A DNA stretch of 46,869 nucleotides, from positions 1 to 46,869 of the forward strand of contig JBHHYG010000001.1 in the NCBI GenBank assembly GCA_046757445.1, in the 5' to 3' direction. The notes under the pieces are model-generated. The model did not search any database, was not told the origin of the DNA, and worked only from the letters and a program-made list of their open reading frames with translations. Positions 1 through 46,869 of the stretch are shown here, piece by piece. How positions within the stretch are numbered: position 1 is the stretch's first letter; every line of letters begins with the position of its first letter. The DNA is from Acidobacteriota bacterium. GTDB taxonomy: Bacteria > Acidobacteriota > UBA890. The translations under genes were made by a program, and so were the position numbers.

Positions 1-55
1 GATCCCCCACATCAAAATTCGCTCAGCGCCGTCGGCACGACGGGGGCTTTCTTTT
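1..55. repeat. Terminal direct repeat identical to 46815..46869 (contig end overlap; circular or circularly permuted genome, unique length 46814 bp)
   Basis: The first 55 nt (gatcccccacatcaaaattcgctcagcgccgtcggcacgacgggggctttctttt) recur exactly as the last 55 nt. This length is typical of an assembler k-mer overlap. Confidence 0.9.
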
Positions 56-254
56 TCTTTCCCGCAGCGGCGACGGAAGAGGCGCGGTGCTCACGCAAGA
101 GCCTTACGCTGTATGCGAGTTCCTCGTCCGTCACGCTGGCTCTGTCTTTCAGGAGCCTCTCGCGATAGCCGTTGATCTTGGCGATCATCTCCTCCGGGGT
201 GAGGTCGGCGGGATCGGGGAACTTCGTCCCGTTTGTGTCAGTTCTGTCGTTCAT
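12..254 (-). CDS. Hypothetical early protein, 80 aa, Lys-rich tail ending ALSEF
   Basis: ATG at 254 overlaps the end of the upstream gene. The TGA at 12-14 sits in a TGATG junction. No recognisable domain. Confidence 0.6.
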   Translation of the reverse strand: MNDRTDTNGTKFPDPADLTPEEMIAKINGYRERLLKDRASVTDEELAYSVRLLREHRASSVAAAGKKKKAPVVPTALSEF

Positions 255-438
255 CGTTTTCCTCCTCCTGTTGCTCTTCGGTCCATTCCTTGAGCAGGCG
301 GGATACCAATGTGCTCCGAGCCGCGTACTTGGGGCGATTGCGGACTGGGTCCCACAAGAGCAAGTCCACTTTCGCTACGAGCGAACTCGGTAGTGAGAGG
401 GTGATCTCCACAGGTGGGTCCGCGTGTTTCTCTGGCAT
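238..438 (-). CDS. Ribbon-helix-helix (CopG/Arc-like) DNA-binding protein with acidic C-terminus
   Basis: VEITLSLPSSLVAKVDLLL...RSTLVSRLLKEW fits a strand-helix-helix pattern. ATG at 438 has AGGA upstream and lies about 19 nt downstream of the predicted TSS. The ORF-track start at 453 is TTG. Confidence 0.5.
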   Translation of the reverse strand: MPEKHADPPVEITLSLPSSLVAKVDLLLWDPVRNRPKYAARSTLVSRLLKEWTEEQQEEENDERQN

Positions 439-463
439 GATGGTGTCCTGCAATGGTCATTGT

Positions 464-492
464 ATGATACCACGGGGTTTGGGAAATGTCAA
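464..492 (-). promoter_or_regulatory. Sigma70-like promoter (minus strand): TTGACA-17-TGgTATCAT
   Basis: The reverse complement reads TTGACAtttcccaaaccccgtggTATCAT. The -35 overlaps the stop codon of 489..860. The element shares the aaccccgtggta spacer with the promoters at 7256..7285 and 8890..8917. Confidence 0.55.
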
Positions 493-860
493 TACAAATC
501 TTTCAGCTTGCGTCGCGCCTTGAGCGCAGCGATGCGTCGGGCGAGAGCCTCGGTTTTCGCAAAGCCGTATGTCTCTATGCCGTCAGCTTCATTAACCGCC
601 CGCCAAATGCCCTTCTCTCTGTCATAAATACAGGCCAAGGTGATGTTCTCTCCCGGCAGTGCAGCGTCAAGACTGGTGGTGTAGAAAGGAAATCCGGTGG
701 CGACCTGCCCAGCACCGTCTCTATGATTGTAGAATAGCTGAATAGTCGATCCTATCTGCACTCGGTTAAAGACGAAGTTGTACCGCCAGCAGAACATGCG
801 GCCATCCAACTCCCGGCTCCCTTTCTCTGCCGCTTCAAGGCGTGCGGTCAAATCGTCCAT
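489..860 (-). CDS. Hypothetical early protein, 123 aa, paralog of the N-terminal module of 1264..1839
   Basis: Shares LEAAE[KR]GSRE[LF]D, YTTSLDAALPGENI and TEALARRIAALKARR with 1264..1839. The ATG directly abuts the upstream stop. Confidence 0.7.
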   Translation of the reverse strand: MDDLTARLEAAEKGSRELDGRMFCWRYNFVFNRVQIGSTIQLFYNHRDGAGQVATGFPFYTTSLDAALPGENITLACIYDREKGIWRAVNEADGIETYGFAKTEALARRIAALKARRKLKDLY

Positions 861-1247
861 CTACTTCTCCTCTCGATCGAAGTACGCTTGCAGGGCCTTT
901 TGTCCCCTACGCTTCGGAACGGGGGCGGACGCCTCTGCCTTGACCGGCGGCGCAGGGGGGGCCGTGACTTCGACTCCGGCGCGGCGGAGGTCAGGGAGGA
1001 AGTCGTCGTCTGCGGGCTTGGCGACGAGCGCGGCGGTCCCGTCGGGGAGCCGCTCGAGGCCAAGCTGTACTCCGTTTGCCACAGTAGCAAACGGATGGTC
1101 CTCGCGTCGAAGCTCCTTGCGTAGGTTGTTGAGGCGGAAGCGTAGGCGTGCGGCGCTGCGCGGATCGGGCAGCTGGATGCGGATCAGTTTCTGCGCGCCG
1201 GCCTTGAATAGCTCCAGCAGTTCGGGGGCGTAGCTACTTACGGGCAT
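861..1247 (-). CDS. Hypothetical early protein, 128 aa, N-terminal module similar to 46432..46740
   Basis: GGAGGAG SD upstream of the ATG at 1247. ELLELFKAGAQKLIRIQLPDPRSAARLRFRLNNLRKEL parallels EYAELFRRAWKGRVEIELASAGRARSLRDRLYAFRAAL. Confidence 0.7.
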   Translation of the reverse strand: MPVSSYAPELLELFKAGAQKLIRIQLPDPRSAARLRFRLNNLRKELRREDHPFATVANGVQLGLERLPDGTAALVAKPADDDFLPDLRRAGVEVTAPPAPPVKAEASAPVPKRRGQKALQAYFDREEK

Positions 1248-1263
1248 CGACGGTCTCCTCCGC

Positions 1264-1839
1264 TTAGGGTTTGTCCTTGAGCTTCCTGATGGCTTCGATC
1301 TTCTCGGCGTGGGAACAACTGAGGGCTATGACGCCTCCCGCTTCCATCAGCGCTTCGTTGCGCGCTTTGCGGATTACGGCAGCAATTTCTTGCTCGGCTA
1401 TCCTTCTCGAAAACTTTCCTGTTAGCCCTAGATGCCTCAAAGCAACAAGTGCCCATTCGTCTGCACTTTTCATACAGCTTCTCCTTTCCTTCATCTCGCG
1501 CCGCGCCTTGAGGGCGGCAATGCGTCGAGCGAGGGCTTCAGTGTGAGCGTTGCCAAATGTCTGCGCTTGCGTGTGTTTGTCAAGGTTCGTTGCAGCCCAG
1601 CCATGTTCACTCTTAGTAGTCGATACGATGTTTTCTCCCGGCAGCGCGGCGTCGAGGCTGGTGGTGTATTTAGGCGGATTACAGTGCAGAGTTCCGTCCG
1701 CCCACTTCCATAAAACATCCGATCCTTTAAGCTTTACTTGCTTAGCAACACCCAATAAGGCCGTGATTTTCTCGTCAAACTCCCGGCTTCCTCTCTCTGC
1801 CGCTTCAAGTTGCACGATCAAATCGTCGATCTCAGTCAT
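1264..1839 (-). CDS. Hypothetical early protein, 191 aa, apparent fusion of two modules
   Basis: Start chosen at ATG 1839 (MTEIDD...), 8 nt into the upstream gene; the track ORF extends to 1998. Residues 1-120 resemble 489..860. The C-terminal 69 aa (MKSADEWALVAL...) resemble the N-terminus of 1832..2044 and keep an in-frame AAGGAG+ATG at 1473. Confidence 0.6.
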   Translation of the reverse strand: MTEIDDLIVQLEAAERGSREFDEKITALLGVAKQVKLKGSDVLWKWADGTLHCNPPKYTTSLDAALPGENIVSTTKSEHGWAATNLDKHTQAQTFGNAHTEALARRIAALKARREMKERRSCMKSADEWALVALRHLGLTGKFSRRIAEQEIAAVIRKARNEALMEAGGVIALSCSHAEKIEAIRKLKDKP

Positions 1840-2044
1840 GGGCTTCTTCCCACGGCTGATATTCATGAGCGTAGGCTTTTGCATATTTGGGCACCCATTT
1901 AAGTTCTTCGCGGTGACACTTTCTGCATTCGCGCGTGGGTGTTTCAGAGATGCTAAGGTCATCCTGCCGAATAGGGCGCCGACTGTATTTCCAATCATGG
2001 ACGCAGTTTAAAGCTTCACGCGCCCATTCATCTGTGCTTCTCAT
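1832..2044 (-). CDS. Hypothetical small Cys/His-containing protein, 70 aa
   Basis: ATG at 2044. Contains C..H...C..C residues. The N-terminus MRSTDEWAREAL resembles an internal segment of 1264..1839. Confidence 0.5.
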   Translation of the reverse strand: MRSTDEWAREALNCVHDWKYSRRPIRQDDLSISETPTRECRKCHREELKWVPKYAKAYAHEYQPWEEAHD

Positions 2045-2372
2045 CTGTCTCCTCCTCGGCCTTGGCGATCATGGCTTTATAAGCCCTGCGACGAGCTCTG
2101 GTTGTTTCAAAGGACAGAAACGGACCATAGAGAAGCCCGAGCAATTCTCCGCTTGGCTCCCCCGGCACGATCACCAGCCCCGCCTTGTAGAGTGCTTGCT
2201 TGTGTGCGGCGATAGCGGCATTGGCCTTATCTAGCGCCTCTCCCCTCTGATTTGCATATGATCGGCGTAGGTGTGGTGGCACCGTATCTTGCGATCCCCA
2301 TTGAGCATAAGGATCAATTGCCCGCGCTACGACCTCTCGTATTTCGTCGTGTGGGTTAGTAGCGTCAGTCAT
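2028..2372 (-). CDS. Hypothetical early protein, 114 aa
   Basis: ATG at 2372, tightly packed in the operon. No recognised motif. Confidence 0.65.
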   Translation of the reverse strand: MTDATNPHDEIREVVARAIDPYAQWGSQDTVPPHLRRSYANQRGEALDKANAAIAAHKQALYKAGLVIVPGEPSGELLGLLYGPFLSFETTRARRRAYKAMIAKAEEETDEKHR

Positions 2373-2374
2373 TT

Positions 2375-2665
2375 TCAGCCCTCCTCTGGCTCCGGCGCGG
2401 CGGCGAGCGCCGCATCGACAATCTGAATAACTTGGATGCCAACAAGATTCGGACAGGTCTTAATCCCGGCCAGCACCATTTCTTGTGTCATAGCTATTGG
2501 CACCACCTTCCACCCCGCCGGCACCCGCTTGAGATCGGGGCGGGCGGCGAGGTACTCGTCGATGGCAACCTCGACCCTCCTCGGTGTGGAGAATGGAGGC
2601 TCGTCAGGGCAATCGAAGAACGCATCAATCGCCGCGCGGAGAGCCTTCTCGTGTGCGTCAGCCAT
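2375..2665 (-). CDS. Hypothetical early protein, 96 aa
   Basis: ATG at 2665 overlaps the upstream stop. No recognised motif. Confidence 0.65.
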   Translation of the reverse strand: MADAHEKALRAAIDAFFDCPDEPPFSTPRRVEVAIDEYLAARPDLKRVPAGWKVVPIAMTQEMVLAGIKTCPNLVGIQVIQIVDAALAAAPEPEEG

Positions 2666-2864
2666 GGCCCGTCTCCCCCGTAGGGCCTGGCACGGGGGGC
2701 AGATCCCTCCGCACGTATCCGACCGAGAGCTTTTGCTCTAGCCGGGCGAAGGCGGTGGCGAGGGTCTCGATCATGTAGTTAAGGTCTTCGCGCTTCTTGT
2801 CGCGGATAGAGGCCTCGCGCGCCAAGGCGACAACCTCGTGCGTTCGCAGTTCGAGAGGGGTCAT
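2658..2864 (-). CDS. Hypothetical early protein, 68 aa
   Basis: Start set at ATG 2864, which forms an ATGA overlap with the stop of 2861..3061. The track ORF begins further upstream. Confidence 0.5.
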   Translation of the reverse strand: MTPLELRTHEVVALAREASIRDKKREDLNYMIETLATAFARLEQKLSVGYVRRDLPPVPGPTGETGHG

Positions 2865-3061
2865 TTGGGGTCTCTCCCCAGTTGGTTCCGCATGGTGACT
2901 GCGAGTGTCTTCAATACCCAATCGCGCAGTCCCTCGAACTCGGAGTTGTGGTCGTCGCCCTCGTCGAGTTCAACGGAGGCTTCGAGGTCGAACTTGCGGC
3001 TTGAGTAGTTGCCCGTGTTGATGGTCGCTCCGTGAGCGAAGCGGATGGTTTTGATCTTCAT
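2861..3061 (-). CDS. Hypothetical early protein, 66 aa
   Basis: ATGA-type coupling at both ends. Confidence 0.55.
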   Translation of the reverse strand: MKIKTIRFAHGATINTGNYSSRKFDLEASVELDEGDDHNSEFEGLRDWVLKTLAVTMRNQLGRDPK

Positions 3062-3282
3062 ATTGACCTCCTGTAGCGTCGATACTCCTCGAAGTTGGTG
3101 CGGAGAAAGTCGGTGACTCGGTCCAGGTCATTACCGCTCCGCAGGAAGAACTGCACCTTGCTCGGCGGGGGGCCGGAGACGGCCACGATCTCGCCGACCG
3201 TCAAGACGAGGCCATTGGGGCTAGGTTCCGCCTCCATATAGATCTCGATGCCTTCGAAAATGCCTAGTGTGATCTCGTTCAT
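3058..3282 (-). CDS. Hypothetical early protein, 74 aa
   Basis: ATGA coupling to both neighbours. Confidence 0.6.
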   Translation of the reverse strand: MNEITLGIFEGIEIYMEAEPSPNGLVLTVGEIVAVSGPPPSKVQFFLRSGNDLDRVTDFLRTNFEEYRRYRRSI

Positions 3283-3464
3283 CTCCTTAGACTCCTGTCT
3301 GCCCAGCGCTCGGATGCGAGGTCGCGGGCAAATTCTTCGGCGTCAGCTTCGCTTGAGAAGGGGCCTGCACAGTAGGAGATCGTTTCGTTGTCCCACACGA
3401 AGACGCCACGCGGAGTCTGCTCGACCTCGAAATCTTCGAGGTAGGGGTTCTCGAAGGTGGTCAT
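3279..3464 (-). CDS. Hypothetical acidic early protein, 61 aa
   Basis: GAGGAG SD upstream of the ATG at 3464. Confidence 0.55.
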   Translation of the reverse strand: MTTFENPYLEDFEVEQTPRGVFVWDNETISYCAGPFSSEADAEEFARDLASERWADRSLRR

Positions 3465-3476
3465 GGATTGTGCTCC

Positions 3477-3782
3477 TCAGAAGGGTATCTCGTCGTAGCC
3501 GATCGCTTTGGGCTCGTGCTGCTTCTTCCAGCCCATGCGGCGAAGGTACTCTTCCACTACGGGGTCGGGGGCGGAACCAGTTACCTTTTTGTCGTCATAG
3601 CTGGAAGCGCCGAGGGTGTAAGCGATCTTCACGTCGCCCTCTTGTATTCTGCCCGAGCAGGCCACTCCGAAGTGGAACTCGGTGCCTTCGTCGGCGCCAC
3701 GAAGGGCCTCGCGGACCTTCTTCATCTGGCGCTTGACTGCGCCCTCGAAGGATACGATGGCGATAGTGTGCTCGTCGGTCAT
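3477..3782 (-). CDS. Hypothetical early protein, 101 aa, with SSB-like C-terminal tip ...GYDEIPF
   Basis: The last codons read gac gag ata ccc ttc tga (D-E-I-P-F-stop); compare the bacterial SSB tip DDDIPF. The body does not look like a canonical OB-fold SSB by eye. Confidence 0.65.
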   Translation of the reverse strand: MTDEHTIAIVSFEGAVKRQMKKVREALRGADEGTEFHFGVACSGRIQEGDVKIAYTLGASSYDDKKVTGSAPDPVVEEYLRRMGWKKQHEPKAIGYDEIPF

Positions 3783-3979
3783 GGTTTGTCTCCTGGTTCT
3801 GGAGTTGTGATCTTAGGCATCCCCGCTCCGTAAGGCCCCCAGGCGGTCACCTCCTGGAGGATTACACCTGCGTCGTTGAGGAAAGTAAGCGTGAGCCACT
3901 GACTGCCAGTCGCGCCAGTGCTTCGCTCCATTTTGACTTCAGCGACGTTGCTGATGTTGACTTCTACCTCGAGAGCCAT
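3779..3979 (-). CDS. Hypothetical early protein, 66 aa
   Basis: Start set at ATG 3979, with a GGAGG SD. The track ORF extends upstream into the preceding gene. Confidence 0.5.
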   Translation of the reverse strand: MALEVEVNISNVAEVKMERSTGATGSQWLTLTFLNDAGVILQEVTAWGPYGAGMPKITTPEPGDKP

Positions 3980-3980
3980 C

Positions 3981-4382
3981 TCAGACCTCCAAGTCCTTGA
4001 TCTCGACCTCAAGCGCCTTTGCCACTGTAGCGAAAGCTGCAGCTTTGTCGCTTCGGACGCTGACGATGAACAGCCGTCTGGGGTTGCCGAGGCGCTGGCC
4101 GGTGCGCCCGACAAGGGCCTCGCAGGACAGCGCCAGGGGCGCGGGCATGTTGCCCTTGGCGAGCCAGCCGTGGAAAGTAGTGACAGGGACTCTGAGTGCG
4201 GTGGCCAGCTCGACTTTGTTGAGCTTGAGCTTTGCCATCGTGTCCCTGAGGATTTGCGCCGGGGCGCGCTTGTAAGTGCGTTCTGTAGGGAGTTTAGTCA
4301 CGTTGTCCTCCTTTGGGGTACTAGATGCCTCCATGAGATCGTTGTAGATTGCCTTTGCTTCGGGTGTCATGTGCTGGTTCAT
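3981..4382 (-). CDS. Helix-turn-helix DNA-binding protein, 133 aa
   Basis: LNKVELATALRVPVTTFHGWLAKGNMP is a typical HTH segment. Confidence 0.55.
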   Translation of the reverse strand: MNQHMTPEAKAIYNDLMEASSTPKEDNVTKLPTERTYKRAPAQILRDTMAKLKLNKVELATALRVPVTTFHGWLAKGNMPAPLALSCEALVGRTGQRLGNPRRLFIVSVRSDKAAAFATVAKALEVEIKDLEV

Positions 4383-4384
4383 AG

Positions 4385-4633
4385 CTAGTCCTCCTTTGGG
4401 TTTCCATATATCGCCCCGCCCAGTTCGCTGAGGAACTCCGGGGGCTTGATTTCTTTGATTGCTTCGTCTAGCTTGCCCATGAGGAGCAGGGCGCCCCAGG
4501 GGCCAGTTTGCAGTATTCGACCCTTCACTTCCTCTTCGTGCGAGAGGATTGTCATTACGCCATCTTCAATGGCGATGAGGCCCTGCGCTTCGAGGGACTG
4601 AAGCTCCTCGGTTAGGCGGCGTAGCTTGCTCAT
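4385..4633 (-). CDS. Hypothetical early protein, 82 aa
   Basis: ATGA coupling. No recognised motif. Confidence 0.6.
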   Translation of the reverse strand: MSKLRRLTEELQSLEAQGLIAIEDGVMTILSHEEEVKGRILQTGPWGALLLMGKLDEAIKEIKPPEFLSELGGAIYGNPKED

Positions 4634-4989
4634 CGCACAGCCTCCTTCGTGGATTGGAGCACCACGACAATATTGTGGAAGCGTAAGCGCGCTTCGATCG
4701 CCCGTAGCTGTAGGGCCTTGACCTCGGCGAAGGTGCGCTCAGGGGCATCGTTCCATCTCGTCGCAGCGAGGTAGCTTGTAAATCCTGCGCTTTCGAGGAA
4801 GAATTTGTGGGTGGGACTTAACTCGCCGCCCCCCGCTTCGTCGTCGAGGGCCAGCATCACACACCGGGGGGCCTTCCCGTCGCCGTTAAAGCCTCCGCTC
4901 TGCCACCATTCAGCCTTGTTCGGAAGGCGACGCTCGGCACCGATGAGGTTGTCGAGTATAGGGTCGTTGAGATAGCTGTAGTCTTGCAT
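4630..4989 (-). CDS. Hypothetical protein, 119 aa (W-Q-x-G...C...WND...R-T-x-x-EV pattern)
   Basis: WWQSGGF...CVMLAL...TRWNDAPERTFAEVKAL resembles, from memory, a small conserved phage/actinobacterial family (possibly DUF6197). Not verified. Confidence 0.6.
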   Translation of the reverse strand: MQDYSYLNDPILDNLIGAERRLPNKAEWWQSGGFNGDGKAPRCVMLALDDEAGGGELSPTHKFFLESAGFTSYLAATRWNDAPERTFAEVKALQLRAIEARLRFHNIVVVLQSTKEAVR

Positions 4990-4994
4990 TGGAG

Positions 4995-5399
4995 TTACTC
5001 CTCTATGAAGCCGTCTGGATAGATAATGCGGACAGGCTTGCCTGTCTTGCGAGCGTAGCGGATCGTGGCCCAGGTGCCAGAGCGGAGTTGCTCTCTCCGT
5101 TCATAGGGACACGCGAGCAGCTCGTCGCACTCATCCACGATGGCACGGTTGCGCTCGAGGTAAGGGAGCGCGGGGAGAGTTTCGTCGCCCTTGCAGAAGG
5201 CTCGCTTGATCCGTTTTAGTGGGGGGTGGACGATGATCTTGAATTTGAAGCCTCTGCAGATGCCGTGGAACTCGGCATCTGCACCTATGCAGTCGCCGTG
5301 GTGGCACTCCTCCGGGGCGAGGCCGTGGACATACGCCCGCACCTTGCTCCATTGGAAGCTGTCGAGCCCGCGTTGGGTGCCTGTGAAACCGAGTTTCAT
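4995..5399 (-). CDS. SLOG/DprA-like Rossmann-fold protein (DUF2493-like), 134 aa
   Basis: Start at ATG 5399 (ATGA overlap). Motifs: GFTGTQRG...HGDCIGAD...RNRAIVDECDELLACP...SGTWATIRYA. Family assignment is tentative. Confidence 0.55.
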   Translation of the reverse strand: MKLGFTGTQRGLDSFQWSKVRAYVHGLAPEECHHGDCIGADAEFHGICRGFKFKIIVHPPLKRIKRAFCKGDETLPALPYLERNRAIVDECDELLACPYERREQLRSGTWATIRYARKTGKPVRIIYPDGFIEE

Positions 5400-5590
5400 T
5401 TGGTCATCTCCTGGTGGAAGGCCCTTGCGATATGTCCTGCTATCGACTCCCAAAACCTCCAGCTGAACTTCTGTTCGTCGTAGCCTCGCACTTCCACCTC
5501 AAAGGTTTTGTCGGGCAGCACCTTCCTGATCCGGTCAAGGTCGAAGCTGTCCGGCAATAGGACGGAGAACACTGTGAACTCCATGCCCAT
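5396..5590 (-). CDS. Hypothetical early protein, 64 aa
   Basis: ATG at 5590 in a TGATG junction. The track start at 5593 is GTG. Confidence 0.55.
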   Translation of the reverse strand: MGMEFTVFSVLLPDSFDLDRIRKVLPDKTFEVEVRGYDEQKFSWRFWESIAGHIARAFHQEMTK

Positions 5591-5660
5591 CACCGCGTCT
5601 CCGCGCTTCGCAGCTTGCGGCGCTGGCGCTCCAGGCGAGCAGTTTCCGGGCGTAGTTTGC

Positions 5661-5807
5661 TCATCGCTCTATCCTCAGCTTTACGGCTATGTGGCTTCCT
5701 TTGTCCTCTTCCTTCACGATCTTGGCAGGGTAGGTTCCCGGCTTTAGAGGACGTAGCCGCCAGAACCTCCTGACGATTTGGTAGACGATTGGCTTGTAGT
5801 TCTTCAT
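5661..5807 (-). CDS. Small basic ORF, 48 aa (not in the ORF track)
   Basis: My translation: MKNYKPIVYQIVRRFWRLRPLKPGTYPAKIVKEEDKGSHIAVKLRIER. GAGGAG SD 9 nt upstream. It fills an otherwise empty gap, and its stop forms an ATGA junction with a further 24-codon ORF (5590..5664). Confidence 0.35.
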   Translation of the reverse strand: MKNYKPIVYQIVRRFWRLRPLKPGTYPAKIVKEEDKGSHIAVKLRIER

Positions 5808-5872
5808 GGCCGGTGCTCCTCGAGGCTGCTCACGCGCTCTACCATCTTCGCGTGGCCGGCCTCGGCTTCGTC

Positions 5873-6121
5873 CTAGGTGGAGTAGCGTTCCCCTTCGCCG
5901 TCTAGCGAGCCGCCGAACACAAGCGTCTCGAACAGTATCGAGGGACCATCACCGAGCTGGTGATCCATTCCGAGGAATATCGTTGAGACTACGGCTTCGC
6001 CGATCTCGTCTCGAGCGACCCTGCAGGCACCTCGATTAGCTTCGAACCACTCAGCCCACTTTATCAGATCGGGCTCGAGGATGGACGTCCTGCCGTCGAG
6101 AATGTACTTGTCGGTGCTCAT
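5873..6121 (-). CDS. Hypothetical early protein, 82 aa
   Basis: ATG at 6121 in the junction GAATTTTGATG. The track start at 6124 is TTG. Contains VSTIFLGMDH...LFETLVFGG. Confidence 0.6.
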   Translation of the reverse strand: MSTDKYILDGRTSILEPDLIKWAEWFEANRGACRVARDEIGEAVVSTIFLGMDHQLGDGPSILFETLVFGGSLDGEGERYST

Positions 6122-6597
6122 CAAAATTCACTCAATGGGGTGAAGATGGGGGCGATCTTGGCCATTTTGCGCTCCGCTATCGGTGGCGGTTTGGGCTTGG
6201 GGAACAGTTCGCCCTGTCCGTTGGGCAGGTATTTGCGGAAGCATCGCTCGCACGCGCTTGCGCGGGTGTCGATGTGGACGATCTCGTGCGGGATGTCGTA
6301 GGGGAGGATTGTTTCGGGCGCGAGCTTGTCCATTCGCATCTGGCGGAAGCGCGTGAAGGTGCGTTTGCGGCGCCGGGTCATGAGGGCGGGGTTGGGGACG
6401 CTGTGCGTGCGTCCGCACTTGCACCTTCTCCGCTCTACTAGGAGTACTATGGCTTCGAGTTCCCAGGCCTCCTCGTCCGGGGCCTCTGCGCGTGTGCGCG
6501 TGTCGGCGCTAGGGGGGTTTGGCATGGTGCTCTCCAGGAGTTGGATGATTGAAGGTTCCTCCCGGAGTTTTCCGTTTGTCTGCTGTGAGGTATTCAT
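6121..6597 (-). CDS. Zinc-ribbon-like early protein, 158 aa, ending PLSEF
   Basis: Start at ATG 6597 (ATGA overlap). Contains CKCG...(about 60 aa)...CERC. The C-terminus ...TPLSEF matches the tail of 12..254. Confidence 0.6.
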   Translation of the reverse strand: MNTSQQTNGKLREEPSIIQLLESTMPNPPSADTRTRAEAPDEEAWELEAIVLLVERRRCKCGRTHSVPNPALMTRRRKRTFTRFRQMRMDKLAPETILPYDIPHEIVHIDTRASACERCFRKYLPNGQGELFPKPKPPPIAERKMAKIAPIFTPLSEF

Positions 6598-6788
6598 GAC
6601 CGTATTCCGATCCAGACTGCGTGCATCCCCTTGACGAAGGCGGCGCACTCGTCGAGGGTTGTAGGGCCGTGCAGAAGAGGGCTGGGCGCGCCAGTCTGGC
6701 GGTTCATTACCAGCCAGCCGGCAAGTTCGCCCTCGACGAAAGCGGGCTCGATTGATATGTCAGTTGTAGGGTCGATCAGGTCTGTCAT
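6594..6788 (-). CDS. Hypothetical early protein, 64 aa
   Basis: ATG at 6788 in a TGATG junction. Confidence 0.55.
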   Translation of the reverse strand: MTDLIDPTTDISIEPAFVEGELAGWLVMNRQTGAPSPLLHGPTTLDECAAFVKGMHAVWIGIRS

Positions 6789-6976
6789 CACTCAGTCTCC
6801 ACGGTAACAGTGAGGGCCTGCGGGACGACGTCGGCGCCGAGGGCCTTCTTGCGAATGTACAGCGTTCCGATCACTACGGCATCAAAGTCCTTGACGATCC
6901 CGTCCTCGTCGATTTCGGCGTAGCGGATGGCGCCTTTGGTCTCGCGGTCAATTACGAATTTTGCCGTAAGGGTCAT
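6788..6976 (-). CDS. Hypothetical early protein, 62 aa
   Basis: Start at ATG 6976 (MTLTAKF...), with a GGAGG SD. The track ORF extends upstream over the neighbouring gene. Confidence 0.55.
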   Translation of the reverse strand: MTLTAKFVIDRETKGAIRYAEIDEDGIVKDFDAVVIGTLYIRKKALGADVVPQALTVTVETE

Positions 6977-6978
6977 TG

Positions 6979-7200
6979 CTAAAACCTCCATGTTGGGTGT
7001 GCGCTTTTGCGCAGCATCCGGTTTTTTGCTCGTTGCCACCCGGAGGTGACGCCTGCTAGGGAAATCCACACGCCGAACTGCTCGTGGATGGCGCGGCGGC
7101 ATTTAGTTTTGGCCGCCGTCGAGAGGCGGGTGGGCGCGCCTCGGCAAATGAAATATGCCTCAGCTACCGCCCTTTCCTGATCGAATAGAGTAGGGGTCAT
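6979..7200 (-). CDS. First ORF of the main early operon, 73 aa, hypothetical
   Basis: ATG at 7200, about 49 nt downstream of the predicted TSS, with GGAG upstream. Confidence 0.5.
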   Translation of the reverse strand: MTPTLFDQERAVAEAYFICRGAPTRLSTAAKTKCRRAIHEQFGVWISLAGVTSGWQRAKNRMLRKSAHPTWRF

Positions 7201-7255
7201 TGTTTGTGCTCCGTGGTTGGTGCTCGATCATGGTTTCATTGCCATTGTACGCGGG

Positions 7256-7285
7256 ATTGTACCACGGGGTTTGCCGATTTGTCAA
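7256..7285 (-). promoter_or_regulatory. Sigma70-like early promoter: TTGACA-18-TGgTACAAT
   Basis: The reverse complement reads TTGACAaatcggcaaaccccgtggTACAAT. It lies directly upstream of the leftward early operon. Confidence 0.55.
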
Positions 7286-7348
7286 CATAAATCGTCAAGC
7301 AAATCGAATTAGTTTCGTTCGTGCTCGGGTGGGCGGCGGGGGTTCAGT

Positions 7349-7369
7349 TCTATACCAGCTGGTTGACCG
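7349..7369 (-). promoter_or_regulatory. Promoter-like repeat element A (GGTCAACCagctggTATAGA on the minus strand)
   Basis: Shares GTCAACC-N6-TATAG with elements at 7504..7523, 17213..17231 and 38776..38806. The -35 position (GCAACA) is weak. Confidence 0.3.
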
Positions 7370-7503
7370 TATGTTGCCTGTTGTTTTTGCACGCGATCGC
7401 GCCGGGGCGGTCGGGGTGCGGGGTGGAGAAGCTCGCGCGCGTGGACCCCGTGAAATCGCCGGGGCGGGCGTATGGGTGTTGGGAGGGGGATCCGGGGTGT
7501 GCG

Positions 7504-7523
7504 CTATACCCGCTGGTTGACCG
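7504..7523 (-). promoter_or_regulatory. Promoter-like repeat element B (GGTCAACCagcgggTATAG on the minus strand)
   Basis: ctatacccgctggttgaccg compared with ctataccagctggttgaccg at 7350 shows 19 of 20 identity. The flanks (tatg..gcctg..ttg) are also related. Confidence 0.3.
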
Positions 7524-7613
7524 GGAGTATGCCTGAAGCTCATCTGATTTTGCCTGGTTGCGCTGTTTGTACGGGGGGTGGCCCGCCAAATGCCCTATTC
7601 CAGGGGGTATGGT

Positions 7614-7663
7614 CTTTTAAGTATAAAATATATGATGATATATTAACTGAAGATAAAAATGTC
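7614..7663. other. AT-rich island (about 50 bp, roughly 80% A+T) in a GC-rich genome; candidate DNA unwinding element or UP-like element
   Basis: cttttaagtataaaatatatgatgatatattaactgaagataaaaatgtca. It is flanked by G-runs and repeats, and no ORF covers it. Confidence 0.3.
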
Positions 7664-7837
7664 ACACTTCCGCCGGGGACGGGCCGGGGGACGTACAACC
7701 AGGGCTACCAGGCAATATCAGGTGAGTATCAGGGGGTCCGGCGGTCAACCACGGGGTTGACAAATCATCAACCAAGGGGAATTGTCGCGAGGGTGCACCT
7801 TCGGCCGCGTCTGAGGTTAGGTTTGCGCCGCGAGCAC

Positions 7838-7863
7838 AAAAAAAAAAGCCCCCTTGCGGGGGC
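7838..7863 (-). terminator. Rho-independent terminator of the 8737..7871 two-gene operon
   Basis: The minus strand reads GCCCCC-gcaa-GGGGGC followed by T10 (plus strand: a10-gcccccttgcgggggc). It lies 8 nt after the stop of 7871..8044. Confidence 0.85.
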
Positions 7864-7870
7864 TGAGGTC

Positions 7871-8044
7871 TCAGTAGTCGTTTTTCGCCATGAAGTCGAT
7901 CCATTTGAACTGGACGAACTCCTCGTTAGGCTGATGTGTTGCTCCCTCGGGACGGGACTTGGCCTTTTTCCATTCTTCACGGTCTGGGAAAACGGCCATC
8001 GCTCGCCCGCCGTCTTTGGTATCGTGGATAACAGCGTAATACAT
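7871..8044 (-). CDS. Small ORF, 57 aa (not in the ORF track), hypothetical
   Basis: My translation: MYYAVIHDTKDGGRAMAVFPDREEWKKAKSRPEGATHQPNEEFVQFKWIDFMAKNDY. GAGGTGG SD upstream, and the terminator follows immediately. Confidence 0.55.
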   Translation of the reverse strand: MYYAVIHDTKDGGRAMAVFPDREEWKKAKSRPEGATHQPNEEFVQFKWIDFMAKNDY

Positions 8045-8107
8045 GATCCACCTCGCTAGGTGAAGGGATGGAGGGGGGCAATCGTGCCCCCTCCAAGTTT
8101 CGTCGGA

Positions 8108-8737
8108 TTAGAAGCCTGTGAGGGCCGCGCCTTCACCTTCGGCCTTTTCCGCCGCCGCGTCGGCACGCTCCTGCGCCTTTTCGGCTTTGATGGCTTCGTA
8201 CTCGGCGTTGACCGCCGGATTGGCAAGCGCGTTCGCGCGGAGCTTTTTCTGCTCCTCCTTATCGTCGGATGTGATCTTGGCCTTGATCGCCGCCCGGCGC
8301 TCGTCGTCCACGGCCTCGCCCGCGCGTTCGAGCGCCCGCGCGATAGCCTCGACAACCATTGTCGGGGTCGGACCGACGCCTTCCTTGCGCTCGGACCACT
8401 CGCCCGCCGCGAGCAATTCCGCGCCATTGTCATACATCTCGACTGCAAGCGCGGCGTTGCCTTTGGATCCCGCGTACCAGTTTCCGCGCTTCTCGGAGCG
8501 CCCAAACCAGTCTTGGCAAAGCTCCATATCCTTCGGATCCGAGCCAAGAGTGTATCTGCGAACGGTCTTGATCGCCCCGTCAGGCCCGTCGTGGAAACGA
8601 AACTCTAACGCGATCGCGTCAGGCCTCGCGGTCCGAGACTCGCCATCGGGCGTAATATAGACCTTCGTGCAGACAGTACTTCGCTTTTTGGTCTCGGTTT
8701 CGGGCGTTGCGCCCGTAGGCTCTGTGGCTTTCGCCAT
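8108..8737 (-). CDS. Hypothetical early protein, 209 aa, with a highly charged helical C-terminal third
   Basis: GGAG SD upstream. It has its own promoter and a long structured leader. The C-terminal segment DDERRAAIKAKITSDDKEEQKKLRANAL...AEKAQERADAAAEKAE is charged. Confidence 0.75.
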   Translation of the reverse strand: MAKATEPTGATPETETKKRSTVCTKVYITPDGESRTARPDAIALEFRFHDGPDGAIKTVRRYTLGSDPKDMELCQDWFGRSEKRGNWYAGSKGNAALAVEMYDNGAELLAAGEWSERKEGVGPTPTMVVEAIARALERAGEAVDDERRAAIKAKITSDDKEEQKKLRANALANPAVNAEYEAIKAEKAQERADAAAEKAEGEGAALTGF

Positions 8738-8889
8738 GATAGATCTCCATGATCTAGGGTTGATAGGATTGCACGAGTACTACCTCGTGCCGCCGGAAAC
8801 CAGCCTCGGACGCGCCGGACGAATACGACCCTCTGGCGCGCGCCCGCGATCTACCGGACGAGTCCCGCATATGACGCGGGACCATCATC

Positions 8890-8917
8890 ACCATACCACG
8901 GGGGTTGGGCGTGTCAA
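8890..8917 (-). promoter_or_regulatory. Sigma70-like promoter: TTGACA-16-TGgTATGGT
   Basis: The reverse complement reads TTGACAcgcccaacccccgtggTATGGT. It is the divergent partner of the plus-strand promoter at 9144. Confidence 0.5.
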
Positions 8918-9143
8918 CACAATTCGACCGGCCTGATCGAGAACGCAACAATGTTGCTCGCGTGGGCGCGGCGGCGGTCGGGGCGCGTGTGTGAGCGCTC
9001 GTTCATGTAAGCGGAGCCGTCCACCCCGGCGGCCCCCCCGTTCCATCGCGGGGCGCTCCCCCTTCTAGCACCCCTCGCGAAGTTTCGCTGCAGGAGGTAC
9101 CCCGGGGTTCCCCGCCATAGTCGCTGGTCCCCCCATTAGTTCC

Positions 9144-9173
9144 TTGACATCCACGCCCCGACCGGCGCACAAT
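9144..9173 (+). promoter_or_regulatory. Candidate promoter for the plus-strand (late/structural) arm: TTGACA-18-CACAAT
   Basis: TTGACAtccacgccccgaccggcgCACAAT is the only good -35 I found in the 8738..9405 gap on the plus strand. Confidence 0.35.
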
Positions 9174-9220
9174 CCCCGCCAACGGCGAGAGAGCCTATAC
9201 CACACTGCGAGGCGCACAAG

Positions 9221-9406
9221 TTGGCAGAAGAAGCAAAGCTAGGCACCCGCACCCTGCAGGACGTTCAGTTCGATAGAGCTTCGCGCTGGCTCCGCAACCA
9301 CACGCGCCGACACCTCCCGCCGCCTCGCCACATTAACGAGAAAATCAACGCCCAACGCACTTTCCTCGCCGCCGAAATCCGCAACTTCAACGCGAGGCCG
9401 ATCTGA
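9221..9406 (+). CDS. Possible small ORF, 61 aa, TTG start
   Basis: Its stop overlaps the ATG of 9406 (TGATG). Non-ATG start and no recognisable motif. Confidence 0.2.
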   Translation: MAEEAKLGTRTLQDVQFDRASRWLRNHTRRHLPPPRHINEKINAQRTFLAAEIRNFNARPI

Positions 9407-9915
9407 TGGCCGAGCACCAGATCACGGAGAAGGGATTGAGCTACCGCCACGAGTACATCGTCGACTGGTGCCTCAAACACCCCGAGGGCCTGATGAAGGA
9501 CCTGGCTGCGGAGTTGGGGGTGAGTGAGCAGCATCTGTCCCTGGTGCGGAACTCTGATGCCTTCAAGGACTACGAAGCGCGGCGCCGCGCCGAGCACAAC
9601 GAGACCCTCTCCAAGTCGATTGTCGAAGAAGTCGAGGATCTCGCCCATCTCTCCGTCGAGGTTCTCAACGAGCGCATCGAGTCCGAGCGGCAGACCCTGG
9701 GACTGACGCTTGTCCGCGAGACCGCCGATATGGCTCTCAAGGCCCTCGGCTTCGGAAGTCGGCGCGGCGACGACAATCGTTCCATCAACACTCTCGTCAT
9801 TAATGGCGCAGATCCCGCGCTCCTTGAGCGCGCCCGCGCAAGGATGCGTGCCGCCAACTCGGTCCCGGAGGAACCCGAGGATGTTGAGGCCCCGACCGTG
9901 CCCACCCCCGGCTAG
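9406..9915 (+). CDS. terS: Putative terminase small subunit (HTH-containing), 169 aa
   Basis: First gene of the late arm, upstream of terL. N-terminal HTH-like segment LMKDLAAELGVSEQHLSLVRN. The call rests on position and size only. Confidence 0.4.
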   Translation: MAEHQITEKGLSYRHEYIVDWCLKHPEGLMKDLAAELGVSEQHLSLVRNSDAFKDYEARRRAEHNETLSKSIVEEVEDLAHLSVEVLNERIESERQTLGLTLVRETADMALKALGFGSRRGDDNRSINTLVINGADPALLERARARMRAANSVPEEPEDVEAPTVPTPG

Positions 9916-10399
9916 TTTCCGGCCCGCAGGCACCGTCTCCCGGGCGGAGTACTCAAAGCTACCGCCCTCATTCGCAAAGAACACCTGGAGAAAAGGGGCG
10001 AGAGGTCGTGGTCTGGCATACGAGAAGAAGTGCCAAAAGCGCCTCCTGGCGCACTATCCCGACCAGTATATTCCTGCGCCGTGGTTCCGTTTCTGGACGG
10101 CGCACGACGGTCCTCTTTGGTGTCAGCCCGATGGGCTCATTCTCGATATCCGCGGCGGGAGGGTCACTATTGTCGAGATCAAGTTGCGGCACACGAGCGA
10201 CGCCTGGTGGCAGATTCGCAAGCTCTACGAGCCCGTTCTTCGCAGCGTCTTTGGGCCGGATTGGGATTATCCCGTTCTTGAAGTCGTCATGTGGTTCGAT
10301 CCTGACACGCCTTTCCCAGAGATCCTCTGCTTTGCGCGCCATCCGCACGAAGTACCGGCCCAAGCCTTCGGCGTTCATATCTGGAACGGGAGGCAGTAG
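9881..10399 (+). CDS. PD-(D/E)xK-family nuclease-like protein
   Basis: WCQPDGLILDIRGGRVTIVEIKLRH fits D...E-x-K. Start is uncertain: ATG 9881 has a GGAGG upstream, while the track ORF opens at 9710. Confidence 0.5.
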   Translation: MLRPRPCPPPASFRPAGTVSRAEYSKLPPSFAKNTWRKGARGRGLAYEKKCQKRLLAHYPDQYIPAPWFRFWTAHDGPLWCQPDGLILDIRGGRVTIVEIKLRHTSDAWWQIRKLYEPVLRSVFGPDWDYPVLEVVMWFDPDTPFPEILCFARHPHEVPAQAFGVHIWNGRQ

Positions 10400-10626
10400 T
10401 GCCTAAGAAGAAGAGTATCATCGGAGCTATCGTGGGAGCGAGATCCCCCGAGCACCGTCAACTCCTATCCCCCCAACGTCGGTTCGAGCGCGGACTCATT
10501 AGCGCAGAGACGCGTGACCGTCTCATAAGGGAGCGCAAGGAGAAAACTCGTCGCATAAATGAGCGGAATGCGATCAGGCGGGAGAACGAGCGCGTCCTCC
10601 GCACAGGCATGGCTCGGGAAGAGTAG
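10399..10626 (+). CDS. Small basic protein, 75 aa, GTG start
   Basis: The GTG overlaps the upstream TAG. Arg/Lys-rich helical sequence. Confidence 0.4.
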   Translation: MPKKKSIIGAIVGARSPEHRQLLSPQRRFERGLISAETRDRLIRERKEKTRRINERNAIRRENERVLRTGMAREE

Positions 10627-12132
10627 ATGGCTGAACCCTCAATCGCGCAGCCTACCCTAGAGGAGCTTGTCGAGCTTTGCGCCGTCGATAGCGAACTCTT
10701 CTGCCGCACTTACTTCCCCCGTACCGTGCGCCAGCCGAGCCCGGCGTTCCACGATAGGGTCTGGGCGCTCTTGGAGTCCGAGGATCGGCTCATCAATATC
10801 AGGGTCTTCCGTGGCGGGGCGAAGACCTCGATCCTCCGCATGTACACCGCCAAGCGCATCGCCTACGGTCTCGCGCACACGATCCTCTATGTTGGCAAGA
10901 GTGAAGGCCACGCTATCCGCAGCGTAAAGTGGATCCGTCGCCAGGTGCAATATAATCGCGCCTTCGCACAGACGTTCAGCCTCCGGCCTGGGAAGAAGTG
11001 GCAGGACGTTGAGGCCGAAATCTGGCACGGCGCAGATGAATATCCGGTCTGGATAATGGGAACGGGGATTACTGGATCTGTGCGTGGGATCAATCAGGAC
11101 GACTTCCGGCCTGATCTCATCGTCGTTGACGATGTTATCGACGAGGAGAACTCTGCTACCGCCGAGCAGCGGGAGAAAATCGCCAACCTCCTCTACGGTG
11201 CGCTCAAAGAGTCCCTCTCTCCGGCGACGGAAACCCCCGATGCGAAGATGGTCCTCCTTCAAACCCCGCTCAATAAGGAAGACGCGTCCACCTTGGCTGT
11301 GAACGATCCCGAGTGGAAGTCCGCGACCTTCGGCTGTTGGACGCCAGCATCCGCGGACTTGCCAATCTCGCAACAGGAGAGCACCTGGCCCGAGCGGTGG
11401 CCCAGCAAGGTGCTCCGTGCGGAGAAGGACGCGGCGATCCAGCGCAATCGACTATCGCTTTGGCTCCGAGAGAAGGAGTGCAAGCTGGTCTCTCCGGAGA
11501 CTTCTGCCTTCCGCGAGGATTGGCTGCAATACTACGACCTCGAACCGGAGAATATGGTAGTCCACATGGCTGTCGATCCCGTGCCGCCGCCGAGCGACAT
11601 ACAAGTCGCTAAGGGCCTTCGCGGTAAGGACTTCGAGGCCTTCGCCATCGTCGGCTCACACGCGGGTGAGTATTATCTGCTCGACTACACGCTCCATCGT
11701 GGGCACGAGCCGAATTGGACCGTGATGGAATTTTTCCGCCTCGCGGCGAAGTGGAAGCCGAGGAGGATTCTTGTGGAATCTACCGCCTACCAGCGCACAC
11801 TCTCGTGGCTGCTGAAGCAGGCGATGGACCACCAGCGGCGCTACTATGTGATCGAGGAGTTTGATGATAGGCGCAAGAAATTTGACCGGATTGTTGACGG
11901 ACTGTCCGGGATTGCTTCCAACAGTAAGCTTTTCGTGCGGCGCGGCCAGACGGAGTTCGTCTCCCAGTTCCGCGCGTATCCTGATGTCGCTCACGATGAT
12001 CTCATCGAAGCGGTCGCCGTCGCTGCGGCGTCGCTCGCGGGCTCCGGCTACGACGACGAGGACGGTTACGCGGAGATCTTAGCCGCCGAGGAGAACATTC
12101 CTTCGCTCCAATACTTGCGGGGGTCGCCATGA
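10627..12132 (+). CDS. terL: Terminase large subunit
   Basis: 501 aa. Motifs: RGGAKTS (Walker A-like), DLIVVDDVIDEE (Walker B), and C-terminal nuclease acidic residues (MAVDP..., HDDLIEA). Lies immediately upstream of the portal gene. Confidence 0.9.
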   Translation: MAEPSIAQPTLEELVELCAVDSELFCRTYFPRTVRQPSPAFHDRVWALLESEDRLINIRVFRGGAKTSILRMYTAKRIAYGLAHTILYVGKSEGHAIRSVKWIRRQVQYNRAFAQTFSLRPGKKWQDVEAEIWHGADEYPVWIMGTGITGSVRGINQDDFRPDLIVVDDVIDEENSATAEQREKIANLLYGALKESLSPATETPDAKMVLLQTPLNKEDASTLAVNDPEWKSATFGCWTPASADLPISQQESTWPERWPSKVLRAEKDAAIQRNRLSLWLREKECKLVSPETSAFREDWLQYYDLEPENMVVHMAVDPVPPPSDIQVAKGLRGKDFEAFAIVGSHAGEYYLLDYTLHRGHEPNWTVMEFFRLAAKWKPRRILVESTAYQRTLSWLLKQAMDHQRRYYVIEEFDDRRKKFDRIVDGLSGIASNSKLFVRRGQTEFVSQFRAYPDVAHDDLIEAVAVAAASLAGSGYDDEDGYAEILAAEENIPSLQYLRGSP

Positions 12133-12371
12133 CTAGGATCGCGCGTCTTCCGGGCGTCAGGCTTTCTCCCAAAGTCCTCCTTGCTCGAGTGCTGGAGAAC
12201 GCGGACGATCTCGAGTCGGTTGTGATTATAGAGACCCCCAAGAAGGGCGTCGTGGCAGCCTGCTGGTCCGCGCAGGAACTGCGGGATACAGCCTACGCGA
12301 TCCAGGTGCTCCGGCGCCAGTTCGATCGGGCGCTCGGAGATGAGGATTCCACTGTGGAGTCTGTTGGTTGA
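12129..12371 (+). CDS. Hypothetical protein, 80 aa
   Basis: ATGA and TGATG coupling between terL and the portal gene. Confidence 0.55.
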   Translation: MTRIARLPGVRLSPKVLLARVLENADDLESVVIIETPKKGVVAACWSAQELRDTAYAIQVLRRQFDRALGDEDSTVESVG

Positions 12372-14305
12372 TGCCCGGTCTGACCCTCGACATCAAGTTC
12401 AAGTCGCAGCTGCACCAGCTGATTATTGATGCTGTGCGCGACCGTGTACAGTTCTCGAAGCGAAAGAACGAGTCCCGCCGCAACAAGTGGATCAAGAGTG
12501 AAGAGGCAGCTCTCGCTTTCTTGCCCGAAACCGCAGTCGATGCGAAACGTAGGGGCCTCCGCGACACGGGCAAGCCCCAATACACCACCATCCAAATCCC
12601 GTACAGCTACGCCGTTCTCATGGCTTCGCACACTTACTGGACGACCGTCTTTATGTCCCGGACGCCGGTGCTTCAATTTGCAGGCCGTCATGGAGAGTCC
12701 GAGCAGCAAGTCCAGGCGATGGAGGCTCTTATCGACTACCAGGTGCAGGTGGGACGGATGCTTGTGCCGTTCTACATTTGGCTGCTCGACGGAGGGAAGT
12801 ATGGCGTCGGCGTCGTCGGCACCTACTGGGAGAAGCGCGAGTCTACAATCGCGGAGATCGTAGAGGAGGAGGAGCTTCTTCTCGGTGCGATCCCCACCGG
12901 GAGGATGAAGAAGCGCAAGGTGACTAACAGAGTCCCTGGCTATGTGGGCAACCGGCTCTACAATGTTCGCCCCTTCGACTTCCACCCCGACCCGAGAGTG
13001 CCTCTCTGGCGCTTCCAGGACGGCGAGTTCTGCGCCGTTTACAACGAACTCGGTTGGAACGAGATGCTCCGCCGACGCGACCAGGGGATGTATATTGCGG
13101 ATACCCTCAAACTTCTCAAGCCGGGCCAGCGGGGCACGGTCGGGGAGCGCGAGGCGGGCAGTGCACAACTGGAGCTTCCCGACACGGATGAGTTCTTCAC
13201 CTCTAATACGAGGGACAAGAAAGCCTCCGATATTGTCAAGATTTATGAGTGCTACATCGAACTCATCCCGAAGAATTGGAACTTGGGCCGCGGTAGTTCC
13301 CCCGAGAAGTGGGTGTTCACGGTTACTTCAGACTTCACCTTTGTTCTTGGTGCGCAGCCCCTTGGTGCCTGGCACGACTCCTTCCCATTTCACGTTATTG
13401 AGTTTGAGCCCGAAGGCTACTCGATCGTCAATCGGGGAATACCCGAAGTCCTTGATCCGATCCAGAGGACGCTGGACTGGCTGATCAACAGTCACCTGTA
13501 TAATGTGCGGAAGGCTGTGAATGATCAGTTTGTCGTCGATCCCTCGAAGATCGTGATGAAGGACTTCCAGGACCCCCTTCCCGGCGGCGCGATCCGGCTG
13601 AAGCCGAGTGCTTATGGCACCGACGTTCGGACCGTGCTGACACAGCTGAATGTGGTGGACATTACGCAGAACCACATGCGCGACCTTCAGGCCATCCTCG
13701 AGCTCGGTCAGCGCACATTGGGGGTGAGCGACCAGATCCTGGGACTTCTAGGCGCTAAGGGTGGGCGCAAGACTGCCACTGAGGTCCGCAGCTCCACCGC
13801 CTTCGGTATCAACCGTCTCAAGACCGTGGCGGAATACTTCAGTGCGATGGGTTGGACGCCAATGTCCACGATGCTGGTACAGAACTCGCAGCAGTACTTC
13901 GACACCGATCGGAAGTTCAGAGTCGTCGGCGACCTCGCCCTGGAGGCGGGGCAATCCTTCGTCAACGTCACGCCGGGCGATATTCAGGGCTTCTTCGACT
14001 TTGTGCCTGTGGATGGTACGCTGCCCATTGACCGTTTCGCACAAGCGAACTTGTGGCGTGAGCTGCTCGCCCAGATGGCGAAAACTCCCGAAGTCCTCGC
14101 GCAGTATGATCTTGGCCGTATTTTTGCCTGGGTGGCGCAGATCGCGGGGTTGAAGAACATTAATCAATTCAAGATCCAAGTACAACCCGATGCTCTACTC
14201 GCCCAACAGGCGCAGCGGGGGAATGTGGTGCCTGGGCCGGGCGCGCAGCGCGATCTGACTCGTGTGCCGGAGCCGGGCCAAATTAGCGGACTGGGGACGA
14301 CATAA
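12371..14305 (+). CDS. Portal protein
   Basis: 644 aa. Lies directly after terL and before the scaffold and capsid genes. ATG at 12371; the track start at 12368 is TTG. Confidence 0.8.
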   Translation: MPGLTLDIKFKSQLHQLIIDAVRDRVQFSKRKNESRRNKWIKSEEAALAFLPETAVDAKRRGLRDTGKPQYTTIQIPYSYAVLMASHTYWTTVFMSRTPVLQFAGRHGESEQQVQAMEALIDYQVQVGRMLVPFYIWLLDGGKYGVGVVGTYWEKRESTIAEIVEEEELLLGAIPTGRMKKRKVTNRVPGYVGNRLYNVRPFDFHPDPRVPLWRFQDGEFCAVYNELGWNEMLRRRDQGMYIADTLKLLKPGQRGTVGEREAGSAQLELPDTDEFFTSNTRDKKASDIVKIYECYIELIPKNWNLGRGSSPEKWVFTVTSDFTFVLGAQPLGAWHDSFPFHVIEFEPEGYSIVNRGIPEVLDPIQRTLDWLINSHLYNVRKAVNDQFVVDPSKIVMKDFQDPLPGGAIRLKPSAYGTDVRTVLTQLNVVDITQNHMRDLQAILELGQRTLGVSDQILGLLGAKGGRKTATEVRSSTAFGINRLKTVAEYFSAMGWTPMSTMLVQNSQQYFDTDRKFRVVGDLALEAGQSFVNVTPGDIQGFFDFVPVDGTLPIDRFAQANLWRELLAQMAKTPEVLAQYDLGRIFAWVAQIAGLKNINQFKIQVQPDALLAQQAQRGNVVPGPGAQRDLTRVPEPGQISGLGTT

Positions 14306-14610
14306 TGGATGAGCGCCTTTCTCTTGCGATCCGCACCAAGAACATCCTCTCCGCCTTCGAGCGCACGGAGGCTTGGGAGTTCCTCAAGGCGACTATTGAG
14401 GCGAACATCCAAAATAAGATCAACGCGGTCGTAGATACTCCCTTGGCGAATATGTCCGAAGCCGGAGCCCAGGAGTATGTAAAGGGCGAGATTTCTGCCT
14501 TCAAGTGGTTGCTCAATCTTCCTGCATCTCAACTAGAAGATGCTCAGAGTGTAATCGACGCTTGCAAGGAGCAGGAAGATGGCACGAAAGCCGAAAGCGC
14601 CGCCGACTGA
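14305..14610 (+). CDS. Hypothetical head-module protein, 101 aa
   Basis: TAATG coupling to the portal gene. Confidence 0.55.
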   Translation: MDERLSLAIRTKNILSAFERTEAWEFLKATIEANIQNKINAVVDTPLANMSEAGAQEYVKGEISAFKWLLNLPASQLEDAQSVIDACKEQEDGTKAESAAD

Positions 14611-15568
14611 GGCGGAACCCACAGCAGCAGTACCGGAGGAAACTCCACCCGAGACTCCTCCCGAGGCGGCAACCCCGCCCGAGGAAACGGCTCCTCCCGA
14701 GGCCCCGCCGGACGAGAGTTCGATGGAGAGCTTCTTAGAGGAACCTGAGGAGGCGATCGACCTCGACGAGACTCCCGTCGAGGAAGCGCCTCCTGAGGCA
14801 GCGGCCCCACCTGCAGAGGAACCTCCTGCGGAAGAGACTCCACCGGAACCGGCTAAGGCGCCTGCGGGCGAAGAGCCGCCTCCGGCAGAAGTTCCTCCCG
14901 CGGAAGAAGCTCCTCCTGCAGCGGAAGTGCCCGCTGCCAAACCGGCGGAGGAAGTAACTCCACCTCCCGAGCCTACGCCGGTCGAACAGCCTCCTGAGCT
15001 GACTCCTGCAGAGCTGCAGGAGACCTATAGCAAGTGGCGTGATGAGGCGATTGACCTCCTTGCGAAAGAGCACTATGCCTTGAGTGAAGAAGAGGTGGAA
15101 GAGCTCCAGACTAGCGCCGAGGCTGTAATTCCTCGGCTCATGGCGCGAGCTTACATGGACGCTACGACAGCAGCGATCGGACACATTTGGCAAGCCTTGC
15201 CAAATGCCATCAGCACGGCCCTGCAAGCGCGAGAAGCTGCCGACGGCCACGAAGGGAAATTCTTCGAGGCTTGGACGCAACTCGATCCTGTGGAGCATCG
15301 TGAGACAGTCGTTCGTCTTGGGGCGGCGTATAGGCAACTGTACCCCGCCGCTACGGCGGAGGAATTTATACGCGATGTTGGTGCCCAGGCGATGGTCGCC
15401 TTGAAGATCCCGGTAGAGCCCACGGCTCCGCCGGAGGAAGCACCGCCGCCTGTTCCGTTTCAACCGGCTACAGGCGCTCCGGGGGCCGCTGTTCCGGCGT
15501 CCGAAACTCCCATGCAGCAGGCTGACCGACAACTTTTCGATGAGCCTGATGATGAAGAGGAACTCTAA
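14579..15568 (+). CDS. Putative scaffolding protein with a long Pro/Glu/Ala-rich N-terminal region
   Basis: Sits between the portal and major capsid genes. About 150 aa of PPE/PEA low complexity are followed by a helical domain and an acidic C-terminus (DEPDDEEEL). Confidence 0.55.
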   Translation: MARKPKAPPTEAEPTAAVPEETPPETPPEAATPPEETAPPEAPPDESSMESFLEEPEEAIDLDETPVEEAPPEAAAPPAEEPPAEETPPEPAKAPAGEEPPPAEVPPAEEAPPAAEVPAAKPAEEVTPPPEPTPVEQPPELTPAELQETYSKWRDEAIDLLAKEHYALSEEEVEELQTSAEAVIPRLMARAYMDATTAAIGHIWQALPNAISTALQAREAADGHEGKFFEAWTQLDPVEHRETVVRLGAAYRQLYPAATAEEFIRDVGAQAMVALKIPVEPTAPPEEAPPPVPFQPATGAPGAAVPASETPMQQADRQLFDEPDDEEEL

Positions 15569-15587
15569 GCTAAGGAGGTAGCCAATC

Positions 15588-16814
15588 ATGGCAGCTGTAG
15601 CGGGACTTCGCGGAACTGGTGATTGGGGCACCGATGAACGCCCCAAGAACTTCCGCGAAATGATCCTTTTCAGGAACCCGAACGGCACTGCGCCCATCTT
15701 CGCCCTCATGGCGAGGGTGCAGAAGGAGTCGGTCGATGATCCTGAGTTCTCTTGGTGGGACGAGCCGAACGATCTCGTCCGACTTCAGGTGGCAGGGGCG
15801 CTTGGGGCGGCGGATACGGTGGTCACTGTCGACTCCGTTGACCCGACCGCGACGCTTCCCGCAAATGTCTGGGGAGTCGCCACTCACCTGAAGCCCGGTG
15901 ATCTGTTGCTGGTGGAGCCGGCGGCGGATGCTGCCACCTTCGTCAACGAGGTTATCGAAGTGGTCACGGCAATCAGCGAGACTTCATTCACCGTGAAGCG
16001 CGGTGCGTCAGGTACGACTGCCGCGGCGATTGCCGATAATTCCTTCCTGCTCTTGATCGGTTCAGCCTACTCCGAAGGCACGCCCTCGCCGAAGGCGGTG
16101 ACGAGAAATCCGATCAAGTACACGAACAAGTGTCAGATCTTCAAGACGCCCTACGAACTCACCAACACGGCGAAGGTGACTCGCACGAGAACGGGCGATC
16201 CGCTGAAGAACGACAAGAAGCGCAAGGCGTTCGACCACGCCAGAGGCGTCGAGTTGGCCATCCTCTACGGTCAGCAATCCGAAGTCACTGGGGAAAACGG
16301 TAAGCCCCTCCGCACTATGGATGGGCTGAGGAAGCAGATCCCCGGTGCGACCACGACGATCCTCGCAGCGACGAACGTGACGAACTTCCTCAATGCCGTC
16401 TTCCCGGTGTTCGACTTCGACTCGCGCGCCGGCGATGAAAGGATTGGGTTCTGCGGCAACGCGGCGCTCAATGCTCTGAACCTCATGATCCAGACTGACA
16501 CGAACACGCAAATTCAATTCGGCGGCGTGATCAATCAGTTCGGCATGAACTTCAGAGAGTTCATCATGCCGCAAGGGCGTCTCTTCATGCGGACTCACCC
16601 GCTGCTCAACCGGCATGGTCTCTATAAGAACTCGATGTTCATTCTCGACTTCAGTGTCGTCCGGTGGCGTCCATTGAGGGGGCGTGATACTTCCTTCAAG
16701 GACAACATCCAGGGCAACGACGAAGACACCCAGAAGGGGCAGTGGCTCACAGAGGCCGGTCTTGAAGTCGGCATGGGCGGATTGACCTGCGGCTACGTCG
16801 GCAACATCGTCTAG
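15588..16814 (+). CDS. Major capsid protein
   Basis: 408 aa in the canonical position, with a strong SD (AAGGAGG). The N-terminus ...GTGDWGTDERPKNFRE... resembles podoviral capsid families, from memory. Confidence 0.8.
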   Translation: MAAVAGLRGTGDWGTDERPKNFREMILFRNPNGTAPIFALMARVQKESVDDPEFSWWDEPNDLVRLQVAGALGAADTVVTVDSVDPTATLPANVWGVATHLKPGDLLLVEPAADAATFVNEVIEVVTAISETSFTVKRGASGTTAAAIADNSFLLLIGSAYSEGTPSPKAVTRNPIKYTNKCQIFKTPYELTNTAKVTRTRTGDPLKNDKKRKAFDHARGVELAILYGQQSEVTGENGKPLRTMDGLRKQIPGATTTILAATNVTNFLNAVFPVFDFDSRAGDERIGFCGNAALNALNLMIQTDTNTQIQFGGVINQFGMNFREFIMPQGRLFMRTHPLLNRHGLYKNSMFILDFSVVRWRPLRGRDTSFKDNIQGNDEDTQKGQWLTEAGLEVGMGGLTCGYVGNIV

Positions 16815-16835
16815 GCGCCGGGAAAGGAGGAAGTT

Positions 16836-17180
16836 ATGGGACAAGGAAACCTTGAAGGCGGCTCCCTCAAAGATATGTTCATGAAGAACATAAAGCTGAG
16901 GAGCCGTACAGAGACCCTCGCTGCGGGGCTGACGCTGGTAGCGGACGATCCGCCACTGCAGTTCCTGAATAATGGAGGAGCCGTGAGGACGGTCGTTCTT
17001 CCGGCGGAGGCCCTCAGCGATGGACTCGTCTTTATCATCACCAATAGTGGAGGTGGCGCGTTCGCCATCACCATAAACGACGACACTCCGGCGCTGGTCG
17101 CCAGCCTGCTCCAGAACGAGAGTGCCATTTGTTTCTGCGATGGCACCTCTTGGTTTGGGCTCGTCGGTACCAGCACCTAA
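16836..17180 (+). CDS. Hypothetical virion protein, 114 aa
   Basis: AAGGAGG SD upstream. Weak pattern similarity to residues about 55-150 of the tail fibre gene 21634..22824. Confidence 0.55.
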   Translation: MGQGNLEGGSLKDMFMKNIKLRSRTETLAAGLTLVADDPPLQFLNNGGAVRTVVLPAEALSDGLVFIITNSGGGAFAITINDDTPALVASLLQNESAICFCDGTSWFGLVGTST

Positions 17181-17192
17181 GTAGGCGGTCTG

Positions 17193-17231
17193 TACCCCTT
17201 GGTTGACAATCCGTCAACCGGGGGGTATAGA
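17193..17231. promoter_or_regulatory. 35-bp palindrome TACCCCttGGTTGACaatccGTCAACCggGGGGTA, with promoter-like hexamers (TTGACA-17-TATAGA on the plus strand)
   Basis: Lies in a 69-nt gap within an otherwise gap-free operon. The RNA could form a 13-bp stem including 2 G-U pairs. A related element is at 38776..38818. Confidence 0.4.
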
Positions 17232-17249
17232 CGTCCAAGGAGATGAACG

Positions 17250-17738
17250 ATGGTAGCAGCCACTAACCCTCCAGCAGTAGGGCCGCTGAACGTCGAGACC
17301 CTCTCGAGTCAGCTCCTTAACCGCGCCGTCGGCAAGCCGGTATTGCAAGTCGATGAGGCGCTCAACGACAGCGACAAAACTTTTACCGTTCCAGCCAATA
17401 CAACTTGGGAGATCTTAAGCCTTTGGGCTGAGTTGACCACAACCGCGACTGTGGGCAACCGGCAGGTCGCCTTGGAAATCCAGGACGCCGCCGGGGACAT
17501 TATCGCGCAGGTGCGCCACGGAGTCACTCAGGCGGCGAGCCTGACGCGTAATTACCTTTTCGCCCCAGACGTAGCGGACTTAACGGCCTTCCGCGACGCG
17601 GATTATCTTTCTTCCGCGATGCCTCGGCTCATCCTGCCGGAGAGTTCGATCATCCGAGTGTTCGATAAGGCGGCAGTCGATGCCGCCGCGGACGATCTCG
17701 TCCTCCAGATGATGGTCGTCGAGAGGGTGGAGATCTAA
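17250..17738 (+). CDS. Hypothetical virion protein, 162 aa
   Basis: AAGGAG SD upstream. No recognised motif. Confidence 0.6.
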   Translation: MVAATNPPAVGPLNVETLSSQLLNRAVGKPVLQVDEALNDSDKTFTVPANTTWEILSLWAELTTTATVGNRQVALEIQDAAGDIIAQVRHGVTQAASLTRNYLFAPDVADLTAFRDADYLSSAMPRLILPESSIIRVFDKAAVDAAADDLVLQMMVVERVEI

Positions 17739-17739
17739 G

Positions 17740-18003
17740 ATGGCGCTGCATCTGGCGGAAATGCACGAAGGATCCCATCGACCTGAAGCGATCGTGCTCG
17801 AGTTGAGCGATGAGGAGATCAAGAAGTTCAAGGTCGGGCAGAAAGTCACTGTCACCATCCAGGGCTCGGTCGGGATGCTTCAAGTCCCGCCCGATGGGTC
17901 GAGTGAGGAGTTCCCCGCCGAGATGGGAGTCCGTATGACGGACAAGAAGATTGTGGGCTCCAATGAATTTGCGGAACTCTCGGAGGACGGAGAGGAGGAA
18001 TGA
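17740..18003 (+). CDS. Hypothetical acidic protein, 87 aa
   Basis: Tight packing in the operon. Confidence 0.55.
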   Translation: MALHLAEMHEGSHRPEAIVLELSDEEIKKFKVGQKVTVTIQGSVGMLQVPPDGSSEEFPAEMGVRMTDKKIVGSNEFAELSEDGEEE

Positions 18004-18006
18004 GAA

Positions 18007-18324
18007 ATGGCGATCATCCGCCGTCGAATAGCCTCCTGTGATCTCGGCGGCCGCTCGGTCGTCACCATCGCTTATGACGACCAGACGTTAGAATTTAAGG
18101 GCTTGCGGCTGCGTGGGCTATCAACTCGGCGTGTGACTATACGAATACACCGGCGGGGGCGTTCTGATCTTGTGCAAGTGCGAGGGCGGAATATCGGGAT
18201 CGACAAGACTCTCACCGCAAATTTCAAGATGGTCCGCAAGACTATTAAGGCGGGCACGCCCAAAGAACGCGAGGTTGTCGTTTTTCCGCCTCGTATTGGC
18301 GTTTCGTGCGAGTGGGTTCCATGA
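18007..18324 (+). CDS. Hypothetical basic protein, 105 aa
   Basis: Tight packing in the operon. Confidence 0.55.
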   Translation: MAIIRRRIASCDLGGRSVVTIAYDDQTLEFKGLRLRGLSTRRVTIRIHRRGRSDLVQVRGRNIGIDKTLTANFKMVRKTIKAGTPKEREVVVFPPRIGVSCEWVP

Positions 18325-19058
18325 CGCGCTTCATTCGACGCCAGCCCAAGATTATCTTCCCGGTCGGCTTTTTACTGTACCGCCCACCGCCGCTCGTGCT
18401 GGCACCGACCTTCGTTCGAGTGGCAGTCGATTCGGGCGATGGCGTAACGCAGATCGACCTCAGCATCGACATCGACGGAGCGGATCGCTGTCTGATCGCC
18501 TCCTTGTCGAGCGACGTTACAGGCACCACGACCGTCACATTCGATCCTGCGGGACCGGATGAGAAAACTGGAACTCTGATCGGCAGCACCAACTTCGGCG
18601 GGGCCACTCAATCGGATTTGTTTCACGTCGTCGGCCCGGTGACCGGGCTCGGAAAGACGGTTCGTATTGCCACTACGACCGAGATTGTCGGGGCCGTTAC
18701 CGCCCGACTGTACACGGGCGTCGATCAGACCACGCCGGTTGGAACGGCCGCGACGGCTAGCGGCGAAAGCTTCACGCCCTCAGTCACCGTTACTTCCGCG
18801 ACGGGGGAGTTGGTTGTGGACAATGTTTGTCACGCGGGCGGAGGAGCGGGAACCCCCGATGCTACGCAAACGGAGAGGTACGACAATATTGATGTGGTTG
18901 ACGGCTCGGCGCTTGGCTCGGACAAGGCGGGGGCGGCCTCGGTGGATATGGGTTGGACAATTGGCGAGGTTGCATGGGCCACTGTCGGGGCTTCGCTCAA
19001 GCCGGCGGCGGTTGCGGATGAGTTGATTCAATCGAGAAGGGCAGTAATTCAGCCATGA
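18321..19058 (+). CDS. Hypothetical virion protein, 245 aa
   Basis: Start set at the ATGA junction at 18321. Thr/Gly/Ala-rich and looks beta-rich. Confidence 0.6.
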   Translation: MTRFIRRQPKIIFPVGFLLYRPPPLVLAPTFVRVAVDSGDGVTQIDLSIDIDGADRCLIASLSSDVTGTTTVTFDPAGPDEKTGTLIGSTNFGGATQSDLFHVVGPVTGLGKTVRIATTTEIVGAVTARLYTGVDQTTPVGTAATASGESFTPSVTVTSATGELVVDNVCHAGGGAGTPDATQTERYDNIDVVDGSALGSDKAGAASVDMGWTIGEVAWATVGASLKPAAVADELIQSRRAVIQP

Positions 19059-19354
19059 CAAGAATTATTGGAAAACAGCACGTCGGATACCTCAAGAATG
19101 ACAACCGCGTCAGCGGTGGCGCGCTGGAGGAGTCGGACGTAAAGGGTTGCAACCACTGCCAGAAGATCATGACTTTAGCAGACTGGCGGAAGAAGGGTGG
19201 TTGGTGTTATTGCTGCGATAACTACGTCTGCTTTAGCTGTGTAGAGCGGACGAAGAAAGAAGGTTGCGTCCCGTGGCGCAAGTTCGTGGATCGGCAACTC
19301 GAAGCTCAAGCACAGCGACGACAACTGGAAAAAGCCTTCGGGCTAGGAGGATAA
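19055..19354 (+). CDS. Cys-rich (zinc-ribbon-like) protein, 99 aa
   Basis: CNHCQK...(16 aa)...CYCCDNYVCFSC...C gives 8 Cys in about 50 aa. ATGA coupling to the upstream gene. Confidence 0.6.
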   Translation: MTRIIGKQHVGYLKNDNRVSGGALEESDVKGCNHCQKIMTLADWRKKGGWCYCCDNYVCFSCVERTKKEGCVPWRKFVDRQLEAQAQRRQLEKAFGLGG

Positions 19355-19355
19355 G

Positions 19356-19820
19356 ATGCCAGGATACTCTGGTAATGTGGACGCATTTACGCCGTCCCTC
19401 ACCGACGACAACTATACACTCGAAGGGGACACCAGCGGTGACCTGGCAAAGGTCCGCATGGTTAACTGGGGTGGGGAGTTAGTTGCGAGTACGGCCTATC
19501 GAACTCGATGGGTCCGGCCAACGACGGCGGGCGTAGGAGCAGGAACTGCTGGGAGTGTCGAGGCGCATAACCCGCGCTTCGCGGCTCCGCTCACCTCGTT
19601 CTTCACGACTTACGCCACGACGCAGCCTGTGCTGCCTGCGACGCCAGACGCGCTCTTCCTTACTGCGTGGAACGCGCACGGCGGCTTGGGCATCCTCGTC
19701 TTGCCACCGGGGATGGAGTGGGAAGTCGCCTTCGGCCTGTTGACGGCGTCTCTCTCCTGTCGTAACCTCGTCGGCGTCGATGCCAACGGCTCGACTTATG
19801 GCATCGGTTGGGAAGAATAA
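19356..19820 (+). CDS. Hypothetical virion protein, 154 aa
   Basis: GGAGG SD upstream. Confidence 0.6.
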   Translation: MPGYSGNVDAFTPSLTDDNYTLEGDTSGDLAKVRMVNWGGELVASTAYRTRWVRPTTAGVGAGTAGSVEAHNPRFAAPLTSFFTTYATTQPVLPATPDALFLTAWNAHGGLGILVLPPGMEWEVAFGLLTASLSCRNLVGVDANGSTYGIGWEE

Positions 19821-19838
19821 AAGTAGGAGTCCTGGCGT

Positions 19839-20996
19839 GTGTCTGGCGACTACCTATATTGGCAACGCAGGCGGCACCCGGAGTGGTACCAGTCGTTCCT
19901 CCGCTCCGGGCGTCCGCCGGTTGTCGAGCCCGCGCCTGCAGCCCTGCCGGAAGGCCAGACGGCTATCACGCGGGCCGACGAGAACGTTAGCGAACGAGCA
20001 AGAAGGTATCAAAGCCTTGCTGGTTTCGACGCAAAGATCACATCTACCAAACTACCGGAGGGCGAGACTCTCCTCAGCCGAGCGGACAGAATCGTCCGGG
20101 AAGCGTCCCGTAGTTATCAGTCCCTTGTTGACTATGACCGGAGAATATCGGCCCCGCCGCAAGAACTGCCCGAAGGCAAACAGGCGTTCACCCGCGCAGA
20201 CGAGCGAGTCGCTGAACGAACTAGACGTTATCAGAGTTTCGCTCAATTCGATGCGAAGATTGCGTCTACTAGACTGCCGGAAGGGCAACGTGTACTCACT
20301 CGCGCAGATGCGATCGTCGCCGACCGGACTCGCTACCAGACCTTCACGGACTTCAACCGGAGAATTGCGGTTGAGGCCGAGGCACTTCCGGAAGGGCGCC
20401 AAGTCGCTACTCGCGCTGATGCGCCAGTCGCCGAACGATCTCGGCGGTATCAGAGCCTCGTCGATTACGATAGGAAGATCCCCGACGCGCCGATTGCTCT
20501 TCCTGAAGGGCGGCAAGTATTCACGAGATCCGACAGGGATGTTCGACGTCTTGATCAACTCCAGTCCTTCATCGACTTCGATAGGAAACCGCCGTCGAAA
20601 CTGCCGGAAGGCAGCATCCTCGTCACGAGGGCCGACGAGCACTTCCCGGGCCGGAGTTTGCGATATCAGAGTTTTGTCTGGTTCGATGCGAAGATACCAC
20701 CCGAGGTCTTCGTCGATCTACCGGAGGGTCGAGCTTTCTTCACTCGGGCGGACGAGACCGTCGCAGAAAGGGTGCTTCGCTATCGGAGCTTCGTTACTAA
20801 GCCAGAACACTTTACACGCCACTGGGCGGAGGAAGCCATGCTCATGGACGGTTGGGCGCCGGAAGCTATGCTGGCTGGGGTTTGGAGTAAGGAAGCCGCT
20901 GCCGCCGGCGCATGGGCGAAGGAAGCTGCGGCTGCAGGCGCCTGGAGTGAGGAAGGCGCAGCCGGTGGCACATGGGATAAGGAGGGGTCGAGATGA
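19839..20996 (+). CDS. Tandem-repeat protein, 385 aa (8 x about 37-aa LPEG...TRAD...RRYQSF..FD.KI repeats plus about 5 x 10-aa W-x-x-E-A repeats)
   Basis: GTG start 9 nt after AGGAG. The repeats are visible directly in the translation. ATGA coupling to the downstream gene. Confidence 0.7.
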   Translation: MSGDYLYWQRRRHPEWYQSFLRSGRPPVVEPAPAALPEGQTAITRADENVSERARRYQSLAGFDAKITSTKLPEGETLLSRADRIVREASRSYQSLVDYDRRISAPPQELPEGKQAFTRADERVAERTRRYQSFAQFDAKIASTRLPEGQRVLTRADAIVADRTRYQTFTDFNRRIAVEAEALPEGRQVATRADAPVAERSRRYQSLVDYDRKIPDAPIALPEGRQVFTRSDRDVRRLDQLQSFIDFDRKPPSKLPEGSILVTRADEHFPGRSLRYQSFVWFDAKIPPEVFVDLPEGRAFFTRADETVAERVLRYRSFVTKPEHFTRHWAEEAMLMDGWAPEAMLAGVWSKEAAAAGAWAKEAAAAGAWSEEGAAGGTWDKEGSR

Positions 20997-21634
20997 CTCG
21001 GGATGAAGCAGTGACGGAGGTGCAACGGGGTCTCGGGTTTCGCACCGACCTCGCGACGGAGATCATAACTGCGTTGAAGACTGTGCAATCGGAACTCGAG
21101 CGCCGCGCGACTTTGCCGTGGTTTCTACTCACGGAAGTCGCGAGCGCGAGCACGGTGAAGGACGAAGAGCGCGTCCCGGTTCCCTCCGACTTCCTCCGAG
21201 AGTATGAGGAGGACGCCCTGCACTACTTTAACGGCGCAACTGGGGTTGCCGATGAGGACGTATGGACGCCGCTCGCTAAGGACGACCTTGAGTTCCTCCG
21301 CGACGAGCTACCCGGCAGCGGCGCGCCGCAGGCTTACGCACTTGATGTGAAGTACTTTCGCGTTTTTCCAACGCCTGATGCGGTCTATACTCTTAAGCAA
21401 ATCTACTACAAGACGGATACGGTGCTCAATTCAAACATCGAAAATCAATGGCTGAAGTACGCCCACGCGCTGTTGATTGGAGAGGCGGGGATTAAGATAG
21501 CCTCGGGACTGCGCGATAAAGAAGGGCTCCCCCTCTTCCAGTCTATGGCGCAGCGAGGTGCAAATGACCTGCTCGTGGAGAATGAGGCGCGAGCGCACGA
21601 AGGAAGACGCTACATCATGGGAGGGCCGGACTGA
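20993..21634 (+). CDS. Hypothetical virion protein, 213 aa (possible head-tail adaptor)
   Basis: Lies just before the tail fibre gene. The YFRVFPTPDAVYTLKQIYY pattern is reminiscent of adaptor/neck proteins. Function is tentative. Confidence 0.55.
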   Translation: MTRDEAVTEVQRGLGFRTDLATEIITALKTVQSELERRATLPWFLLTEVASASTVKDEERVPVPSDFLREYEEDALHYFNGATGVADEDVWTPLAKDDLEFLRDELPGSGAPQAYALDVKYFRVFPTPDAVYTLKQIYYKTDTVLNSNIENQWLKYAHALLIGEAGIKIASGLRDKEGLPLFQSMAQRGANDLLVENEARAHEGRRYIMGGPD

Positions 21635-22824
21635 TGGGTCTCGAAGTTGGCACTTTTGTATCCGATCTTGTCTCGAGCAACCCTCCTGGGACTGACGTTA
21701 AGGGTCAAGGGGACGACCATCTTCGCCTGATTAAATCCGTTCTTCAGTCAACGTTCCCGAACGCTTCGAGGGCGTTCCGCTTCTCCGCCGCGGCGGCGGC
21801 AAAGGTCGCAAACTACACTATTCTCGCCTCGGATGAGAATGCGCTTATCCGAATGGACGCGACGGCTGCGGCCCGCACGGCTACGCTGCCGCTGCTGAGT
21901 ACTGTGTTTGCGGGCTATACCGTCCTCGTGATGAAGTCCGACTCCAGCGCGAACGCTGTTACTGTTGATGGGAATGGTGCTGAGACGATCAACGGAGCAG
22001 CAACTCGGACGTTGAGTGCCCAGTACGAAGTCGAGGGTTATATGTCCGATGGGGCTGAGTGGAAGCTTGTCCACGAGGGCACCTTGGGACTTGGTGCGCT
22101 CGCGGCGCTTGGAGTCGGCACCGGCCTGGTCTCGGCGGGCGGGAACGCGGATCTCGACGTTGCAGGGCTGACTGCGGAGACTGTCCCAGCGGTCGGGGAC
22201 GAAATCGCCATCGAGGACGTGAGTGTTCCTGGCAAGAGGAAGATGACCCTCGAGAACCAGATGAAGATTATCAACGTCCTCACGGCGCTCACGGCTCCGG
22301 CGCTCGCAGACAAGCTCTCTATCTATGATGATACTGCTGCCGCGGCACGCAGTATCACACCGGACAATTTGTTGAAAGTGATCGACCTGTTGACCGCGCT
22401 AGGGGCCAGTGTTGATAAGGCTGCTGACAAGATACCGATCTATGATGCCACGGCAGGCATTGTCAAGACTGTCTTTCCGAACGACATAGCTACGGAAGAC
22501 GCCGCAAAGGCTCACGGTCAATTTACTGTCGCAGGAGTGCTTCAGGGGCCGGACAAGGGCATTACCAGCATAACAGATAACGGCGTGGGTAACTGGACCG
22601 TGAATCTGACCGTCAACTTTGCTACTGCAGACTACGCGCCCTTCGGCACGGGACGGAACATAGGTAACAATGGGGGCGACGACGTGCTGATCGCGTACGG
22701 TGTGGAGACCCTTCTCGTAGGGAGTTACGTCGTCAGAGCGCACGAGGCAACCGGCGCGATTAACCCGCCTGGTAGAGATCCCCGTACTGGTCTTGTCCAT
22801 ACCGTGGCTTTTGGAGATCAGTGA
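21634..22824 (+). CDS. Tail fibre protein
   Basis: The N-terminus GTFVSDLVSSNPPGTDVKGQGDDHLRLIKSVLQSTFPN matches the conserved N-terminal motif seen in many phage tail fibres (from memory). Confidence 0.65.
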   Translation: MGLEVGTFVSDLVSSNPPGTDVKGQGDDHLRLIKSVLQSTFPNASRAFRFSAAAAAKVANYTILASDENALIRMDATAAARTATLPLLSTVFAGYTVLVMKSDSSANAVTVDGNGAETINGAATRTLSAQYEVEGYMSDGAEWKLVHEGTLGLGALAALGVGTGLVSAGGNADLDVAGLTAETVPAVGDEIAIEDVSVPGKRKMTLENQMKIINVLTALTAPALADKLSIYDDTAAAARSITPDNLLKVIDLLTALGASVDKAADKIPIYDATAGIVKTVFPNDIATEDAAKAHGQFTVAGVLQGPDKGITSITDNGVGNWTVNLTVNFATADYAPFGTGRNIGNNGGDDVLIAYGVETLLVGSYVVRAHEATGAINPPGRDPRTGLVHTVAFGDQ

Positions 22825-23342
22825 TGAAAGCGATCGTTTACCGATGGCCAGACGGTGGAGTCTCCATCGTACATCCTTCTCAGAGCTACCTCGCTACGCT
22901 AATGGCTAGGGGTATGACGGAAGCCGAGGCGCTCGCGGCTGTTCAGGCCAAGGTTGTCCCCAGCGATGCTACCGGCGTTGAGATTGTCGAGGACTCCGAC
23001 ATACCTGGATTTGACTCTGTTACAGGCACTCTCCACCACCACGAGTTCCGAGATGCGCTGGAGAAGCCTAGTGTCGGCCCGCCCATAGTGAACATGGCGA
23101 AGGCCCGAAAAATCCACGTTCGGGTCATTGAGGACGTGAAGGGTCGTGAAGTGTCACGCCTAGCGAGTGAAGAGGCGCGAGCACGCTCCGCTGGACGCAC
23201 GGTAGACGCGGATAAGGCCGCTTCTGACCGTGCCGTCGTCGAAGCTATCGACCTTGGAGCGGTCAACAATCAAATCACCAACGCGGCCACGCCGGAAGAG
23301 CTCAGTGCCGTGTGGCCCGCTGAACTCAGGAGAAGACCATGA
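22824..23342 (+). CDS. Hypothetical protein, 172 aa (possible fibre-associated protein or chaperone)
   Basis: ATG at 22824 in a TGATG junction. Function is inferred from position only. Confidence 0.55.
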   Translation: MKAIVYRWPDGGVSIVHPSQSYLATLMARGMTEAEALAAVQAKVVPSDATGVEIVEDSDIPGFDSVTGTLHHHEFRDALEKPSVGPPIVNMAKARKIHVRVIEDVKGREVSRLASEEARARSAGRTVDADKAASDRAVVEAIDLGAVNNQITNAATPEELSAVWPAELRRRP

Positions 23343-23578
23343 AAACTTTGATCACATTTTTGTTCGCCCTCATGTTGACACTCGGCGGCACCGTTCTTGC
23401 CAATGAGCATTTTGTCACCGACAAGGCAGGAAACCCCGTTCTCGACAGGGCAGGAAACCCCGTCGAGTTCGGTCCGCTCCCCGACTGCGTTGACGTGGTG
23501 GACCCCGTTCTGGTTCATTGCGCCGACAAAATGACGGACAGCGACGAAGAAGGCGACGACCCTGACGAAGAGGAATAA
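23339..23578 (+). CDS. Small secreted protein, 79 aa, with acidic tail
   Basis: Signal-peptide-like MKTLITFLFALMLTLGGTVLA. Internal repeat DKAGNPVLDRAGNPV. Confidence 0.55.
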   Translation: MKTLITFLFALMLTLGGTVLANEHFVTDKAGNPVLDRAGNPVEFGPLPDCVDVVDPVLVHCADKMTDSDEEGDDPDEEE

Positions 23579-23586
23579 GCCCGGTG

Positions 23587-23886
23587 ATGAAGTGGGTAGC
23601 TCTCGCAACTGCAGTTCTGTTAACGCTCTCGTCACCGGTCGCTGCTGCGGCCTGTTGGGACGAAACGCGTGACTCCTTCGCCGCCAAGCTGCTCAGCAAC
23701 TTCAAGGAGGTGACCATCTTCATCGGCGAGACGACAGGACTAGCGGAAGGAGGTAGACACTGGGTCACTGAAGTGTTTGCCAATCCTAAACGCACCACCT
23801 GGACGATTATCTCTTATGTTCCAGGAAGGGGTGCGATCTGTCTAGTAGCGTCCGGGCTAACTTGGTCCCCCAATACGGAACTTTGA
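23587..23886 (+). CDS. Secreted protein, 99 aa
   Basis: Signal-peptide-like MKWVALATAVLLTLSSPVAAAA. Confidence 0.55.
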   Translation: MKWVALATAVLLTLSSPVAAAACWDETRDSFAAKLLSNFKEVTIFIGETTGLAEGGRHWVTEVFANPKRTTWTIISYVPGRGAICLVASGLTWSPNTEL

Positions 23887-23887
23887 T

Positions 23888-24220
23888 ATGGCGAAACGCC
23901 CGAGTTGGCTTACCTTCAAAAACGTCGCCGGCGGCATTGTGCTGTTCTATGCTGCCGCGGCGTCGCTTGCCCTTCCCGTCCCACGGTGGACCTGGATTTG
24001 GGAACACGAGGCACTCGCGACGGAGTTCTATAATGCCCGGATAAGGACGGACCTCCGCATTTATGGCGACTTGACTGACCGGATTTGCACCGCCTTGCGG
24101 AAGGGGCAGCAACCGAGGACTGACCAAATCCTCCGCTGGAGGGCTCTCGCAGAGGACATCAACAAGATGGCGCGCAAGCTCGGGCGTAAGCCGGTGCCGT
24201 CTGTGAGGCCGCGATGTTAA
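23888..24220 (+). CDS. Membrane protein, 110 aa (single N-terminal TM; holin, antiholin or i-spanin candidate)
   Basis: Hydrophobic segment VAGGIVLFYAAAASLALPV. Lies immediately upstream of the endolysin and overlaps it. Confidence 0.5.
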   Translation: MAKRPSWLTFKNVAGGIVLFYAAAASLALPVPRWTWIWEHEALATEFYNARIRTDLRIYGDLTDRICTALRKGQQPRTDQILRWRALAEDINKMARKLGRKPVPSVRPRC

Positions 24221-24651
24221 CCAAGTCTGTCCACTTCGAGCACTGGTCCGAATTTCCCAAGTCTCAATGGCGGTGGAAGAACTTCACACCTCGGGAGATG
24301 CGGTGTAGGGGGACGGAGAAATTGCTGATTGTACCGGAGTTCATGGACCAGCTGCAGTCCCTCCGCGATGGGCTGGGTTTTGCGCTCCCGGTGAGTTCGG
24401 GGTTTCGGACTCCCGGATACAACGAGAAGGTCTCCTCAACCGGAAGGGACGGACCACACACTACGGGGCACGCAGTAGACATTCTCATCTATGGGAAGGA
24501 GGCTTATGAACTTATCGCGGACGCAACGACTTATGGCTTTCCCGGCCTAGGCATGAAGCAGCACGGGCCTTACGAGGAGCGCTTCGTCCACCTCGACGAT
24601 CTGGACGAGGTACCCAGGCGGCCAAGGCCTTGGCCCTGGACGTACAAGTGA
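24214..24651 (+). CDS. Endolysin, peptidase M15 (VanY / M15_3-like) family
   Basis: FTPREMRC...LPVSSGFRTPGYNEKV...GPHTTGHAVDI...FVHLDD matches the Zn-binding H...D...H layout of the M15 peptidoglycan peptidases. Confidence 0.8.
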   Translation: MLTKSVHFEHWSEFPKSQWRWKNFTPREMRCRGTEKLLIVPEFMDQLQSLRDGLGFALPVSSGFRTPGYNEKVSSTGRDGPHTTGHAVDILIYGKEAYELIADATTYGFPGLGMKQHGPYEERFVHLDDLDEVPRRPRPWPWTYK

Positions 24652-24663
24652 AGGAGAAAGCTT

Positions 24664-24840
24664 ATGAAACCCGGTATTAATACAAGTGAGTTCTACGTTT
24701 TCGTCATCGCTGCGGTCGTGGTTCTCGTGAACAAGTATGCGGGGCTCGGCTTGACTGGCGGGGAATTGCAGGCCCTACTCCTCGGCGCGGGGAGTTATGT
24801 CGTCTCTCGCGGCGTCGCGAAGGCGGGGTCGAAGAAATGA
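24664..24840 (+). CDS. Small membrane protein, 58 aa (holin candidate; not in the ORF track)
   Basis: My translation: [66 protein letters not shown] upstream. ATGA overlap with 24837. Confidence 0.45.
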   Translation: MKPGINTSEFYVFVIAAVVVLVNKYAGLGLTGGELQALLLGAGSYVVSRGVAKAGSKK

Positions 24841-25112
24841 CTTGGAAGCTCACGTTGCTTCTCGGCGTGCTGGTTATAGTGTCCGCTTGCGAGTTTCTCG
24901 GCATTGCCAAGCAGAAGGGCGCGGAGTTCTACGATAAGGCCCTGACCGAGACCGAATGGTTTATGTGCAACGCCGCTTCGATCGGGAGTATTAAAAGGCG
25001 CTACGGTACAGACCCGGAGCGCGCCAAGACCTATAACGACCTCTGTGCGCTAACCGGAGCTGGAGAGATCATCGCACCTACAAGGGAGATTGAAGATGCC
25101 CCCAGTCAGTGA
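24837..25112 (+). CDS. Lipoprotein, 91 aa (spanin-like or exclusion lipoprotein)
   Basis: The signal peptide ends in the lipobox-like LVIVSAC. Confidence 0.5.
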
Positions 25113-25257
25113 ACGACAGCGGAAAGCTATGAGAGCCGCCGCTGCGGGGAAGTCCAACTTGGGTATTCCCCAAAAGGTCGGGCGCGAGTTCAGCAAAGCC
25201 GACCCCGGCGGAAAACTGCCCCGAAGGGCGAAGAAGCACAAGGGACGGAAACGCTGA
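25096..25257 (+). CDS. Small basic protein, 53 aa, DUF3008-like (not in the ORF track)
   Basis: My translation: [53 protein letters not shown]. The stop overlaps the ATG at 25257. Confidence 0.4.
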
Positions 25258-26837
25258 TGCCTCGTATTCCGGTTCATAATATTGGCGCTGGGGGGACCAG
25301 CAAGGACGTTCCTGCACACTTGCTGCCTCCCGAACTGTGGAGCGACGCGCAGAACGTGAGGTTTCAGGACAACAAAGCCCTGAAGTTCACGGGACACTCT
25401 CTCGTGTTCGATCCCCCCAGCGTCGCGCCCAATTGGGCGAAGGGCGTCGCGACAGCTACGGACTACTTCATCCTCTACACAGGTCTGGCGAGTATTTTTA
25501 CTGTGGTCGGAGCTACGCACTCCGATATTACTCGTATAAGCGGGCCTTACACTGGTACGATCGCAGATGATTGGAACGGCGATATTCTCGGTGGTATTCC
25601 AGTTATCACCAACGGCGTCGATTTGCCTCAAGCCTGGAACCCCGTGGCTGCCGCGACGAAGCTCGTGGATTTGGTGAATTGGCCCGCTGCGGACCGGATG
25701 CGCTATATACGATCCTTCAAGTCGTTCCTCGTGGCGCTCTATGTCACTAAGGGGGGTACGGTCTCTCCCCACATGGTGAAGTGGAGTCACCCTGCAGATC
25801 CTGGCGCGTTGCCTTCGAGTTGGGACCAGACCGACGCGACGAAGGATGCTGGAGAGAAGGAATTGGACGATACTCAGGCGGGAGTGATACAAGACGCTGA
25901 ACGGCTCCGAGATATCCTCGTGATCTACAAGGATAATGCCACCTGGGGGATGCAGCATGTCGGCGGTCGGTTCATTTTCAGGTTTTTCCATATCTTCACT
26001 GAGACGGGAATCCTCGCACACAGGTGCGTGGCGCCGCTGCGTAATAATGAGCAGCACTTCGTCGCCACCGGGGATGATCTCATAGTCCATAACGGGCAGA
26101 GCGCGCAGAGCGTCATCGACAAGAAGTGGAAGCGTTTCCTCGCGAATAATCTCGACACTACAAACTTCGGTAGGAGTTTCGTAGTGAAGAACCCTCTCGC
26201 AGAGGAGATGTGGTTTTGCTTTCCTGAAACGGGATCGGTCTTGCCGACGCTCGCCCTGGTTTGGAACCGGAGAGACAATACTATCGGCGTGCGGCAGCTG
26301 CAGAGTTTCGACTTTATCGCGAGCGCGGTGGTCGATGTGCCGGGAACGGACCAGTCCTGGGACGCGGACACGGCGAGTTGGGATAGCGACACAACTCAGT
26401 GGGGATCAAGGGAGTTCAACCCACAGTCCATTGGGCTTCTCGCCTGCGATGCGACGAACACGAAACTCTTTAAGCTTGACGACACGAATCAGTTCAATGG
26501 CGCGGCCATGACAGCCTTCCTCGAGCGGGAAGGCTTAGCGCTCATCGGCGTCGATCGGCAGGGCAATCCGAAGTCCGATGTGTCGAGGAGGAAGCTTCTG
26601 ACTCGCATATGGATCAAGGGTGAGGGCGACCCCTTCGAAGTTCGTGCGGGCTCGCAGGAGGAACTCGGCGGCGCTATCACCTTCCAGGCGGCTAAGACCT
26701 TTACGCCTGGAGTAGACCGCTATCTCGACTTTGTTGTGAACGGGCCGCTCCTCGCAGTTCGTTTTCAATCCTCGACTAATGTGGCTTGGCAACTCCACGG
26801 TTATGACCTCGATATCCAGGTGCTCGGAGAGATCTGA
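25257..26837 (+). CDS. Virion structural protein, 526 aa (possible tail hub or nozzle)
   Basis: Size and position in the tail/ejection block. No motif recognised. Confidence 0.6.
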   Translation: MPRIPVHNIGAGGTSKDVPAHLLPPELWSDAQNVRFQDNKALKFTGHSLVFDPPSVAPNWAKGVATATDYFILYTGLASIFTVVGATHSDITRISGPYTGTIADDWNGDILGGIPVITNGVDLPQAWNPVAAATKLVDLVNWPAADRMRYIRSFKSFLVALYVTKGGTVSPHMVKWSHPADPGALPSSWDQTDATKDAGEKELDDTQAGVIQDAERLRDILVIYKDNATWGMQHVGGRFIFRFFHIFTETGILAHRCVAPLRNNEQHFVATGDDLIVHNGQSAQSVIDKKWKRFLANNLDTTNFGRSFVVKNPLAEEMWFCFPETGSVLPTLALVWNRRDNTIGVRQLQSFDFIASAVVDVPGTDQSWDADTASWDSDTTQWGSREFNPQSIGLLACDATNTKLFKLDDTNQFNGAAMTAFLEREGLALIGVDRQGNPKSDVSRRKLLTRIWIKGEGDPFEVRAGSQEELGGAITFQAAKTFTPGVDRYLDFVVNGPLLAVRFQSSTNVAWQLHGYDLDIQVLGEI

Positions 26838-27085
26838 TGCGATACGAACCTCGCGATCCACCAGAAGGAGTTGACGATGATCTCGCATCGTATCTCAGAC
26901 AAGAGTTCGCCCAGATAGCGGAGTCGTTCTTCGGAGTGGAGGAGGTCTTGCTTGTAGAACTGAATGTGGCACCGGACAAGCCTCGCGACGGGATGGTTGT
27001 CTTGGCGGATGGCGTCAACTTTAATCCAGGAGCTGGAGCAGGTTTCTATGGAAGACGTGGCGGAGCGTGGGTCTTCTTGGGCTAG
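26837..27085 (+). CDS. Hypothetical protein, 82 aa
   Basis: TGATG coupling. Confidence 0.5.
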   Translation: MRYEPRDPPEGVDDDLASYLRQEFAQIAESFFGVEEVLLVELNVAPDKPRDGMVVLADGVNFNPGAGAGFYGRRGGAWVFLG

Positions 27086-27530
27086 TACTTCCGAGCGGGA
27101 CTGGCAGATGTTGCTAGTCACGCCCGAGCTGGTGGACGATCTCTGGCCGTTGGCGGTTCCTCTCTTGCTCGAAGGCAAGGAGCATTGGGAGGAGTTCACC
27201 AGTTTGGAGTCGCTCAAGCAGTCTGTGACGGAAGGGGGGCTATTGTTGTGGCTCGCGATAGACCGAGACGGGGTGTTCTTGGCGTTGCTTACGGAAGCTA
27301 CCGTCTACCCGGAAACTGTAAGCATGCGTCTAGTTTGGATCGGCGGATCGGGGTTGGATCGAGTGCTGGAAGTGGGATTGTCTTGCCTTGAGCTTTGGGC
27401 GTACAGACACGGTGCGAAGCGGATGGAAGTCCTCGGGCGCCCCGCGTGGATACGGATACTCCAGGGAGAGGGATATAAGCTCAAGTCCTATCTCCTTGAA
27501 AAGGACATCTCCAAGATAGGAGTGCACTGA
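27048..27530 (+). CDS. Hypothetical protein, about 160 aa, with GNAT-acetyltransferase-like C-terminal pattern
   Basis: VWIGGSGLDRVLEVGLSCLELWAYRHGAKRMEVLGRPAWIRILQGEGYK resembles GNAT motif A and B spacing. Start is uncertain: 27048, 27108, or the track start 26964. Confidence 0.45.
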   Translation: MEDVAERGSSWASTSERDWQMLLVTPELVDDLWPLAVPLLLEGKEHWEEFTSLESLKQSVTEGGLLLWLAIDRDGVFLALLTEATVYPETVSMRLVWIGGSGLDRVLEVGLSCLELWAYRHGAKRMEVLGRPAWIRILQGEGYKLKSYLLEKDISKIGVH

Positions 27531-27531
27531 T

Positions 27532-28377
27532 ATGGGTTTCGGTGGGACTGGTGGCGGGAGGAGCACGACTACTACGGTACAGGAACTTGCGCCGGAACAG
27601 CAGCAGTTGCTCAACCTCGTGATCCCGGAGGCGGAGAAGTTCATCGCAGCGCCTCCGACGCTGTTTCCAAGTTCGACGATTGTTCCGTTCAATCCCCTGC
27701 AGCAGCAGGCGCAGCAGCAGGCACTCGGCGTGGCTGGCGGACCCGCACAAGGCATCGCGGACCAAGCGGCGCTGGCGCAGAACTTCTTACTCGGGCCGGT
27801 GTTGTTCCCGGAGAGTAACCCGGCGCTCCAGGGGGCGATACAAGCCGCGACACGACCGCTAGAGCGCACGTTCACACAGCAGACCTTGCCCAATATTCGG
27901 CAGGGCGCGATCTCGGCAGGCCAATTCGGAGGCTCCCGGCAGGGAATTGCCGAAGGTCTCGCGGCACAGGGCTTCCAGCAGCAGGTCGGGGACGTATCAG
28001 CTACGCTTGCGAACCAAGCATTCCAGTCAGGCTTGGAGGCGCTCACGCGGTCGCTCATCTTTGCGCCGCAGACTGCGCAACTCGGGCTTCTTCCGTCTAG
28101 TATAACCGCTGGAGTTGGACAGCAGCAGCAAGCACAAGAACAAGCCTTCCTCAGCGAAGAGGCGCAGCGGTTCCTCGCGGAGCAGATAATCCCCTTTGCT
28201 ACCGCGCAGGACGTTGCTGCGCTCGCCTTCGGTGTTGGTGGGGGCACCAGCACGACCACCGCCCAGGGACCTGGGACGAGTACCGATCCGCTGCAGGCAA
28301 TCTTGGGCATCGGCGGTCTCGCGGCTTCCATCTTCGCACCTCCACCCTTCAACTTCTCTCTTCCCCTCTTCGGATAG
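27532..28377 (+). CDS. Gln/Gly/Ala-rich virion protein, 281 aa (internal or ejection protein candidate)
   Basis: Low-complexity composition (QQQ runs, GGT...STTT at both ends). Sits in the block preceding the giant protein. Confidence 0.6.
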   Translation: MGFGGTGGGRSTTTTVQELAPEQQQLLNLVIPEAEKFIAAPPTLFPSSTIVPFNPLQQQAQQQALGVAGGPAQGIADQAALAQNFLLGPVLFPESNPALQGAIQAATRPLERTFTQQTLPNIRQGAISAGQFGGSRQGIAEGLAAQGFQQQVGDVSATLANQAFQSGLEALTRSLIFAPQTAQLGLLPSSITAGVGQQQQAQEQAFLSEEAQRFLAEQIIPFATAQDVAALAFGVGGGTSTTTAQGPGTSTDPLQAILGIGGLAASIFAPPPFNFSLPLFG

Positions 28378-28386
28378 GAGGCAATT

Positions 28387-28629
28387 GTGCCGCCAGATAA
28401 TCCTCTCCTTCGGTTCTCGCCACAGAGCAATACGGGTGTGGGTCTGCAACAGCTTCTCGCGCCGTTGGGGCAGGGCCTCAATGTTGGCGCGTCGGCGCCT
28501 GTCGACCCTGGGCAGCAGGTCCATAACCTCATCCAAGCCATAGCGCTCGCGCGGGGGCAAGATGAGAACCCTCTTGGAGAAAACCCCTTCGGCGGGCTGC
28601 TTCCACCGAGATTTAAGAGGAGTGTGTAG
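28387..28629 (+). CDS. Hypothetical protein, 80 aa, GTG start
   Basis: GGAGG SD 6 nt upstream of the GTG. Confidence 0.45.
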   Translation: MPPDNPLLRFSPQSNTGVGLQQLLAPLGQGLNVGASAPVDPGQQVHNLIQAIALARGQDENPLGENPFGGLLPPRFKRSV

Positions 28630-28631
28630 AT

Positions 28632-29165
28632 ATGCCATCTTTTCCAGGACTGAATACGCTTAGCGCCCCGACGCTTATGGCACAACTTGCGTTGCTCGGG
28701 TTGCAGGATCCGAACAGGCTCGCCCAAGTCGCTGCGGCGACAGGGCAAGCTCCGCCCACAGGAGGCGGAGGCGCAACTGCCACGGAGGCACTTGGTACTC
28801 TGCTGCAGCCCGCGAGTTTTCCGGTGGCTCCGCCTAGAGGTGCGATCGCGCCGGAGATAGGCGCTCCGCCAGCAGCTGCGCCGATCGTGCCTTCCCCGCC
28901 TCCGCCTGCCACCTTGCCGGGAGGAACGCCGCCTATCACACCTCAGCCACAGGAGACGGGGCGGGCGGACAGTATTCTCAAGGCACTCGCGGCCTTGCAG
29001 GCTCCTGCAGCGCCGAAGCCGCCGTTCGCACCGCCGCGAGGGTTCGCGCCACCGCAGGCACGAGGCGGGCCACAACCACAGTTGCTCGCGCAAATCCTTC
29101 AGTTACTGGCGCCTGCCGGCGGCGCACAGGTTCCCTCACTCGCGCAGTTGATCGGAGGTAGATGA
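28632..29165 (+). CDS. Pro/Ala-rich protein, 177 aa
   Basis: Low-complexity PPxx stretches. Tightly packed. Confidence 0.55.
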   Translation: MPSFPGLNTLSAPTLMAQLALLGLQDPNRLAQVAAATGQAPPTGGGGATATEALGTLLQPASFPVAPPRGAIAPEIGAPPAAAPIVPSPPPPATLPGGTPPITPQPQETGRADSILKALAALQAPAAPKPPFAPPRGFAPPQARGGPQPQLLAQILQLLAPAGGAQVPSLAQLIGGR

Positions 29166-30340
29166 TGCCGCCCGTCCTTCCGCCCACGCCCCCCGCAGGA
29201 GTCGGCCTGGGCCAGCTTGTGCAGCCTTCTCCAGTCCAACCGGCAGCACCTCCGCAGACTGGAGAGGAGCAGCAGGCGCTGGAGTTCAAGTGGCGCGAGT
29301 TCCTTGGCCGCCCCGAGGTTCGCGCGGCGCTGCTGCAGTTCTCCGTCAATATCCTTCAGCCGAAGCCAGCGGGGCAGACTACCCTTGGGGCCATTGGGAC
29401 TTCGATTGGTGCTGCAGGCGGGGCGGCGGAGAGAGTACGCGCGCACGAGATTGAAGAAGAAGAGCGCCTGAGGCGCGCCGGGATCGAGGAGCGTCAGATC
29501 GCTACGGAGGAGGAGCGTACTGGGATCGCCGGCGAGAGAGTTGATGCCTTCCGAGAAAGGACTGAGGCGGAAGAGCGCGTCGCGCGCGCGAACCGACGAG
29601 CGGAAGCTGCGCGCCTCGCCGCGAAGCTTCGCATTAAGCTCAAGATTGCCGAGGATAGCGAGGATGCCCAGTTGCTGAACCGTATCATCCAAGAGGCCTC
29701 CGACCGGAACGAGGCCGCGGGGAAACTTGGAGAGGCGGTTCCCCCGCTGGACCCCGCAGCTGTTCTCAACGAGTTTGATAGGATCAAGCGGGGCATTGCG
29801 CTGCGGGAGGATCTCGAAGCCGGGAGGCCCCTCAATGTTCCCGACTCGGACGTGGCTGCACTACTTCAATCAACCGATCCGCGTGCTCAGTCGGCTTTGC
29901 GTCTAGTCCCGCCCGACCAGCTCGCTAGGGTGAGGGCGCAAGTCGAAGCGGCCACTCCGGGAGTGATCACTCAGGAGCCAACGCCTAAGCCAGAAGTTCC
30001 CGCTACTGGGAGGATAGAGCCTCCAGTTCCTGCGCCGAGAGCTGACCCGATAGCGCAAGCGATCGCGACTCTCCCACGGGTGACTGCCGATACCGCCCCG
30101 AACATCTCGGCGCAAGCCCGACAGCGGGCAGAGTTCATACTGCCGCCTACTGCCGAGGAGGTGAGCGACGCCTCGTGGTTGGAAATCCAGAATAATCCCA
30201 TAGCGCGGGCCGTAGCTGCCGAGAGGTATGGAGAAGAAGTCGTTGCCGCTGCGGTGGATAAAGCGCGAGGCCGTCCCGCCATTCGGGAGAAGGCTCGCGA
30301 AGCAATCGAGCGTCACAGACGCGAGACCGGCCAGCGATAA
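29162..30340 (+). CDS. Glu/Arg/Ala-rich, coiled-coil-like protein, 392 aa
   Basis: Central segment EEEERLRRAGIEERQIATEEERTGIAGERVDAFRERTEAEERVARANRRAEAARLAAKL. TAATG junction to the giant ORF. Confidence 0.6.
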   Translation: MMPPVLPPTPPAGVGLGQLVQPSPVQPAAPPQTGEEQQALEFKWREFLGRPEVRAALLQFSVNILQPKPAGQTTLGAIGTSIGAAGGAAERVRAHEIEEEERLRRAGIEERQIATEEERTGIAGERVDAFRERTEAEERVARANRRAEAARLAAKLRIKLKIAEDSEDAQLLNRIIQEASDRNEAAGKLGEAVPPLDPAAVLNEFDRIKRGIALREDLEAGRPLNVPDSDVAALLQSTDPRAQSALRLVPPDQLARVRAQVEAATPGVITQEPTPKPEVPATGRIEPPVPAPRADPIAQAIATLPRVTADTAPNISAQARQRAEFILPPTAEEVSDASWLEIQNNPIARAVAAERYGEEVVAAAVDKARGRPAIREKAREAIERHRRETGQR

Positions 30341-33300
30341 TGGTCGAGAACCCTCGTCTCTCACCGATCGGGCAGGCTCTCCTAGACCTCACGGAGGAGC
30401 CGGTCGAGCCGGTCCCGCTCCCGAGCCGGGTGCCCGGATTGTCGCCTATAGGACAGACTTTGCTGGACCTGCAGGGTCCGGCGCCCGCTCCCACCCTGGT
30501 CCCTGAACCTCCGGGACGCCCCTCGATCCTCGGGGAGTTTACGACCGGAGTAGCCTCAGGTACGCGGCGACTCGGAGCCGAGGCTCTCGCGGTCGGGGGC
30601 GTGACGACCGCGATCTTCGGTGCTGAAGAGACCTCACAGGAGTTGTTGGAACTGGCACAGGCGCGCGAGGAGGATATTCGAGCACGCTTTCCACGCACTG
30701 TGGAGTTTGCGGAAGCGTTCGATTCTCCCGGGAATATGGCTCGGTTTGTTGCCCGATTACTGGGTGAACAAACTCCCGTAATCGCCAGTATCATCCTCGG
30801 CGGCGGGATTGGCGGGCTTGTCGGCAGAGCAGTCGGTAAACGTGCTCTGAGCGCTGCGGCGGGCGACGCTATTGTGCAGAAGTTCGTGGCGCGTGGCGCG
30901 CTCGGAGGAGTTGTCGGCGCGACGACAGGGATTGAAACTGGTGCAACGGCGCTCGAACAGCAGGAAGCGATTGGCGGAGTCGAGCCGGGAGTCGCTCTCA
31001 CCGCCGGTATTGCCAAGGGCATCCTCGAAGCCGTCGTGCCGTTCGCGTTTGCCCGCAGACTCGGCATCCTCCCGGGGCAAGCTGACGACTTCATCAGCCG
31101 AATTGGTGCACAACTAAGTCGCGTTGGTGGGAGGCCTGCGCGCGTGGCGGCGGGCTTGACTGCTGGCGGTACGGTGGAAGCCGCGACGGAGACGCTGCAG
31201 GAGGCGGTTGATGTAGCAGCGCGGAGTTTCGTAGATGATAACTTCGACGCGCTCGGGCCGGGAGTTGGGGATAGGATTCTTGAGGCTGCGTTTTCGGGAG
31301 GAGTTGTCGGGCTCCTCCTGGGAGGTGTGGGCGGAGCCGTAGCGCCCTCGGCACCCTCCCGGCCAGAGGGGCCTCGCTTCGTCCCACCTCCACCGCCAGA
31401 GGGGCCGCCGGGGGTTATTATTCCCGAGGCACCTGGGCCGGAGCCTTTGGGGCTCCCGGCGCCGCCGTTGCGGCTGCCCTCTCCAGTTGAGCCGGAAGCG
31501 CCACCGATCGAACTGCCCGGGGAGGTGCAGGAGGGAGACTTCTCGACGGAAGTCTTCGTGTCTGGGGCCGTGAGCGGAACAGGGTTCAAATTCGCGGGGC
31601 AGACTACGCCTGGCGGCACGACAGTTACTTCCTTCACGCCGCCGAACCTGGCCCAGTTTGCCGTGGCGCATGTAGGAGTAGCGAACGTGAAGCTCCTGCA
31701 GGTAGATAAGAAGGGGCTCTCGAAGGATGCCGTATCGGCAGATCTGGCATCACTCCCTTCCGTTGGGGAGTTGACGAGAAAGAACCCGCGAGTTCGCCTC
31801 TTGAAGAGGGAGACAGCGATAGAGGCCTTGCGGCTCGCGAAGGAGGCCGTGACTCTCTCAGATAAGACGGGGGTAGAGCCCTTGGTGCAGGGGGAACTTC
31901 GCTTTCTTGACGCTCTCGACAAGGGCTTCCGCTTTACGCCGGAAGAAGGTGATGGCTTCGTCGTGATTGGGGAACTTCCGCAGACTCGTGAGATCGGGGT
32001 TGAGGAACTCGGTGCCGACCCGGAGTTCTTGACTTCCGGGAGATTCCTCGTGAAACCTCAGGCGGGAGTCCCCCTGGTCGGAGATAGCCAGGGCAGGCGG
32101 CTGTTTAACATCACTAGCCCTTCTGCCCCCTTTATTGGTCGGGAGGAAGAGTCGCTGTTCAAAGTGGATGTTTCTAAACTCCCAGCAGATCAGTTTACCA
32201 CCTCCAGTGCTCTCTCGTTCGCGTCGGCCTTCCCTGGCGGGATTATAAGGAAAGATCTCACACAGGCGAGGCTTGAGTCTATCGTTCGAGATAGTCCCAC
32301 CTTATCGTTCGCCAAGGGAACTAGGCGCGTAGATAAGGCGAAGATCGCGGGACTCATCGCCGACTCCGCGCAGTTAGACCCTGGAGGTACGCGTCTACAT
32401 GCGAGGGAACTCATCCGCTTGGGGCTCCGAAGGCGCCCCGGTGGAGCTTTTACTGGGGGGGTTTTTGTTGGGAAGGAACTTCCGCGCCGGGCGCTGTTGC
32501 GAGTCCCGGCGGAGCCCGTGTTCGGCGAGAGTCGTTCGATTGGCTTTCGTGCGCCGCCCGCCCAGGCGCTTGTAGAATTGACTGTTCCTACTCGTGCAAA
32601 GACCCTGAGGGGAAAGGCTTACGATGCCGCCTCTCACAGGCCCGGTACTACGGTCGTCTTGGTGAACGTCGAGACCGTTCCCACCCAGAAGGAAAAGACA
32701 CTTGCAACTGGAGTCGCCCGCTTCTACGATACGATGCTGAAGAGGTTCGGCCTCAATGACCAGAAACTTGTAGTATTCCTTGGCAGCCCCGGACCGACTT
32801 CCCACGGAAGTTTCAGCCTCAGCCCTACTTCAGGGGGGTTCTATGTGGGATTCGACGATAAGGTTAGCAACCTCATAACCTTGAACCCGAAACAGCTCGG
32901 TGACGTAGGTACAAGGCCCGGGTTTCTCTTTGACGGCGTGCCCCACGAGTTTGGGCACCTCATAAGCCACAGGGCGTTGCTGCAGGCTGACGCGAGCGTA
33001 CAGCGTCGGCTCCTGTCCGCTTACAATCGCTCCCTGATCAAAGCTACCGAAGGCACCTTCACGAACTTCGTCTTCGAGTTCTTTTCGCCGCTCAAGGCCG
33101 TCGCCACCGCAGAGTCCCTACAGGAAGAGGGTAGACTTCCTGCCCGCGAGGCGCTACGTGACGAGAGCAAGGACAAGGAGTATTGGTTCAACTTCGAGGA
33201 GTGGTTCGCCAATCACGTCGCCCGCTGGTTCCAGACCCAACGGGAGCCGATGGGGATACTGGAGAAGTTCTTCAACGGTATCGCGCAGAGACTCAAGACG

Positions 33301-36300
33301 ATGTTCAAAGCCTTCCACGTTTTCCAAGGGAGGAGCCTCGAGGACTTCGCTCCCGCAGTAGAGGTGCAGCGCTTCCTCGAGAGCCTCCAGAGCCGCGATC
33401 GTCTAAGGGTCTCTCCTGCGATTGGGTCGAATGAGGAAGCGAGCATACGCCAGAACTCCGAGTTTGTCGATGGTGCGGTGCCGCACCAAGCACACGGCGT
33501 CTACCAGGACCGATTGTTCAAGAAGCTGAAGATCCCACAGCGCGAGCGCGAAGAAATCCGAGCACTCAGTGACCGCTTCAACTGGTTCATGAAGGTAGGG
33601 TGGAACCTGCTGCAAGTGGCACGAGTCAATCCGGGATTTGCCCGCTTGCAGGAATACGCCGAAGTCATCGACCGCTGGTACACGACGAAGATGAAGTGGG
33701 TTTCACGCTCGGATCAGCGCGTGCGGGAATTGAAAGCCCTCGGCACACGGCAGGTCGAGGCACTCTCGAAGATGATCTTCGACGTGGACTCGATGAGTTA
33801 TCTCTCCGTGCAGGAGATTAAGGACGACACGTCGCGGCTACCGACGGAAGAGGAACTCGCCGCGATCGCCAAGAAGCACGGAGTCGAGAGCGAGGCCTTC
33901 GAAATCTTCCAGCGTATCCGGGAGGACTTTACGGAAGTCCTTGACGCTATTCAGACTGCGGCGGAAAAGGCGCTCGCGGAGCAGTTCCCGCCGGGCTCGG
34001 CAGAGCTGGAGGTGGAGATTGCCCAACTCAATGCGGATATGCGTCAGATGCGTCTGCGGCCTTATTTCCCGCACTCGCGCTTCGGCGACTTCTCCGTCAC
34101 CGTGAAGGAAGGAAGGGGCGAGGAGGTCAGGACCGTTTATATGCAGCAGTTCCCCTCGCGCAAGGCCGCGAGGAAGGCCGCACTTACCCTTCGTAGAGAG
34201 TTCCCCGAAGCCGCGGGCTTTAGCGTCGGGGTGGATAAGATCCCCAAGACCGTGCAGGTGTTCCGGGGGCTTCCACCGACGCTGCTGAAGGCGATGAAGG
34301 CGAAGTTGGGTCTCAGCGAGGAGCAGCGGGCTTGGTTCGACAGGTTGATTGTGGAGTTCTCGCCGGCGAAGAGCTTCCGCAAGCGGTTCCTGAGACGCAA
34401 GGATATTCCTGGCTTCAGTCTCAACGCGATGAGAGGCTATGCAGATTACTTCTTCCACGGCGCAGGATACATTGCTCGTGTGCAGTGGGGAGGTGACCTC
34501 GAGTCAATAATCTCCGATGCGCGGAAAGAGACTTCAGAACTGCGCTTGACAATGGGGAGAGAGGGGGTCGCGGACGTAAGTAAGCGTGAGGAGATCATCG
34601 AGTTCATGCGTGATCACCTCTCTCACATCATGGACCCGAAACCAGACTGGGCGCAGTTGCGCAGCGTGGCGTTTCAATGGCACTTGGGTTATGTACCGGT
34701 TTCTGCCGTGCTGAACTTGACGCAGGTGCCTATGGTGACGTGGCCTTACCTTGCAGCACGCTTCGGGGACGGTCGAGCCATCGGGGCGATAAGGCGCGCA
34801 ACCTTCGACTTCAAGAAGGCATTTGAGAAGGGGTCTCCAGACGCTTCGGACGCACTGTTGCGCGGACTTAACCTTGGGATGGAGCAGGGTTTTCTCGATG
34901 AGTCGTTTGCGAAGGAGCTTGCCGCGACGGCGAGTGGGAGCAACCTCGCTCGCCTCTTGCCGGGTTCGAAGCTCGAGAGGATGCTTATGCAATCCGCGCA
35001 CTGGAGCGCCTTCATGTTCCAGACCAGCGAGAAGTTCAATCGGAGTGTTACTTTCCGGGCGGCGTGGAACTTAGCACTTGAAAATCCCGGCGCCGAATAC
35101 CTCACCGAGCTTCGCGACACCAATACGCTGCAATTTCGAGAACTCGTTGGCCAAGGCTGGAGCGAACTCGAAGCTACCGCGTTCCTCGCCGGGAAGGACG
35201 CGGTGCAACGCACGCAGTTCCAATACTCGCAGCACGCCCGCCCGCGGTTCATGCGTGGCAGAGCCGGGACGGTGCTGACGTTCTTCATGTTCGTGCAGCA
35301 TATGCTCTGGTTCTCAACACATTCCCCAGGAAAAGGACGCTACTTGCTCATGATGTTCTTCATGGCGGGGTTGATGGGGCTGCCGGGGGCAGAGGATTTG
35401 GCGGGGATCGCCAAGTTTATGGGACGGTCGTTCTTCGGCGCGGACTTCGACGTAGAACGGGAGACAAGGGAGTTTGTGCTTGCGCTCGTGGATGGCGAGG
35501 ACTTGCCTCCCGATATGATCCTGCATGGGATCTCGCGAGTAGGCTTCGGTATTCCTGCCGTGATGGACATGGTAGGTGTGCCCTTCCCGATGTTCGACAT
35601 GAGCGCGAACATCGGCCTTGGACAGGTCGTTCCGGGGCTGGCGCAGATCGGCGACCAGGGAGACTTCGAGCAAAAATTCGCCCGTATCACGACTCGTGCG
35701 GCGGGCGCCGTGTTCGGAACTGGGATCAATGTGCTCCGGGCGCTCACGGACAATGAACTTCCTGTCGATGACTTCAAGCGCATGGAGCGGGCATTCCCGC
35801 GCTCGCTGAAGAATGTGATGAAGGCCTCGCGGTTCTTCCAGGAGGAGCGCGAACGAACTCGGACGGGCGCTACAGTGATCGAGTTCGATGCGAGCGACCC
35901 CGAGGACCTCGCGGAGATCGTAGCACAGGGCCTCGGGTTCACCCCGACGCGGCTGGGGCGCAAGTGGGATCGCCAGCGGGCTCAGGCGGAGGTGATCGCG
36001 TTCTGGCGGATAAGGAAAGGGATGCTCATGCGGCAGTACGATCATGCCTTCGCCGTTAGAAGTGGCGAGGGGGTGAAGGATGTTCTCGCAGATATGAAAC
36101 GCTTCAACAACACCACGCCGTTTCCCAGTATGAGGATACGCCGAAGCGACCTCGCGCGGAGCCGAAAGGCGCGTAATCGGGCGCGGAGACTGTTCGAGTT
36201 GGGACTGCCGACGGCGAGGCGCGAAATCCCGATTGCGCGAGATGTACAGCGGCTGTTCCCTGAGGTTGAAGATATTGAGGATGTCTCGAGGAAACGATAA
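30340..36300 (+). CDS. Giant virion-associated multidomain protein, 1986 aa, with HExxH zincin motif and hydrophobic C-terminal segments (ejection / internal virion protein candidate)
   Basis: Uninterrupted 5.96-kb ORF. HEFGH at 32944..32958. Gly/Ala-rich amphipathic N-terminal third. Hydrophobic stretches near 35260..35400. Confidence 0.85.
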   Translation: MVENPRLSPIGQALLDLTEEPVEPVPLPSRVPGLSPIGQTLLDLQGPAPAPTLVPEPPGRPSILGEFTTGVASGTRRLGAEALAVGGVTTAIFGAEETSQELLELAQAREEDIRARFPRTVEFAEAFDSPGNMARFVARLLGEQTPVIASIILGGGIGGLVGRAVGKRALSAAAGDAIVQKFVARGALGGVVGATTGIETGATALEQQEAIGGVEPGVALTAGIAKGILEAVVPFAFARRLGILPGQADDFISRIGAQLSRVGGRPARVAAGLTAGGTVEAATETLQEAVDVAARSFVDDNFDALGPGVGDRILEAAFSGGVVGLLLGGVGGAVAPSAPSRPEGPRFVPPPPPEGPPGVIIPEAPGPEPLGLPAPPLRLPSPVEPEAPPIELPGEVQEGDFSTEVFVSGAVSGTGFKFAGQTTPGGTTVTSFTPPNLAQFAVAHVGVANVKLLQVDKKGLSKDAVSADLASLPSVGELTRKNPRVRLLKRETAIEALRLAKEAVTLSDKTGVEPLVQGELRFLDALDKGFRFTPEEGDGFVVIGELPQTREIGVEELGADPEFLTSGRFLVKPQAGVPLVGDSQGRRLFNITSPSAPFIGREEESLFKVDVSKLPADQFTTSSALSFASAFPGGIIRKDLTQARLESIVRDSPTLSFAKGTRRVDKAKIAGLIADSAQLDPGGTRLHARELIRLGLRRRPGGAFTGGVFVGKELPRRALLRVPAEPVFGESRSIGFRAPPAQALVELTVPTRAKTLRGKAYDAASHRPGTTVVLVNVETVPTQKEKTLATGVARFYDTMLKRFGLNDQKLVVFLGSPGPTSHGSFSLSPTSGGFYVGFDDKVSNLITLNPKQLGDVGTRPGFLFDGVPHEFGHLISHRALLQADASVQRRLLSAYNRSLIKATEGTFTNFVFEFFSPLKAVATAESLQEEGRLPAREALRDESKDKEYWFNFEEWFANHVARWFQTQREPMGILEKFFNGIAQRLKTMFKAFHVFQGRSLEDFAPAVEVQRFLESLQSRDRLRVSPAIGSNEEASIRQNSEFVDGAVPHQAHGVYQDRLFKKLKIPQREREEIRALSDRFNWFMKVGWNLLQVARVNPGFARLQEYAEVIDRWYTTKMKWVSRSDQRVRELKALGTRQVEALSKMIFDVDSMSYLSVQEIKDDTSRLPTEEELAAIAKKHGVESEAFEIFQRIREDFTEVLDAIQTAAEKALAEQFPPGSAELEVEIAQLNADMRQMRLRPYFPHSRFGDFSVTVKEGRGEEVRTVYMQQFPSRKAARKAALTLRREFPEAAGFSVGVDKIPKTVQVFRGLPPTLLKAMKAKLGLSEEQRAWFDRLIVEFSPAKSFRKRFLRRKDIPGFSLNAMRGYADYFFHGAGYIARVQWGGDLESIISDARKETSELRLTMGREGVADVSKREEIIEFMRDHLSHIMDPKPDWAQLRSVAFQWHLGYVPVSAVLNLTQVPMVTWPYLAARFGDGRAIGAIRRATFDFKKAFEKGSPDASDALLRGLNLGMEQGFLDESFAKELAATASGSNLARLLPGSKLERMLMQSAHWSAFMFQTSEKFNRSVTFRAAWNLALENPGAEYLTELRDTNTLQFRELVGQGWSELEATAFLAGKDAVQRTQFQYSQHARPRFMRGRAGTVLTFFMFVQHMLWFSTHSPGKGRYLLMMFFMAGLMGLPGAEDLAGIAKFMGRSFFGADFDVERETREFVLALVDGEDLPPDMILHGISRVGFGIPAVMDMVGVPFPMFDMSANIGLGQVVPGLAQIGDQGDFEQKFARITTRAAGAVFGTGINVLRALTDNELPVDDFKRMERAFPRSLKNVMKASRFFQEERERTRTGATVIEFDASDPEDLAEIVAQGLGFTPTRLGRKWDRQRAQAEVIAFWRIRKGMLMRQYDHAFAVRSGEGVKDVLADMKRFNNTTPFPSMRIRRSDLARSRKARNRARRLFELGLPTARREIPIARDVQRLFPEVEDIEDVSRKR

Positions 36301-36725
36301 TGACCATCAGCAACGTCACCTTCCCCACTGATCTGCTCCTGCGTCGGAAGCGCTCGGATATGGCGGGTTTTAACTTCTATGTCGAGCGGAAGTGGTGGAT
36401 CTTCTACGACGAGACCCACCAGGGATTCGAGCCTACAACTCGTCGATATGACATCCCTAAAAACTTCGGCACAGACTTTTCCTCCGTTCCGGGGCTCTTC
36501 CGCAGCCTGGCCTCCAAAGTAGACTCTATCGAGGGCAGCACGGTCCACGACCACGCCTATCGGTTCAAGGTTCTCCCGCGGAGAACTGCGGATGCGCTGT
36601 TCCGCGAGATAATGATTGCCGCCGGGAAGAGCTGGTTCAAGCGCAATCTGATGTGGCTCGGCGTGCGGGCGGGGGGCTGGTGGACCTATAGAGAAGGTAG
36701 GCCCCGCCGAGTTGACGGGGCCTAG
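36300..36725 (+). CDS. DUF1353-family protein, 141 aa
   Basis: YDIPKNFGTDFSSVPGLFRS...STVHDHAY...RRTADALFREIM...GVRAGGWW matches the DUF1353 pattern (F-x-TD-x-AS-x-P, HD, AD) as I remember it. Confidence 0.6.
   Translation: MTISNVTFPTDLLLRRKRSDMAGFNFYVERKWWIFYDETHQGFEPTTRRYDIPKNFGTDFSSVPGLFRSLASKVDSIEGSTVHDHAYRFKVLPRRTADALFREIMIAAGKSWFKRNLMWLGVRAGGWWTYREGRPRRVDGA
36699..36723. terminator. Hairpin at the convergence point of the two arms (AGGCCCCG-9 nt-CGGGGCCT), with no U-run
   Basis: An 8-bp GC stem overlaps the stop codon of 36300..36725 and lies 5 nt from the stop of the convergent 36729..36878 ORF. Confidence 0.3.
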
Positions 36726-36728
36726 GAC

Positions 36729-36878
36729 TCACGGCGGAATAGGCCCTCGAGTCTTTGACAACTTTCGCAGCTTCTGCTCGAGGTAGAAGTTGTAGCACTT
36801 GAGTACAGTCGTGATTACCATGGCGATCGTTATGACCCAGAGAAACCAGTCTGGGATCGTTACTGTGACGGTGGTCAT
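36729..36878 (-). CDS. Small single-pass membrane ORF, 49 aa (not in the ORF track)
   Basis: My translation: MTTVTVTIPDWFLWVITIAMVITTVLKCYNFYLEQKLRKLSKTRGPIPP. ATGA overlap with the MazG-like gene stop. Confidence 0.4.
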   Translation of the reverse strand: MTTVTVTIPDWFLWVITIAMVITTVLKCYNFYLEQKLRKLSKTRGPIPP

Positions 36879-37192
36879 ACTTCTCTTCCTTCCATGCTGG
36901 CGTCGCCTTCGAAATCGTAGTACCTATCACCTTCCACTCGCAGGCGTATCGCCATCGCGGCGACTTGCACAAGTTCTTTCCTCACATCGTCGAGTGACAC
37001 AGCACGCTTCTGGGAGGGCGTCCCTCGGCGTGAAAATTCTATGAGAGCTTCTGCAGTTTCGCCTACTTCCTCTACAAGCGCCGCGAAGAGCATATCTCCT
37101 TCAGGGAATCGCCTGCGCGCCCGAGCAATCTCGTCGTCGATCTTTTCTGCTACGTGGGACCATCCTTGTGATAGTATGATAGGGTAGCTCAT
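36875..37192 (-). CDS. MazG-like nucleotide pyrophosphohydrolase
   Basis: The ALVEEVGETAEALIEF (EExGE) motif plus a downstream acidic helix, at about 105 aa. Confidence 0.55.
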   Translation of the reverse strand: MSYPIILSQGWSHVAEKIDDEIARARRRFPEGDMLFAALVEEVGETAEALIEFSRRGTPSQKRAVSLDDVRKELVQVAAMAIRLRVEGDRYYDFEGDASMEGREV

Positions 37193-37193
37193 T

Positions 37194-38399
37194 CTACTTC
37201 TCCTCCTCTTCGATCTTGACTGGATAGTACAGGATTGTACCCTCCTTCTGAACCATGCGAATATAGCCTGCTTGCGAAGCGGCTTTAATCGCCTCCGCGA
37301 ACTCCTTAGTCCCCATGATCGGCATACAGCGACGCCACAGTTCCTTGTGGTCGATCACGCCGTAGGCGCGGACGTAGGATAGCATCTCCGCGACGGAGCG
37401 CGCCATACTTCCTACGCCCATCGAGTGGAAGACTAACTGCATATCCTCCTCTAGGGCAGTCACGAGGCCGTTTGCGGACTCCATATCCGCGTCGGTGATG
37501 AAGAGTTCGTCGCGGTTCGCCGCGGCGAGGACCATCGCTACCTTGTGGATGTGGGTTTGCTTGCGGGCGATATACCCTCCGAAGCGCTCGCTGGCGAGAT
37601 GTGTCGGGCGGTTACTCCAGTGGTGCTCGTACCAGGCGATGCCCCAAGCCTTCGCTTCCGGCGTCAACTCGTACTCTCCTACCAAGTAGGCGATCTCGTT
37701 CAAGTCTTCGATGAGCTTCTTCCCTTTATCGGTGAACTCTCCCGCATCTACTATGTCTGCAGGATAGGGGACGAGGTGATGCTTCTCATCGCCATAAACG
37801 AACACGACACGGGAGGTCAATCCGCCCAAGATTAACTCCTCGGGAAAGTTCTTCCGCAGCCACGCCGGCGTTGTGCAGCCGATCACGTTGATCCAGGGGT
37901 TGACAATGAGGTCCGATCCCATAGTCTTAGTCTTCTTGCCCCATTCTTCCAGCTGCCCGTCCCAGAGAGAGACTAGGGCATCCACGAGGTCTTGGTCCTC
38001 CGGTTTGAGGAAGGTGCCGAGTTCCGAGATGGCGCAAGTGATACAAGACATCGGTAGGAACTCTTCCCCATAGGAAATGTCCCGCCGAGACTCCGCAAGG
38101 GATTGAGTTAGTGCCTGCCATGTGATCGCTTGGGGGCCGAAGTTGACACCCTCGACCTCTTCGAGTAGCTTCATGCCGACGCGGACAGAGGTGGACTTCG
38201 TAGCGATGCCCGGAGGCCCCACGAAGATAATATAGAAGTTGGGCGTCCACTGGAAATACCGCTGGTCTATCCAAACTTGGCGACGCAAGGCGCCCGCGAT
38301 CGTGGACACTCCAACCCAGAAATGGAACAGGCTGGGCGCCTCGCTGTGCTGTGTATAGTCCGAGTATTCCCGTAGCCAATTCTTAAATATCCGGGCCAA
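37194..38399 (-). CDS. P-loop NTPase, DUF3987 / primase-associated helicase-like, 401 aa
   Basis: FVGPPGIATKST (Walker A-like), AISELGTF, RVVFVYGDE. TTG start at 38399 (no in-frame ATG nearby). Family assignment is tentative. Confidence 0.6.
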   Translation of the reverse strand: MARIFKNWLREYSDYTQHSEAPSLFHFWVGVSTIAGALRRQVWIDQRYFQWTPNFYIIFVGPPGIATKSTSVRVGMKLLEEVEGVNFGPQAITWQALTQSLAESRRDISYGEEFLPMSCITCAISELGTFLKPEDQDLVDALVSLWDGQLEEWGKKTKTMGSDLIVNPWINVIGCTTPAWLRKNFPEELILGGLTSRVVFVYGDEKHHLVPYPADIVDAGEFTDKGKKLIEDLNEIAYLVGEYELTPEAKAWGIAWYEHHWSNRPTHLASERFGGYIARKQTHIHKVAMVLAAANRDELFITDADMESANGLVTALEEDMQLVFHSMGVGSMARSVAEMLSYVRAYGVIDHKELWRRCMPIMGTKEFAEAIKAASQAGYIRMVQKEGTILYYPVKIEEEEK

Positions 38400-38763
38400 T
38401 CTCTACGCCGTCGCGGAAGGAGAAGCTAGGAGGGATACAATTCAGGTATCGTATCGGCTTGTGCAGCGTCTTGGCGAACTTGATCTCGCTGCTCACGCCG
38501 AGAGAGTCCTCCCAACCGGGTAGACAGAGCACCCACAGTTCGCTCGCGGCGCGTATAAGGGCTTCATTCAGCTGCCTCCAGAAAGCGTAGTCGGTACGAA
38601 GCTCGTAGCGCCGAGCTAGATCGTGACAGTGGAGCACGGGAGAGAGCATTACGACTCCGCCTCTCGTGAACTCGCCAACGCACTCCTGCGCGATCTTGTA
38701 GCGCTCGTCCATTTTCTGCTGTGTGTTCGCGGAGTAGGGGGATGCAAGGTAGATGTAGCTCAT
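38383..38763 (-). CDS. DUF1937-like (nucleoside 2-deoxyribosyltransferase-like fold) protein
   Basis: MSYIYLASPYS...MLSPVLHCH matches the DUF1937 N-terminal signature, from memory. Confidence 0.55.
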   Translation of the reverse strand: MSYIYLASPYSANTQQKMDERYKIAQECVGEFTRGGVVMLSPVLHCHDLARRYELRTDYAFWRQLNEALIRAASELWVLCLPGWEDSLGVSSEIKFAKTLHKPIRYLNCIPPSFSFRDGVEIGPDI

Positions 38764-38775
38764 TGGGGCTCCTTT

Positions 38776-38818
38776 TCTATAGCAGGGGGTTGACAGATTG
38801 TCAACCCGCGGGTATCAC
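38776..38818. promoter_or_regulatory. Palindrome GGGTTGACagattGTCAACCC with promoter-like hexamers on both strands (minus: TTGACA-17-TATAGA)
   Basis: Lies in a 51-nt gap between polA part II and the DUF1937 gene. The core matches the element at 17201..17219. The TATAGA is only 12 nt from the ATG at 38763. Confidence 0.35.
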
Positions 38819-39600
38819 CATGTTTCAGCTTCGGCGTCCCCCCAGGACTTGCGGCTAGTTTTCAGCCCCCAAGGAATGATGAGTGGGTCGTCATAGGGAA
38901 CAACGACCTCGAGAGCATCGCGGATTTCGCCACGGGAACCGTGTCTGGAGATAGGGTATTGTAGTACCAGGCTGTCATGGACCTGGAGTAGTAGTTGCGC
39001 CCAGGAGATTTGCTCGTCCACATTAATGCCTCCCTTCGCACAAACTAACGCCACGGTAGATTGCTGGATCCACGTGAGCGCTTCGGTGAAGACATTATCA
39101 ATCCGGTCGAAGAACGTGATCCTGTAACCGAAGCGATTGATGATTGTGCGAGGAGGATTGCCCTCCACCCGGCCTTGGAGACACGCGAGGATGTAGTCGT
39201 GGCGCGCTTCGATTGCCGGGTGTAGGCCAAACCAGATTTTCTGGAAGTTCTCTGCTTCGACAACCGGAATACCGATTTGCCGAGCAAGGCCGGCAGGCCG
39301 CCCCCCATTGTGCGTTGCGTGGACACACTTCTTGCAGTTGTTGTAAAGGCCTCCTGTATAGTCAGTGGCTTTGATCGCCTCGTCACTCCAGCCTCGGACC
39401 TTCTCAGGGAACACGTCGCGGGCGTTCTTGATATGCACGTTGACTCCTGCGCGGAAGGCGGCTTTGAGATCCTCGTCCCCAGCGTCCCATGCGACGACCT
39501 GTGCCTCCGCGCCGGTAAGGTCGCACTCTGCGATGATGTAGCCGGCGTCTGGGACGAAAAAGCGGCGGATGTTGGGGAGTTGGATTGTCTGAGCAACCAT
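38815..39600 (-). CDS. polA: DNA polymerase I family, part II (palm and fingers, motifs A-C)
   Basis: ATG at 39600 in a TAATG junction. IRRFFVPDAGYIIAECDLTGAEAQVVAW (motif A region), KKCVHATHNGG (divergent motif B), LLLQVHDSLVLQ (motif C). Confidence 0.8.
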   Translation of the reverse strand: MVAQTIQLPNIRRFFVPDAGYIIAECDLTGAEAQVVAWDAGDEDLKAAFRAGVNVHIKNARDVFPEKVRGWSDEAIKATDYTGGLYNNCKKCVHATHNGGRPAGLARQIGIPVVEAENFQKIWFGLHPAIEARHDYILACLQGRVEGNPPRTIINRFGYRITFFDRIDNVFTEALTWIQQSTVALVCAKGGINVDEQISWAQLLLQVHDSLVLQYPISRHGSRGEIRDALEVVVPYDDPLIIPWGLKTSRKSWGDAEAETW

Positions 39601-39965
39601 TACCCTCGCGCCTCCCGCGCCCGACGGAGGGCCTGATATTGCTTCTCCGTGAGGAAGCCTTTGTCCTCCCACCATTCGTGTACGCTCTCGACGAAGTCGC
39701 GGAAGGAACTCGCAGGCGAGACAGAGGTGAAGAGATCTTCGAAAAGAGTGTCGATCTCTTCTGCATCGGTGTGGTGTTTGCCTCTAGGTGCTTCGTCGTC
39801 GTCAGCGGCACGCATCCTCACCTTGCCGCGCAGGAGTTCCTCCCAGCTGTTGTTCATCTCCGCGAGCATGGCGTTCGCCTTCCGCAGGGCGGACAGCGCC
39901 TCACCGTCAGACGGCGATGTGGCGAGCATCATGATCTTGATAAACTTCTCAAGATTTGGGGACAT
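39600..39965 (-). CDS. DUF2786-like protein, 121 aa, inserted between the two polA parts
   Basis: GGAGGAGG SD upstream of the ATG at 39965. KFIKIMMLATSPSDGEALSALRKANAMLAEMN fits the DUF2786 pattern. C-terminus ...FLTEKQYQALRRA. Confidence 0.6.
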   Translation of the reverse strand: MSPNLEKFIKIMMLATSPSDGEALSALRKANAMLAEMNNSWEELLRGKVRMRAADDDEAPRGKHHTDAEEIDTLFEDLFTSVSPASSFRDFVESVHEWWEDKGFLTEKQYQALRRAREARG

Positions 39966-41694
39966 CGAGTTCCTCCTCCGTTCCACTCGGAATGTTCTGC
40001 AAGTTCCCGCCTCGCTTGAAGGCGTTTTCGTCGCTGTTCCAGCGGAAGGTCCGCGTTCCCGCGATATTGAAGGAGCACCGCATCCGATCATCGGGATCGA
40101 GTGCCTTCTTGCAGAAGGTGTTGTAGAAGACGCCGACGCTACGGAACTCCTGTATCGCTTGCACGATGGGGCGAAGAATTGGTTCGGAAGCCCCTATGCG
40201 TTCGAGAGCGTCGTCGTTCACAGTCCGTCGCTTGTCCTTCGTTATCTCCTTGACGCCGAGGAGGTCGTAGAAGATGTAGCCCTGCTGTTGCGGACTGCGA
40301 TACCAGGGCACCTTCTTCGGATCAGGAGGATACACGTCGGAGGGAATGAGCTGTTCGAAGCGCGCCGCGTACTGGCCGATCGTCTCTGCAAGTTCGACGG
40401 AGACCTCAGCACGTTTGTCCCTGTCGATGTTGATGCCGCGGAGCATCATACGGAGCACCATCGGGAACTGGCGCATCTGGAACGCGGCCTGTTCCGTCAG
40501 TCCGAGTGTCTTGACGACCTTCTCGAGTTCATAGCTGATTTCCAGCGTGGCTACTACATCCTTACAGTTGTAGGTCCAGTGCTCGTCCTCGGCGCCTTTG
40601 GCCTGCCACTCGTCGTCCTCGCTCTTCCAGTAACGGTGGTAGTGACAGTAGAGGGAACTGAGGTACTCGAGTGGCTTGGGTGTACCGGGCCAGCAGACGT
40701 GGTGCAGGAGCATCGTGTCGATATAGGGTACGAGGAACAAATTCCAGTAGAGGGCGAAGTACTGGGCGTCGTAGAGGAAGTTCTGCCCGACGATCTGGAC
40801 ATTAGGGTGGGAGAGGAGCTTCCGAGCCTTCTGGATTATTGTCCATTCTTCCTCGGGGGACCAATAGCCCCTCGGATCGTTTAGACTCATAAAGGGGATG
40901 CAGATGGCAGAGAAGGCTGTAGCTCCCAGACCTAACGAGTCTATATGGCCTGCGTAAGTCTCGAGGTCCACAGATAGCCGAAGCGGCCCGGACCTCTGAG
41001 CTAACTCGAGGAAGTCGTCGAGCGCCTCCATTACTTCCCCGTATGAGGGCCGAATGGTGAACTTGTAGTATGGTGCCGCCCACTCGTTCCTAAACACCTT
41101 CGGCAGCCGGTTCTGCAGATCGTGCTTGATCGCGTAGGTCCAAGGCCACTGGCGCATCGCGGCGGCGGGGTGGAAGGTAGGCATGAAGGGGAAGCCGCCC
41201 ATGTCCTCGCGGCAGTAGAGTTGCGAACCGCGCCACGCGGTTATCCCCGTAGGGACTTTGCGCCGCTGGTCATCGCCAACGCCGAAGCAATCGTCAGTGA
41301 GCGCCCAAAGAGTGTAATTCCCAAAGCCAATGACCACCTCAGGCTTAACCGCCCCAAGTTGCGCTCGTAGAAGCTCCACACCTTCAACCACATTGGGCTT
41401 CGGATAGAGGCCACGAATACACGCCTTGCCATTTGCTCTCGCCTCCTGCGTAGGGTAGAAGAACTCCCACATATTATTGCGGGGAGGTTGTTCGCTGATC
41501 AAATTCGTGGTGAAGCAATCGTCGCGCTCTATGCCGGACTGCGATAGTAACGAATCACACAGTTCGCCACTTTGACCGACGAGGGGAAGCCTCCGGCGTC
41601 GCTCTTCGGCGCCCCAAGACTCGCCCACTATTGCGATCTTAGCGTCCTGAGGACCGCTGGTGCCGGCGAAGAGGTCAGGCATTCGCCACCCCAT
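39949..41694 (-). CDS. polA: DNA polymerase I family, part I: UDG family-4-like domain + 3'-5' exonuclease + N-terminal polymerase region
   Basis: GESWGAEE...LPLVGQSG...FHPAA (UDG4-like). DLET, QNFLYD and YNCKD (Exo I-III). Ends ...GTRTFRWNS...GGNLQNIPSGTEEELDVPKS-stop. Confidence 0.85.
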   Translation of the reverse strand: MGWRMPDLFAGTSGPQDAKIAIVGESWGAEERRRRLPLVGQSGELCDSLLSQSGIERDDCFTTNLISEQPPRNNMWEFFYPTQEARANGKACIRGLYPKPNVVEGVELLRAQLGAVKPEVVIGFGNYTLWALTDDCFGVGDDQRRKVPTGITAWRGSQLYCREDMGGFPFMPTFHPAAAMRQWPWTYAIKHDLQNRLPKVFRNEWAAPYYKFTIRPSYGEVMEALDDFLELAQRSGPLRLSVDLETYAGHIDSLGLGATAFSAICIPFMSLNDPRGYWSPEEEWTIIQKARKLLSHPNVQIVGQNFLYDAQYFALYWNLFLVPYIDTMLLHHVCWPGTPKPLEYLSSLYCHYHRYWKSEDDEWQAKGAEDEHWTYNCKDVVATLEISYELEKVVKTLGLTEQAAFQMRQFPMVLRMMLRGINIDRDKRAEVSVELAETIGQYAARFEQLIPSDVYPPDPKKVPWYRSPQQQGYIFYDLLGVKEITKDKRRTVNDDALERIGASEPILRPIVQAIQEFRSVGVFYNTFCKKALDPDDRMRCSFNIAGTRTFRWNSDENAFKRGGNLQNIPSGTEEELDVPKS

Positions 41695-42304
41695 ACTCCT
41701 TTCGGAGAACTGCGAGCCTCTTGAAGCGAAAGGGTTTTATTGCGGCGATCGCCACGATGCGAGCATACTGGGCACGATAGCCCCGTTTGTGTTCTACAAC
41801 TCTACCCCAGAGCGCTACCTTGCCGACCGCCTGCGGGGTAGCGGATAGGAGACTTGAGGAGTATGCCCAGGCTTCCTTCGCGTTCTTGAAGGCGTGGACT
41901 CCACGGTTCCCGTGTACGACGCCTTCCACAATTTCTCCTGGAAACCAGGGAAAGTCCACAAACACGCTCGTCAGCGTGGACCCCACGACTCGCCACACCC
42001 GCCAAGCGATGATCTCGCCAACTTCTATGCCGGCGTCTTCGAGGGGCTTCGGCTTGGAGAAGCTACCGGCTTGGAAGGCGCGCGCGACGGCTGCTTGGTA
42101 CTGCGCTTGAATGGCGGCGGCCGCTTGGGCTCCGTAGTCGGTGTTACGGGAGACTTGAGTGGAATGATGAAGCGCTTGCGTAATGGTTCGCCTATGTTCA
42201 TCGAGGTATCCTTTCGAGATGGGGATCATCGCACCAAGCTTGGCGTCCAAGGAGGCCTGGAACTCCTCGGGAGTTGGGAATATAGAGTCCTTGGGGATGG
42301 TCAT
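41675..42304 (-). CDS. Conserved hypothetical phage protein, 209 aa
   Basis: The C-terminal pattern WRVW...GVHAFK...GKVALWGRVVEHKRGYRAQYARI recurs in many phage hypotheticals (from memory). Confidence 0.65.
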   Translation of the reverse strand: MTIPKDSIFPTPEEFQASLDAKLGAMIPISKGYLDEHRRTITQALHHSTQVSRNTDYGAQAAAAIQAQYQAAVARAFQAGSFSKPKPLEDAGIEVGEIIAWRVWRVVGSTLTSVFVDFPWFPGEIVEGVVHGNRGVHAFKNAKEAWAYSSSLLSATPQAVGKVALWGRVVEHKRGYRAQYARIVAIAAIKPFRFKRLAVLRKEYGVANA

Positions 42305-43587
42305 TAACTCTCTCCTTCCAGTGTTATGAGCGCGTGTCGGTACGCACCCTCGTCGAGTTCGATGCCGGTGGCGACTGTGCTCGTCGCCGTCGCGGCGGGA
42401 AAGACCGTGCCGCTGCCACAGCAGGGATCAAGCACCCTATCCCCCGGTACGCAGCTATAGCGCAGTAACTTCTCGTAGAGCCCTGTGGGCTTCTGTGCAG
42501 CGACGACTCGATCCTTAAGATTAGGGACTTCAATCACGTCGGAGTGGAGGCCACTAAGTGGACGTCCGCCTTTCGAGGCAAATAGGATCAGCTCGTAGCT
42601 GCGGCGGAACCCCCTCGTGCCGATGGGGGCGTGGCCGGAAGAACCTTTGCTCCAGACGAGTGGGGTGCGGAAAGGTTCCCAACCGTGGAGCTTCGCACAC
42701 GCCTTCAGGTTCCCGAAGAACCCTATGTCGCAGAATAAATATAAGTGGGCGCGCTTCTTAGTGATTCTATTGCCTTCTTCGAGTATGCAGGTAGCAAGCT
42801 GAAGCGCGCCCGCGGGATCGTCCTTGTAGCGGTGCTCGAGCTTGGCGGCGTCTCCGAACTCGTCGGCACCCATGCCGTAAGGGGGATCGGCGATAACGCA
42901 ATCGAATTGTTCAGGCTTCATCGTGGCGAGTTCGTCGAGCATACTTCCGTGGATGAGGGTGTGGGGAGACTTCGGCCTCAACTTGCCTCGCTTCTTGAGT
43001 TCTGCCTGGAACTCCCCCTCGATCTTCCGGGAGGCGATAGCGAAGGCTTCGCGCTCGTTTCGCGCAGCAGCGATTTCGGGGTCGTCGAGGTGCTGGGCTA
43101 CGACCTTCGCTCGAGAGACCACATGGCCGTGCGTTCCGGGGCTGCCTGTGCTTCCAGCGAGTTCGATGCCGGTGTCGAGGAGGGTCTGCTTGGGGTCTTG
43201 CGCGAGGCGTAGGCTATGGAGTTCGTCGATAGCTCTCGTCCGTTCCTGCCAGGAGAGGTCTTCGCGAATGACATTTTCTTCGAGTTCGGCCTCGCGTAGC
43301 TGGAGGTCGGTTCGGTCGGTGATGAGGATGTAGGGGATTTTACCGGGCTCGATTGTAGTCCCGTCGCAGTCGAAGAGCTTATTCCCCCGCGCGAGGATGC
43401 TGACGGCCTTGAGGCGGCGGTTCCCTGCGACGAGGCACAAGCCCGTGGGCGTTCGGCTGCAGACGATTGGGTGTAGGAGTCCCTTGTCCGCGATGCTTGT
43501 GGCAAGGCGCTGCGTCGCAGCGAGGTCAAAGTGCTTGCGCTGGCGATCTTCGGGGACTGTTATGTCGCCTAGCCGGGCTACGCGCAT
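42304..43587 (-). CDS. ParB-like nuclease domain fused to a DNA methyltransferase (DPPY ... FxGxG order)
   Basis: LLHPIVCSR...LVAGNRRLKA (ParB N-domain), VIADPPYGMG (catalytic motif IV), VLDPCCGSGTV (AdoMet motif I). Confidence 0.85.
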   Translation of the reverse strand: MRVARLGDITVPEDRQRKHFDLAATQRLATSIADKGLLHPIVCSRTPTGLCLVAGNRRLKAVSILARGNKLFDCDGTTIEPGKIPYILITDRTDLQLREAELEENVIREDLSWQERTRAIDELHSLRLAQDPKQTLLDTGIELAGSTGSPGTHGHVVSRAKVVAQHLDDPEIAAARNEREAFAIASRKIEGEFQAELKKRGKLRPKSPHTLIHGSMLDELATMKPEQFDCVIADPPYGMGADEFGDAAKLEHRYKDDPAGALQLATCILEEGNRITKKRAHLYLFCDIGFFGNLKACAKLHGWEPFRTPLVWSKGSSGHAPIGTRGFRRSYELILFASKGGRPLSGLHSDVIEVPNLKDRVVAAQKPTGLYEKLLRYSCVPGDRVLDPCCGSGTVFPAATATSTVATGIELDEGAYRHALITLEGES

Positions 43588-43830
43588 CTCTGCTCCTGGA
43601 AAATCCCGGAGGCCCCCCGTGCCGTGCAGGCGGAGAAGGCAAGAGGCCTCCGGTAGTTTGACAGTGCGATATGCCCAGGAAATTTACTAGCGCCTCTGGG
43701 CCAGGCGCCCCCCTGGGGGCTTGCGCCCCCAACTGGTGGCTGCGGGCCAGCGCCTTGACGGTGTGCAGGTCGCTGAACACCCCTACGAGGTGAGGGCCGA
43801 CGCCACCACGTCGCCGCAGCCATAAACCAG

Positions 43831-44277
43831 CTACGTGGGAAGTTTCGCGTAGCTCTTAATGTCGTTGTAGTCCCCGCTCTTATCGGGCACGACCGCGATG
43901 AGCAGCGGCCCGGCGCCTTCGAGCATCTTGAAGCTCCAAGGCTTGGGGCCGTTCTGTCCGACCGCTTCGCGCAATCGACCGAGCTTGATATTCCGGTTGG
44001 GGCCGAACAGTAGCGCCCCCGTCCTTGGGTCGAGGTCGAGCCAAATCCCGGCGCGGACGGTGATACGTTCCAGGCCAAGCTTGGCTGCGAGTTCCTCGTC
44101 GTGGATAAGACAGGTCACGTCGAGTACAACGCCGTCACCTGCGGCGCGGACGAGCACCGAGTCGATCGTGGCGGTGTAGTTCGCCGTCGGGATGGGAGTG
44201 TATTTGGTCTCGAAAGCACCTTCGACCTCAGTGGCCATGAAGGTGTCAGCGTCGAATGTCGAAACGTCTGGAGGCAT
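43831..44277 (-). CDS. Putative single-stranded DNA-binding protein (DUF669-like)
   Basis: 148 aa, immediately downstream of the Sak4-like ATPase, which is the usual AAA_24 + DUF669 pairing. Sequence pattern is only loosely recognised. Confidence 0.45.
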   Translation of the reverse strand: MPPDVSTFDADTFMATEVEGAFETKYTPIPTANYTATIDSVLVRAAGDGVVLDVTCLIHDEELAAKLGLERITVRAGIWLDLDPRTGALLFGPNRNIKLGRLREAVGQNGPKPWSFKMLEGAGPLLIAVVPDKSGDYNDIKSYAKLPT

Positions 44278-45177
44278 CTAGCCCTCCTCTGAAGTTGGGG
44301 TTGGGACTTCGGCCAATTCATTACGCTTCTTCCATACCTCTACGACCTGGCCGAAGCTTGGATCGAGTTTATCGCGGAGGGGAAGTGCACGAGACTTGAG
44401 TGCGACGTTCGCAGCAACGGTGGACCAATAGAACTTCGAGCCCTCCTTGTACGCGAGCACTACGTCGCTGAATAGGCGCGGGAGCTTCGGAGCGAGCTTG
44501 CGTCCGAGCAGTCCGGCCATAATCAAGGGAACGCCAGTAACGAGGTCTGGCTCCTTCTCAATGTGGGCAGTGATTACAAGGAAGCACCTGAGGTCGCTGC
44601 ACAGCTTCATGAAAAGCTTTTCTTCGGCGTTCATCGCCACGCCCCATTCGCCCTGGTGCGCTGCGGGCTTTGCGCCGAGCATCATATCCAGCGCCATGAC
44701 ATTGACGCCGGAGGTGCTGTCGATCGCCAGGGCACGATCCGGCCCCCAAGCATCGACGGGACCAAGTTCCTCACCTGTACGCTCGTCCTTGAAATTGGCG
44801 AGCGTAGAGAGGAGCTGGTAGAATTGCTTGTAGCCGTGCTTGCTGATGCCGGTCTTAATACCGGAGAGCCCTTCGTAGCTCATCTCGCCGATCTTGAAAG
44901 CCATGTCCTGCAGCACCTCCCAAGAGGGACTCGCCGGGGGGATGTAGTTCCAATGGAGCTTATCCATCGGCAGGTCGCGTTCCCGCATGGCATCGAGGAG
45001 GGACTCCTCGCCGCCGGGGTCAGTGATTATAACGGCAAGTTCCAGGCCGGCCTCTACAAGAGTTGTCAATGCCCAAGTCTTGCCGGCGCCCGGCTCGCCG
45101 AGGAGGAAGGTGCTCGTGCCGCGCAGAGGGACAGGGACAGGGGACTGAAGTTCCTCCATTTCAGCTGCTTCTACCAT
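44278..45177 (-). CDS. Sak4-like (AAA_24) RecA-fold ATPase
   Basis: FLLGEPGAGKTW (Walker A), ALAIDSTS (Walker B-like), VITAHIEKE. Size and neighbours fit a recombination module. Confidence 0.65.
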   Translation of the reverse strand: MVEAAEMEELQSPVPVPLRGTSTFLLGEPGAGKTWALTTLVEAGLELAVIITDPGGEESLLDAMRERDLPMDKLHWNYIPPASPSWEVLQDMAFKIGEMSYEGLSGIKTGISKHGYKQFYQLLSTLANFKDERTGEELGPVDAWGPDRALAIDSTSGVNVMALDMMLGAKPAAHQGEWGVAMNAEEKLFMKLCSDLRCFLVITAHIEKEPDLVTGVPLIMAGLLGRKLAPKLPRLFSDVVLAYKEGSKFYWSTVAANVALKSRALPLRDKLDPSFGQVVEVWKKRNELAEVPTPTSEEG

Positions 45178-45523
45178 CGCAAGATACCTCCTTCAATTCG
45201 TACTCGAGTAGGGCTCGAGGGAGCAGGTCGGGATACGACAGCAGAGTCTCCGGGATGAGAGTACCGTCGCCGTGCTTGGCGCAGGGTCGAGTCACTCCCT
45301 CGAAGCTGTGCTTCAGTTCGGGCTGGAGCGGATTGATCAAGAACCGCAGTCGCCCCCATACTCGCCCACACACGGAGCATACGAAAACTTGGCTACGGAT
45401 GTAACCTTCAGCTGTAGTGAACTCGAAGTCTCCAAGCCAAAACTCCTGCCCCTGCTCATCGACGAGGGCGAAGTTGAGGACGTGGATACGGTCCTCTGCG
45501 GGGACGCTATGCGCTTGGGGCAT
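45161..45523 (-). CDS. Hypothetical protein, 120 aa (CxxC ... C..H)
   Basis: Contains VCSVCGRVW...RPCAKHGDG. Overlaps both neighbours. Confidence 0.55.
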   Translation of the reverse strand: MPQAHSVPAEDRIHVLNFALVDEQGQEFWLGDFEFTTAEGYIRSQVFVCSVCGRVWGRLRFLINPLQPELKHSFEGVTRPCAKHGDGTLIPETLLSYPDLLPRALLEYELKEVSCDGRSS

Positions 45524-46457
45524 CTAGGGGGGTGTTCCTTCTCGAAGGGTCTTTCTCTAAGGGGTTCCAGTAGCGGGTTGCGTAGTCTCCGATGAACAAC
45601 TCGGGTTCCTCCTGTACGCAGATAGGCAGCATCACGCAACCACCGTAGCTGTTGCAGGAGTCGCCGTAGCTGTAGCCCCAATCGCCGGTCTCCCAGCACT
45701 CGACCATCTTGCGGATTTTGCGGTTCGTCTGCTCCCACCAGCGCTCAATTTGCCACTGAGCGATTTGGACTATGGCCGGGATGTGCTTGTACTGGGTTTT
45801 TTGGATCACGACGAGGCGGCAAAGCACATTAGAGAACGGGAGCCCGTGCTGCTGTACTCCCCAGATGTAGCCGATGAACTGGCCACGCATATGAAGTTGC
45901 TCAGCCCATCCGGCGGAGGGCGTATTCTTGGTGGTCTTCTCATCGACGACGACAGGGAGATCCTCATAGTAGCCTAGCATGTCGAGGCGCCCGCCGTAGA
46001 GGACTGGATTGCCCGTTTGGGGATGCTTCACTTCGGTCGGTAGGGCGAAGGTGAACTCGATTGCGGGCTTGCCATTCGCCATCATATAGGGTCGCAAGGA
46101 GTCCATACGCGGATCGTACTCGCGATAGTAGTCGAGAAGCGCGCAGGCGACGGTCGGGAAGTCCTTGGCGCTTTTACTATTCGGGGGCGGCTCGAAGTCG
46201 CCCCAGTAGATCGACAAGGCGCGGATACCGTCGAGTAGAGAAGCTTCAAGGGACTTTTGCTGTTCCCATAGGGCTTTGCGCGTGCCCTCTATCCCGGCGG
46301 CGAAGGCGCCCCCAGCGTGGAGATCCTGCGAGATCTCGCTCTTTGCGAGATGGTGGACGTACTCGTTCAGGCAGCGCTGCTCACAGGCGTCGAACGTGAC
46401 GAGGATGGTGGAGTCCACCACCTCGGGGAAGTCATAAGGCTGGCCTTTTAGGGGCAT
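45507..46457 (-). CDS. Cas4/RecB-like PD-(D/E)xK exonuclease with Cys cluster
   Basis: GGRLDML, VVVDEKT and QFIGY motifs. One N-terminal Cys region (FDACEQRC) plus the C-terminal CNSYGGCVMLPIC. Confidence 0.65.
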   Translation of the reverse strand: MPLKGQPYDFPEVVDSTILVTFDACEQRCLNEYVHHLAKSEISQDLHAGGAFAAGIEGTRKALWEQQKSLEASLLDGIRALSIYWGDFEPPPNSKSAKDFPTVACALLDYYREYDPRMDSLRPYMMANGKPAIEFTFALPTEVKHPQTGNPVLYGGRLDMLGYYEDLPVVVDEKTTKNTPSAGWAEQLHMRGQFIGYIWGVQQHGLPFSNVLCRLVVIQKTQYKHIPAIVQIAQWQIERWWEQTNRKIRKMVECWETGDWGYSYGDSCNSYGGCVMLPICVQEEPELFIGDYATRYWNPLEKDPSRRNTPLDAPSA

Positions 46458-46740
46458 TGAGGGCTCCTTTCGGGTAGAAGATGCAGAGTTTCTTCCCCCT
46501 CACTCTCATACGGGCGAGGGGTGCGGTGAGGAGTATGTCGTGGAGTCGATCGTCGCGCATTACTGCTGCGGCGTTGAGTTCATTCACGAGAGCGGCGCGG
46601 AAGGCGTAGAGCCTATCGCGCAGGCTTCTAGCTCGCCCCGCTGAAGCGAGTTCAATTTCCACACGGCCCTTCCACGCTCGGCGGAAAAGCTCCGCATACT
46701 CGGCAGGGTAGTTGTTAAGGTTGCGTGGTGTCGGCACCAT
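46432..46740 (-). CDS. Hypothetical protein, 102 aa, related to the N-terminal module of 861..1247
   Basis: Start set at ATG 46740 with a GAGGAG SD. The track ORF (GTG at 46824) runs across a better small ORF. Confidence 0.5.
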   Translation of the reverse strand: MVPTPRNLNNYPAEYAELFRRAWKGRVEIELASAGRARSLRDRLYAFRAALVNELNAAAVMRDDRLHDILLTAPLARMRVRGKKLCIFYPKGALNAPKRPAL

Positions 46741-46748
46741 AGGGCTCC

Positions 46749-46826
46749 TCAGTGGTCGCCGATGGCGACGGCGAAAAGTAGCACTATGACGAGCAACATC
46801 ACCCAGCTCGGGTCGATCCCCCACAT
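46749..46826 (-). CDS. Possible 25-aa hydrophobic micro-ORF spanning the contig junction
   Basis: MWGIDPSWVMLLVIVLLFAVAIGDH. Its ATG lies in the same GAATTTTGATG junction that starts the gene at 6121. Confidence 0.25.
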   Translation of the reverse strand: MWGIDPSWVMLLVIVLLFAVAIGDH

Positions 46827-46869
46827 CAAAATTCGCTCAGCGCCGTCGGCACGACGGGGGCTTTCTTTT
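46815..46869. repeat. Second copy of the 55-bp terminal overlap
   Basis: Exact identity to 1..55. Confidence 0.9.

Follow-up and report, generated by a model that had tools for sequence, protein, structure and literature searches.

The gene-free region and its edges

The window, meaning the whole stretch of 46,869 nucleotides that was analysed, is the complete genome of a podophage (46.8 kb), assembled as a circle with an end overlap of 55 nt, and the phage is carried in the sequencing run SRR29324609. Positions 7201-7870 had been predicted to be free of genes and are so, the gene caller of an independent assembly leaving the identical 670 bp empty, and no gene is called in the region in this phage or in ten relatives. 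Scans of the region for tRNA and tmRNA found no match and neither did a DNA search with it against the INPHARED phage collection, and the small proteins encoded on its flanks had no match in Pfam, PHROGs or NCBIfam.

The region is bounded by an early promoter, PE (7285-7256, minus strand), and by an intrinsic terminator (7864-7838, minus strand) that closes a short operon. The promoter, anticipated as a strong one, is a near-consensus sigma-70 sequence, TTGACA-18-TACAAT, with 11 of 12 matches and an extended TG, and it reads away from the element described below into a downstream 73-aa gene (6979-7200) and the early genes. At the same position near-consensus promoters (TTGACA, a spacer of 17-18 nt, then TATACT, TACATT or TATTAT) are seen in the relatives L019, L021 and L022, with one in L025 too; the L016 promoter has a weak −35 only and an extended −10, and in L004 and L009 the opposite edge of the element has a second, divergent promoter. 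No further sigma-70 promoter was found in the region of the window, and the single one that is present points away from the AT-rich island. At the right edge the terminator, with a stem at 7864-7847 of seven pairs (six of them G-C) followed by nine T, ends the short operon of a 209-aa and a 57-aa gene, and equivalent terminators are at the same place in five relatives (L019, L021, L022, L025 and L026).

The 209-aa gene (8108-8737, minus strand) encodes a conserved protein with an orphan fold, from a family of 99 members, and always adjoins the element, its orientation being inverted in some relatives. A profile search with the protein against the PDB gave no match, and no loci related to it were found in IMG/VR. 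An assignment as an SSB like T7 gp2.5, with tails of the form ..GF, ..DF and ..PF, is unproven and was not retained, the confident model (pLDDT 90) having no fold match in the PDB or BFVD. A putative terS is located at 9406-9915, which places the element 1.5 kb upstream of it.

Inverted iteron arrays around an AT-rich island

All six features that the original prediction listed in this region are present in the sequence at about the coordinates it gave. What did not stand is their grouping, and the inverted repeat at the centre, 7508-7573 with 7692-7757, had been overlooked. The core of the region (7504-7761) is an imperfect palindrome of about 250 bp, made of short repeats around an AT-rich island. 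The two arms of 66 nt are 76% complementary and enclose the island, and their inverted-repeat score of 68 is the highest in the genome, the runner-up scoring 33 and shuffled sequences 19 +/- 2.9. The island itself, also foreseen, extends over 7605-7669, and no other stretch of the 46.9 kb reaches 77.5% A+T per 40 nt; it is A-rich on the plus strand, contains a small palindrome (AATATAT-gatg-ATATATT) and is proposed as a candidate DNA-unwinding element.

The arms carry 7-nt iterons of the type WAYCAGG, spaced by 9-11 nt and of opposite polarity on the two sides. On the right arm (7692-7757) CGTAC at the inner end is followed by four forward iterons, AACCAGG at 7697, TACCAGG at 7706 and TATCAGG at both 7716 and 7727 (spacings of 9, 10 and 11 nt), and on the left arm (7508-7573) there are the reverse iterons TCTGATT at 7543 and CCTGGTT at 7553 together with degenerate copies, with GTACG (7569-7573) at the inner end. 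This polarity is strict in the window and in eight relatives, the left arm having reverse iterons only and the right arm forward iterons only. With seven 7-mers of this type in 260 nt, where the genome averages 0.44, the element is their densest cluster in the genome, and four of the five genomic copies of CTGGTTG are in the region.

The arms end in boxes that account for two of the features listed earlier. The outer left box (7504-7523, CTATACCCGCTGGTTGACCG) is the second copy of the 20-nt repeat, the first being at 7350-7369, and as the outer end of the left arm it pairs with 7742-7751. The outer right box (7742-7761, CGGTCAACCACGGGGTTGAC) pairs with it through its left half, and the short inverted repeat GTCAACC-ACGG-GGTTGAC noted at 7744-7761 has for its left half the outer end of the right arm. 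Within this box ACCACGGGGTT is found at 7748-7758, with a second occurrence at 7261-7271, inside the early-promoter spacer, and all three genomic copies of GGTCAACC/GGTTGACC are within the region. The 20-nt pattern has two exact copies and a third with three mismatches at 17211-17229, where 0.02 would be expected, the third site being in an intergenic gap and having the same direction as the late genes; each of the two copies in the region forms the end of a 43-nt repeat (72% identity, 154 nt spacing).

Two G-rich parts complete the region. The left flank (7286-7503) contains the extra copy of the outer box, the direct repeats of CGCCGGGGCGG that had been reported (7400-7413 and 7457-7470) and a formal G4 motif predicted from sequence on the plus strand at 7461-7497 (four runs of at least G3, loops of 1-7 nt), such motifs numbering two on the plus strand and three genome-wide; G-run density has its whole-genome peak in this flank. 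The inner segment (7673-7693), between the island and the right arm, is the expected direct repeat CCGGGGACG / CCGGGGGACG and belongs to the inner right arm. A comparable GGCCG(T)GGGGGG occurs twice in L009, and G-rich flanks are at the equivalent place in L009, L004 and L021.

The same design is present in ten relatives, namely L009, L004, L003, L019, L021, L022, L025, L026, L027 (where the AT-rich island alone fell inside the gap examined) and the Microcystis phage Mel-JY34. It is always behind the early promoter, and in each of the ten related loci the homologous AT-rich island is the sole island of the locus. The arm sequences often differ between relatives and the iterons number up to 6+6, as in L025; in L022 an 11-nt unit (ATGCAGGCGCT) stands in four exact tandem copies, and in Mel-JY34 the inverted repeat is kept with an unrelated sequence. 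In L004 the outer boxes correspond to a perfect pair of 15 nt (CCCCATGGTTGACCG / CGGTCAACCATGGGG), in L025 GAATTCCCGGGGGTT occurs at both arm ends, in the inner right part beside the AT-rich island and in the promoter spacer, and in L009 a related box, CGCTGGTTGACC, is upstream of the late promoter. Scans with the exact pattern of the right arm returned from metagenomes the L009 phage again and no other, and from GTDB genomes nothing; three matches in IMG/VR were discarded as chance matches in coding DNA. The exonuclease of the clade has more than 300 homologues in public metagenomes, and the clade has almost no cultured members.

A candidate replication origin and its alternatives

The region had been put forward as a candidate origin or early control hub. 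The first of these suggestions gains from the anatomy and the conservation, because the one AT-rich island of the genome has inverted and helically spaced iteron arrays on both sides, because design and map position are conserved in ten related phages, and because the design is as described for SaPI origins (PMC9371898). The function itself is a prediction, and we lean slightly towards the core at about 7504-7761 being the replication origin of this podophage, of a helicase-loading kind. A role of the region as an early control hub is possible, ACCACGGGGTT being shared with the early-promoter spacer.

The original prediction was wrong in seeing no recognisable initiator gene. Among the genes of the phage is one for a DUF3987 (SF6, MCM-like) helicase (37194-38399, minus strand) with the Walker A motif GPPGIATKST and a divergent C-terminus of 70 residues, and proteins of this family are classed as SF6/MCM-like replicative helicases with a C-terminal winged-helix (wHTH) domain (PMC4889955). 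We infer that this helicase is a candidate initiator that would be loaded at the element. Its winged helix is predicted, from the literature and from secondary structure only (H-H-H-beta-beta); sequence and profile searches with the helicase against the PDB gave no match, and the single-sequence model is unusable (pLDDT 36). The last 70 residues have diverged more quickly than the core, with identities of 30-56% as against 62-74%, and no correlation was seen between the C-terminal domain and the iteron type: L021 and L026 share the WAYCAGG iterons with the window at a C-terminal identity of only 30%, and L019 has different iterons at an identity of 49%. Such divergence that does not track the iterons speaks against an origin of this kind, as do the position of the helicase gene, which on the circular map is some 16 kb away from the element and not directly upstream of it, and the ends of the database records of certain relatives that are considered below.

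If the element does act as an origin, a phage protein would bind the WAYCAGG iterons one helical turn apart, and the most economical choice of binder would be the MCM-like DUF3987 helicase through its C-terminal winged-helix domain. The opposed polarity of the iterons would then set two protein assemblies head-to-head around the AT-rich island, which would melt as two helicase rings are loaded, and replication would proceed bidirectionally by means of the split family-A polymerase of the phage. The negative supercoiling left behind by the early promoter may aid opening, and the G-rich left flank and the box ACCNCGGGGTT, found at the outer arm ends and in the promoter spacer, may be accessory parts. 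GC skew, the check suggested for locating the origin, proved uninformative, with no switch at the element and a cumulative minimum near 2600; as a locator it was set aside, being dominated by gene orientation and by the local G-rich flank.

The main alternative to an origin is a site of packaging or of genome ends. On this view the element would be a cos or pac site, or would bound a direct terminal repeat collapsed by the circular assembly, and the terminase small subunit would bind the iteron arrays and the large subunit would cut in or beside the AT-rich centre; we think this unlikely. The physical ends of the genome are not given by the sequence, since the window is a circular assembly with overlapping ends. 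The TerL is of the T7 RNaseH-like type, phages of which usually have defined ends, and a place directly upstream of the early promoter and near the putative terS is that expected of the end injected first. The GenBank records of the Pseudomonas phages PaMx41, 119X and PaP2, which are distant cultured relatives with an analogous element, begin and end within a few nucleotides of the centre (CTTAT|ATAAG) of an AT-rich stretch with inverted GGTCAAGGTA / ACCTTGAC arrays on its two sides. These record ends may however be a convention copied among depositors, and for Shea, a close relative of PaP2, merely 'terminally redundant ends' are reported (PMC13348215). In Kuura, a related phage of Caulobacter, a terminal repeat of 606 bp is placed at the early/late junction (PMC9959647), but it lacks the iteron and AT-island design. 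Breaks inside the region, within its G-rich flank, are seen in three assemblies of the L009 phage, yet they sit in G-rich tandem repeats and the samples are closely related, an ENA scaffold and a GenBank contig perhaps coming from the same sample. Symmetry also weighs against the packaging reading: known terminase sites are asymmetric, lambda having cosB on one side and SPP1 having different boxes in pacL and pacR, whereas the element has mirror-image arrays like those of helicase-loading origins. Packaging is compatible with origin function, and a palindrome with both duties, as helicase-loading origin and as genome-end site cut in the AT-rich centre in the way that the records of PaMx41, 119X and PaP2 suggest, seems rather improbable. 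Were it true, one non-coding module of about 500 bp, common to a large and almost uncultured podophage clade, would organise the start of replication, the formation of ends and first-injected early transcription, and it might make possible a carrier state like that of a plasmid, as reported for one distant relative. A telomere-resolution site as in N15, which the central palindrome of the Pseudomonas phages brought to mind, was dismissed, there being no protelomerase-like gene among the proteins scanned (a subset of the ORFs).

Other readings keep the element as a regulatory or an RNA feature. A protein-binding site for control or maintenance and not for initiation, either an operator array for a phage regulator that would shut off or time early transcription or a centromere-like site for episomal (pseudolysogenic) carriage, would suit the sharing of ACCACGGGGTT between the outer right arm and the promoter spacer, the recurrence of GAATTCCCGGGGGTT at equivalent places in L025 and the box upstream of the late promoter in L009. 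In P1 parS, too, a bend has heptamer boxes to either side. Episomal persistence of the distant relative Shea (PMC13348215) also favours such a site. However, no ParA-type ATPase or repressor was found in the phage, its ParB_N domain being fused to a DNA methylase; up to twelve iterons with a unique AT-rich island go far beyond the needs of an operator, and the arrays are 260-470 bp away from the promoter; this reading is distinctly doubtful. Very improbable is the earlier suggestion that the 20-nt repeats are extra tandem early promoters in the style of T7 A1-A3. Their over-representation and the direction of the third, intergenic site would fit, but the GTCAAC and TATAG hexamers are only 7 nt apart, a misfit to sigma-70, and no phage RNA polymerase or sigma factor was found among about 20 proteins scanned. 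One copy, moreover, is the outer end of a palindrome arm, to which GGTCAACC...TATAG belongs, the related box in L009 faces the opposite way relative to the genes, and the one sigma-70 promoter of the region points away. To a structured non-coding RNA, with the long hairpin transcribed from one strand, we give hardly any credence. The region folds better than shuffles on both strands (z = -5.2 for minus, -5.8 for plus), Mel-JY34 retains arm complementarity despite its different sequence, and the transitions between arms lean to G-U pairs on the plus strand (74 against 28), a bias that follows from this strand being G+T-rich. Among the arm-to-arm mismatches of 11 elements, however, there are 172 transversions against 102 transitions, and since 63% transversions is close to the random expectation, selection does not act on the pairing. 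Direct repeats at a spacing of 10-11 nt make up the arms, the exact tandem units of L022 included; no promoter was found that reads into the hairpin, and on the gene strand a terminator precedes it. Rfam 15 gave no hit at gathering thresholds, with sub-threshold chance hits only at E <= 10. Helical periodicity and exact tandem units are properties of double-stranded DNA binding sites, and the predominance of transversions among the mismatches argues that the element is a set of such sites and not an RNA.

For the clade no origin or terminus has been described so far. The landmark of a sole AT-rich island with mirror-image iterons behind the early promoter would give its genomes an origin or terminus that can be tested, and their assemblies a natural point of linearisation. 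The iteron arrays offer a defined DNA substrate for identifying the targets of the DUF3987 helicase or of the 209-aa protein. Direct experiments are within reach, since PaMx41, 119X and PaP2 can be cultured and share the design. How origins in general are understood is unchanged by the finding.

Comparison with known origins and packaging sites

The primary origin of the T7 type is not a close model for the element as an origin, for tandem promoters running into the AT-rich region are absent and the sole sigma-70 promoter reads away. With lambda cos, SPP1 pac and the terminal repeats of the T7 type the element has in common the repeated short boxes and the bent A-tract DNA near terminase genes, but lambda cos and SPP1 pac are asymmetric and have no mirror-image arrays of one motif. 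Iterons beside an AT-rich region are also features of lambda ori and of P4 ori and crr, and in P4 octamer iterons, direct and inverted, are bound by the C-terminal domain of the primase-helicase; P4 needs two separate sites, ori and crr, whereas here there is one non-coding symmetric site. In HSV-1 oriS and oriL and in the SV40 core origin inverted initiator or helicase sites flank an A+T-rich centre between transcription units, and the element of L004 and L009 similarly lies between divergent promoters, although those origins are much shorter (45-144 bp), have fewer sites and belong to unrelated proteins and hosts.

In SaPI origins 6-12 iterons are arranged in opposite directions on both sides of a central AT-rich region, the Rep protein is a self-loading MCM-like (SF6) helicase whose winged-helix C-terminal domain binds the iterons, and one hexamer is proposed to be loaded per side (PMC9371898). 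The SaPI origin directly follows rep, whereas in the phage about 16 kb separate the element from the helicase gene, and here the binding of helicase to iterons is predicted only, its C-terminal domain showing no covariation with iteron type. The phage arms are also longer (66-130 nt) and collinear, so that the whole element is an imperfect palindrome of 250-300 bp, and a G-rich flank and a second type of box are added. Shared with SaPI are the opposed iterons around an AT-rich centre, here 4+4 to 6+6 of 7 nt, and a DUF3987/SF6 helicase encoded in the same genome.

The element and its anatomy

All of the elements listed in the original prediction for the gene-free region 7201–7870 are present in the sequence, and gene calling done independently on a second assembly places no gene in these 670 bp. 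Three of them are above chance, namely the 20-nt repeat (3 sites in the genome against 0.02 expected), the AT island, which at 7605–7669 is the one place in the genome where A+T reaches 77.5% or more over 40 nt, and the density of G-runs, which peaks genome-wide in this region. A formal G4 motif at 7461–7497 is one of two such motifs on the plus strand. What that parts list missed is one larger object uniting most of the pieces, an imperfect palindrome whose arms (7508–7573 and 7692–7757) are 76% complementary over 66 ungapped nt and hold the AT island between them. In a whole-genome scan for inverted repeats this element scores 68, as against 33 for the best unrelated window and 19 ± 2.9 for shuffles. 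The paired outer arm ends are the second 20-nt repeat (7504–7523) and the left half (7742–7751) of GTCAACC-ACGG-GGTTGAC. An arrangement of tandem promoters is unsupported, the second 20-nt repeat being an outer arm end and the one sigma-70 promoter found pointing away from the element.

The inner right arm is made up of CCGGGGACG repeats. The right arm carries the forward iterons AACCAGG at 7697, TACCAGG at 7706 and TATCAGG at 7716 and 7727 (spacings of 9, 10 and 11 nt), and the left arm holds the reverse forms TCTGATT at 7543 and CCTGGTT at 7553 plus degenerate copies. The iteron motif occurs 7 times per 260 nt in the element versus a genome mean of 0.44, and this is its densest cluster in the genome; four of the five genome copies of CTGGTTG/CAACCAG and all three of GGTCAACC also lie in the region.

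Either strand is predicted to fold more stably than its shuffled versions (z about −5 to −6), as follows from the inverted repeat alone. Across the aligned arms of 11 elements there are 722 matches, 172 transversions and 102 transitions, and since the share of transversions, about 63%, is near the random expectation of two-thirds, the pairing of the arms as such is not protected; the transitions lean to G-U on the plus strand (74 versus 28) because that strand is G+T-rich. An Rfam search of the region gave no match, no promoter was found to read into the hairpin, the gene strand has a terminator upstream of it, and the arm interiors have a 10–11-nt periodicity and exact tandem units. Together these features indicate that the arms are arrays of protein-binding sites on duplex DNA.

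Some of the boxes recur elsewhere. The box ACCACGGGGTT lies within the early-promoter spacer (7261–7271) and again at the outer right arm (7748–7758). In the related locus L025, GAATTCCCGGGGGTT marks the two arm ends, recurs once next to the AT island on the inner right and is also present in that locus's early-promoter spacer. Such sharing suggests a second DNA-binding protein that may couple promoter and element. A third copy of the box GTCAACC-N6-GGTATA, with 3 mismatches, lies at 17211–17229 (the plus strand reads CCGTCAACCGGGGGGTATA), in the intergenic gap ahead of the late gene 17250–17738 and in the same direction as that gene.

Genomic setting and conservation

Positions 1–55 and 46815–46869 are an exact 55-nt direct overlap of the ends, so the complete phage genome in the window was assembled as a circle with a unit of 46,814 bp. 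It encodes an SU10-type major capsid protein, an SU10-type portal and a T7 RNaseH-like large terminase, together with a family-A DNA polymerase having an N-terminal UDG-like domain, a DUF3987 protein, a Sak4-like protein and a PD-(D/E)XK exonuclease. The polymerase with its uracil-DNA-glycosylase-like domain (39949–41694, minus strand, probably with the gene downstream; L016:14494–17094 in a relative) is split into two genes in relatives, L025 having one 870-aa protein instead. A fusion of a ParB N-terminal domain with an N6/N4 DNA methyltransferase (42304–43587, minus strand) is kept across the clade, and no ParA partner for it was seen.

Minus-strand genes occupy 37194..46457 and 12..8737 and plus-strand genes 9221..36725, which puts the region within the minus-strand block. 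To its left lies a near-consensus sigma-70 promoter (7285–7256, minus strand; TTGACA-18-TACAAT with TG) for the 73-aa gene and the early genes, and to its right a short minus-strand operon of a 209-aa gene (8108–8737) and a 57-aa gene (7871–8044) ends at an intrinsic terminator (7864–7838). The interval 8738–9405 is a divergent control region with a minus promoter (8917–8890) for the 209-aa gene and a plus promoter (9144–9173) for the late genes; the sequence CCCCATTAGTT(C/T)CTTGACAT is kept at the late promoter in L019, and the related L009 carries CGCTGGTTGACC immediately upstream of its late promoter.

A first search with the 209-aa neighbour gave one homologue only, 58% identical and encoded on a metagenome contig of 45.8 kb, where sequence homologous to 7533–7760 lies upstream of the gene. 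Homologues of the exonuclease, over 300 in number, define a clade of phages of 43–49 kb, from which nine further loci were retrieved via exonuclease and TerL, and the cultured Microcystis phage Mel-JY34 was added. Each related locus has its sole AT-rich island inside a gene-free gap of 390–915 bp, directly behind the early operon's start (near-consensus sigma-70 promoter read in L019, L021, L022 and L025, weaker in L016) and adjoining a member of the same ~200-aa protein family. Inverted arms flank the island in 9 of the 9 loci read on both sides; within the gap examined, L027 has the island and a weak 34-nt match only. Iterons of the TATCAGG type occur in L009, L004, L003, L021, L025 (six per arm, at 10–11 nt) and L026. 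In L022 the right arm (4520–4570, read on the locus minus strand) repeats the 11-nt unit ATGCAGGCGCT exactly, four times in tandem, mirrored on the left by four imperfect inverted copies of the same period, the arm units of L019 are TATAGGC / ACCAGGCAT, and in Mel-JY34 the arms are simply an inverted repeat whose sequence is unrelated. The iterons keep a strict polarity, with all copies left of the island in reverse and all those right of it forward, and the inner arm ends carry GTACGG and CCGTAC in most close relatives. Also recurrent are an A-tract on the plus strand, a C-rich segment left of the island and a G-rich one right of it.

Homologues of the 209-aa protein lie at L009:576–1169, L019:303–884, L022:3809–4372, L004:7664–8266, L025:3063–3641, L026:397–954 and L027:2484–3137. 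In L004 and L009 the gene follows the element on the late strand, and it is inverted in the window, L019, L022, L025, L026 and L027, the orientation of the element being constant. A profile search gives 99 family members, with invariant G79, K83 and G85 and a conserved aromatic last residue (..GF, ..DF, ..PF). The structure model is confident (pLDDT 90.3), and a fold search with it came up empty in the PDB (best E = 0.33) and gave a single unnamed match in BFVD. Always next to the element and ending in a conserved aromatic residue, this protein is a second candidate binder or replication factor.

A possible genome end or replication origin

The main rival explanation comes from the distant cultured Jamesmcgillvirus phages PaMx41, 119X and PaP2, whose helicase is ~26% identical and which have an analogous element, an AT-rich centre with GGTCAAGGTA arrays to one side of it and copies of ACCTTGAC / TACCT to the other. 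Their GenBank records (PaMx41, L028:1–300 and L029:3290–3491; 119X, L032/L033; PaP2, L034/L035) begin and end mid-element. For PaMx41 and 119X the start and end fall at the palindrome CTTAT|ATAAG, the two records agreeing to within one nucleotide, and for PaP2 they fall at the same aligned position, with different terminal sequences. If these ends are physical, the element or its centre would be a terminase cut site, and three independently deposited records ending at one aligned position speak for this, although record starts may be copied from one depositor to another. The terminase sites known so far are asymmetric, which weakens the case further, and for a phage 98.6% identical to PaP2 the published account speaks only of "terminally redundant ends" (PMC13348215). 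A terminal repeat of 606 bp is present at the early/late junction of the related phage Kuura (PMC9959647); the iteron and AT-island design is absent from Kuura. Several assemblies of one phage, that of L009, all break within ~140 nt (L009:1, L015:6875, L010:1, L011:1, L016:1), in G-rich tandem repeats (GGGCGGATCGG x2) between early promoter and core element, but these breaks are not independent of one another. Many contigs with the 200-aa gene are short (0.7–2.5 kb).

A genome end and a replication origin are mutually compatible readings, and the best-supported interpretation of the element, which we hold to be somewhat better than an even call, is that it is the origin, as the original prediction had considered. 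The DUF3987 protein (401 aa, with a Walker A motif) belongs to a family classed in a global survey among SF6/MCM-like replicative helicases with a C-terminal wHTH (PMC4889955), and helicase activity has been demonstrated for a PriCT-DUF3987 protein (PMC11724360). In five relatives the last 70 residues are 30–56% identical versus 62–74% for the core, a fast divergence that fits a specificity domain; among the relatives compared it has no correspondence with iteron type. The helicase gene lies 16 kb from the element, a weak point of the origin reading, and the GC skew of the genome is uninformative.

The nearest likeness is to the SaPI origins, in which mirror-image iteron arrays surround an AT-rich centre. 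There a self-loading MCM-like helicase binds the iterons through its C-terminal winged-helix domain, and loading of one hexamer per side has been proposed (PMC9371898). It is this design, with mirror-image iterons around a unique AT-rich centre, that together with the DUF3987 helicase and the pattern of its C-terminal divergence leads us to propose the element as the origin of the phage, at which the helicase or a partner protein would be loaded and where transcription from the adjacent early promoter may aid opening. The candidate origin would then be a new, clade-wide example of an already known type, the iteron-bearing, AT-rich and helicase-loading origin.

Follow-up and report, generated by a model that had tools for sequence, protein, structure and literature searches.

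What a phage gains from a protein carrying eight tandem repeats, and whether such a protein belongs to the virion, are the questions raised by the ORF at 19839-20996 of the window, by which we mean the whole 46,869-nt stretch of DNA analysed here. The first-pass annotation assigned the product to a virion module and proposed a fibrous or decoration component, or else a repeat scaffold that sets a length. We find that the ORF encodes a genuine protein under purifying selection, from a very rare phage family. A fibrous or decorative nature is still our best guess, and at a probability of roughly 40% we favour an appendage outside the virion core, docked by its N-terminus, with a shaft of repeats that varies in length and a tip that differs by lineage. 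The features on which the argument draws are collected in Table 1.

Table 1. Positions of the repeat gene, its parts, its +1 frame and its neighbours within the window.
Feature	Coordinates	Strand	Basis or remark
Cys-rich ~99-aa protein, four CxxC-type pairs, cassette gene 1	19055..19354	+	51% identity to L003 homolog
154-aa partner protein, cassette gene 2	19356..19820	+	65% identity to L003 copy
Stop-free +1 stretch over whole repeat gene	19744..21006	+	mechanical ORF 19780-21006, 408 aa; 389 codons from GTG 19837
Shine-Dalgarno AGGAG	19825..19829	+	9 nt before main-frame GTG, 7 nt before +1 GTG
GTGTG, overlapping GTG starts at 19837 (+1) and 19839 (main)	19837..19841	+	read from sequence
Repeat-protein ORF	19839..20996	+	translation; also called as gene on identical Logan contig L009
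N-terminal module, aa 1-35 (DYLYW…HPEWYQSF, the half-unit itself)	19839..19943	+	kept in P0001, L012, P0005 and chimeric L010 protein
Unit 1, aa 36-71	19944..20051	+	HMM 48 bits
Unit 2, aa 72-109	20052..20165	+	HMM 41 bits
Unit 3, aa 110-145	20166..20273	+	HMM 55 bits
Unit 4, aa 146-182	20274..20384	+	HMM 39 bits
Unit 5, aa 183-220	20385..20498	+	HMM 59 bits
Unit 6, aa 221-254	20499..20600	+	HMM 37 bits
Unit 7, aa 255-293	20601..20717	+	HMM 49 bits
Unit 8, aa 294-328, degenerate C-terminal half	20718..20822	+	HMM 41 bits
Trp-anchored decapeptide tail, aa 329-385, six W at 10-residue spacing	20823..20993	+	unique to window phage among fetched loci
SU10-type head-to-tail adaptor gene	20993..21634	+	PF24175, E=8.5e-12

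Translation from the GTG start to the TGA stop gives 385 aa and bears out the eight tandem LPEG units of the first-pass annotation, which also score far beyond shuffled controls: an HMM built from the window's eight units alone matched seven units in the independent homolog P0001 (227 bits), shuffled controls reached at most 3 bits (n=120), and among the ORFs of the window only the repeat ORF was matched (342 bits; runner-up 6 bits). The tetrapeptide LPEG opens every unit, its residue and codon positions being the unit starts in Table 1, and the units run to 34-40 aa (n=8), with no internal duplication evident within them. Two details of the earlier description needed amendment, in that unit 8 lacks the FDxKI half of the proposed layout, and the Trp-decapeptide tail, though present, has six Trp anchors (aa 329, 339, 349, 359, 369 and 379, that is, five complete decapeptides and a 7-residue end) rather than ‘about five’ units; at the DNA level TRF assigns this tail a 30-nt period and 3.3 copies. 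The N-terminal half-unit (HPEWYQSF) is real and is kept in homologs. Across the family the unit, of ~36 aa, follows the motif LP[EP]G-x4-[TS]R[AQ][DE]…[YF]QS[FL]…IP. Charged residues (D/E/K/R) make up 31% of the window protein and aromatic residues ~10%, and its strand-like motifs are conserved.

The earlier view that the repeats are diverged in their DNA and maintained by selection rather than recent slippage also stands. Unit cores within the gene share a mean nucleotide identity of 58.5%, residues that are identical between units use the same codon 41% of the time, where codon usage predicts 36%, and synonymous sites are near saturation between units and saturated between lineages; purifying selection on the unit motifs is strong despite this saturating divergence. 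The units are old duplications held by selection rather than products of recent slippage. When the L004 and L007 genes are compared, variability is greatest at codon position 3, lower at position 1 and lowest at position 2, which identifies frame 0 as the protein-selected frame.

The LPEG repeat family is very rare. Six LPEG genes were found, all in metagenomic contigs, and the comparison of repeat number among relatives that had been suggested at the outset gives counts of 8, 8, 12, 12, 16 and 16 units. Members of the family came from the SRA runs SRR29324609, SRR29324611 and SRR29093003. Homologs of the window protein are P0001, P0002, P0003, P0005 and the L012 protein, and a seventh protein, in L010, has the shared N-terminal module fused to an unrelated array of 21-aa Gly/Thr/Gln/Leu repeats. 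A common N-terminal module thus precedes 8, 12 or 16 LPEG units or the L010 array, and the C-terminal tails vary by lineage among Trp decapeptides, a basic YKPxIRPRRR sequence and DALF mini-repeats.

As first suspected, the repeat corresponds to no described family: neither the repeat protein nor a 4-unit block profile matched anything in Pfam, PHROGs, NCBIfam, PADLOC or the PDB sequences. The sole Pfam match at E<=0.1, to DUF6403, is noise (13.7 bits against a cut-off of 26.9), the profile search of PDB sequences returned nothing at E<=10, and no Ig/Big-type match was present in Pfam or PHROGs. Searches of cultured phages with tblastn and megablast found no match for the repeat protein or its partners; DNA-pattern scans of IMG/VR and the JGI metagenomes with protein and family alignments recovered only the already-known L012 contig, and one further genome scan for the family found nothing. 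Several candidate relatives were rejected. The protein in the corresponding slot of Vibrio phage VS-ABTNL-3, an 864-aa protein of Mel-JY34 and a 788-aa repeat protein of L005 all scored at the level of shuffled sequence with the unit HMM, and P0004, P0006 and P0007, which an exhaustive search had returned, proved to be simple tandem repeats in translation that matched spuriously. Promoter, terminator and Rfam scans gave signals no higher than chance.

Conserved partner genes and a stop-free +1 frame, to which we return below, are both absent from the first-pass annotation. The partners are a Cys-rich protein, with a weak, sub-threshold match to the FYVE zinc finger of Pfam, and a 154-aa protein that has 60 homolog clusters and no match in Pfam, PHROG, PDB or cultured phages. 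The 154-aa gene is present in 12 of the 13 compared loci, with the Cys-rich gene directly upstream of it in nine. These two proteins are the invariant core of a cassette in which the repeat gene, found in six loci, is an optional third gene. In the window, the repeat gene lies between the SU10-type major capsid protein gene and the SU10-type adaptor gene, whose ATG overlaps the repeat-gene TGA as ATGA. This is a late, structural operon and a capsid-adaptor slot, but the earlier argument from position breaks down, because the relatives in L007, L003, L012 and L008 lie outside that slot. In the first three of these, the repeat gene ends the tail-fibre/tailspike block ahead of the lysis genes; in L007 it comes after tailspike and LamG genes and before an Ig-like protein. 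In L008 it follows a LamG_3 protein and is upstream of the portal gene, and in L010 a BppU_N-like Ig protein follows the chimeric gene, with a protein having a weak Beta_helix match further upstream. The repeat gene is always in a late or structural context and co-directional with its neighbours, and the cassette lies among genes of host-recognition type; the position of the gene varies, however, which counts against the appendage reading, the putative virion module being read from these neighbours.

Phage fibres usually combine an anchor that is conserved with a shaft that can be exchanged, and a single N-terminal module carried on different arrays fits that layout. As an appendage, the repeat protein might form a side, neck or head fibre, or a decoration. 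Its N-terminal module would be the docking part, binding either the virion or the 154-aa partner, the array would serve as an extended shaft whose length shifts by gain, loss or swapping of units, and the C-terminal tail would be a variable distal or assembly end. The data demonstrate how the protein is built, that its repeats are under selection, that it is rare, and that it belongs to a cassette with the genomic contexts given above; its place in the virion, its shape as a fibre, a role in docking and any oligomeric state are inferred.

The same cassette could instead be a late accessory module in which the zinc-finger-like, 154-aa and repeat proteins act in the infected cell in a non-structural capacity, for example in host takeover, assembly assistance or fibre modification, with the repeat protein as a largely disordered multivalent binder. 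We consider this a possible but unlikely reading. The cassette does behave like an accessory module that is mobile, a kind of module whose products need not be structural. Its site differs among SU10-like backbones, those with a P22-type portal and a temperate, integrase-bearing phage, its repeat gene is optional, being found in six loci against 12 with the 154-aa gene, and in L013 and L014 the 154-aa gene is followed by one for an enzyme-like protein of ~165 aa. A high charge content and the lack of a stable fold in the AlphaFold2 predictions described below would also suit a disordered binder. Against it, the aromatic content and conserved strand-like motifs are atypical of disorder, the unit motifs are held by strong purifying selection, and the gene stays in late operons, where its neighbours encode fibres, spikes and Ig-like proteins and where, in the window, it is coupled to the adaptor gene; PADLOC, moreover, gave no match.

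Structure prediction, which the first-pass annotation had proposed as a way to tell a solenoid from a coiled fibre, gave no usable model. An AlphaFold2 monomer run with a 3-sequence alignment reached a pLDDT of 36 and gave a weak model with two strands per unit, and a second run, on non-overlapping 4-unit blocks that stacked well, gave coil at a pLDDT of 35; sliding windows that overlapped did not serve to deepen the alignment, since MAFFT re-staggered them. Foldseek with the weak model gave a best E of 0.9 and TM<=0.17, which is meaningless. Each unit is probably a β-hairpin. With 31% charged residues the protein could be partly disordered, an observation that would sit uneasily with an appendage.

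A compact fold was also considered, in which eight ~36-aa blades form a β-propeller, closed by the N-terminal half-unit as ‘velcro’, that acts as a receptor- or carbohydrate-binding head, the 16-unit proteins being double propellers. Propellers are closed rings of 4-10 blades, which eight units and a terminal half-unit would fit; short propeller blades are close in length to the unit, the half-unit matches the second half of a unit, and counts of 8 and 16 would suit such an arrangement. Nevertheless, we regard a propeller as improbable. Propellers are usually folded well by AlphaFold2, at odds with a pLDDT of ~35, and the weak model has two strands per unit where a blade has four; no propeller-repeat profile (WD40/PD40/Kelch-like) of Pfam matched at E<=0.1, members with 12 units exist, and 21-aa repeats can take the place of the array behind an unchanged N-terminal module.

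The length-setting scaffold of the first-pass annotation fares worse still, and it seems very improbable to us that repeat number sets a capsid or tail dimension. A modular array within a structural operon would be in keeping with a ruler, as would a major capsid protein of the SU10 family, the SU10 head being prolate (PMC9509320). However, the number of units varies from 8 to 16 in phages of similar size, and capsid and portal genes of SU10 type accompany both the 8-unit protein of the window and the 12-unit protein of L008. Mel-JY34 and VS-ABTNL-3, the closest relatives in culture, lack the gene and have unrelated genes in its slot, the L010 array has been swapped for another type of repeat, and a scaffold candidate is already encoded upstream of the capsid gene at 14579-15568.

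The appendage reading does not exclude a second property of the gene, which is the absence of stop codons from its +1 frame. The +1 stops around the gene lie only at 19741 and 21004 and bracket it tightly. No stop occurs between them, against 5.1±1.5 expected from synonymous shuffling (P=0.0005), 6.6 from a context-aware codon model (P=0.0003) and 6.3 from codon permutation (P=0.0002). Synonymous shuffles of the relatives gave 0 stops against 7.7 in L003, 2 against 8.9 in L007 and 5 against 10.6 in L004; for these three genes and that of the window, P<=0.012 by synonymous shuffle and <=0.0002 by codon permutation, and under the context-aware null L007 has 2 stops against 13.6 (P<1e-4). The +1 ORF, with 389 codons in the window and as many as 593 in L007, is in excess under both codon permutation and synonymous randomisation, the combination by which Schlub et al. 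2018 (PMC6188560) recognise overprinting. Among the 28 genes of the window the repeat gene is the sole outlier (z=-3.3; the rest range from -1.7 to +2.3), and these 27 control genes, together with the context-aware null, exclude a generic codon-junction bias as the cause. Stops appear to be avoided through codon choice, since A-ending Leu/Ile/Val codons occur in 7/27 and 13/35 cases before C/T and in 0/31 and 0/27 before A/G. Passive inheritance of codons is excluded as well, because synonymous sites are saturated between the lineages.

These patterns suggest a candidate same-strand +1 ORF along the whole gene, translated either from the shared Shine-Dalgarno sequence or from a start of its own, and with a function that would depend on composition, such as nucleic-acid binding. 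The start geometry of the window recurs in L003 (GGAG-N7-GTG / N9-GTG), and in L007 the +1 frame would start at AAGGAG-N12-ATG. The predicted window product is polycationic and rich in Ser, Arg and Leu, with a pI of 12 and a net charge of +66. Several observations count against dual coding. The product is conserved no further than frame 0 imposes (window and L003 identity 0.188 against a null of 0.181, z=0.4) and has no profile match, and synonymous variability in frame 0 is not reduced, the third positions, which are the second positions of the +1 frame, being the most variable between L004 and L007. The feature is also absent from clear members of the family, stops being near expectation in L012 (14 against 16.8) and L008 (15 against 14.7); the L004 frame is interrupted by stops, and L012 has the GTGTG start, yet its +1 frame closes after ~20 codons. 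Prokaryotes are reported to have almost no overlaps longer than 60 bp between genes on one strand (bioRxiv 10.1101/724807). On balance we think it rather unlikely that selection has kept the +1 ORF open, in at least three synonymous-saturated lineages, for a polycationic product defined by its composition. Alternatively, an open frame may allow ribosomes that initiate in it to travel on as far as the start of the adaptor gene. That frameshifting joins the 154-aa protein to the +1 ORF was rejected, since the +1 stops at 9975 and 10002 rule this out in L007.

In sum, the window contains an undescribed phage repeat family and a three-gene cassette, neither of which profile libraries, structure databases or AlphaFold2 can place, and the cassette displays module swapping, with one N-terminal piece on different repeat arrays. 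If the repeat protein is a virion appendage, it would represent a new way of building phage fibres or decorations of variable length, and in uncultured podophages a candidate determinant of host range or environment binding. The lack of stops in the +1 frame is a statistically strong anomaly that bears on the origin and persistence of long overlapping ORFs in DNA phages. Were dual coding true, the repeat protein would be a permissive host for overprinting, and few pairs of overlapping genes on one strand of a dsDNA phage would, to our knowledge, be longer.

Comparison with known systems sets these possibilities in context. An example of an overprinted viral gene is Rz1, which lies within lambda Rz in the +1 frame, and many overprinted proteins are basic and of low complexity. 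The hypothetical +1 product would share these properties, its ORF is over-long by both tests, and the same strand and frame relation recurs in several lineages; it differs in that the product is unconserved, frame-0 synonymous variability is undiminished and two members are without the feature. The phage examples of overprinting known to us are all far shorter than the whole-gene overlap here (1.16-1.78 kb). The Trp residue at every tenth position of the tail recalls the regularly spaced aromatics of siphophage tape-measure repeats, but the genome here is of podophage type and has an SU10-type adaptor, and its annotated module shows no recognisable gene for a tail tape measure; nor are the main repeats helical, and their copy number tracks no known dimension.

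In SU10, gp10 is an Ig-like putative minor capsid protein encoded between the major capsid protein gp9 and the adaptor gp11, and it is not visible in the cryo-EM map (PMC9509320). It occupies the same capsid-adaptor slot as the repeat gene of the window and is likewise non-core, whereas the repeat protein has no detected Ig-like domain and a distinct architecture, and its relatives lie outside the slot. A further parallel is with repeat-shaft fibres, namely T4 gp12/gp34/gp37 (‘Phage_fiber_2’), the adenovirus and reovirus shafts and the phi29 head fibre gp8.5. There is no sequence or profile similarity to these, PF03406, the phage tail fibre repeat of Pfam, not being matched by the window family, and the 34-40 aa unit departs from the ~15-aa pseudo-repeat of the triple β-spiral, an obligate homotrimer in which a Gly/Pro turn is conserved and hydrophobic residues alternate. 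What is shared is the layout of an N-terminal anchor, a shaft of variable copy number and a variable end, together with neighbouring tail-fibre, tailspike and Ig-like genes and repeats that are predicted to be β-rich, with conserved Pro/Gly turns.

Translation of the repeat gene from its GTG start gave exactly the protein described in the first-pass annotation, and its eight tandem units are borne out, with LPEG at residues 36, 72, 110, 146, 183, 221, 255 and 294 and unit lengths of 34-40 aa. Pro2, Gly4 and Arg10 of the unit are invariant, the N-terminal HPEWYQSF segment is a copy of the unit's second half, and six Trp residues follow one another at an exact 10-residue spacing from residue 329 to the C-terminus. 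An HMM built only from these eight units found seven units in an independent homologue (227 bits), and 120 composition-matched shuffles all scored ≤3 bits; within the window the repeat ORF was its sole match (342 bits, the runner-up scoring 6). Such repeats lie well outside what chance would produce. Tandem Repeats Finder detected the tail alone (30-nt period, 3.3 copies). The divergence of the units at the DNA level also held up: core nucleotide identity is 58.5%, and the codon is the same at 41% of identical residues, where codon usage predicts 36%. The units are old duplications, kept by protein-level selection.

The most novel lead from this gene is its stop-free +1 frame. A mechanical ORF list contained a +1-frame ORF covering the whole gene, with equivalents in the same relative frame in the phage loci L003 and L007. 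When synonymous codons were shuffled within the gene, leaving its protein and codon pool unchanged, +1 stops proved depleted in four loci (see table), and the repeat gene was the sole outlier of 28 window genes (z=-3.3; the rest, -1.7 to +2.3). A context-aware null, in which the probability of a codon given its amino acid and the next base was learned from other genes, put the expected stops at 6.6 for the window (P=0.0003) and 13.6 for L007 (P<1e-4), the lowest P among control genes being 0.02. Codon permutation gave P≤0.0002 in 4/4 loci and, together with the randomisation results, marks the +1 ORF as a candidate overlapping gene by the combined approach of Schlub et al. 2018 (PMC6188560). 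The mechanism of stop avoidance is visible in codon choice: A-ending Leu, Ile or Val codons are common where C/T follows (window, 7/27; L003, 13/35) and absent where A/G follows, the stop-creating context (0/31 and 0/27). Codon identity between lineages equals the expected value, so synonymous sites are saturated, and the open +1 frame is therefore not passively inherited. Openness is maintained in three such lineages, and we regard selection for it as established.

Possible starts for this frame are present. Overlapping GTGTG starts lie behind one Shine-Dalgarno sequence (SD-N7-GTG for +1, SD-N9-GTG for the main frame) in the window and L003, and L007 has a +1 ATG 12 nt after AAGGAG; L012 carries the same GTGTG, yet its +1 frame closes after ~20 codons. 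Conservation of the +1 product does not exceed what frame 0 alone would enforce (identity 0.188; null, 0.181), and between L004 and L007 variability is greatest at third positions of frame 0. The synonymous-codon test found no depletion in L012 or L008; by codon permutation L012 is mildly depleted (14 stops vs 23.4, P=0.0014). The hypothetical products amount to polycations rich in Ser, Arg and Leu (pI 10-12, net charge +23 to +86). Non-conservation, variable third positions, the undepleted loci, the early stop in L012 and this plain composition argue against a conventional second gene. The frame could instead encode a second protein defined by composition only, or could reflect tolerance of ribosomes that initiate in or slip into +1 and still reach the coupled downstream gene. 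On the opposite strand, the antisense frame has just three stops along the gene and includes an ORF inside the array; this may reflect no more than the antisense openness common at high GC.

Features of the window and of compared phage loci; expected numbers of +1 stops and P values are from synonymous randomisation
Locus	Feature	Position (nt)	Length	Remarks
Window	large terminase	10627-12132
Window	SU10-type portal	12368-14305
Window	probable scaffold			between portal and major capsid genes
Window	SU10-type major capsid protein	15588-16814
Window	five ORFs, no recognisable family	16836-19058	114, 162, 87, 105, 250 aa	capsid-to-cassette interval
Window	Cys-rich gene	19055-19354	~99 aa	four CxxC-type pairs
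Window	154-aa gene	19356-19820	154 aa	WNAHGGLG and GVDANGSSY motifs
Window	+1-frame stretch	19744-21006		stops 0, expected 5.1±1.5, P 0.0005; closely flanked by +1 stops 19741/21004
Window	+1-frame ORF	19780-21006	408 aa
Window	GTGTG starts with SD	19825-19841
Window	repeat gene (+)	19839-20996	385 aa	8 units; last of eight unrecognised ORFs after capsid gene; identical on Logan contig L009
Window	antisense ORF (-)	20052-20642	196 aa
Window	SU10-type adaptor	20993-21634		directly after repeat gene
Window	tail-fibre protein	21634-22824		after adaptor
Window	Peptidase_M15_3 endolysin-like gene	24214-24651		between tail fibre and nozzle-like protein; annotation from identical contig L009
Window	giant protein	30340-36300	1986 aa	downstream of ejection-protein-like genes
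L002	PVS_14	10338-11324		Ser-rich units of ~18 aa
L003	P0001		331 aa	8 units
L003	+1-frame stretch	1329-2453		stops 0, expected 7.7, P <0.0005; closely flanked by +1 stops 1326/2451
L003	GTGTG starts with SD	1420-1435
L004	P0002		598 aa	16 units
L004	+1-frame stretch	533-1888		stops 5, expected 10.6, P 0.012
L005	repeat protein	11951-14317	788 aa	GAPSITKPTSAGTAEIIKT repeats
L007	P0003		615 aa	~16 units
L007	+1-frame stretch	10005-11786		stops 2, expected 8.9, P <0.0005; closely flanked by +1 stops 10002/11784
L008	P0005		479 aa	~12 units
L010	chimeric relative	8481-9635	384 aa	ENA ERZ23500231 scaffold_466
L011	partial copy of chimera	2691-3287
L012	unnamed LPEG protein		475 aa	~12 units
L012	GTGTG starts	~515-528
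L013	repeat-rich protein	9425-11932	835 aa	scattered PEG…IPDAP motifs around central RWY-x-DD domain
L014	repeat-rich protein	8287-9618		scattered PEG…IPDAP motifs around central RWY-x-DD domain
L018	repeat protein	7500-8099	199 aa	five ~30-aa units, ITRQELP…SRFYA

The repeat gene sits within a long co-directional late operon. AGGAG lies 9 nt 5' of its start, its TGA stop and the adaptor's ATG share bases in ATGA, and promoter, terminator and Rfam scans showed nothing that stands out. Downstream of the adaptor and tail fibre are a 526-aa nozzle-like structural protein and ejection-protein-like genes; the giant protein beyond them is probably an internal protein that is ejected, and its C-terminal region matches giant phage proteins, among them a PHROG labelled DarB-like antirestriction. 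Small genes around the Peptidase_M15_3 gene may make up a lysis cassette. By capsid protein, the nearest cultured relatives are Microcystis phage Mel-JY34 (47%) and Vibrio phage VS-ABTNL-3 (45%), in which the capsid-to-adaptor slot holds genes unrelated to the repeat gene; the slot is enlarged to ~4.2 kb in the window, against one to three genes in relatives. In phage SU10 it is occupied by gp10, a putative minor capsid protein of Ig-like type that was not visible in the cryo-EM map (PMC9509320). The VS-ABTNL-3 slot protein, PVS_14, is also repeat-rich, with a Trp every 10-11 residues at its C-terminus (WNSDSTVDGNWSADSEGSSNGWTPDEF), and showed no similarity to the LPEG unit HMM.

No match to the LPEG protein was found in Pfam, PHROGs, NCBIfam, PADLOC, PDB sequences (queried with a single sequence and with a profile) or the collection of cultured phages. 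A repeat-unit profile search over 1.84 billion representative proteins gave seven matches, three of which were rejected as translations of simple tandem DNA; with members recovered through gene neighbourhoods, the total is six genes, which make up a phage repeat family that is very rare and has not been described before. Four of the six, together with a chimeric protein from L010, have the N-terminal motif Y-x-YW…PE-x-YQS; P0002 and P0003 begin with another N-terminus (IYSYGRDRL), and just fragments of that N-terminus align to this module. Tails vary by lineage: only the window has Trp decapeptides, L003 and L012 share a basic YKPxIRPRRR end, and L004 and L007 finish in DALF mini-repeats. The L010 protein, whose gene is followed by one for a BppU_N-like Ig protein, joins the family's N-terminal module and a first LPPG unit to ~fourteen unrelated 21-aa repeats (GTGVQTLAALLQAGVGV) and its own mini-repeats (RFIDQQRDTT/RSIDQQLDTT). 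This case is decisive for the design, in which the N-terminal piece is conserved, the repeat array can be exchanged and the end varies. The earlier suggestion of a repeat scaffold that sets a length is weakened by this comparison, and a length ruler is very improbable, since unit number spans 8-16, the gene is absent from the closest relatives and the array has been replaced by another repeat in L010.

AlphaFold2 on a three-sequence alignment gave two strands per unit at pLDDT 36. The alignment was then deepened by stacking homologous repeats; MAFFT re-staggered overlapping windows, and four-unit blocks without overlap gave a good stack, yet the resulting model had pLDDT 35 and no secondary structure. 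A Foldseek search with the weak model gave nothing but beta-helix-like matches, none of them significant (best E=0.9, TM≤0.17). The view that the repeat has no recognised fold stands for the sequence and profile libraries tried, which matched no known repeat fold; the AlphaFold2 check gave no usable model. About 10% aromatic residues and strand-like motifs argue against pure disorder, and an obligate oligomer would explain the failed monomer prediction. A propeller of eight blades, with the N-terminal half-unit as its closure, is improbable given the 12-unit members, the array swap in L010 and the AlphaFold2 failure.

The repeat gene has conserved partners. Homologues of the Cys-rich and 154-aa genes lie just 5' of the repeat gene in L003, L007 and L010, as in the window; a 154-aa homologue is also 5' of it in L004 and L012 and three genes off in L008. 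The 154-aa protein is far more strongly conserved than the repeat protein (65% vs 38% identity for the same phage pair), and its family comprises 60 clusters. In an all-against-all comparison of 13 loci, the Zn-finger-like (Cys-rich) gene occurred in 9, the 154-aa gene in 12 and the LPEG protein in 6, and nothing else was conserved; the adjacent pair is the invariant core of a three-gene cassette that is so far undescribed. Neither partner protein had a match in libraries, solved structures or cultured phages. The adjacent pair recurs across a variety of uncultured phages and in each case belongs to a late operon (window, L005, L007, L010, L013, L014, L015, L017, L018). Backbones vary from SU10-like phages (window, L008) to a temperate phage with integrase (L007) and a phage with a P22-type portal (L013), and two MAG contigs, Elusimicrobia and Variibacter, also carry the cassette. 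Its neighbours, always in late operons, are pectate-lyase-like tailspikes, LamG-domain or small Ig-like (BppU_N-like) genes, or lysis genes just downstream. Loci without the LPEG protein often have other tandem-repeat proteins near the pair (L005, L013, L014, L018); that of L005, the only one run, was not detected by the LPEG unit HMM. A non-structural late accessory cassette would suit the mobility of the cassette, a repeat gene that not every locus has and the failure to predict a fold, and is a possible, if rather unlikely, alternative.

We tentatively favour, at a probability of about 0.4, a non-core virion appendage. The repeat observation of the first-pass annotation is confirmed here, and its interpretation is supported in part. 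Location, shape and docking are what we infer, beyond the observed architecture, selection, cassette and contexts: the N-terminal module would dock the protein to the virion or to its 154-aa partner, the array may form an extended shaft whose length is altered by unit gain, loss or swapping, and the tail would be a lineage-specific distal or assembly end. The features of the LPEG protein do not assign it to known fibre, propeller, Ig-decoration or ruler families. Its modular layout is similar to that of phage fibres, and we place it, with a putative function, among the modular repeat appendage proteins of phages.

Follow-up and report, generated by a model that had tools for sequence, protein, structure and literature searches.

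Several known phage systems bear on the locus studied here. In the Pseudomonas phage Pa223, gp53, gp54 and gp56 were identified as virion proteins by mass spectrometry and proposed as the inner-membrane complex (IMC), periplasmic tunnel (PT) and outer-membrane channel (OMC), respectively, and gp59, the orthologue of the tail hub described below, has been modelled as a hexameric tail hub. Hardies et al. (2016, PMC4819975) place the giant protein of F116 and H66, which is a structural protein, in the extended T7 IVP-D family, a group of internal virion proteins (IVPs) that also hosts lysozyme or cytoplasm-destined domains. The published link between F116 and T7 IVP-D required joined HMMs of several groups (PMC4819975). 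Iyer, Burroughs, Anand, de Souza and Aravind (2017) found that, among the domains of phage polyvalent proteins, the zincin-like metallopeptidase (MPTase) occurs most often. Coliphage N4 gp50, the virion RNA polymerase (vRNAP), consists of an N-terminal domain (NTD), an RNA polymerase and a C-terminal domain (CTD), the last made up of the HExxH-bearing subdomain C1 and the helical subdomain C2.

The window, by which we mean the whole stretch of DNA analysed, is a 46.9-kb podovirus genome that was binned into a MAG. Its two ends share a 50-nt overlap, and the contig is thus probably the complete genome. We read the region at about 26.9-36.3 kb as the ejectosome gene set of a podovirus with Bruynoghevirus-related tail and ejection genes, and its giant protein as an IVP-D or T7-gp16-type inner-membrane-complex protein that carries an M34-like gluzincin between conserved ends, with a probability of roughly 0.8. 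The initial annotation had suggested an ejection module ending in a giant internal virion protein with an enzymatic domain. This proposal is now supported by synteny, by homology to Pa223 gp56 and gp53 and by homology to F116, and the open reading frames underlying it kept their coordinates and lengths (281, 80, 177, 392 and 1986 aa). The features are collected in Table 1.

Table 1. Positions of the tail hub, ejection genes, giant-protein regions and flanking gene in the window.
Feature	Position	Strand	Basis
Tail hub / nozzle, 526 aa; opens the block	25257..26837	+	PaP3 orf13 homologue
82-aa protein, like the plug part (N-terminal) of the tail needle in Bruynogheviruses	26837..27085	+	Profile match
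188-aa protein, IVP-A position, start codon uncertain	26964..27530	+	PaP3 orf15 homologue
281-aa putative ejection protein, IVP-B-like role	27532..28377	+	PaP3 orf16 / Pa223 gp56 homologue
80-aa low-complexity ORF	28387..28629	+	Open frame and tight spacing
177-aa Pro/Ala-rich protein	28632..29165	+	ORF
392-aa E/R/A-rich protein, position of IVP-C / Pa223 gp54 periplasmic tunnel	29162..30340	+	Position only
Giant protein, 1986 aa	30340..36300	+	ORF
Giant residues 1-60: leader with duplicated peptide and Pro-rich spacer	30340..30519	+	Repeat in sequence
Giant residues 61-335: Gly/Ala-rich N-domain, candidate membrane-inserting part	30520..31344	+	Profile homology
Giant residues 336-766: Pro-rich linker, then variable middle	31345..32637	+	Composition
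Giant residues 767-1027: zincin-like metallopeptidase domain	32638..33420	+	Profile, model, active-site conservation
Giant residues about 1061-1986: C-terminal body, ~920 aa, containing the NCBIfam PLxRFG domain	33520..36297	+	Profile matches
DUF1353 protein, 141 aa	36300..36725	+	PF07087, E = 3.7e-16

The block runs from the tail hub (526 aa) through a needle-like protein (82 aa) and proteins of 188, 281, 80, 177 and 392 aa to the giant of 1986 aa. This order, hub-82-188-281-(variable)-392-giant, is kept in at least 12 related metagenomic loci and in the Microcystis phage Mel-JY34, a cultured relative whose protein of this architecture has 1894 aa. The block is also collinear with orf13-orf19 of PaP3 in the Bruynogheviruses (PaP3/Pa223), and orf13, orf14, orf15 and orf16 each have a homologue in it. 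The hub matched PaP3 orf13 across residues 13-520 (BLASTP E = 3e-85) and phrog_3287 (E = 7e-102). Within the internal-virion-protein genes that follow the hub, the giant gene comes last and is the largest, which is the position of IVP-D, and it occupies 12.7% of the contig, close to the 13% first estimated. A TAATG junction couples it translationally to the DUF1353 gene, whose product matched phrog_1158, annotated 'tail assembly chaperone' (E = 6e-20). The structural genes scanned included no tail-tube, sheath or tape-measure-chaperone gene, and Pfam and PHROG profile searches found no lysozyme or transglycosylase domain in the ejection block.

The small genes upstream of the giant differ in how far they can be traced. 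The 82-aa family profile aligned with residues 1-95 of PaP3 orf14 (hhalign Prob 92.7%, E = 4e-7), and 24 ORFs of related loci conserve this protein. The 188-aa protein is present in every related locus examined and matched PaP3 orf15 (jackhmmer E = 7e-28); it showed no similarity to T7 gp13 or epsilon15 gp13 and had no Pfam match, and a GNAT fold considered for it was without Pfam support. The 281-aa protein matched PaP3 orf16 / Pa223 gp56 by BLASTP (E = 7e-10) and jackhmmer (E = 1e-54), and orf16 again in profile-profile alignment over 228 columns (hhalign Prob 98.6%, E = 5.5e-16). It also matched phrog_4287, 'DNA ejection protein' (E = 1.8e-15), and has a C-terminal hydrophobic segment at residues 254-270 (Kyte-Doolittle 1.64); it bears no similarity to T7 gp14 or epsilon15 gp14. 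On this sequence evidence it is a putative outer-membrane channel protein.

No family match was found in Pfam, PHROG or NCBIfam for either the 80-aa or the 177-aa protein. The former has no homologue in related loci and the latter has a detectable one in a single locus (L014). The 392-aa gene adjoins the giant gene on its 5' side with a 1-nt overlap (TAATG), and in relatives the same position is filled by a family of 24 ORFs. Its product has no detectable similarity to PaP3 orf18, T7 gp15 or epsilon15 gp15/gp16, and in this it departs from Pa223 gp54. By analogy of position it is a candidate for the periplasmic tunnel. Among the four small proteins, homology backs the 281-aa protein only and position alone backs the 392-aa protein. 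The compositional classes first assigned to three of them were correct: Q/G-rich for the 281-aa protein (A 15%, Q 14%, G 12%), P/A-rich for the 177-aa protein (P 20%, A 20%) and E/R-rich for the 392-aa protein (A 17%, E 11%, R 11%).

Judged by its sequence relationships, the giant protein is a two-ended chassis, with an N-domain related to Pa223 gp53 and F116 gp59 and a PLxRFG body related to F116 gp60 and to many giant phage proteins. A 46-sequence profile of the N-domain aligned with the PaP3 orf19 / Pa223 gp53 family over 248 columns (hhalign Prob 99.1%, E = 5e-19) and matched residues 122-326 of F116 gp59 (hmmsearch E = 1.5e-6). Biased composition accounts for 17.6 of 62 bits of the N-domain's hmmsearch score, although its profile-profile alignment is collinear over a long stretch. 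It contains 17.5% Ala and 16.7% Gly, in keeping with the Gly/Ala-rich N-terminal third of the initial annotation, but at residues 61-335 it makes up only about one seventh of the protein. Its hydrophobic Gly-rich segments begin at residues 147, 218 and 316, with Kyte-Doolittle 19-residue means of 1.61-1.79.

In front of the N-domain, the duplicated peptide noted earlier lies where it was placed, as LSPIGQALLDL (30358-30390) and LSPIGQTLLDL (30439-30471). Of 49 family members, 14 have a duplicated 9-mer of their own in the leader region, where shuffled sequences would be expected to yield 0.1. A beta-clamp-binding motif was considered for this peptide and rejected, since the motif is not common to the peptides of other members. 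Behind the N-domain, the linker at residues 336-400 is 37% Pro. The middle region that follows had no Pfam match and is common to just 4 of 152 family representatives. A sequence search of the PDB with the whole giant protein returned no match.

The giant and PaP3 orf19 (Pa223 gp53) are each the last large gene after the hub, needle, orf15 and orf16, and in both proteins a short amphipathic leader comes first and a Pro-rich spacer next. In addition to the homologous N-domains (Prob 99.1%), the neighbouring 281-aa protein corresponds to gp56/orf16. However, orf19 (about 1056 aa) is half the size of the giant and has no HExxH. The remainder of orf19 gave no significant match to the PLxRFG body (Prob 4%, E = 0.01), so that homology does not run the whole length of the two proteins.

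The C-terminal body scored 317.6 bits against NF032893 (PLxRFG; cut-off 100, E = 1.7e-94), with its best stretch at residues 1241-1582. This stretch opens with PYFPHSRFG (residues 1241-1249), in which P1241, Y1242, F1243, P1244, R1247, F1248 and G1249 are invariant in A1. The short NCBIfam label of the model is 'tail-700'. The C-domain aligned with residues 829-1616 of F116 gp60 (hhalign Prob 100%, E = 1.7e-56), most records of the F116 group scored near E = 1e-19 to 3e-20 in tblastn, and PHROG families 11358 and 10089 also matched the C-terminal body; the C-domain profile found no PDB relative. The initial annotation described strongly hydrophobic segments near the C terminus. Hydrophobic segments are present, TFFMFVQHMLWF at 35278-35313 and LLMMFFMAGLMGL at 35344-35382, together forming a hydrophobic hairpin at residues 1647-1681, but their hydrophobicity is moderate (Kyte-Doolittle 19-residue mean 1.37-1.46) and ranks below that of the N-domain segments.

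F116 gp59 plus gp60, and H66 gp60, thus have the same two end modules as the giant, N-domain and PLxRFG body, and follow the same logic of an ejection protein with cargo between conserved ends. The cargo is what differs. In F116/H66 it is a methylase-like region within a protein of about 3800 aa, where the zincin profile was not significant, whereas in the giant it is the 366-aa middle region together with the zincin. A further candidate relative, JC1 gp69 (a Bcep22-like 'DarB-like' virion protein), was rejected, as the N-domain, zincin and C-domain profiles were all negative against it. PHROG 10089 matches both the giant and gp69, but with the direct profile tests negative the JC1 proteomics serve as analogy only.

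More distant systems share the layout. Like the giant, N4 gp50 has a probable membrane-active NTD, cargo in the middle, and a HExxH subdomain of ~250 aa that leads directly into a body of ~1000 aa of unknown fold; gp50 is ejected together with two smaller ejection proteins, as is proposed for the giant. Unlike gp50, the giant had no polymerase domain in Pfam or PHROG searches. Homology to gp50 was rejected: hhalign comparisons of the whole protein and of each domain, including one with a 14-sequence N4-like alignment, were not significant, the only signal (Prob 19%) lying around the HExxH helix. The search for gp50 homologues returned close N4 relatives only. The T7 gp13-gp16 genes resemble the block in position, in predicted role and in forming a four-part set that ends in the largest, enzyme-bearing protein, although gp16 carries a lytic transglycosylase and the giant a zincin. 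In hhalign comparisons with single sequences, the C-domain profile reached Prob 0.8% against T7 gp16 and 0.2% against epsilon15 gp17. These direct tests, like those with N4 gp50, detected no similarity, and for membership in T7 IVP-D we rely on the published link.

The sequence HEFGH (H869-H873) lies at 32944-32958, as reported initially, and is the sole HExxH in the giant protein, where 0.02 would be expected from composition. A profile of the surrounding domain found 1038 representative proteins at E<=1e-3. In an alignment of 161 copies of this domain, drawn from 152 proteins, 159 copies have H869, 160 have E870, 159 have H873 and 157 have E954. The HExxH motif is thus conserved far beyond chance. 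Of the 161 copies, 140 preserve the whole pentad H869-E870-H873-Y948-E954 even though family proteins are only 20-35% identical within the domain, which indicates selection on catalysis. On the strength of this conservation, we predict that the zincin is catalytically active.

The AlphaFold2 model of the domain, built from a 31-sequence alignment, is confident (pLDDT 88.3, pTM 0.89) and supersedes an earlier run on a 5-sequence alignment (pLDDT 55.8) whose Foldseek matches were non-significant. Numbered within the domain, it has strands at 5-9, 43-48, 67-71 and 77-82 and a helix at 17-36; H869, E870 and H873 sit on helix 95-114 and E954 on helix 186-200. This is the topology given for MPTases by Iyer et al. 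Against the PDB, the top Foldseek matches were M34 peptidases (prob 1.0, E = 3e-3) with modest TM-scores (0.38-0.43). In BFVD, a protein annotated 'large polyvalent protein associated domain' came first (E = 2e-8, TM 0.64). Profile matches in the PDB were weak and nearly all to zinc proteases, the best being FtsH protease (E = 0.004). Pfam, including its polyvalent MPTase model, gave no match to the giant protein at E<=1, and other family members showed only weak M78, SprT and M48 matches. Taken together, the model places residues 767-1027 in the zincin fold, as an M34-like gluzincin with a complete H-E-H-Y-E site.

Shared with the polyvalent MPTase are the HExxH helix, the Glu on a later helix, the three-stranded sheet and the N-terminal helix, the M34 (lethal-factor-type) peptidases as best structural reference, and a place within giant virion-associated phage proteins. 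The giant's domain differs in failing the Pfam model, in its own subfamily signature (YWxxF[DE]EWFA[ED]Q) and in its fixed position before the PLxRFG body. The initial annotation considered a metallopeptidase non-standard in this role; this does not hold, the domain being the commonest of phage polyvalent proteins (Iyer et al.). The same annotation named two findings that would count against it, a HExxH region with no zincin-like fold and homology to a tape-measure-like or non-virion protein, and neither was observed.

The zincin may act on the host, as an injected effector that cleaves an envelope, defence or regulatory protein. We consider this possible but not probable. The nearest solved folds belong to M34, a family of secreted endopeptidases with other proteins as their substrates, an action after injection is among the possibilities discussed by Iyer et al., and relatives within the family bear other anti-host domains: member P0011 carries the Pfam domain LPD38, a phage-type polyvalent-protein domain, and relative P0004 an N-terminal phage lysozyme domain (PF18013). 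However, in 117 representatives the zincin keeps a fixed place just before the C-terminal body, with a median spacing of 48 aa (about 35-50 residues) and with the C-domain always C-terminal, and its N4 counterpart C1 is integral to the CTD. Both observations fit an intramolecular role better, and no candidate substrate is known.

A muralytic role, in which the zincin replaces the lytic transglycosylase and cuts peptidoglycan cross-links or murein lipoprotein at ejection, appears unlikely. The ejection block indeed lacks a lysozyme or transglycosylase domain, P0004 shows that a lysozyme domain can be present in this family, and a murein endopeptidase has been noted in one IVP (Hardies et al., PMC4819975). 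Yet the fold is that of M34 protein endopeptidases and not of the LAS, M15 or M23 peptidoglycan peptidases, and P0004 keeps its zincin beside the lysozyme, so the two are not alternatives.

There is similarly little chance that the HExxH domain is a structural module, catalytically unused and kept as part of a C-terminal packaging or ejection body. In two members with two zincin copies, the copy adjacent to the C-domain is degenerate (SEDYQ in P0005, HEHYQ in P0009) and the other intact. Catalytic residues are thus lost in the adjacent copies, and that position may serve a structural role. N4 vRNAP, with its analogous HExxH subdomain, is moreover reported to be packaged unprocessed. Degenerate copies occurred only in members that have an intact one as well, however, and the pentad's persistence at such low domain identity argues against a catalytically idle fold. 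That the giant instead belongs to the tail, for instance as a tape-measure-like protein, or is a polyvalent protein of the cytoplasm with no place in the virion, is very improbable: its size, low-complexity stretches and 'tail-700' label would suit a tape measure, but the genome encodes a podovirus tail hub (the PaP3 orf13 homologue) and a needle-like gene, scanned structural genes included none for a tail tube, sheath or tape-measure chaperone, homologues of the giant sit in podoviruses (PaP3, F116, Mel-JY34), and gp53, which is homologous to the N-domain, belongs to the virion.

The reading we prefer is an IVP-D-type ejection protein with an active zincin. From the homologies, domain architecture, fold and active-site conservation described above, we infer its packaging, ejection, membrane insertion and protease substrate as follows. 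A few copies of the giant would be packaged in the head with the 281-aa channel protein and the 392-aa tunnel candidate, and these proteins would leave through the tail before the DNA. The cytoplasmic membrane would then be engaged by the N-domain through its hydrophobic, Gly-rich helices, and perhaps by the C-terminal hairpin as well. The likeliest substrates of the zincin would be the giant and its partner ejection proteins, cleaved at Pro-rich linkers, for instance, either at maturation or after ejection, with a host target as the main alternative.

A more speculative extension, on balance improbable, is that the family represents an unrecognised self-processing chassis. The zincin, locked beside the PLxRFG body, would cleave the giant at its Pro-rich linkers, either inside the capsid or once ejected, and so free the membrane-inserting N-domain and the variable cargo, whilst the co-evolving duplicated peptide would act as a bivalent signal to which a symmetric partner, for instance the portal or tunnel protein, docks. 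If true, a general rule would follow for the packaging and release of exchangeable cargo in podoviruses.

The giant protein is a new member of a large catalogued family and not a new kind of system. The family has never been studied by experiment, although it comprises more than 1000 clusters at 50% identity in metagenomes. Among the matches listed from 50,697 phage records, Mel-JY34 was the only one to reach the zincin region. Three pieces described separately, the N-domain of Bruynoghevirus gp53, the polyvalent-protein zincin and the PLxRFG / IVP-D body, are joined here. The way in which short-tailed phages cross the Gram-negative envelope, and what they deliver with their DNA, are set by giant ejection proteins, and a single architecture with fixed rules provides concrete constructs for asking what the conserved protease does.

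We found that the block proposed in the initial annotation as an ejection module is real and had been correctly read. [quoted passage not shown] This class of protein is already known, but without experimental study. The contig (C1 of a MAG with 615 contigs and 4.0 Mb) encodes a large terminase, portal, major capsid protein, M15 endolysin and podovirus-type tail genes. A 50-nt overlap of its ends makes a complete phage genome probable. Each 50-nt end (positions 1-50 and 46820-46869) occurs twice in the contig and the 100-nt ends are not repeated, as would be seen if a complete genome, circular or terminally redundant, had been assembled with overlapping ends.

Each of the module's five ORFs was found where it had been placed, and the composition labels of the small proteins are correct. 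The giant gene has a TAATG junction at each end, with translational coupling to its neighbours. At its 3' end it is translationally coupled to a DUF1353 protein gene (36300-36725; PHROG label 'tail assembly chaperone'), and a GATAATG junction is common to the 392-aa gene/giant and giant/DUF1353 boundaries. G+C reaches 0.64 at 28000-32000 of the window against a background of ~0.58, a peak overlapping Pro/Ala/Gly-rich genes and the part of the giant gene that encodes the N-terminal fifth.

Features of the ejection block and of the giant protein (gene 30340-36300, + strand)
Feature	Position	Assignment	Evidence
526-aa protein		tail hub	homologue PaP3 orf13, E 3e-85
82-aa protein	window 26837-27085	resembles N-terminal plug of tail needle, Bruynoghevirus	Prob 92.7%
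188-aa protein		counterpart of PaP3 orf15	sequence match
281-aa protein		counterpart of PaP3 orf16	Prob 98.6%, E 5.5e-16
Giant, leader	residues 1-60	duplicated peptide and Pro-rich spacer	
Duplicated peptide LSPIGQ[A/T]LLDL	window 30358-30471 (copies 30358-30390 and 30439-30471)		
Giant, Gly/Ala-rich N-domain	residues 61-335	homologous to residues 71-330 of PaP3 orf19 / Pa223 gp53 family	Prob 99.1%, E 5e-19, 248 columns (profile-profile)
Giant, middle	residues 336-766	37%-Pro linker, then variable region	
Giant, HExxH domain	residues 767-1027	predicted zincin	
HEFGH motif	window 32944-32958 (H869-H873)		
Giant, conserved C-terminal body	residues ~1061-1986	NCBIfam NF032893 'PLxRFG domain-containing protein'	317.6 bits (cut-off 100)

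The closest cultured relative is Microcystis phage Mel-JY34, in which gene order is identical and homologues cover the 526-, 188-, 281-, 392- and 1986-aa proteins. An IMG/VR scan identified 72 related loci, many on ~47-48 kb contigs, and bacterial MAGs or genomes yielded 7 more. Among the loci examined, at least 12 retain the order 526-82-188-281-(variable)-392-giant; the 80- and 177-aa proteins are scarcely conserved across related loci. The Bruynogheviruses have a gene block collinear with that of the window. In Pa223, gp56, gp54 and gp53 are present in virions by mass spectrometry and were proposed as the outer-membrane channel, periplasmic tunnel and inner-membrane complex proteins, respectively (cryo-EM preprint 10.1101/2025.06.11.659172). 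Gene order, size and the 84% portal identity given in that preprint lead us to infer that they are equivalent to PaP3 genes. The 392-aa protein occupies the tunnel position of the block, with no detectable similarity to PaP3 orf18, T7 gp15 or epsilon15 gp15/gp16. Homologues of the 82-aa protein reach 457-880 aa in some related loci; the window phage may thus have a truncated or split tail needle, the short ORF resembling the plug part only.

The duplicated peptide reported at the giant's N-terminus was seen again and, judged from sequence, is a family trait. A repeated 9-mer (up to 2 mismatches) occurs at the N-terminus in 14 of 49 family members, against 0.1 expected from shuffles, including P0006, P0015, P0020, P0023, P0042, P0068 and others. 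The peptide varies between proteins whilst the two copies inside one protein are alike, suggesting a bivalent short linear motif for a putative partner. The leader of PaP3 orf19 has a looser AAELAxx duplication. The Gly/Ala-rich region that follows exists as described but covers ~1/7 of the giant, not 1/3. It also matches a single orf19-family sequence (Prob 96.3%) and F116 gp59 residues 122-326 (E 1.5e-6). The variable region is common to only 4 of 152 family representatives and had no Pfam match.

The HEFGH motif was confirmed as a single copy in the giant. A profile built from five sequences of its domain was searched against 1.84 billion representative proteins and matched 1038 at E<=1e-3 and 462 at E<=1e-10, mostly proteins of ~1900-2300 aa with the domain around residue 800-1000. 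The motif residues and the later Glu were retained in nearly all of 161 aligned copies (H869 159, E870 160, G872 156, H873 159, E954 157); Y948 was kept in 144 and the complete H-E-H-Y-E pentad in 140. An AlphaFold2 model from a 31-sequence alignment (pLDDT 88.3, pTM 0.89) combines a small sheet and an N-terminal helix with the HExxH helix and, further along the chain, a helix bearing the Glu, in agreement with the MPTase topology described by Iyer et al. Foldseek placed M34-family peptidases first in the PDB (lethal-factor catalytic domain; Pro-Pro endopeptidases PPEP-1/Zmp1), with probability up to 1.0, E 3e-3 and modest TM-scores. A few residues ahead of the Glu ligand lies the conserved Tyr, in keeping with the catalytic Tyr to which the PPEP-1 Y178F mutants among these matches point. 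Against viral models, the top match was a 'large polyvalent protein associated domain' protein (E 2e-8, TM 0.64), followed by MuF-like, M34-annotated and PolyVal proteins. Searched against PDB sequences, the profile matched nearly exclusively zinc proteases, all weakly (best FtsH, E 0.004). Pfam did not recognise the window's domain; other family members gave only weak M78, SprT and M48 matches, and one bears LPD38, a phage-type polyvalent-protein domain. Taken together, conservation, model, Foldseek, profile, Pfam and LPD38 results identify the domain as a predicted zincin of a divergent polyvalent-protein MPTase subfamily. MPTase is the commonest domain in polyvalent proteins, N4 vRNAP included (Iyer et al. 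2017, PMC5512222), which contradicts the earlier view that a metallopeptidase is unusual in an ejection protein.

The C-terminal body aligns with F116 gp60 residues 829-1616 (Prob 100%, E 1.7e-56), and PHROGs 11358, 10089 and others match this region; searches by sequence returned no relative among solved structures. Both C-terminal hydrophobic segments of the initial annotation are present, but their hydrophobicity is moderate and exceeded by N-domain segments. Hardies et al. (2016, PMC4819975) placed the F116/H66 giant structural protein in an extended T7 IVP-D family that 'variably hosts' lysozyme and cytoplasm-destined domains and in which they count the C-terminal domain of N4 gp50. Our own direct comparisons with T7 gp16, epsilon15 gp17 and N4 gp50 were negative, so the link to T7 IVP-D rests on that study and not on our data. 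The motif F[QR]xLxxxG[MW][ST]xE[QE]A, chosen independently by hhalign and hmmsearch at scores that are not significant, occurs in three giant virion proteins that are otherwise unrelated: the window's giant (1594-1616; window 35119-35187), N4 gp50 (320-342) and JC1 gp69 (445-469).

The zincin is followed by the C-terminal body in 117 of 152 representatives (gap median 48 residues, minimum 34), and in every case the body ends the protein. The N-domain was detectable, with a shallow profile, in 50 of these. Among viral loci the body is also found behind other N-terminal content. F116 has this pair of end modules around different cargo. They lie on separate genes there (locus L087, 129-11490), as gp59 bears the N-domain and gp60 the PLxRFG body, an arrangement noted for the H66 gp60 homologue by Hardies et al. 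(PMC4819975). The layout of N4 gp50 is analogous: its NTD probably spans the membrane, cargo follows, and then come the HExxH subdomain (C1) and a helical subdomain (C2) without structural relative. Sequence homology between it and the giant is undetectable.

This putative protease has its most probable substrate in the giant itself or in partner proteins, a reading favoured by the fixed intramolecular position of the zincin and by the reasoning of Iyer et al. The chief alternative is that it cuts a host target; a muralytic function carries less weight. Active-site conservation makes it improbable that the zincin serves structure alone. Position may nevertheless also matter structurally: in the two-zincin proteins P0005 and P0009, the copy adjacent to the C-terminal body has a lost or weakened active site (SEDYQ in P0005, 1650-1920; HEHYQ in P0009, 1278-1553) whilst the distal copy keeps an intact H-E-H-Y-E.

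Beside the homologies, architecture, fold and active-site conservation established here for the giant, a mechanism can be proposed in which this protein would be packaged alongside the 281-aa and 392-aa proteins and expelled ahead of the DNA. The N-domain, through its Gly-rich hydrophobic helices, would then supply the cytoplasmic-membrane end of the conduit, to which a hairpin at residues 1647-1681 may further contribute.

Follow-up and report, generated by a model that had tools for sequence, protein, structure and literature searches.

A probable naturally split family-A DNA polymerase of a tailed phage, encoded by two genes with a gene-insertion slot between them

Within a 46,869-nt stretch of DNA (hereafter the window; contig JBHHYG010000001.1, from an Acidobacteriota bacterium assembly), we found two adjacent co-oriented ORFs, Part I and Part II, which together appear to cover a complete polymerase and are kept separate in relatives (Table 1). 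Most probably they encode, in two natural pieces, the replicative family-A DNA polymerase of a tailed phage. Judged from their sequences, the two parts together constitute a Pol I-like enzyme for which template-directed synthesis is predicted. Since the same cut is common to hundreds of related phages, we read it as the mark of a natural two-piece enzyme and not as an intron or a sequencing error. In this reading the UDG-exo-PolA would be an obligate two-subunit enzyme, and its split site serves as a gene-insertion hotspot.

Table 1. Features of the polymerase locus and its neighbours; positions are those of the window.
Feature	Position	Strand	Basis or remark
Part I, polymerase large subunit (predicted)	39949..41694	(-)	581 aa; ORF list, Pfam, phrog_17
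Family-4 UDG-like domain, Part I aa 14-183	41146..41655	(-)	Pfam PF03167, E 3e-14
3'-5' exonuclease core, Part I aa 276-394	40513..40869	(-)	Pfam PF01612 (DNA_pol_A_exo1), E 1.5e-10
Part I C-terminal tail SGTEEELDVPKS	39952..39987	(-)	variable loop between NLQNIP and motif A
Shine-Dalgarno GGAGGAGG of the insert ORF	39972..39979	(-)	6 nt upstream of the insert ATG
Insert (cargo) ORF in the split site	39600..39965	(-)	121 aa, 366 nt
TAATG stop/start overlap, cargo gene/Part II	39598..39602	(-)	sequence; predicted translational coupling
Part II, polymerase small subunit (predicted)	38815..39600	(-)	261 aa; Pfam DNA_pol_A
Nucleoside 2-deoxyribosyltransferase-like gene, downstream	38383..38763	(-)	phrog_355 / phrog_14296 matches in the downstream pair
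DUF3987-type primase/helicase gene, downstream	37194..38399	(-)	phrog_355 / phrog_14296 matches in the downstream pair
ParB-N / N6-N4 DNA methyltransferase fusion, upstream neighbour	42304..43587	(-)	phrog_67, phrog_3264

Part I holds a UDG-like domain, a 3'-5' exonuclease, the thumb and the first palm segment, and ends with ...RGGNLQNIPSGTEEELDVPKS-stop, 12 residues past the NLQNIP motif. In the translation, Exo I (VDLET) lies just upstream of the Pfam exonuclease match, while Exo II (NFLYD) and Exo III (YNCKD) lie inside it. The UDG region matched the family-4 UDGs 1ui0, 1vk2 and 1l9g of the PDB (E 1.6e-9 to 4.3e-9). Its motif A reads GESWG against the consensus GE(A/G)PG, with Trp replacing Pro, and PLVG stands in place of PFVG; the motif B His is kept (FHPAAAMR). 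By its domain composition Part I is a UDG-fused PolA, which may or may not have kept UDG activity. On its own, its DNA_pol_A match (profile 33-138, 28.9 bits) fell below the cut-off. Stand-alone proteins ending 4-8 aa past NLQNIP made up 86 of the 120 best homologous clusters of Part I.

Part II starts MVAQTIQLPNIRRFF, with its first residue 7 aa before LPNIR, and contains the LPNIR segment, motif A (CDLTGAEAQ), the fingers with motif B (KKCVHATHNGG), and motif C (QVHDS). Its DNA_pol_A match (profile 139-343, E 1e-14) scored 54.7 bits, above the cut-off of 34.3. Part II aligned with Bst Pol I from KIRQAF onward, CDLTGAEAQ being placed on ADYSQIELR, QVHDS on QVHDE and the K of CKKCVH on Bst K706, and the catalytic carboxylates of motifs A and C and the motif B lysine are present. 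The divergence of motif B, pointed out in the initial annotation, was borne out by the same comparison, in which Y, H and N stand where Klenow has R754, F762 and Y766; the E883 equivalent is also non-canonical, motif C reading HDS and not HDE. Given the unusual motif B of the clade and the HDS motif C, full polymerase activity is not to be assumed from sequence. Each of the 120 clusters closest to Part II represents a stand-alone protein, 181-307 aa in length. Their N-terminus is MVA in 88 of 118 clusters, and an MVAxT start is conserved across more than 80.

The two parts complement each other exactly. The break falls at position 138/139 of the Pfam DNA_pol_A profile; as Part I ends at 138 and Part II begins at 139, the halves abut in the family profile without overlap or gap. 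With phrog_17, Part I matched 475-989 (E 4.8e-44) and Part II 996-1233 (E 4e-27). The uninterrupted homologues Mel-JY34 and ctMlz233, of the kind the initial annotation had proposed for placing the break, align across it with a linker of 5-17 aa, and linkers at this point in contiguous relatives range from 5 to about 60 residues. When Parts I and II were joined in silico, the AF2 model reached a pLDDT of 92.3 and a pTM of 0.90; since the input was an artificial fusion and its alignment included contiguous homologues, the model indicates that the halves fit one fold and not that two chains assemble. The junction (residues 574-584) was the only internal segment with a pLDDT below 50. A Foldseek comparison of this model with Klenow, Bst and Klentaq gave E 1e-26 and TM 0.75-0.81 over 640-675 columns, and the joined parts are thus modelled as a Klenow-like fold with exonuclease, thumb, palm and fingers.

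The coordinates, overlaps, Shine-Dalgarno sequence and TAATG junction reported in the initial annotation proved exact to the base when the sequence was rechecked. The insert ORF shares its first 17 nt with the end of Part I, and its TAA overlaps the ATG of Part II, so that its 366 nt cover the whole 348-nt spacer and reach into both flanking genes. The Gly/Glu codons of the Part I tail form the Shine-Dalgarno GGAGGAGG for the next gene, and GGGAGG lies 10 nt upstream of the Part II ATG. SD-like tetramers were present in this tail stretch in 62 of 63 split relatives and 17 of 21 contiguous ones. Parts I and II share a reading frame, as had been noted together with an in-frame stop at 39907..39909; both observations were confirmed, and this stop is the first of four further ones in the spacer, the shared frame counting five across it in all. 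A scan for promoters and terminators returned counts at chance level and nothing between the three genes, and ARAGORN found no tRNA in the whole window. The order of the downstream replication-module genes is the same in the related loci L001, L010, L139 and L143-L146. The ParB-N/methyltransferase gene also lies upstream of the polymerase in L001-L003, L010, L139 and L143-L146, and this fusion anchors a conserved synteny of the replication module.

Among 85 related loci, 60 were split at the same loop and 23 were contiguous, in a survey seeded with split-type sequences and therefore biased towards split loci. The same architecture was found in independent JGI, ENA, Logan and NCBI assemblies and in a cultured Vibrio phage. 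The gap between the halves ranged from -34 to 2827 nt. In L006 the TAA of Part I is followed directly by the ATG of Part II with no insert, L144 has a spacer of 3 nt only, and L146 has a non-coding spacer of 102 nt. Elsewhere the cargo varied, comprising dUTPase-like genes, ribonucleotide reductase, HNH endonucleases (L136, L093/L097/L098, L084 and L132), orphans, multi-gene blocks or nothing; most of it consisted of nucleotide-metabolism genes or orphans. A rough NJ tree without support values, combined with Fitch parsimony, suggested at least 10 switches between the split and contiguous states. The closest relatives of the window carry different cargo or none, which implies that the split predates the window's insert. 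The title of the initial annotation, according to which an inserted gene had interrupted the polymerase, was therefore misleading, the split being older than the insert and independent of it. The two-subunit enzyme that it had offered as one option is, by contrast, strongly supported by the 60 split loci out of 85, the three insert-free loci and the uniformly stand-alone Part II clusters.

The insert protein consists of two helical modules, an N-terminal DUF2786-like one and a C-terminal one with the signature SFRDF..SVHEWWEDKGFLTEKQY, and was modelled by AF2 with a pLDDT of 87. We collected 66 full-length homologues of 112-155 aa, and alignment of the family showed two conserved modules. In fold searches the model matched nothing significantly in the PDB, and BFVD yielded weak matches to DUF2786-named proteins (E 6e-3 to 1.3). 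The earlier label "DUF2786-like" is weakly supported: 22 of 36 family members matched PF10979 at E<=1 (best 2.7e-4) and the weak BFVD matches point the same way, but the window protein itself gave nothing against PF10979 at E<=0.1. Neither Pfam and PHROG searches of the insert and its family nor the fold search of the insert revealed an HNH, GIY-YIG, LAGLIDADG or other nuclease domain. GC and GC3 of the insert equal those of the flanking genes, leaving no compositional sign of recent acquisition. At the 46 IMG/VR loci with insert relatives, none had a Part II match within 5 kb, and only L056 had a weak Part I-like match upstream (24% identity, E 3e-6); in L008 and L011 the gene lies among unrelated early genes. 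The phage family of the insert is small and weakly DUF2786-like, and its members reside mostly away from polymerase genes. We also considered whether its start, MSPNLEKFI, is a duplicated and frame-shifted copy of LPNIRRFF, and rejected this idea, as the DNA matches at only about 11 of 24 positions and FxKFIKLMM is the conserved N-terminus of the family wherever it occurs.

We propose a division in which the UDG-like domain, proofreading exonuclease, thumb and first palm segment up to NLQNIP come from Part I, and motif A, the fingers with motif B, and motif C from Part II. The cut would fall some 20 residues ahead of the motif A catalytic Asp, in a surface loop that is disordered and varies in length. 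With the cut so close to this residue, the two chains would have to associate non-covalently to form a single palm and active site. Co-transcription and translational coupling of the three genes are probable; the Gly-Glu-rich tail of Part I also provides the next gene with its ribosome-binding site, and the cargo stop overlaps the Part II start. The intergenic slot left by fission probably serves as a recurrent landing place for accessory genes, and in this genome it holds a small two-module helical protein that is dispensable for the split enzyme, as close relatives lack it. A wider proposal takes the loop between NLQNIP and motif A as a recurrent fission point, its slot as a coupled and protected site for accessory genes, and the WWxEKGFLT protein that recurs in the window's clade as a possible polymerase-associated factor and not a passenger; we consider it rather unlikely.

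Introns and homing-endonuclease genes occur in phage DNA polymerase genes, and the initial annotation had offered an ORF-carrying group I intron as its other option. On this view the 366 nt would be a self-splicing intron of group I (or II), the removal of which restores a contiguous polymerase mRNA. The shared frame of Parts I and II would suit such an arrangement, and an intron or homing endonuclease has been raised for OM43 phages as well (PMC10580990). However, the Rfam search that had been suggested for group I intron structure returned zero matches at E<=10 over 38500..42000 on both strands. The insert ORF takes up the spacer from end to end and runs into both flanking genes, which leaves no place for a ribozyme core and no non-coding RNA to form P1-P9, and the fold of the spacer RNA was unremarkable (z = -1.74; 6 of 100 shuffles folded as well). 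Relatives with spacers of 0-3 nt (L006, L144), or with multi-gene cargo of up to 2.8 kb including ribonucleotide reductase, also speak against splicing, as do the conserved MVAxT start of Part II and the occurrence of the insert family mostly outside polymerases. With an all-coding spacer and variable cargo, an intron is not supported and we regard it as highly improbable. A pseudogene, a frameshift, a metagenome assembly error or a gap crossed by recoding is more improbable still, to the point of being negligible: the contig is MAG-derived and the two parts share a frame, but the architecture recurs in independent assemblies and a cultured phage, both halves are conserved with their catalytic motifs, and the conserved insert ORF uses another frame than the one that is blocked by five stops. 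Readthrough and ribosome bypass were rejected on these sequence grounds. A split intein, which would call for an N-intein (about 100 aa) closing Part I and a C-intein (about 35 aa) opening Part II, was likewise rejected, given the short stretches between the termini of the two parts and the flanking motifs and the direct alignment of both termini to contiguous homologues.

Two further explanations give the insert a larger role than the natural two-piece enzyme does. In one, the insert is a mobile selfish element, or the descendant of one, whose invasion made the split, as in nrdA of Aeh1; splits linked to mobile elements have precedents (PMC2988022, PMC3045599), HNH genes occupy exactly this slot in several relatives, and the repeated switches between the split and contiguous states fit recurrent events at the loop. 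The window insert, however, lacks a nuclease domain and matches its flanks in composition, and the split predates it, which makes this origin improbable. In the other, the 121-aa protein is a third, accessory subunit or an assembly factor that stays in the slot so as to be co-expressed. In the clade members L005, L010, L069, L139/L140 and L141, Part I is directly followed by an ORF that shares the C-terminal module (..HxWWxEKGFLTxxQ..), and the gene appears to be translationally coupled on both sides. Against this stand the absence of the family from L004, L006, L061, L138 and L143-L146, the lack of Part II near its members at the IMG/VR loci, where only the weak match of L056 recalls Part I, and its position among unrelated early genes in L008 and L011; we therefore also give a subunit role a low probability.

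Split phage polymerases are already known as a kind, and the window system joins them. In the T4-related Aeromonas phage 25, gene 43 (PolB) exists as the two genes 43A and 43B, and their products co-purify and show activity; phage Aeh1 has a split NrdA that is functional (PMC2988022). Pfu polymerase with a termination-reinitiation split is active as well (PMC3061061). As in gene 43 of Aeromonas phages 25 and 44RR and nrdA of Aeh1, an essential replication enzyme is here cut in its catalytic region and encoded by two adjacent genes (PMC2988022, PMC3045599). As here, the gap is occupied in some phages by a free-standing gene and in others only by a short untranslated spacer. They differ from the present case in concerning a family-B polymerase and a ribonucleotide reductase and in the intervening homing endonucleases (seg, mobE), whereas the cargo of the window has no nuclease domain. 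Within family A, T7-like cyanophages (S-SBP1-like) show a fission of PolA between exonuclease and polymerase (Czernecki et al. 2023, PMC10201439), with the new termini solvent-exposed in AlphaFold models and the halves predicted to regain the canonical fold. That cut separates two domains and carries no cargo, whereas the one described here divides the palm subdomain itself, past NLQNIP and ahead of motif A, and its slot accumulates genes; the active site itself would consequently be built from two chains. In the 2023 PolA survey the exo|pol split was the only one reported (PMC10201439), and an intra-palm split was not described in the published PolA classifications that we searched. Our full-text literature search found no paper on this UDG-PolA split, the only related material being descriptive mentions of OM43 phages, cyanophage MAGs and the T7-like exo|pol case.

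Cultured phages provide closer parallels. Pseudomonas phage LUZ24 (Bruynoghevirus) encodes the polymerase domain of its PolA in separate ORFs, annotated as "DNA polymerase part II" and "DNA polymerase" with an endonuclease VII between them. Its break lies elsewhere, however, the C-terminal piece starting at Pfam profile position 295, before motif C, and its PolA is of a different subfamily without a UDG domain. Vibrio phage vB_VspS_VS-ABTNL-3 (MF497422; PVS_29/PVS_28/PVS_27) shares the UDG-exo-PolA subfamily, the synteny and the break point, with Part I ending ...NLQNLPKGDG-stop, a Part II head of ...QLPNIKKLF and one ORF in the gap; the halves are separate proteins in its GenBank annotation. 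Its proteins are 29-34% identical to those of the window, and the ORF in its gap (184 aa, phrog_8380) has no kinship with our insert. The UDG-fused family-A polymerases described so far (N4-like, SPO1-like and SP15-like) are single polypeptides, in contrast to the two-chain enzyme predicted here, and carry Phe, Tyr or Leu at motif B position B3, where the subfamily of the window has an invariant His.

A family-A polymerase thus appears to tolerate a cut some 20 residues away from its catalytic aspartate, and many environmental phages maintain this cut. For enzyme engineering, it marks a natural permissive site at which Pol I-type enzymes may be split or receive an inserted domain; for phage biology, it represents a gene-insertion hotspot inside an essential gene. 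The split also explains how the halves came to be mislabelled. Part I is named "uracil-DNA glycosylase family protein" at NCBI and the other half, Part II, is annotated as "DNA polymerase", and PolA surveys by gene length or single ORF will miss or truncate this clade.

The family-A DNA polymerase of the window is encoded by two genes, Part I and Part II, on either side of a 121-aa ORF (the insert), and all three are closely packed in one orientation. The sequence GGAGGAGG lies 6 nt upstream of the insert ATG, and the insert TAA overlaps the Part II ATG (TAATG), with GGGAGG 10 nt upstream of the Part II start. The two parts lie in one reading frame, in which four more stops fall inside the spacer. 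The ORFs, overlaps, Shine–Dalgarno sequence and shared frame with its first spacer stop that the initial annotation described were all correct. A scan for promoter or terminator signals between the three genes revealed none above chance. The minus-strand replication module, with functions assigned by PHROG, opens with ParB-methyltransferase and a 209-aa ORF; Part I, the insert and Part II come next, followed by a nucleoside deoxyribosyltransferase-like gene and a DUF3987 primase/helicase. This order is repeated in every relative examined.

Positions of features in the window and in related loci (L-numbers)
Feature	Position	Strand	Details
Terminase	10627..12132		
Portal	12368..14305		
Major head protein	15588..16814		
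Large ORF	30340..36300	+	1,986 aa
Part II	38815..39600	-	261 aa; N-terminus MVAQTIQLPNIRRFF...
Motif B of Part II	39298..39342	-	aa 87-101, LYNNCKKCVHATHNG; non-canonical
Insert ORF	39600..39965	-	121 aa; starts 17 nt ahead of the Part I stop
First spacer stop in the shared frame	39907..39909		
Part I	39949..41694	-	581 aa; C-terminal end ...NLQNIPSGTEEELDVPKS-stop
Extra LDVPKS of the Part I tail	39952..39969	-	
UDG-like domain of Part I	41146..41655	-	
L005 gap ORF	3795-4070		91 aa, Cys/His-rich (..CRYPLWGDD..YCG..SYCALHHAKCY..)
L006 junction	3205-3220		GAA TAA ATG (GNE-TAA-ATG-VAQ)
L114 and L115 junctions	about 5986-6000		GDF-TAA-ATG-KLPNV
Ribonucleotide reductase gene, L075	3085-4806		
Ribonucleotide reductase gene, L076	3259-5007		
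Ribonucleotide reductase gene, L080	3789-5549		
Ribonucleotide reductase gene, L086	4029-5750		

Pfam searches identified a UDG domain (aa 14-183), a 3'-5' exonuclease domain (aa 276-394) and positions 33-138 of the DNA_pol_A profile in Part I, and profile positions 139-343 in Part II. The PHROG family phrog_17 was matched at 475-989 by Part I and at 996-1233 by Part II, so two independent family profiles place the halves exactly end to end. Alignment to the Bst Pol I structure placed the cut in the short loop that joins the NLQNIP motif to the strand leading to motif A, with Part I reaching about three residues short of KIRQAF and Part II beginning at KIRQAF. An AlphaFold2 model of the two parts joined in silico, built with an alignment of 55 homologues, had a mean pLDDT of 92.3 and a pTM of 0.90, and superposed on Klenow, Bst and Klentaq with TM scores of 0.75-0.81 over 640-675 columns. 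Its sole internal segment with pLDDT below 50 was residues 574-584, the junction. The model shows that both parts fit into a single canonical fold, with the new termini predicted in a disordered loop, and is not a proof of two-chain assembly.

Uninterrupted homologues from two GenBank phages, Microcystis phage Mel-JY34 (810 aa) and Bacteriophage sp. ctMlz233 (779 aa), align across the break, with a linker of 5-17 residues. Vibrio phage vB_VspS_VS-ABTNL-3 has the same cut point (...NLQNLPKGDG-stop, then ...QLPNIKKLF), and its gap holds a 184-aa ORF unrelated to the insert. Among 85 related loci, mostly from IMG/VR, the polymerase was split at this loop in 60 and contiguous in 23, and the distance between the two genes ranged from overlapping or 0 nt up to 2,827 nt, including spacers of 3 nt (L144) and 102 nt, non-coding (L146). 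The Part II ATG comes immediately after the Part I stop in L006; L114 and L115 likewise have an in-frame stop and then an ATG directly. Fission at its most minimal takes this form, and such a junction could allow readthrough at a low level.

In a collection of 5.8 billion proteins, all 120 of the clusters closest to Part II (45-71% identity) were stand-alone proteins of 181-307 aa. Of the 120 closest to Part I, 86 ended 4-8 residues past NLQNIP and 27 were contiguous, at about 800-900 aa. Part II proteins start with MVA in 88 of 118 cases and exactly eight residues ahead of the LPNIR proline in 91 of 118, a pattern that indicates selection on a genuine N-terminus. The PHROG half-families mirror the break, as phrog_12241 ends there and phrog_2573 and phrog_10285 start there. 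On a rough neighbour-joining tree of 73 taxa without support values, Fitch parsimony counted at least 10 switches between the split and contiguous states, which suggests recurrent fission or fusion at the loop. Contiguous members among the best 150 cluster representatives (50% identity) have 5 to about 60 linker residues at the cut point; tolerance of change is therefore intrinsic to the loop. Four contiguous proteins (P0171, P0173, P0203 and P0115) have a ~55-60-residue insertion exactly in this loop (e.g. ...GGKNKIALYCREHGPTSVGKLCEIFGRTPEEMMGDLDRAEDEGAVKLEY...), which resembles a small folded domain, possibly of the winged-helix kind. Separately, the Part II match falls in two stretches with ~280 extra residues between them in stand-alone proteins of 516-557 aa (P0074, P0151, P0152, P0169 and P0186) and in proteins of about 1,084-1,143 aa (P0130, P0167, P0168 and P0197); the interruption lies near query position 90, just ahead of motif B, and suggests that a second site of the same polymerase carries inteins or some other large insertion.

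The ORFs in the gap are heterogeneous across 43 split loci. A dUTPase/dCTP-deaminase-like family occupies it in 13 loci, and complete ribonucleotide reductase large-subunit genes (573-586 aa; Pfam Ribonuc_red_lgC, E 3e-107) in four. HNH endonucleases occur in L136, L093/L097/L098, L084 and L132; DUF6378, DUF3310, RNase T-like, SNase, Mom-like and methyltransferase genes are single cases, and many gap ORFs are orphans. The insert itself belongs to a family of at least 66 proteins of 112-155 aa, with two conserved helical modules and a variable linker between them. Its label as DUF2786-like held weakly, through family members (22 of 36 matched that profile with the N-terminal module at E<=1, best 2.7e-4); the window protein itself gave no match. 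The C-terminal module (SFRDF..SVHEWWExKGFLTEKQY) had no match in Pfam or PDB. None of 46 IMG/VR loci with an insert-family relative had a Part II match within 5 kb, and only L056 had a Part I-like match upstream, a weak one (24% identity, E 3e-6); in L008 and L011 the gene lies among unrelated early genes. Within the window's clade, the full protein or a version with the C-terminal module only follows Part I in L005, L010, L069, L139/L140 and L141, and the family is absent from L004, L006, L061, L138 and L143-L146, so the insert is dispensable cargo, although it could conceivably serve as an optional polymerase-associated factor. The L005 gap also holds, beside the C-module-only version, a Cys/His-rich ORF that may resemble the C-terminus of GcrA-like regulators. 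The Part I tail of the window is an outlier, with 12 residues past NLQNIP versus 4-8 in 85 of 86 stand-alone relatives (typically KGTEDE-stop); its extra LDVPKS comes from reading the beginning of the insert gene in a different frame, as though the usual stop had been lost on arrival of this cargo.

Besides a two-subunit split enzyme, the initial annotation had considered an ORF-carrying group I intron. This reading was rejected: covariance models gave no match in the region, the spacer has no non-coding RNA for a ribozyme core and an unremarkable RNA fold, and relatives have zero spacer or multi-gene cargo. A homing-endonuclease origin of the fission or fissions is plausible at the family level, where HNH genes occupy the slot, but the window insert has no nuclease features and matches its flanks in composition. 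A split intein was ruled out by the lack of space for intein halves, recoding by five stops in the shared frame and a conserved ORF reading the spacer in another frame, and an assembly error by the same architecture in independent assemblies and a cultured phage.

For the split enzyme, Part II would be translated from the TAATG overlap, and the two polypeptides would assemble non-covalently. As the first palm segment lies on Part I and motifs A and C on Part II, the active site would be built of both chains. Such assembly has precedents in 43A/43B of Aeromonas phage 25, which co-purify and are active, in the functional split NrdA of Aeh1 (both PMC2988022), and in Pfu polymerase, active when split by termination-reinitiation (PMC3061061). 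The Part I tail Gly-Thr-Glu-Glu-Glu (GGA ACG GAG GAG GAA) is itself a strong Shine–Dalgarno sequence for the next gene, and the same purine-rich coding past NLQNIP was found in 62 of 63 split relatives and in 17 of 21 contiguous ones. From these sequences we infer that the loop is predisposed to initiate translation of any gene placed after it, a property that may account in part for its tolerance of fissions and insertions.

The divergence of motif B noted initially was borne out on alignment to Bst and Klenow: the equivalents of R754, F762 ('B3') and Y766 are Tyr, His and Asn. The B3 His is invariant in 28 of 28 aligned subfamily members, contiguous-type relatives included (KAFVHGTNYGG); the 2023 PolA classification has only Phe, Tyr or Leu at B3. 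Judged from these residues, the motif could affect sugar or analogue discrimination. The UDG-like domain has GESWG as its motif A, with Trp replacing the usual Pro, and PLVG in place of PFVG, and keeps the motif B histidine; the N-terminal Cys ligands of the family-4 UDG Fe-S cluster were not apparent in it. Catalysis as a glycosylase and sensing of uracil or DNA are both candidate roles for the domain.

Split polymerases have already been described in phages. The split PolB 43A/43B is known in T4-related phages (PMC2988022), split polymerases are mentioned descriptively for OM43 phages and cyanophage MAGs, and T7-like cyanophages have an exo|pol gene fission that a 2023 study presented as the first split observed among PolAs (PMC10201439). 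UDG-fused PolAs are known from N4-like, SPO1-like and SP15-like groups. The LUZ24 PolA pieces, unlike those here, are cut before motif C, with endonuclease VII between them. In the literature searched we found no description of an intra-palm cut in a UDG-PolA, of its high frequency or of its role as a cargo slot; the architecture is already visible in GenBank, in the Vibrio phage, and in the PHROG half-families.

The window is a complete 46,869-bp contig deposited within an Acidobacteriota MAG, where the product name of Part I is 'uracil-DNA glycosylase family protein'. It encodes terminase, portal, major head and tail proteins and is therefore a tailed-phage genome, or a prophage-sized contig, binned with the bacterium. 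Over its C-terminal ~780 residues, the 1,986-aa ORF of the window matches large proteins of phages, among them a DarB-like antirestriction family (phrog_10089, E 2.6e-34). In relatives such as L010, L141 and L144, the replication module is flanked by equivalent genes of giant size.
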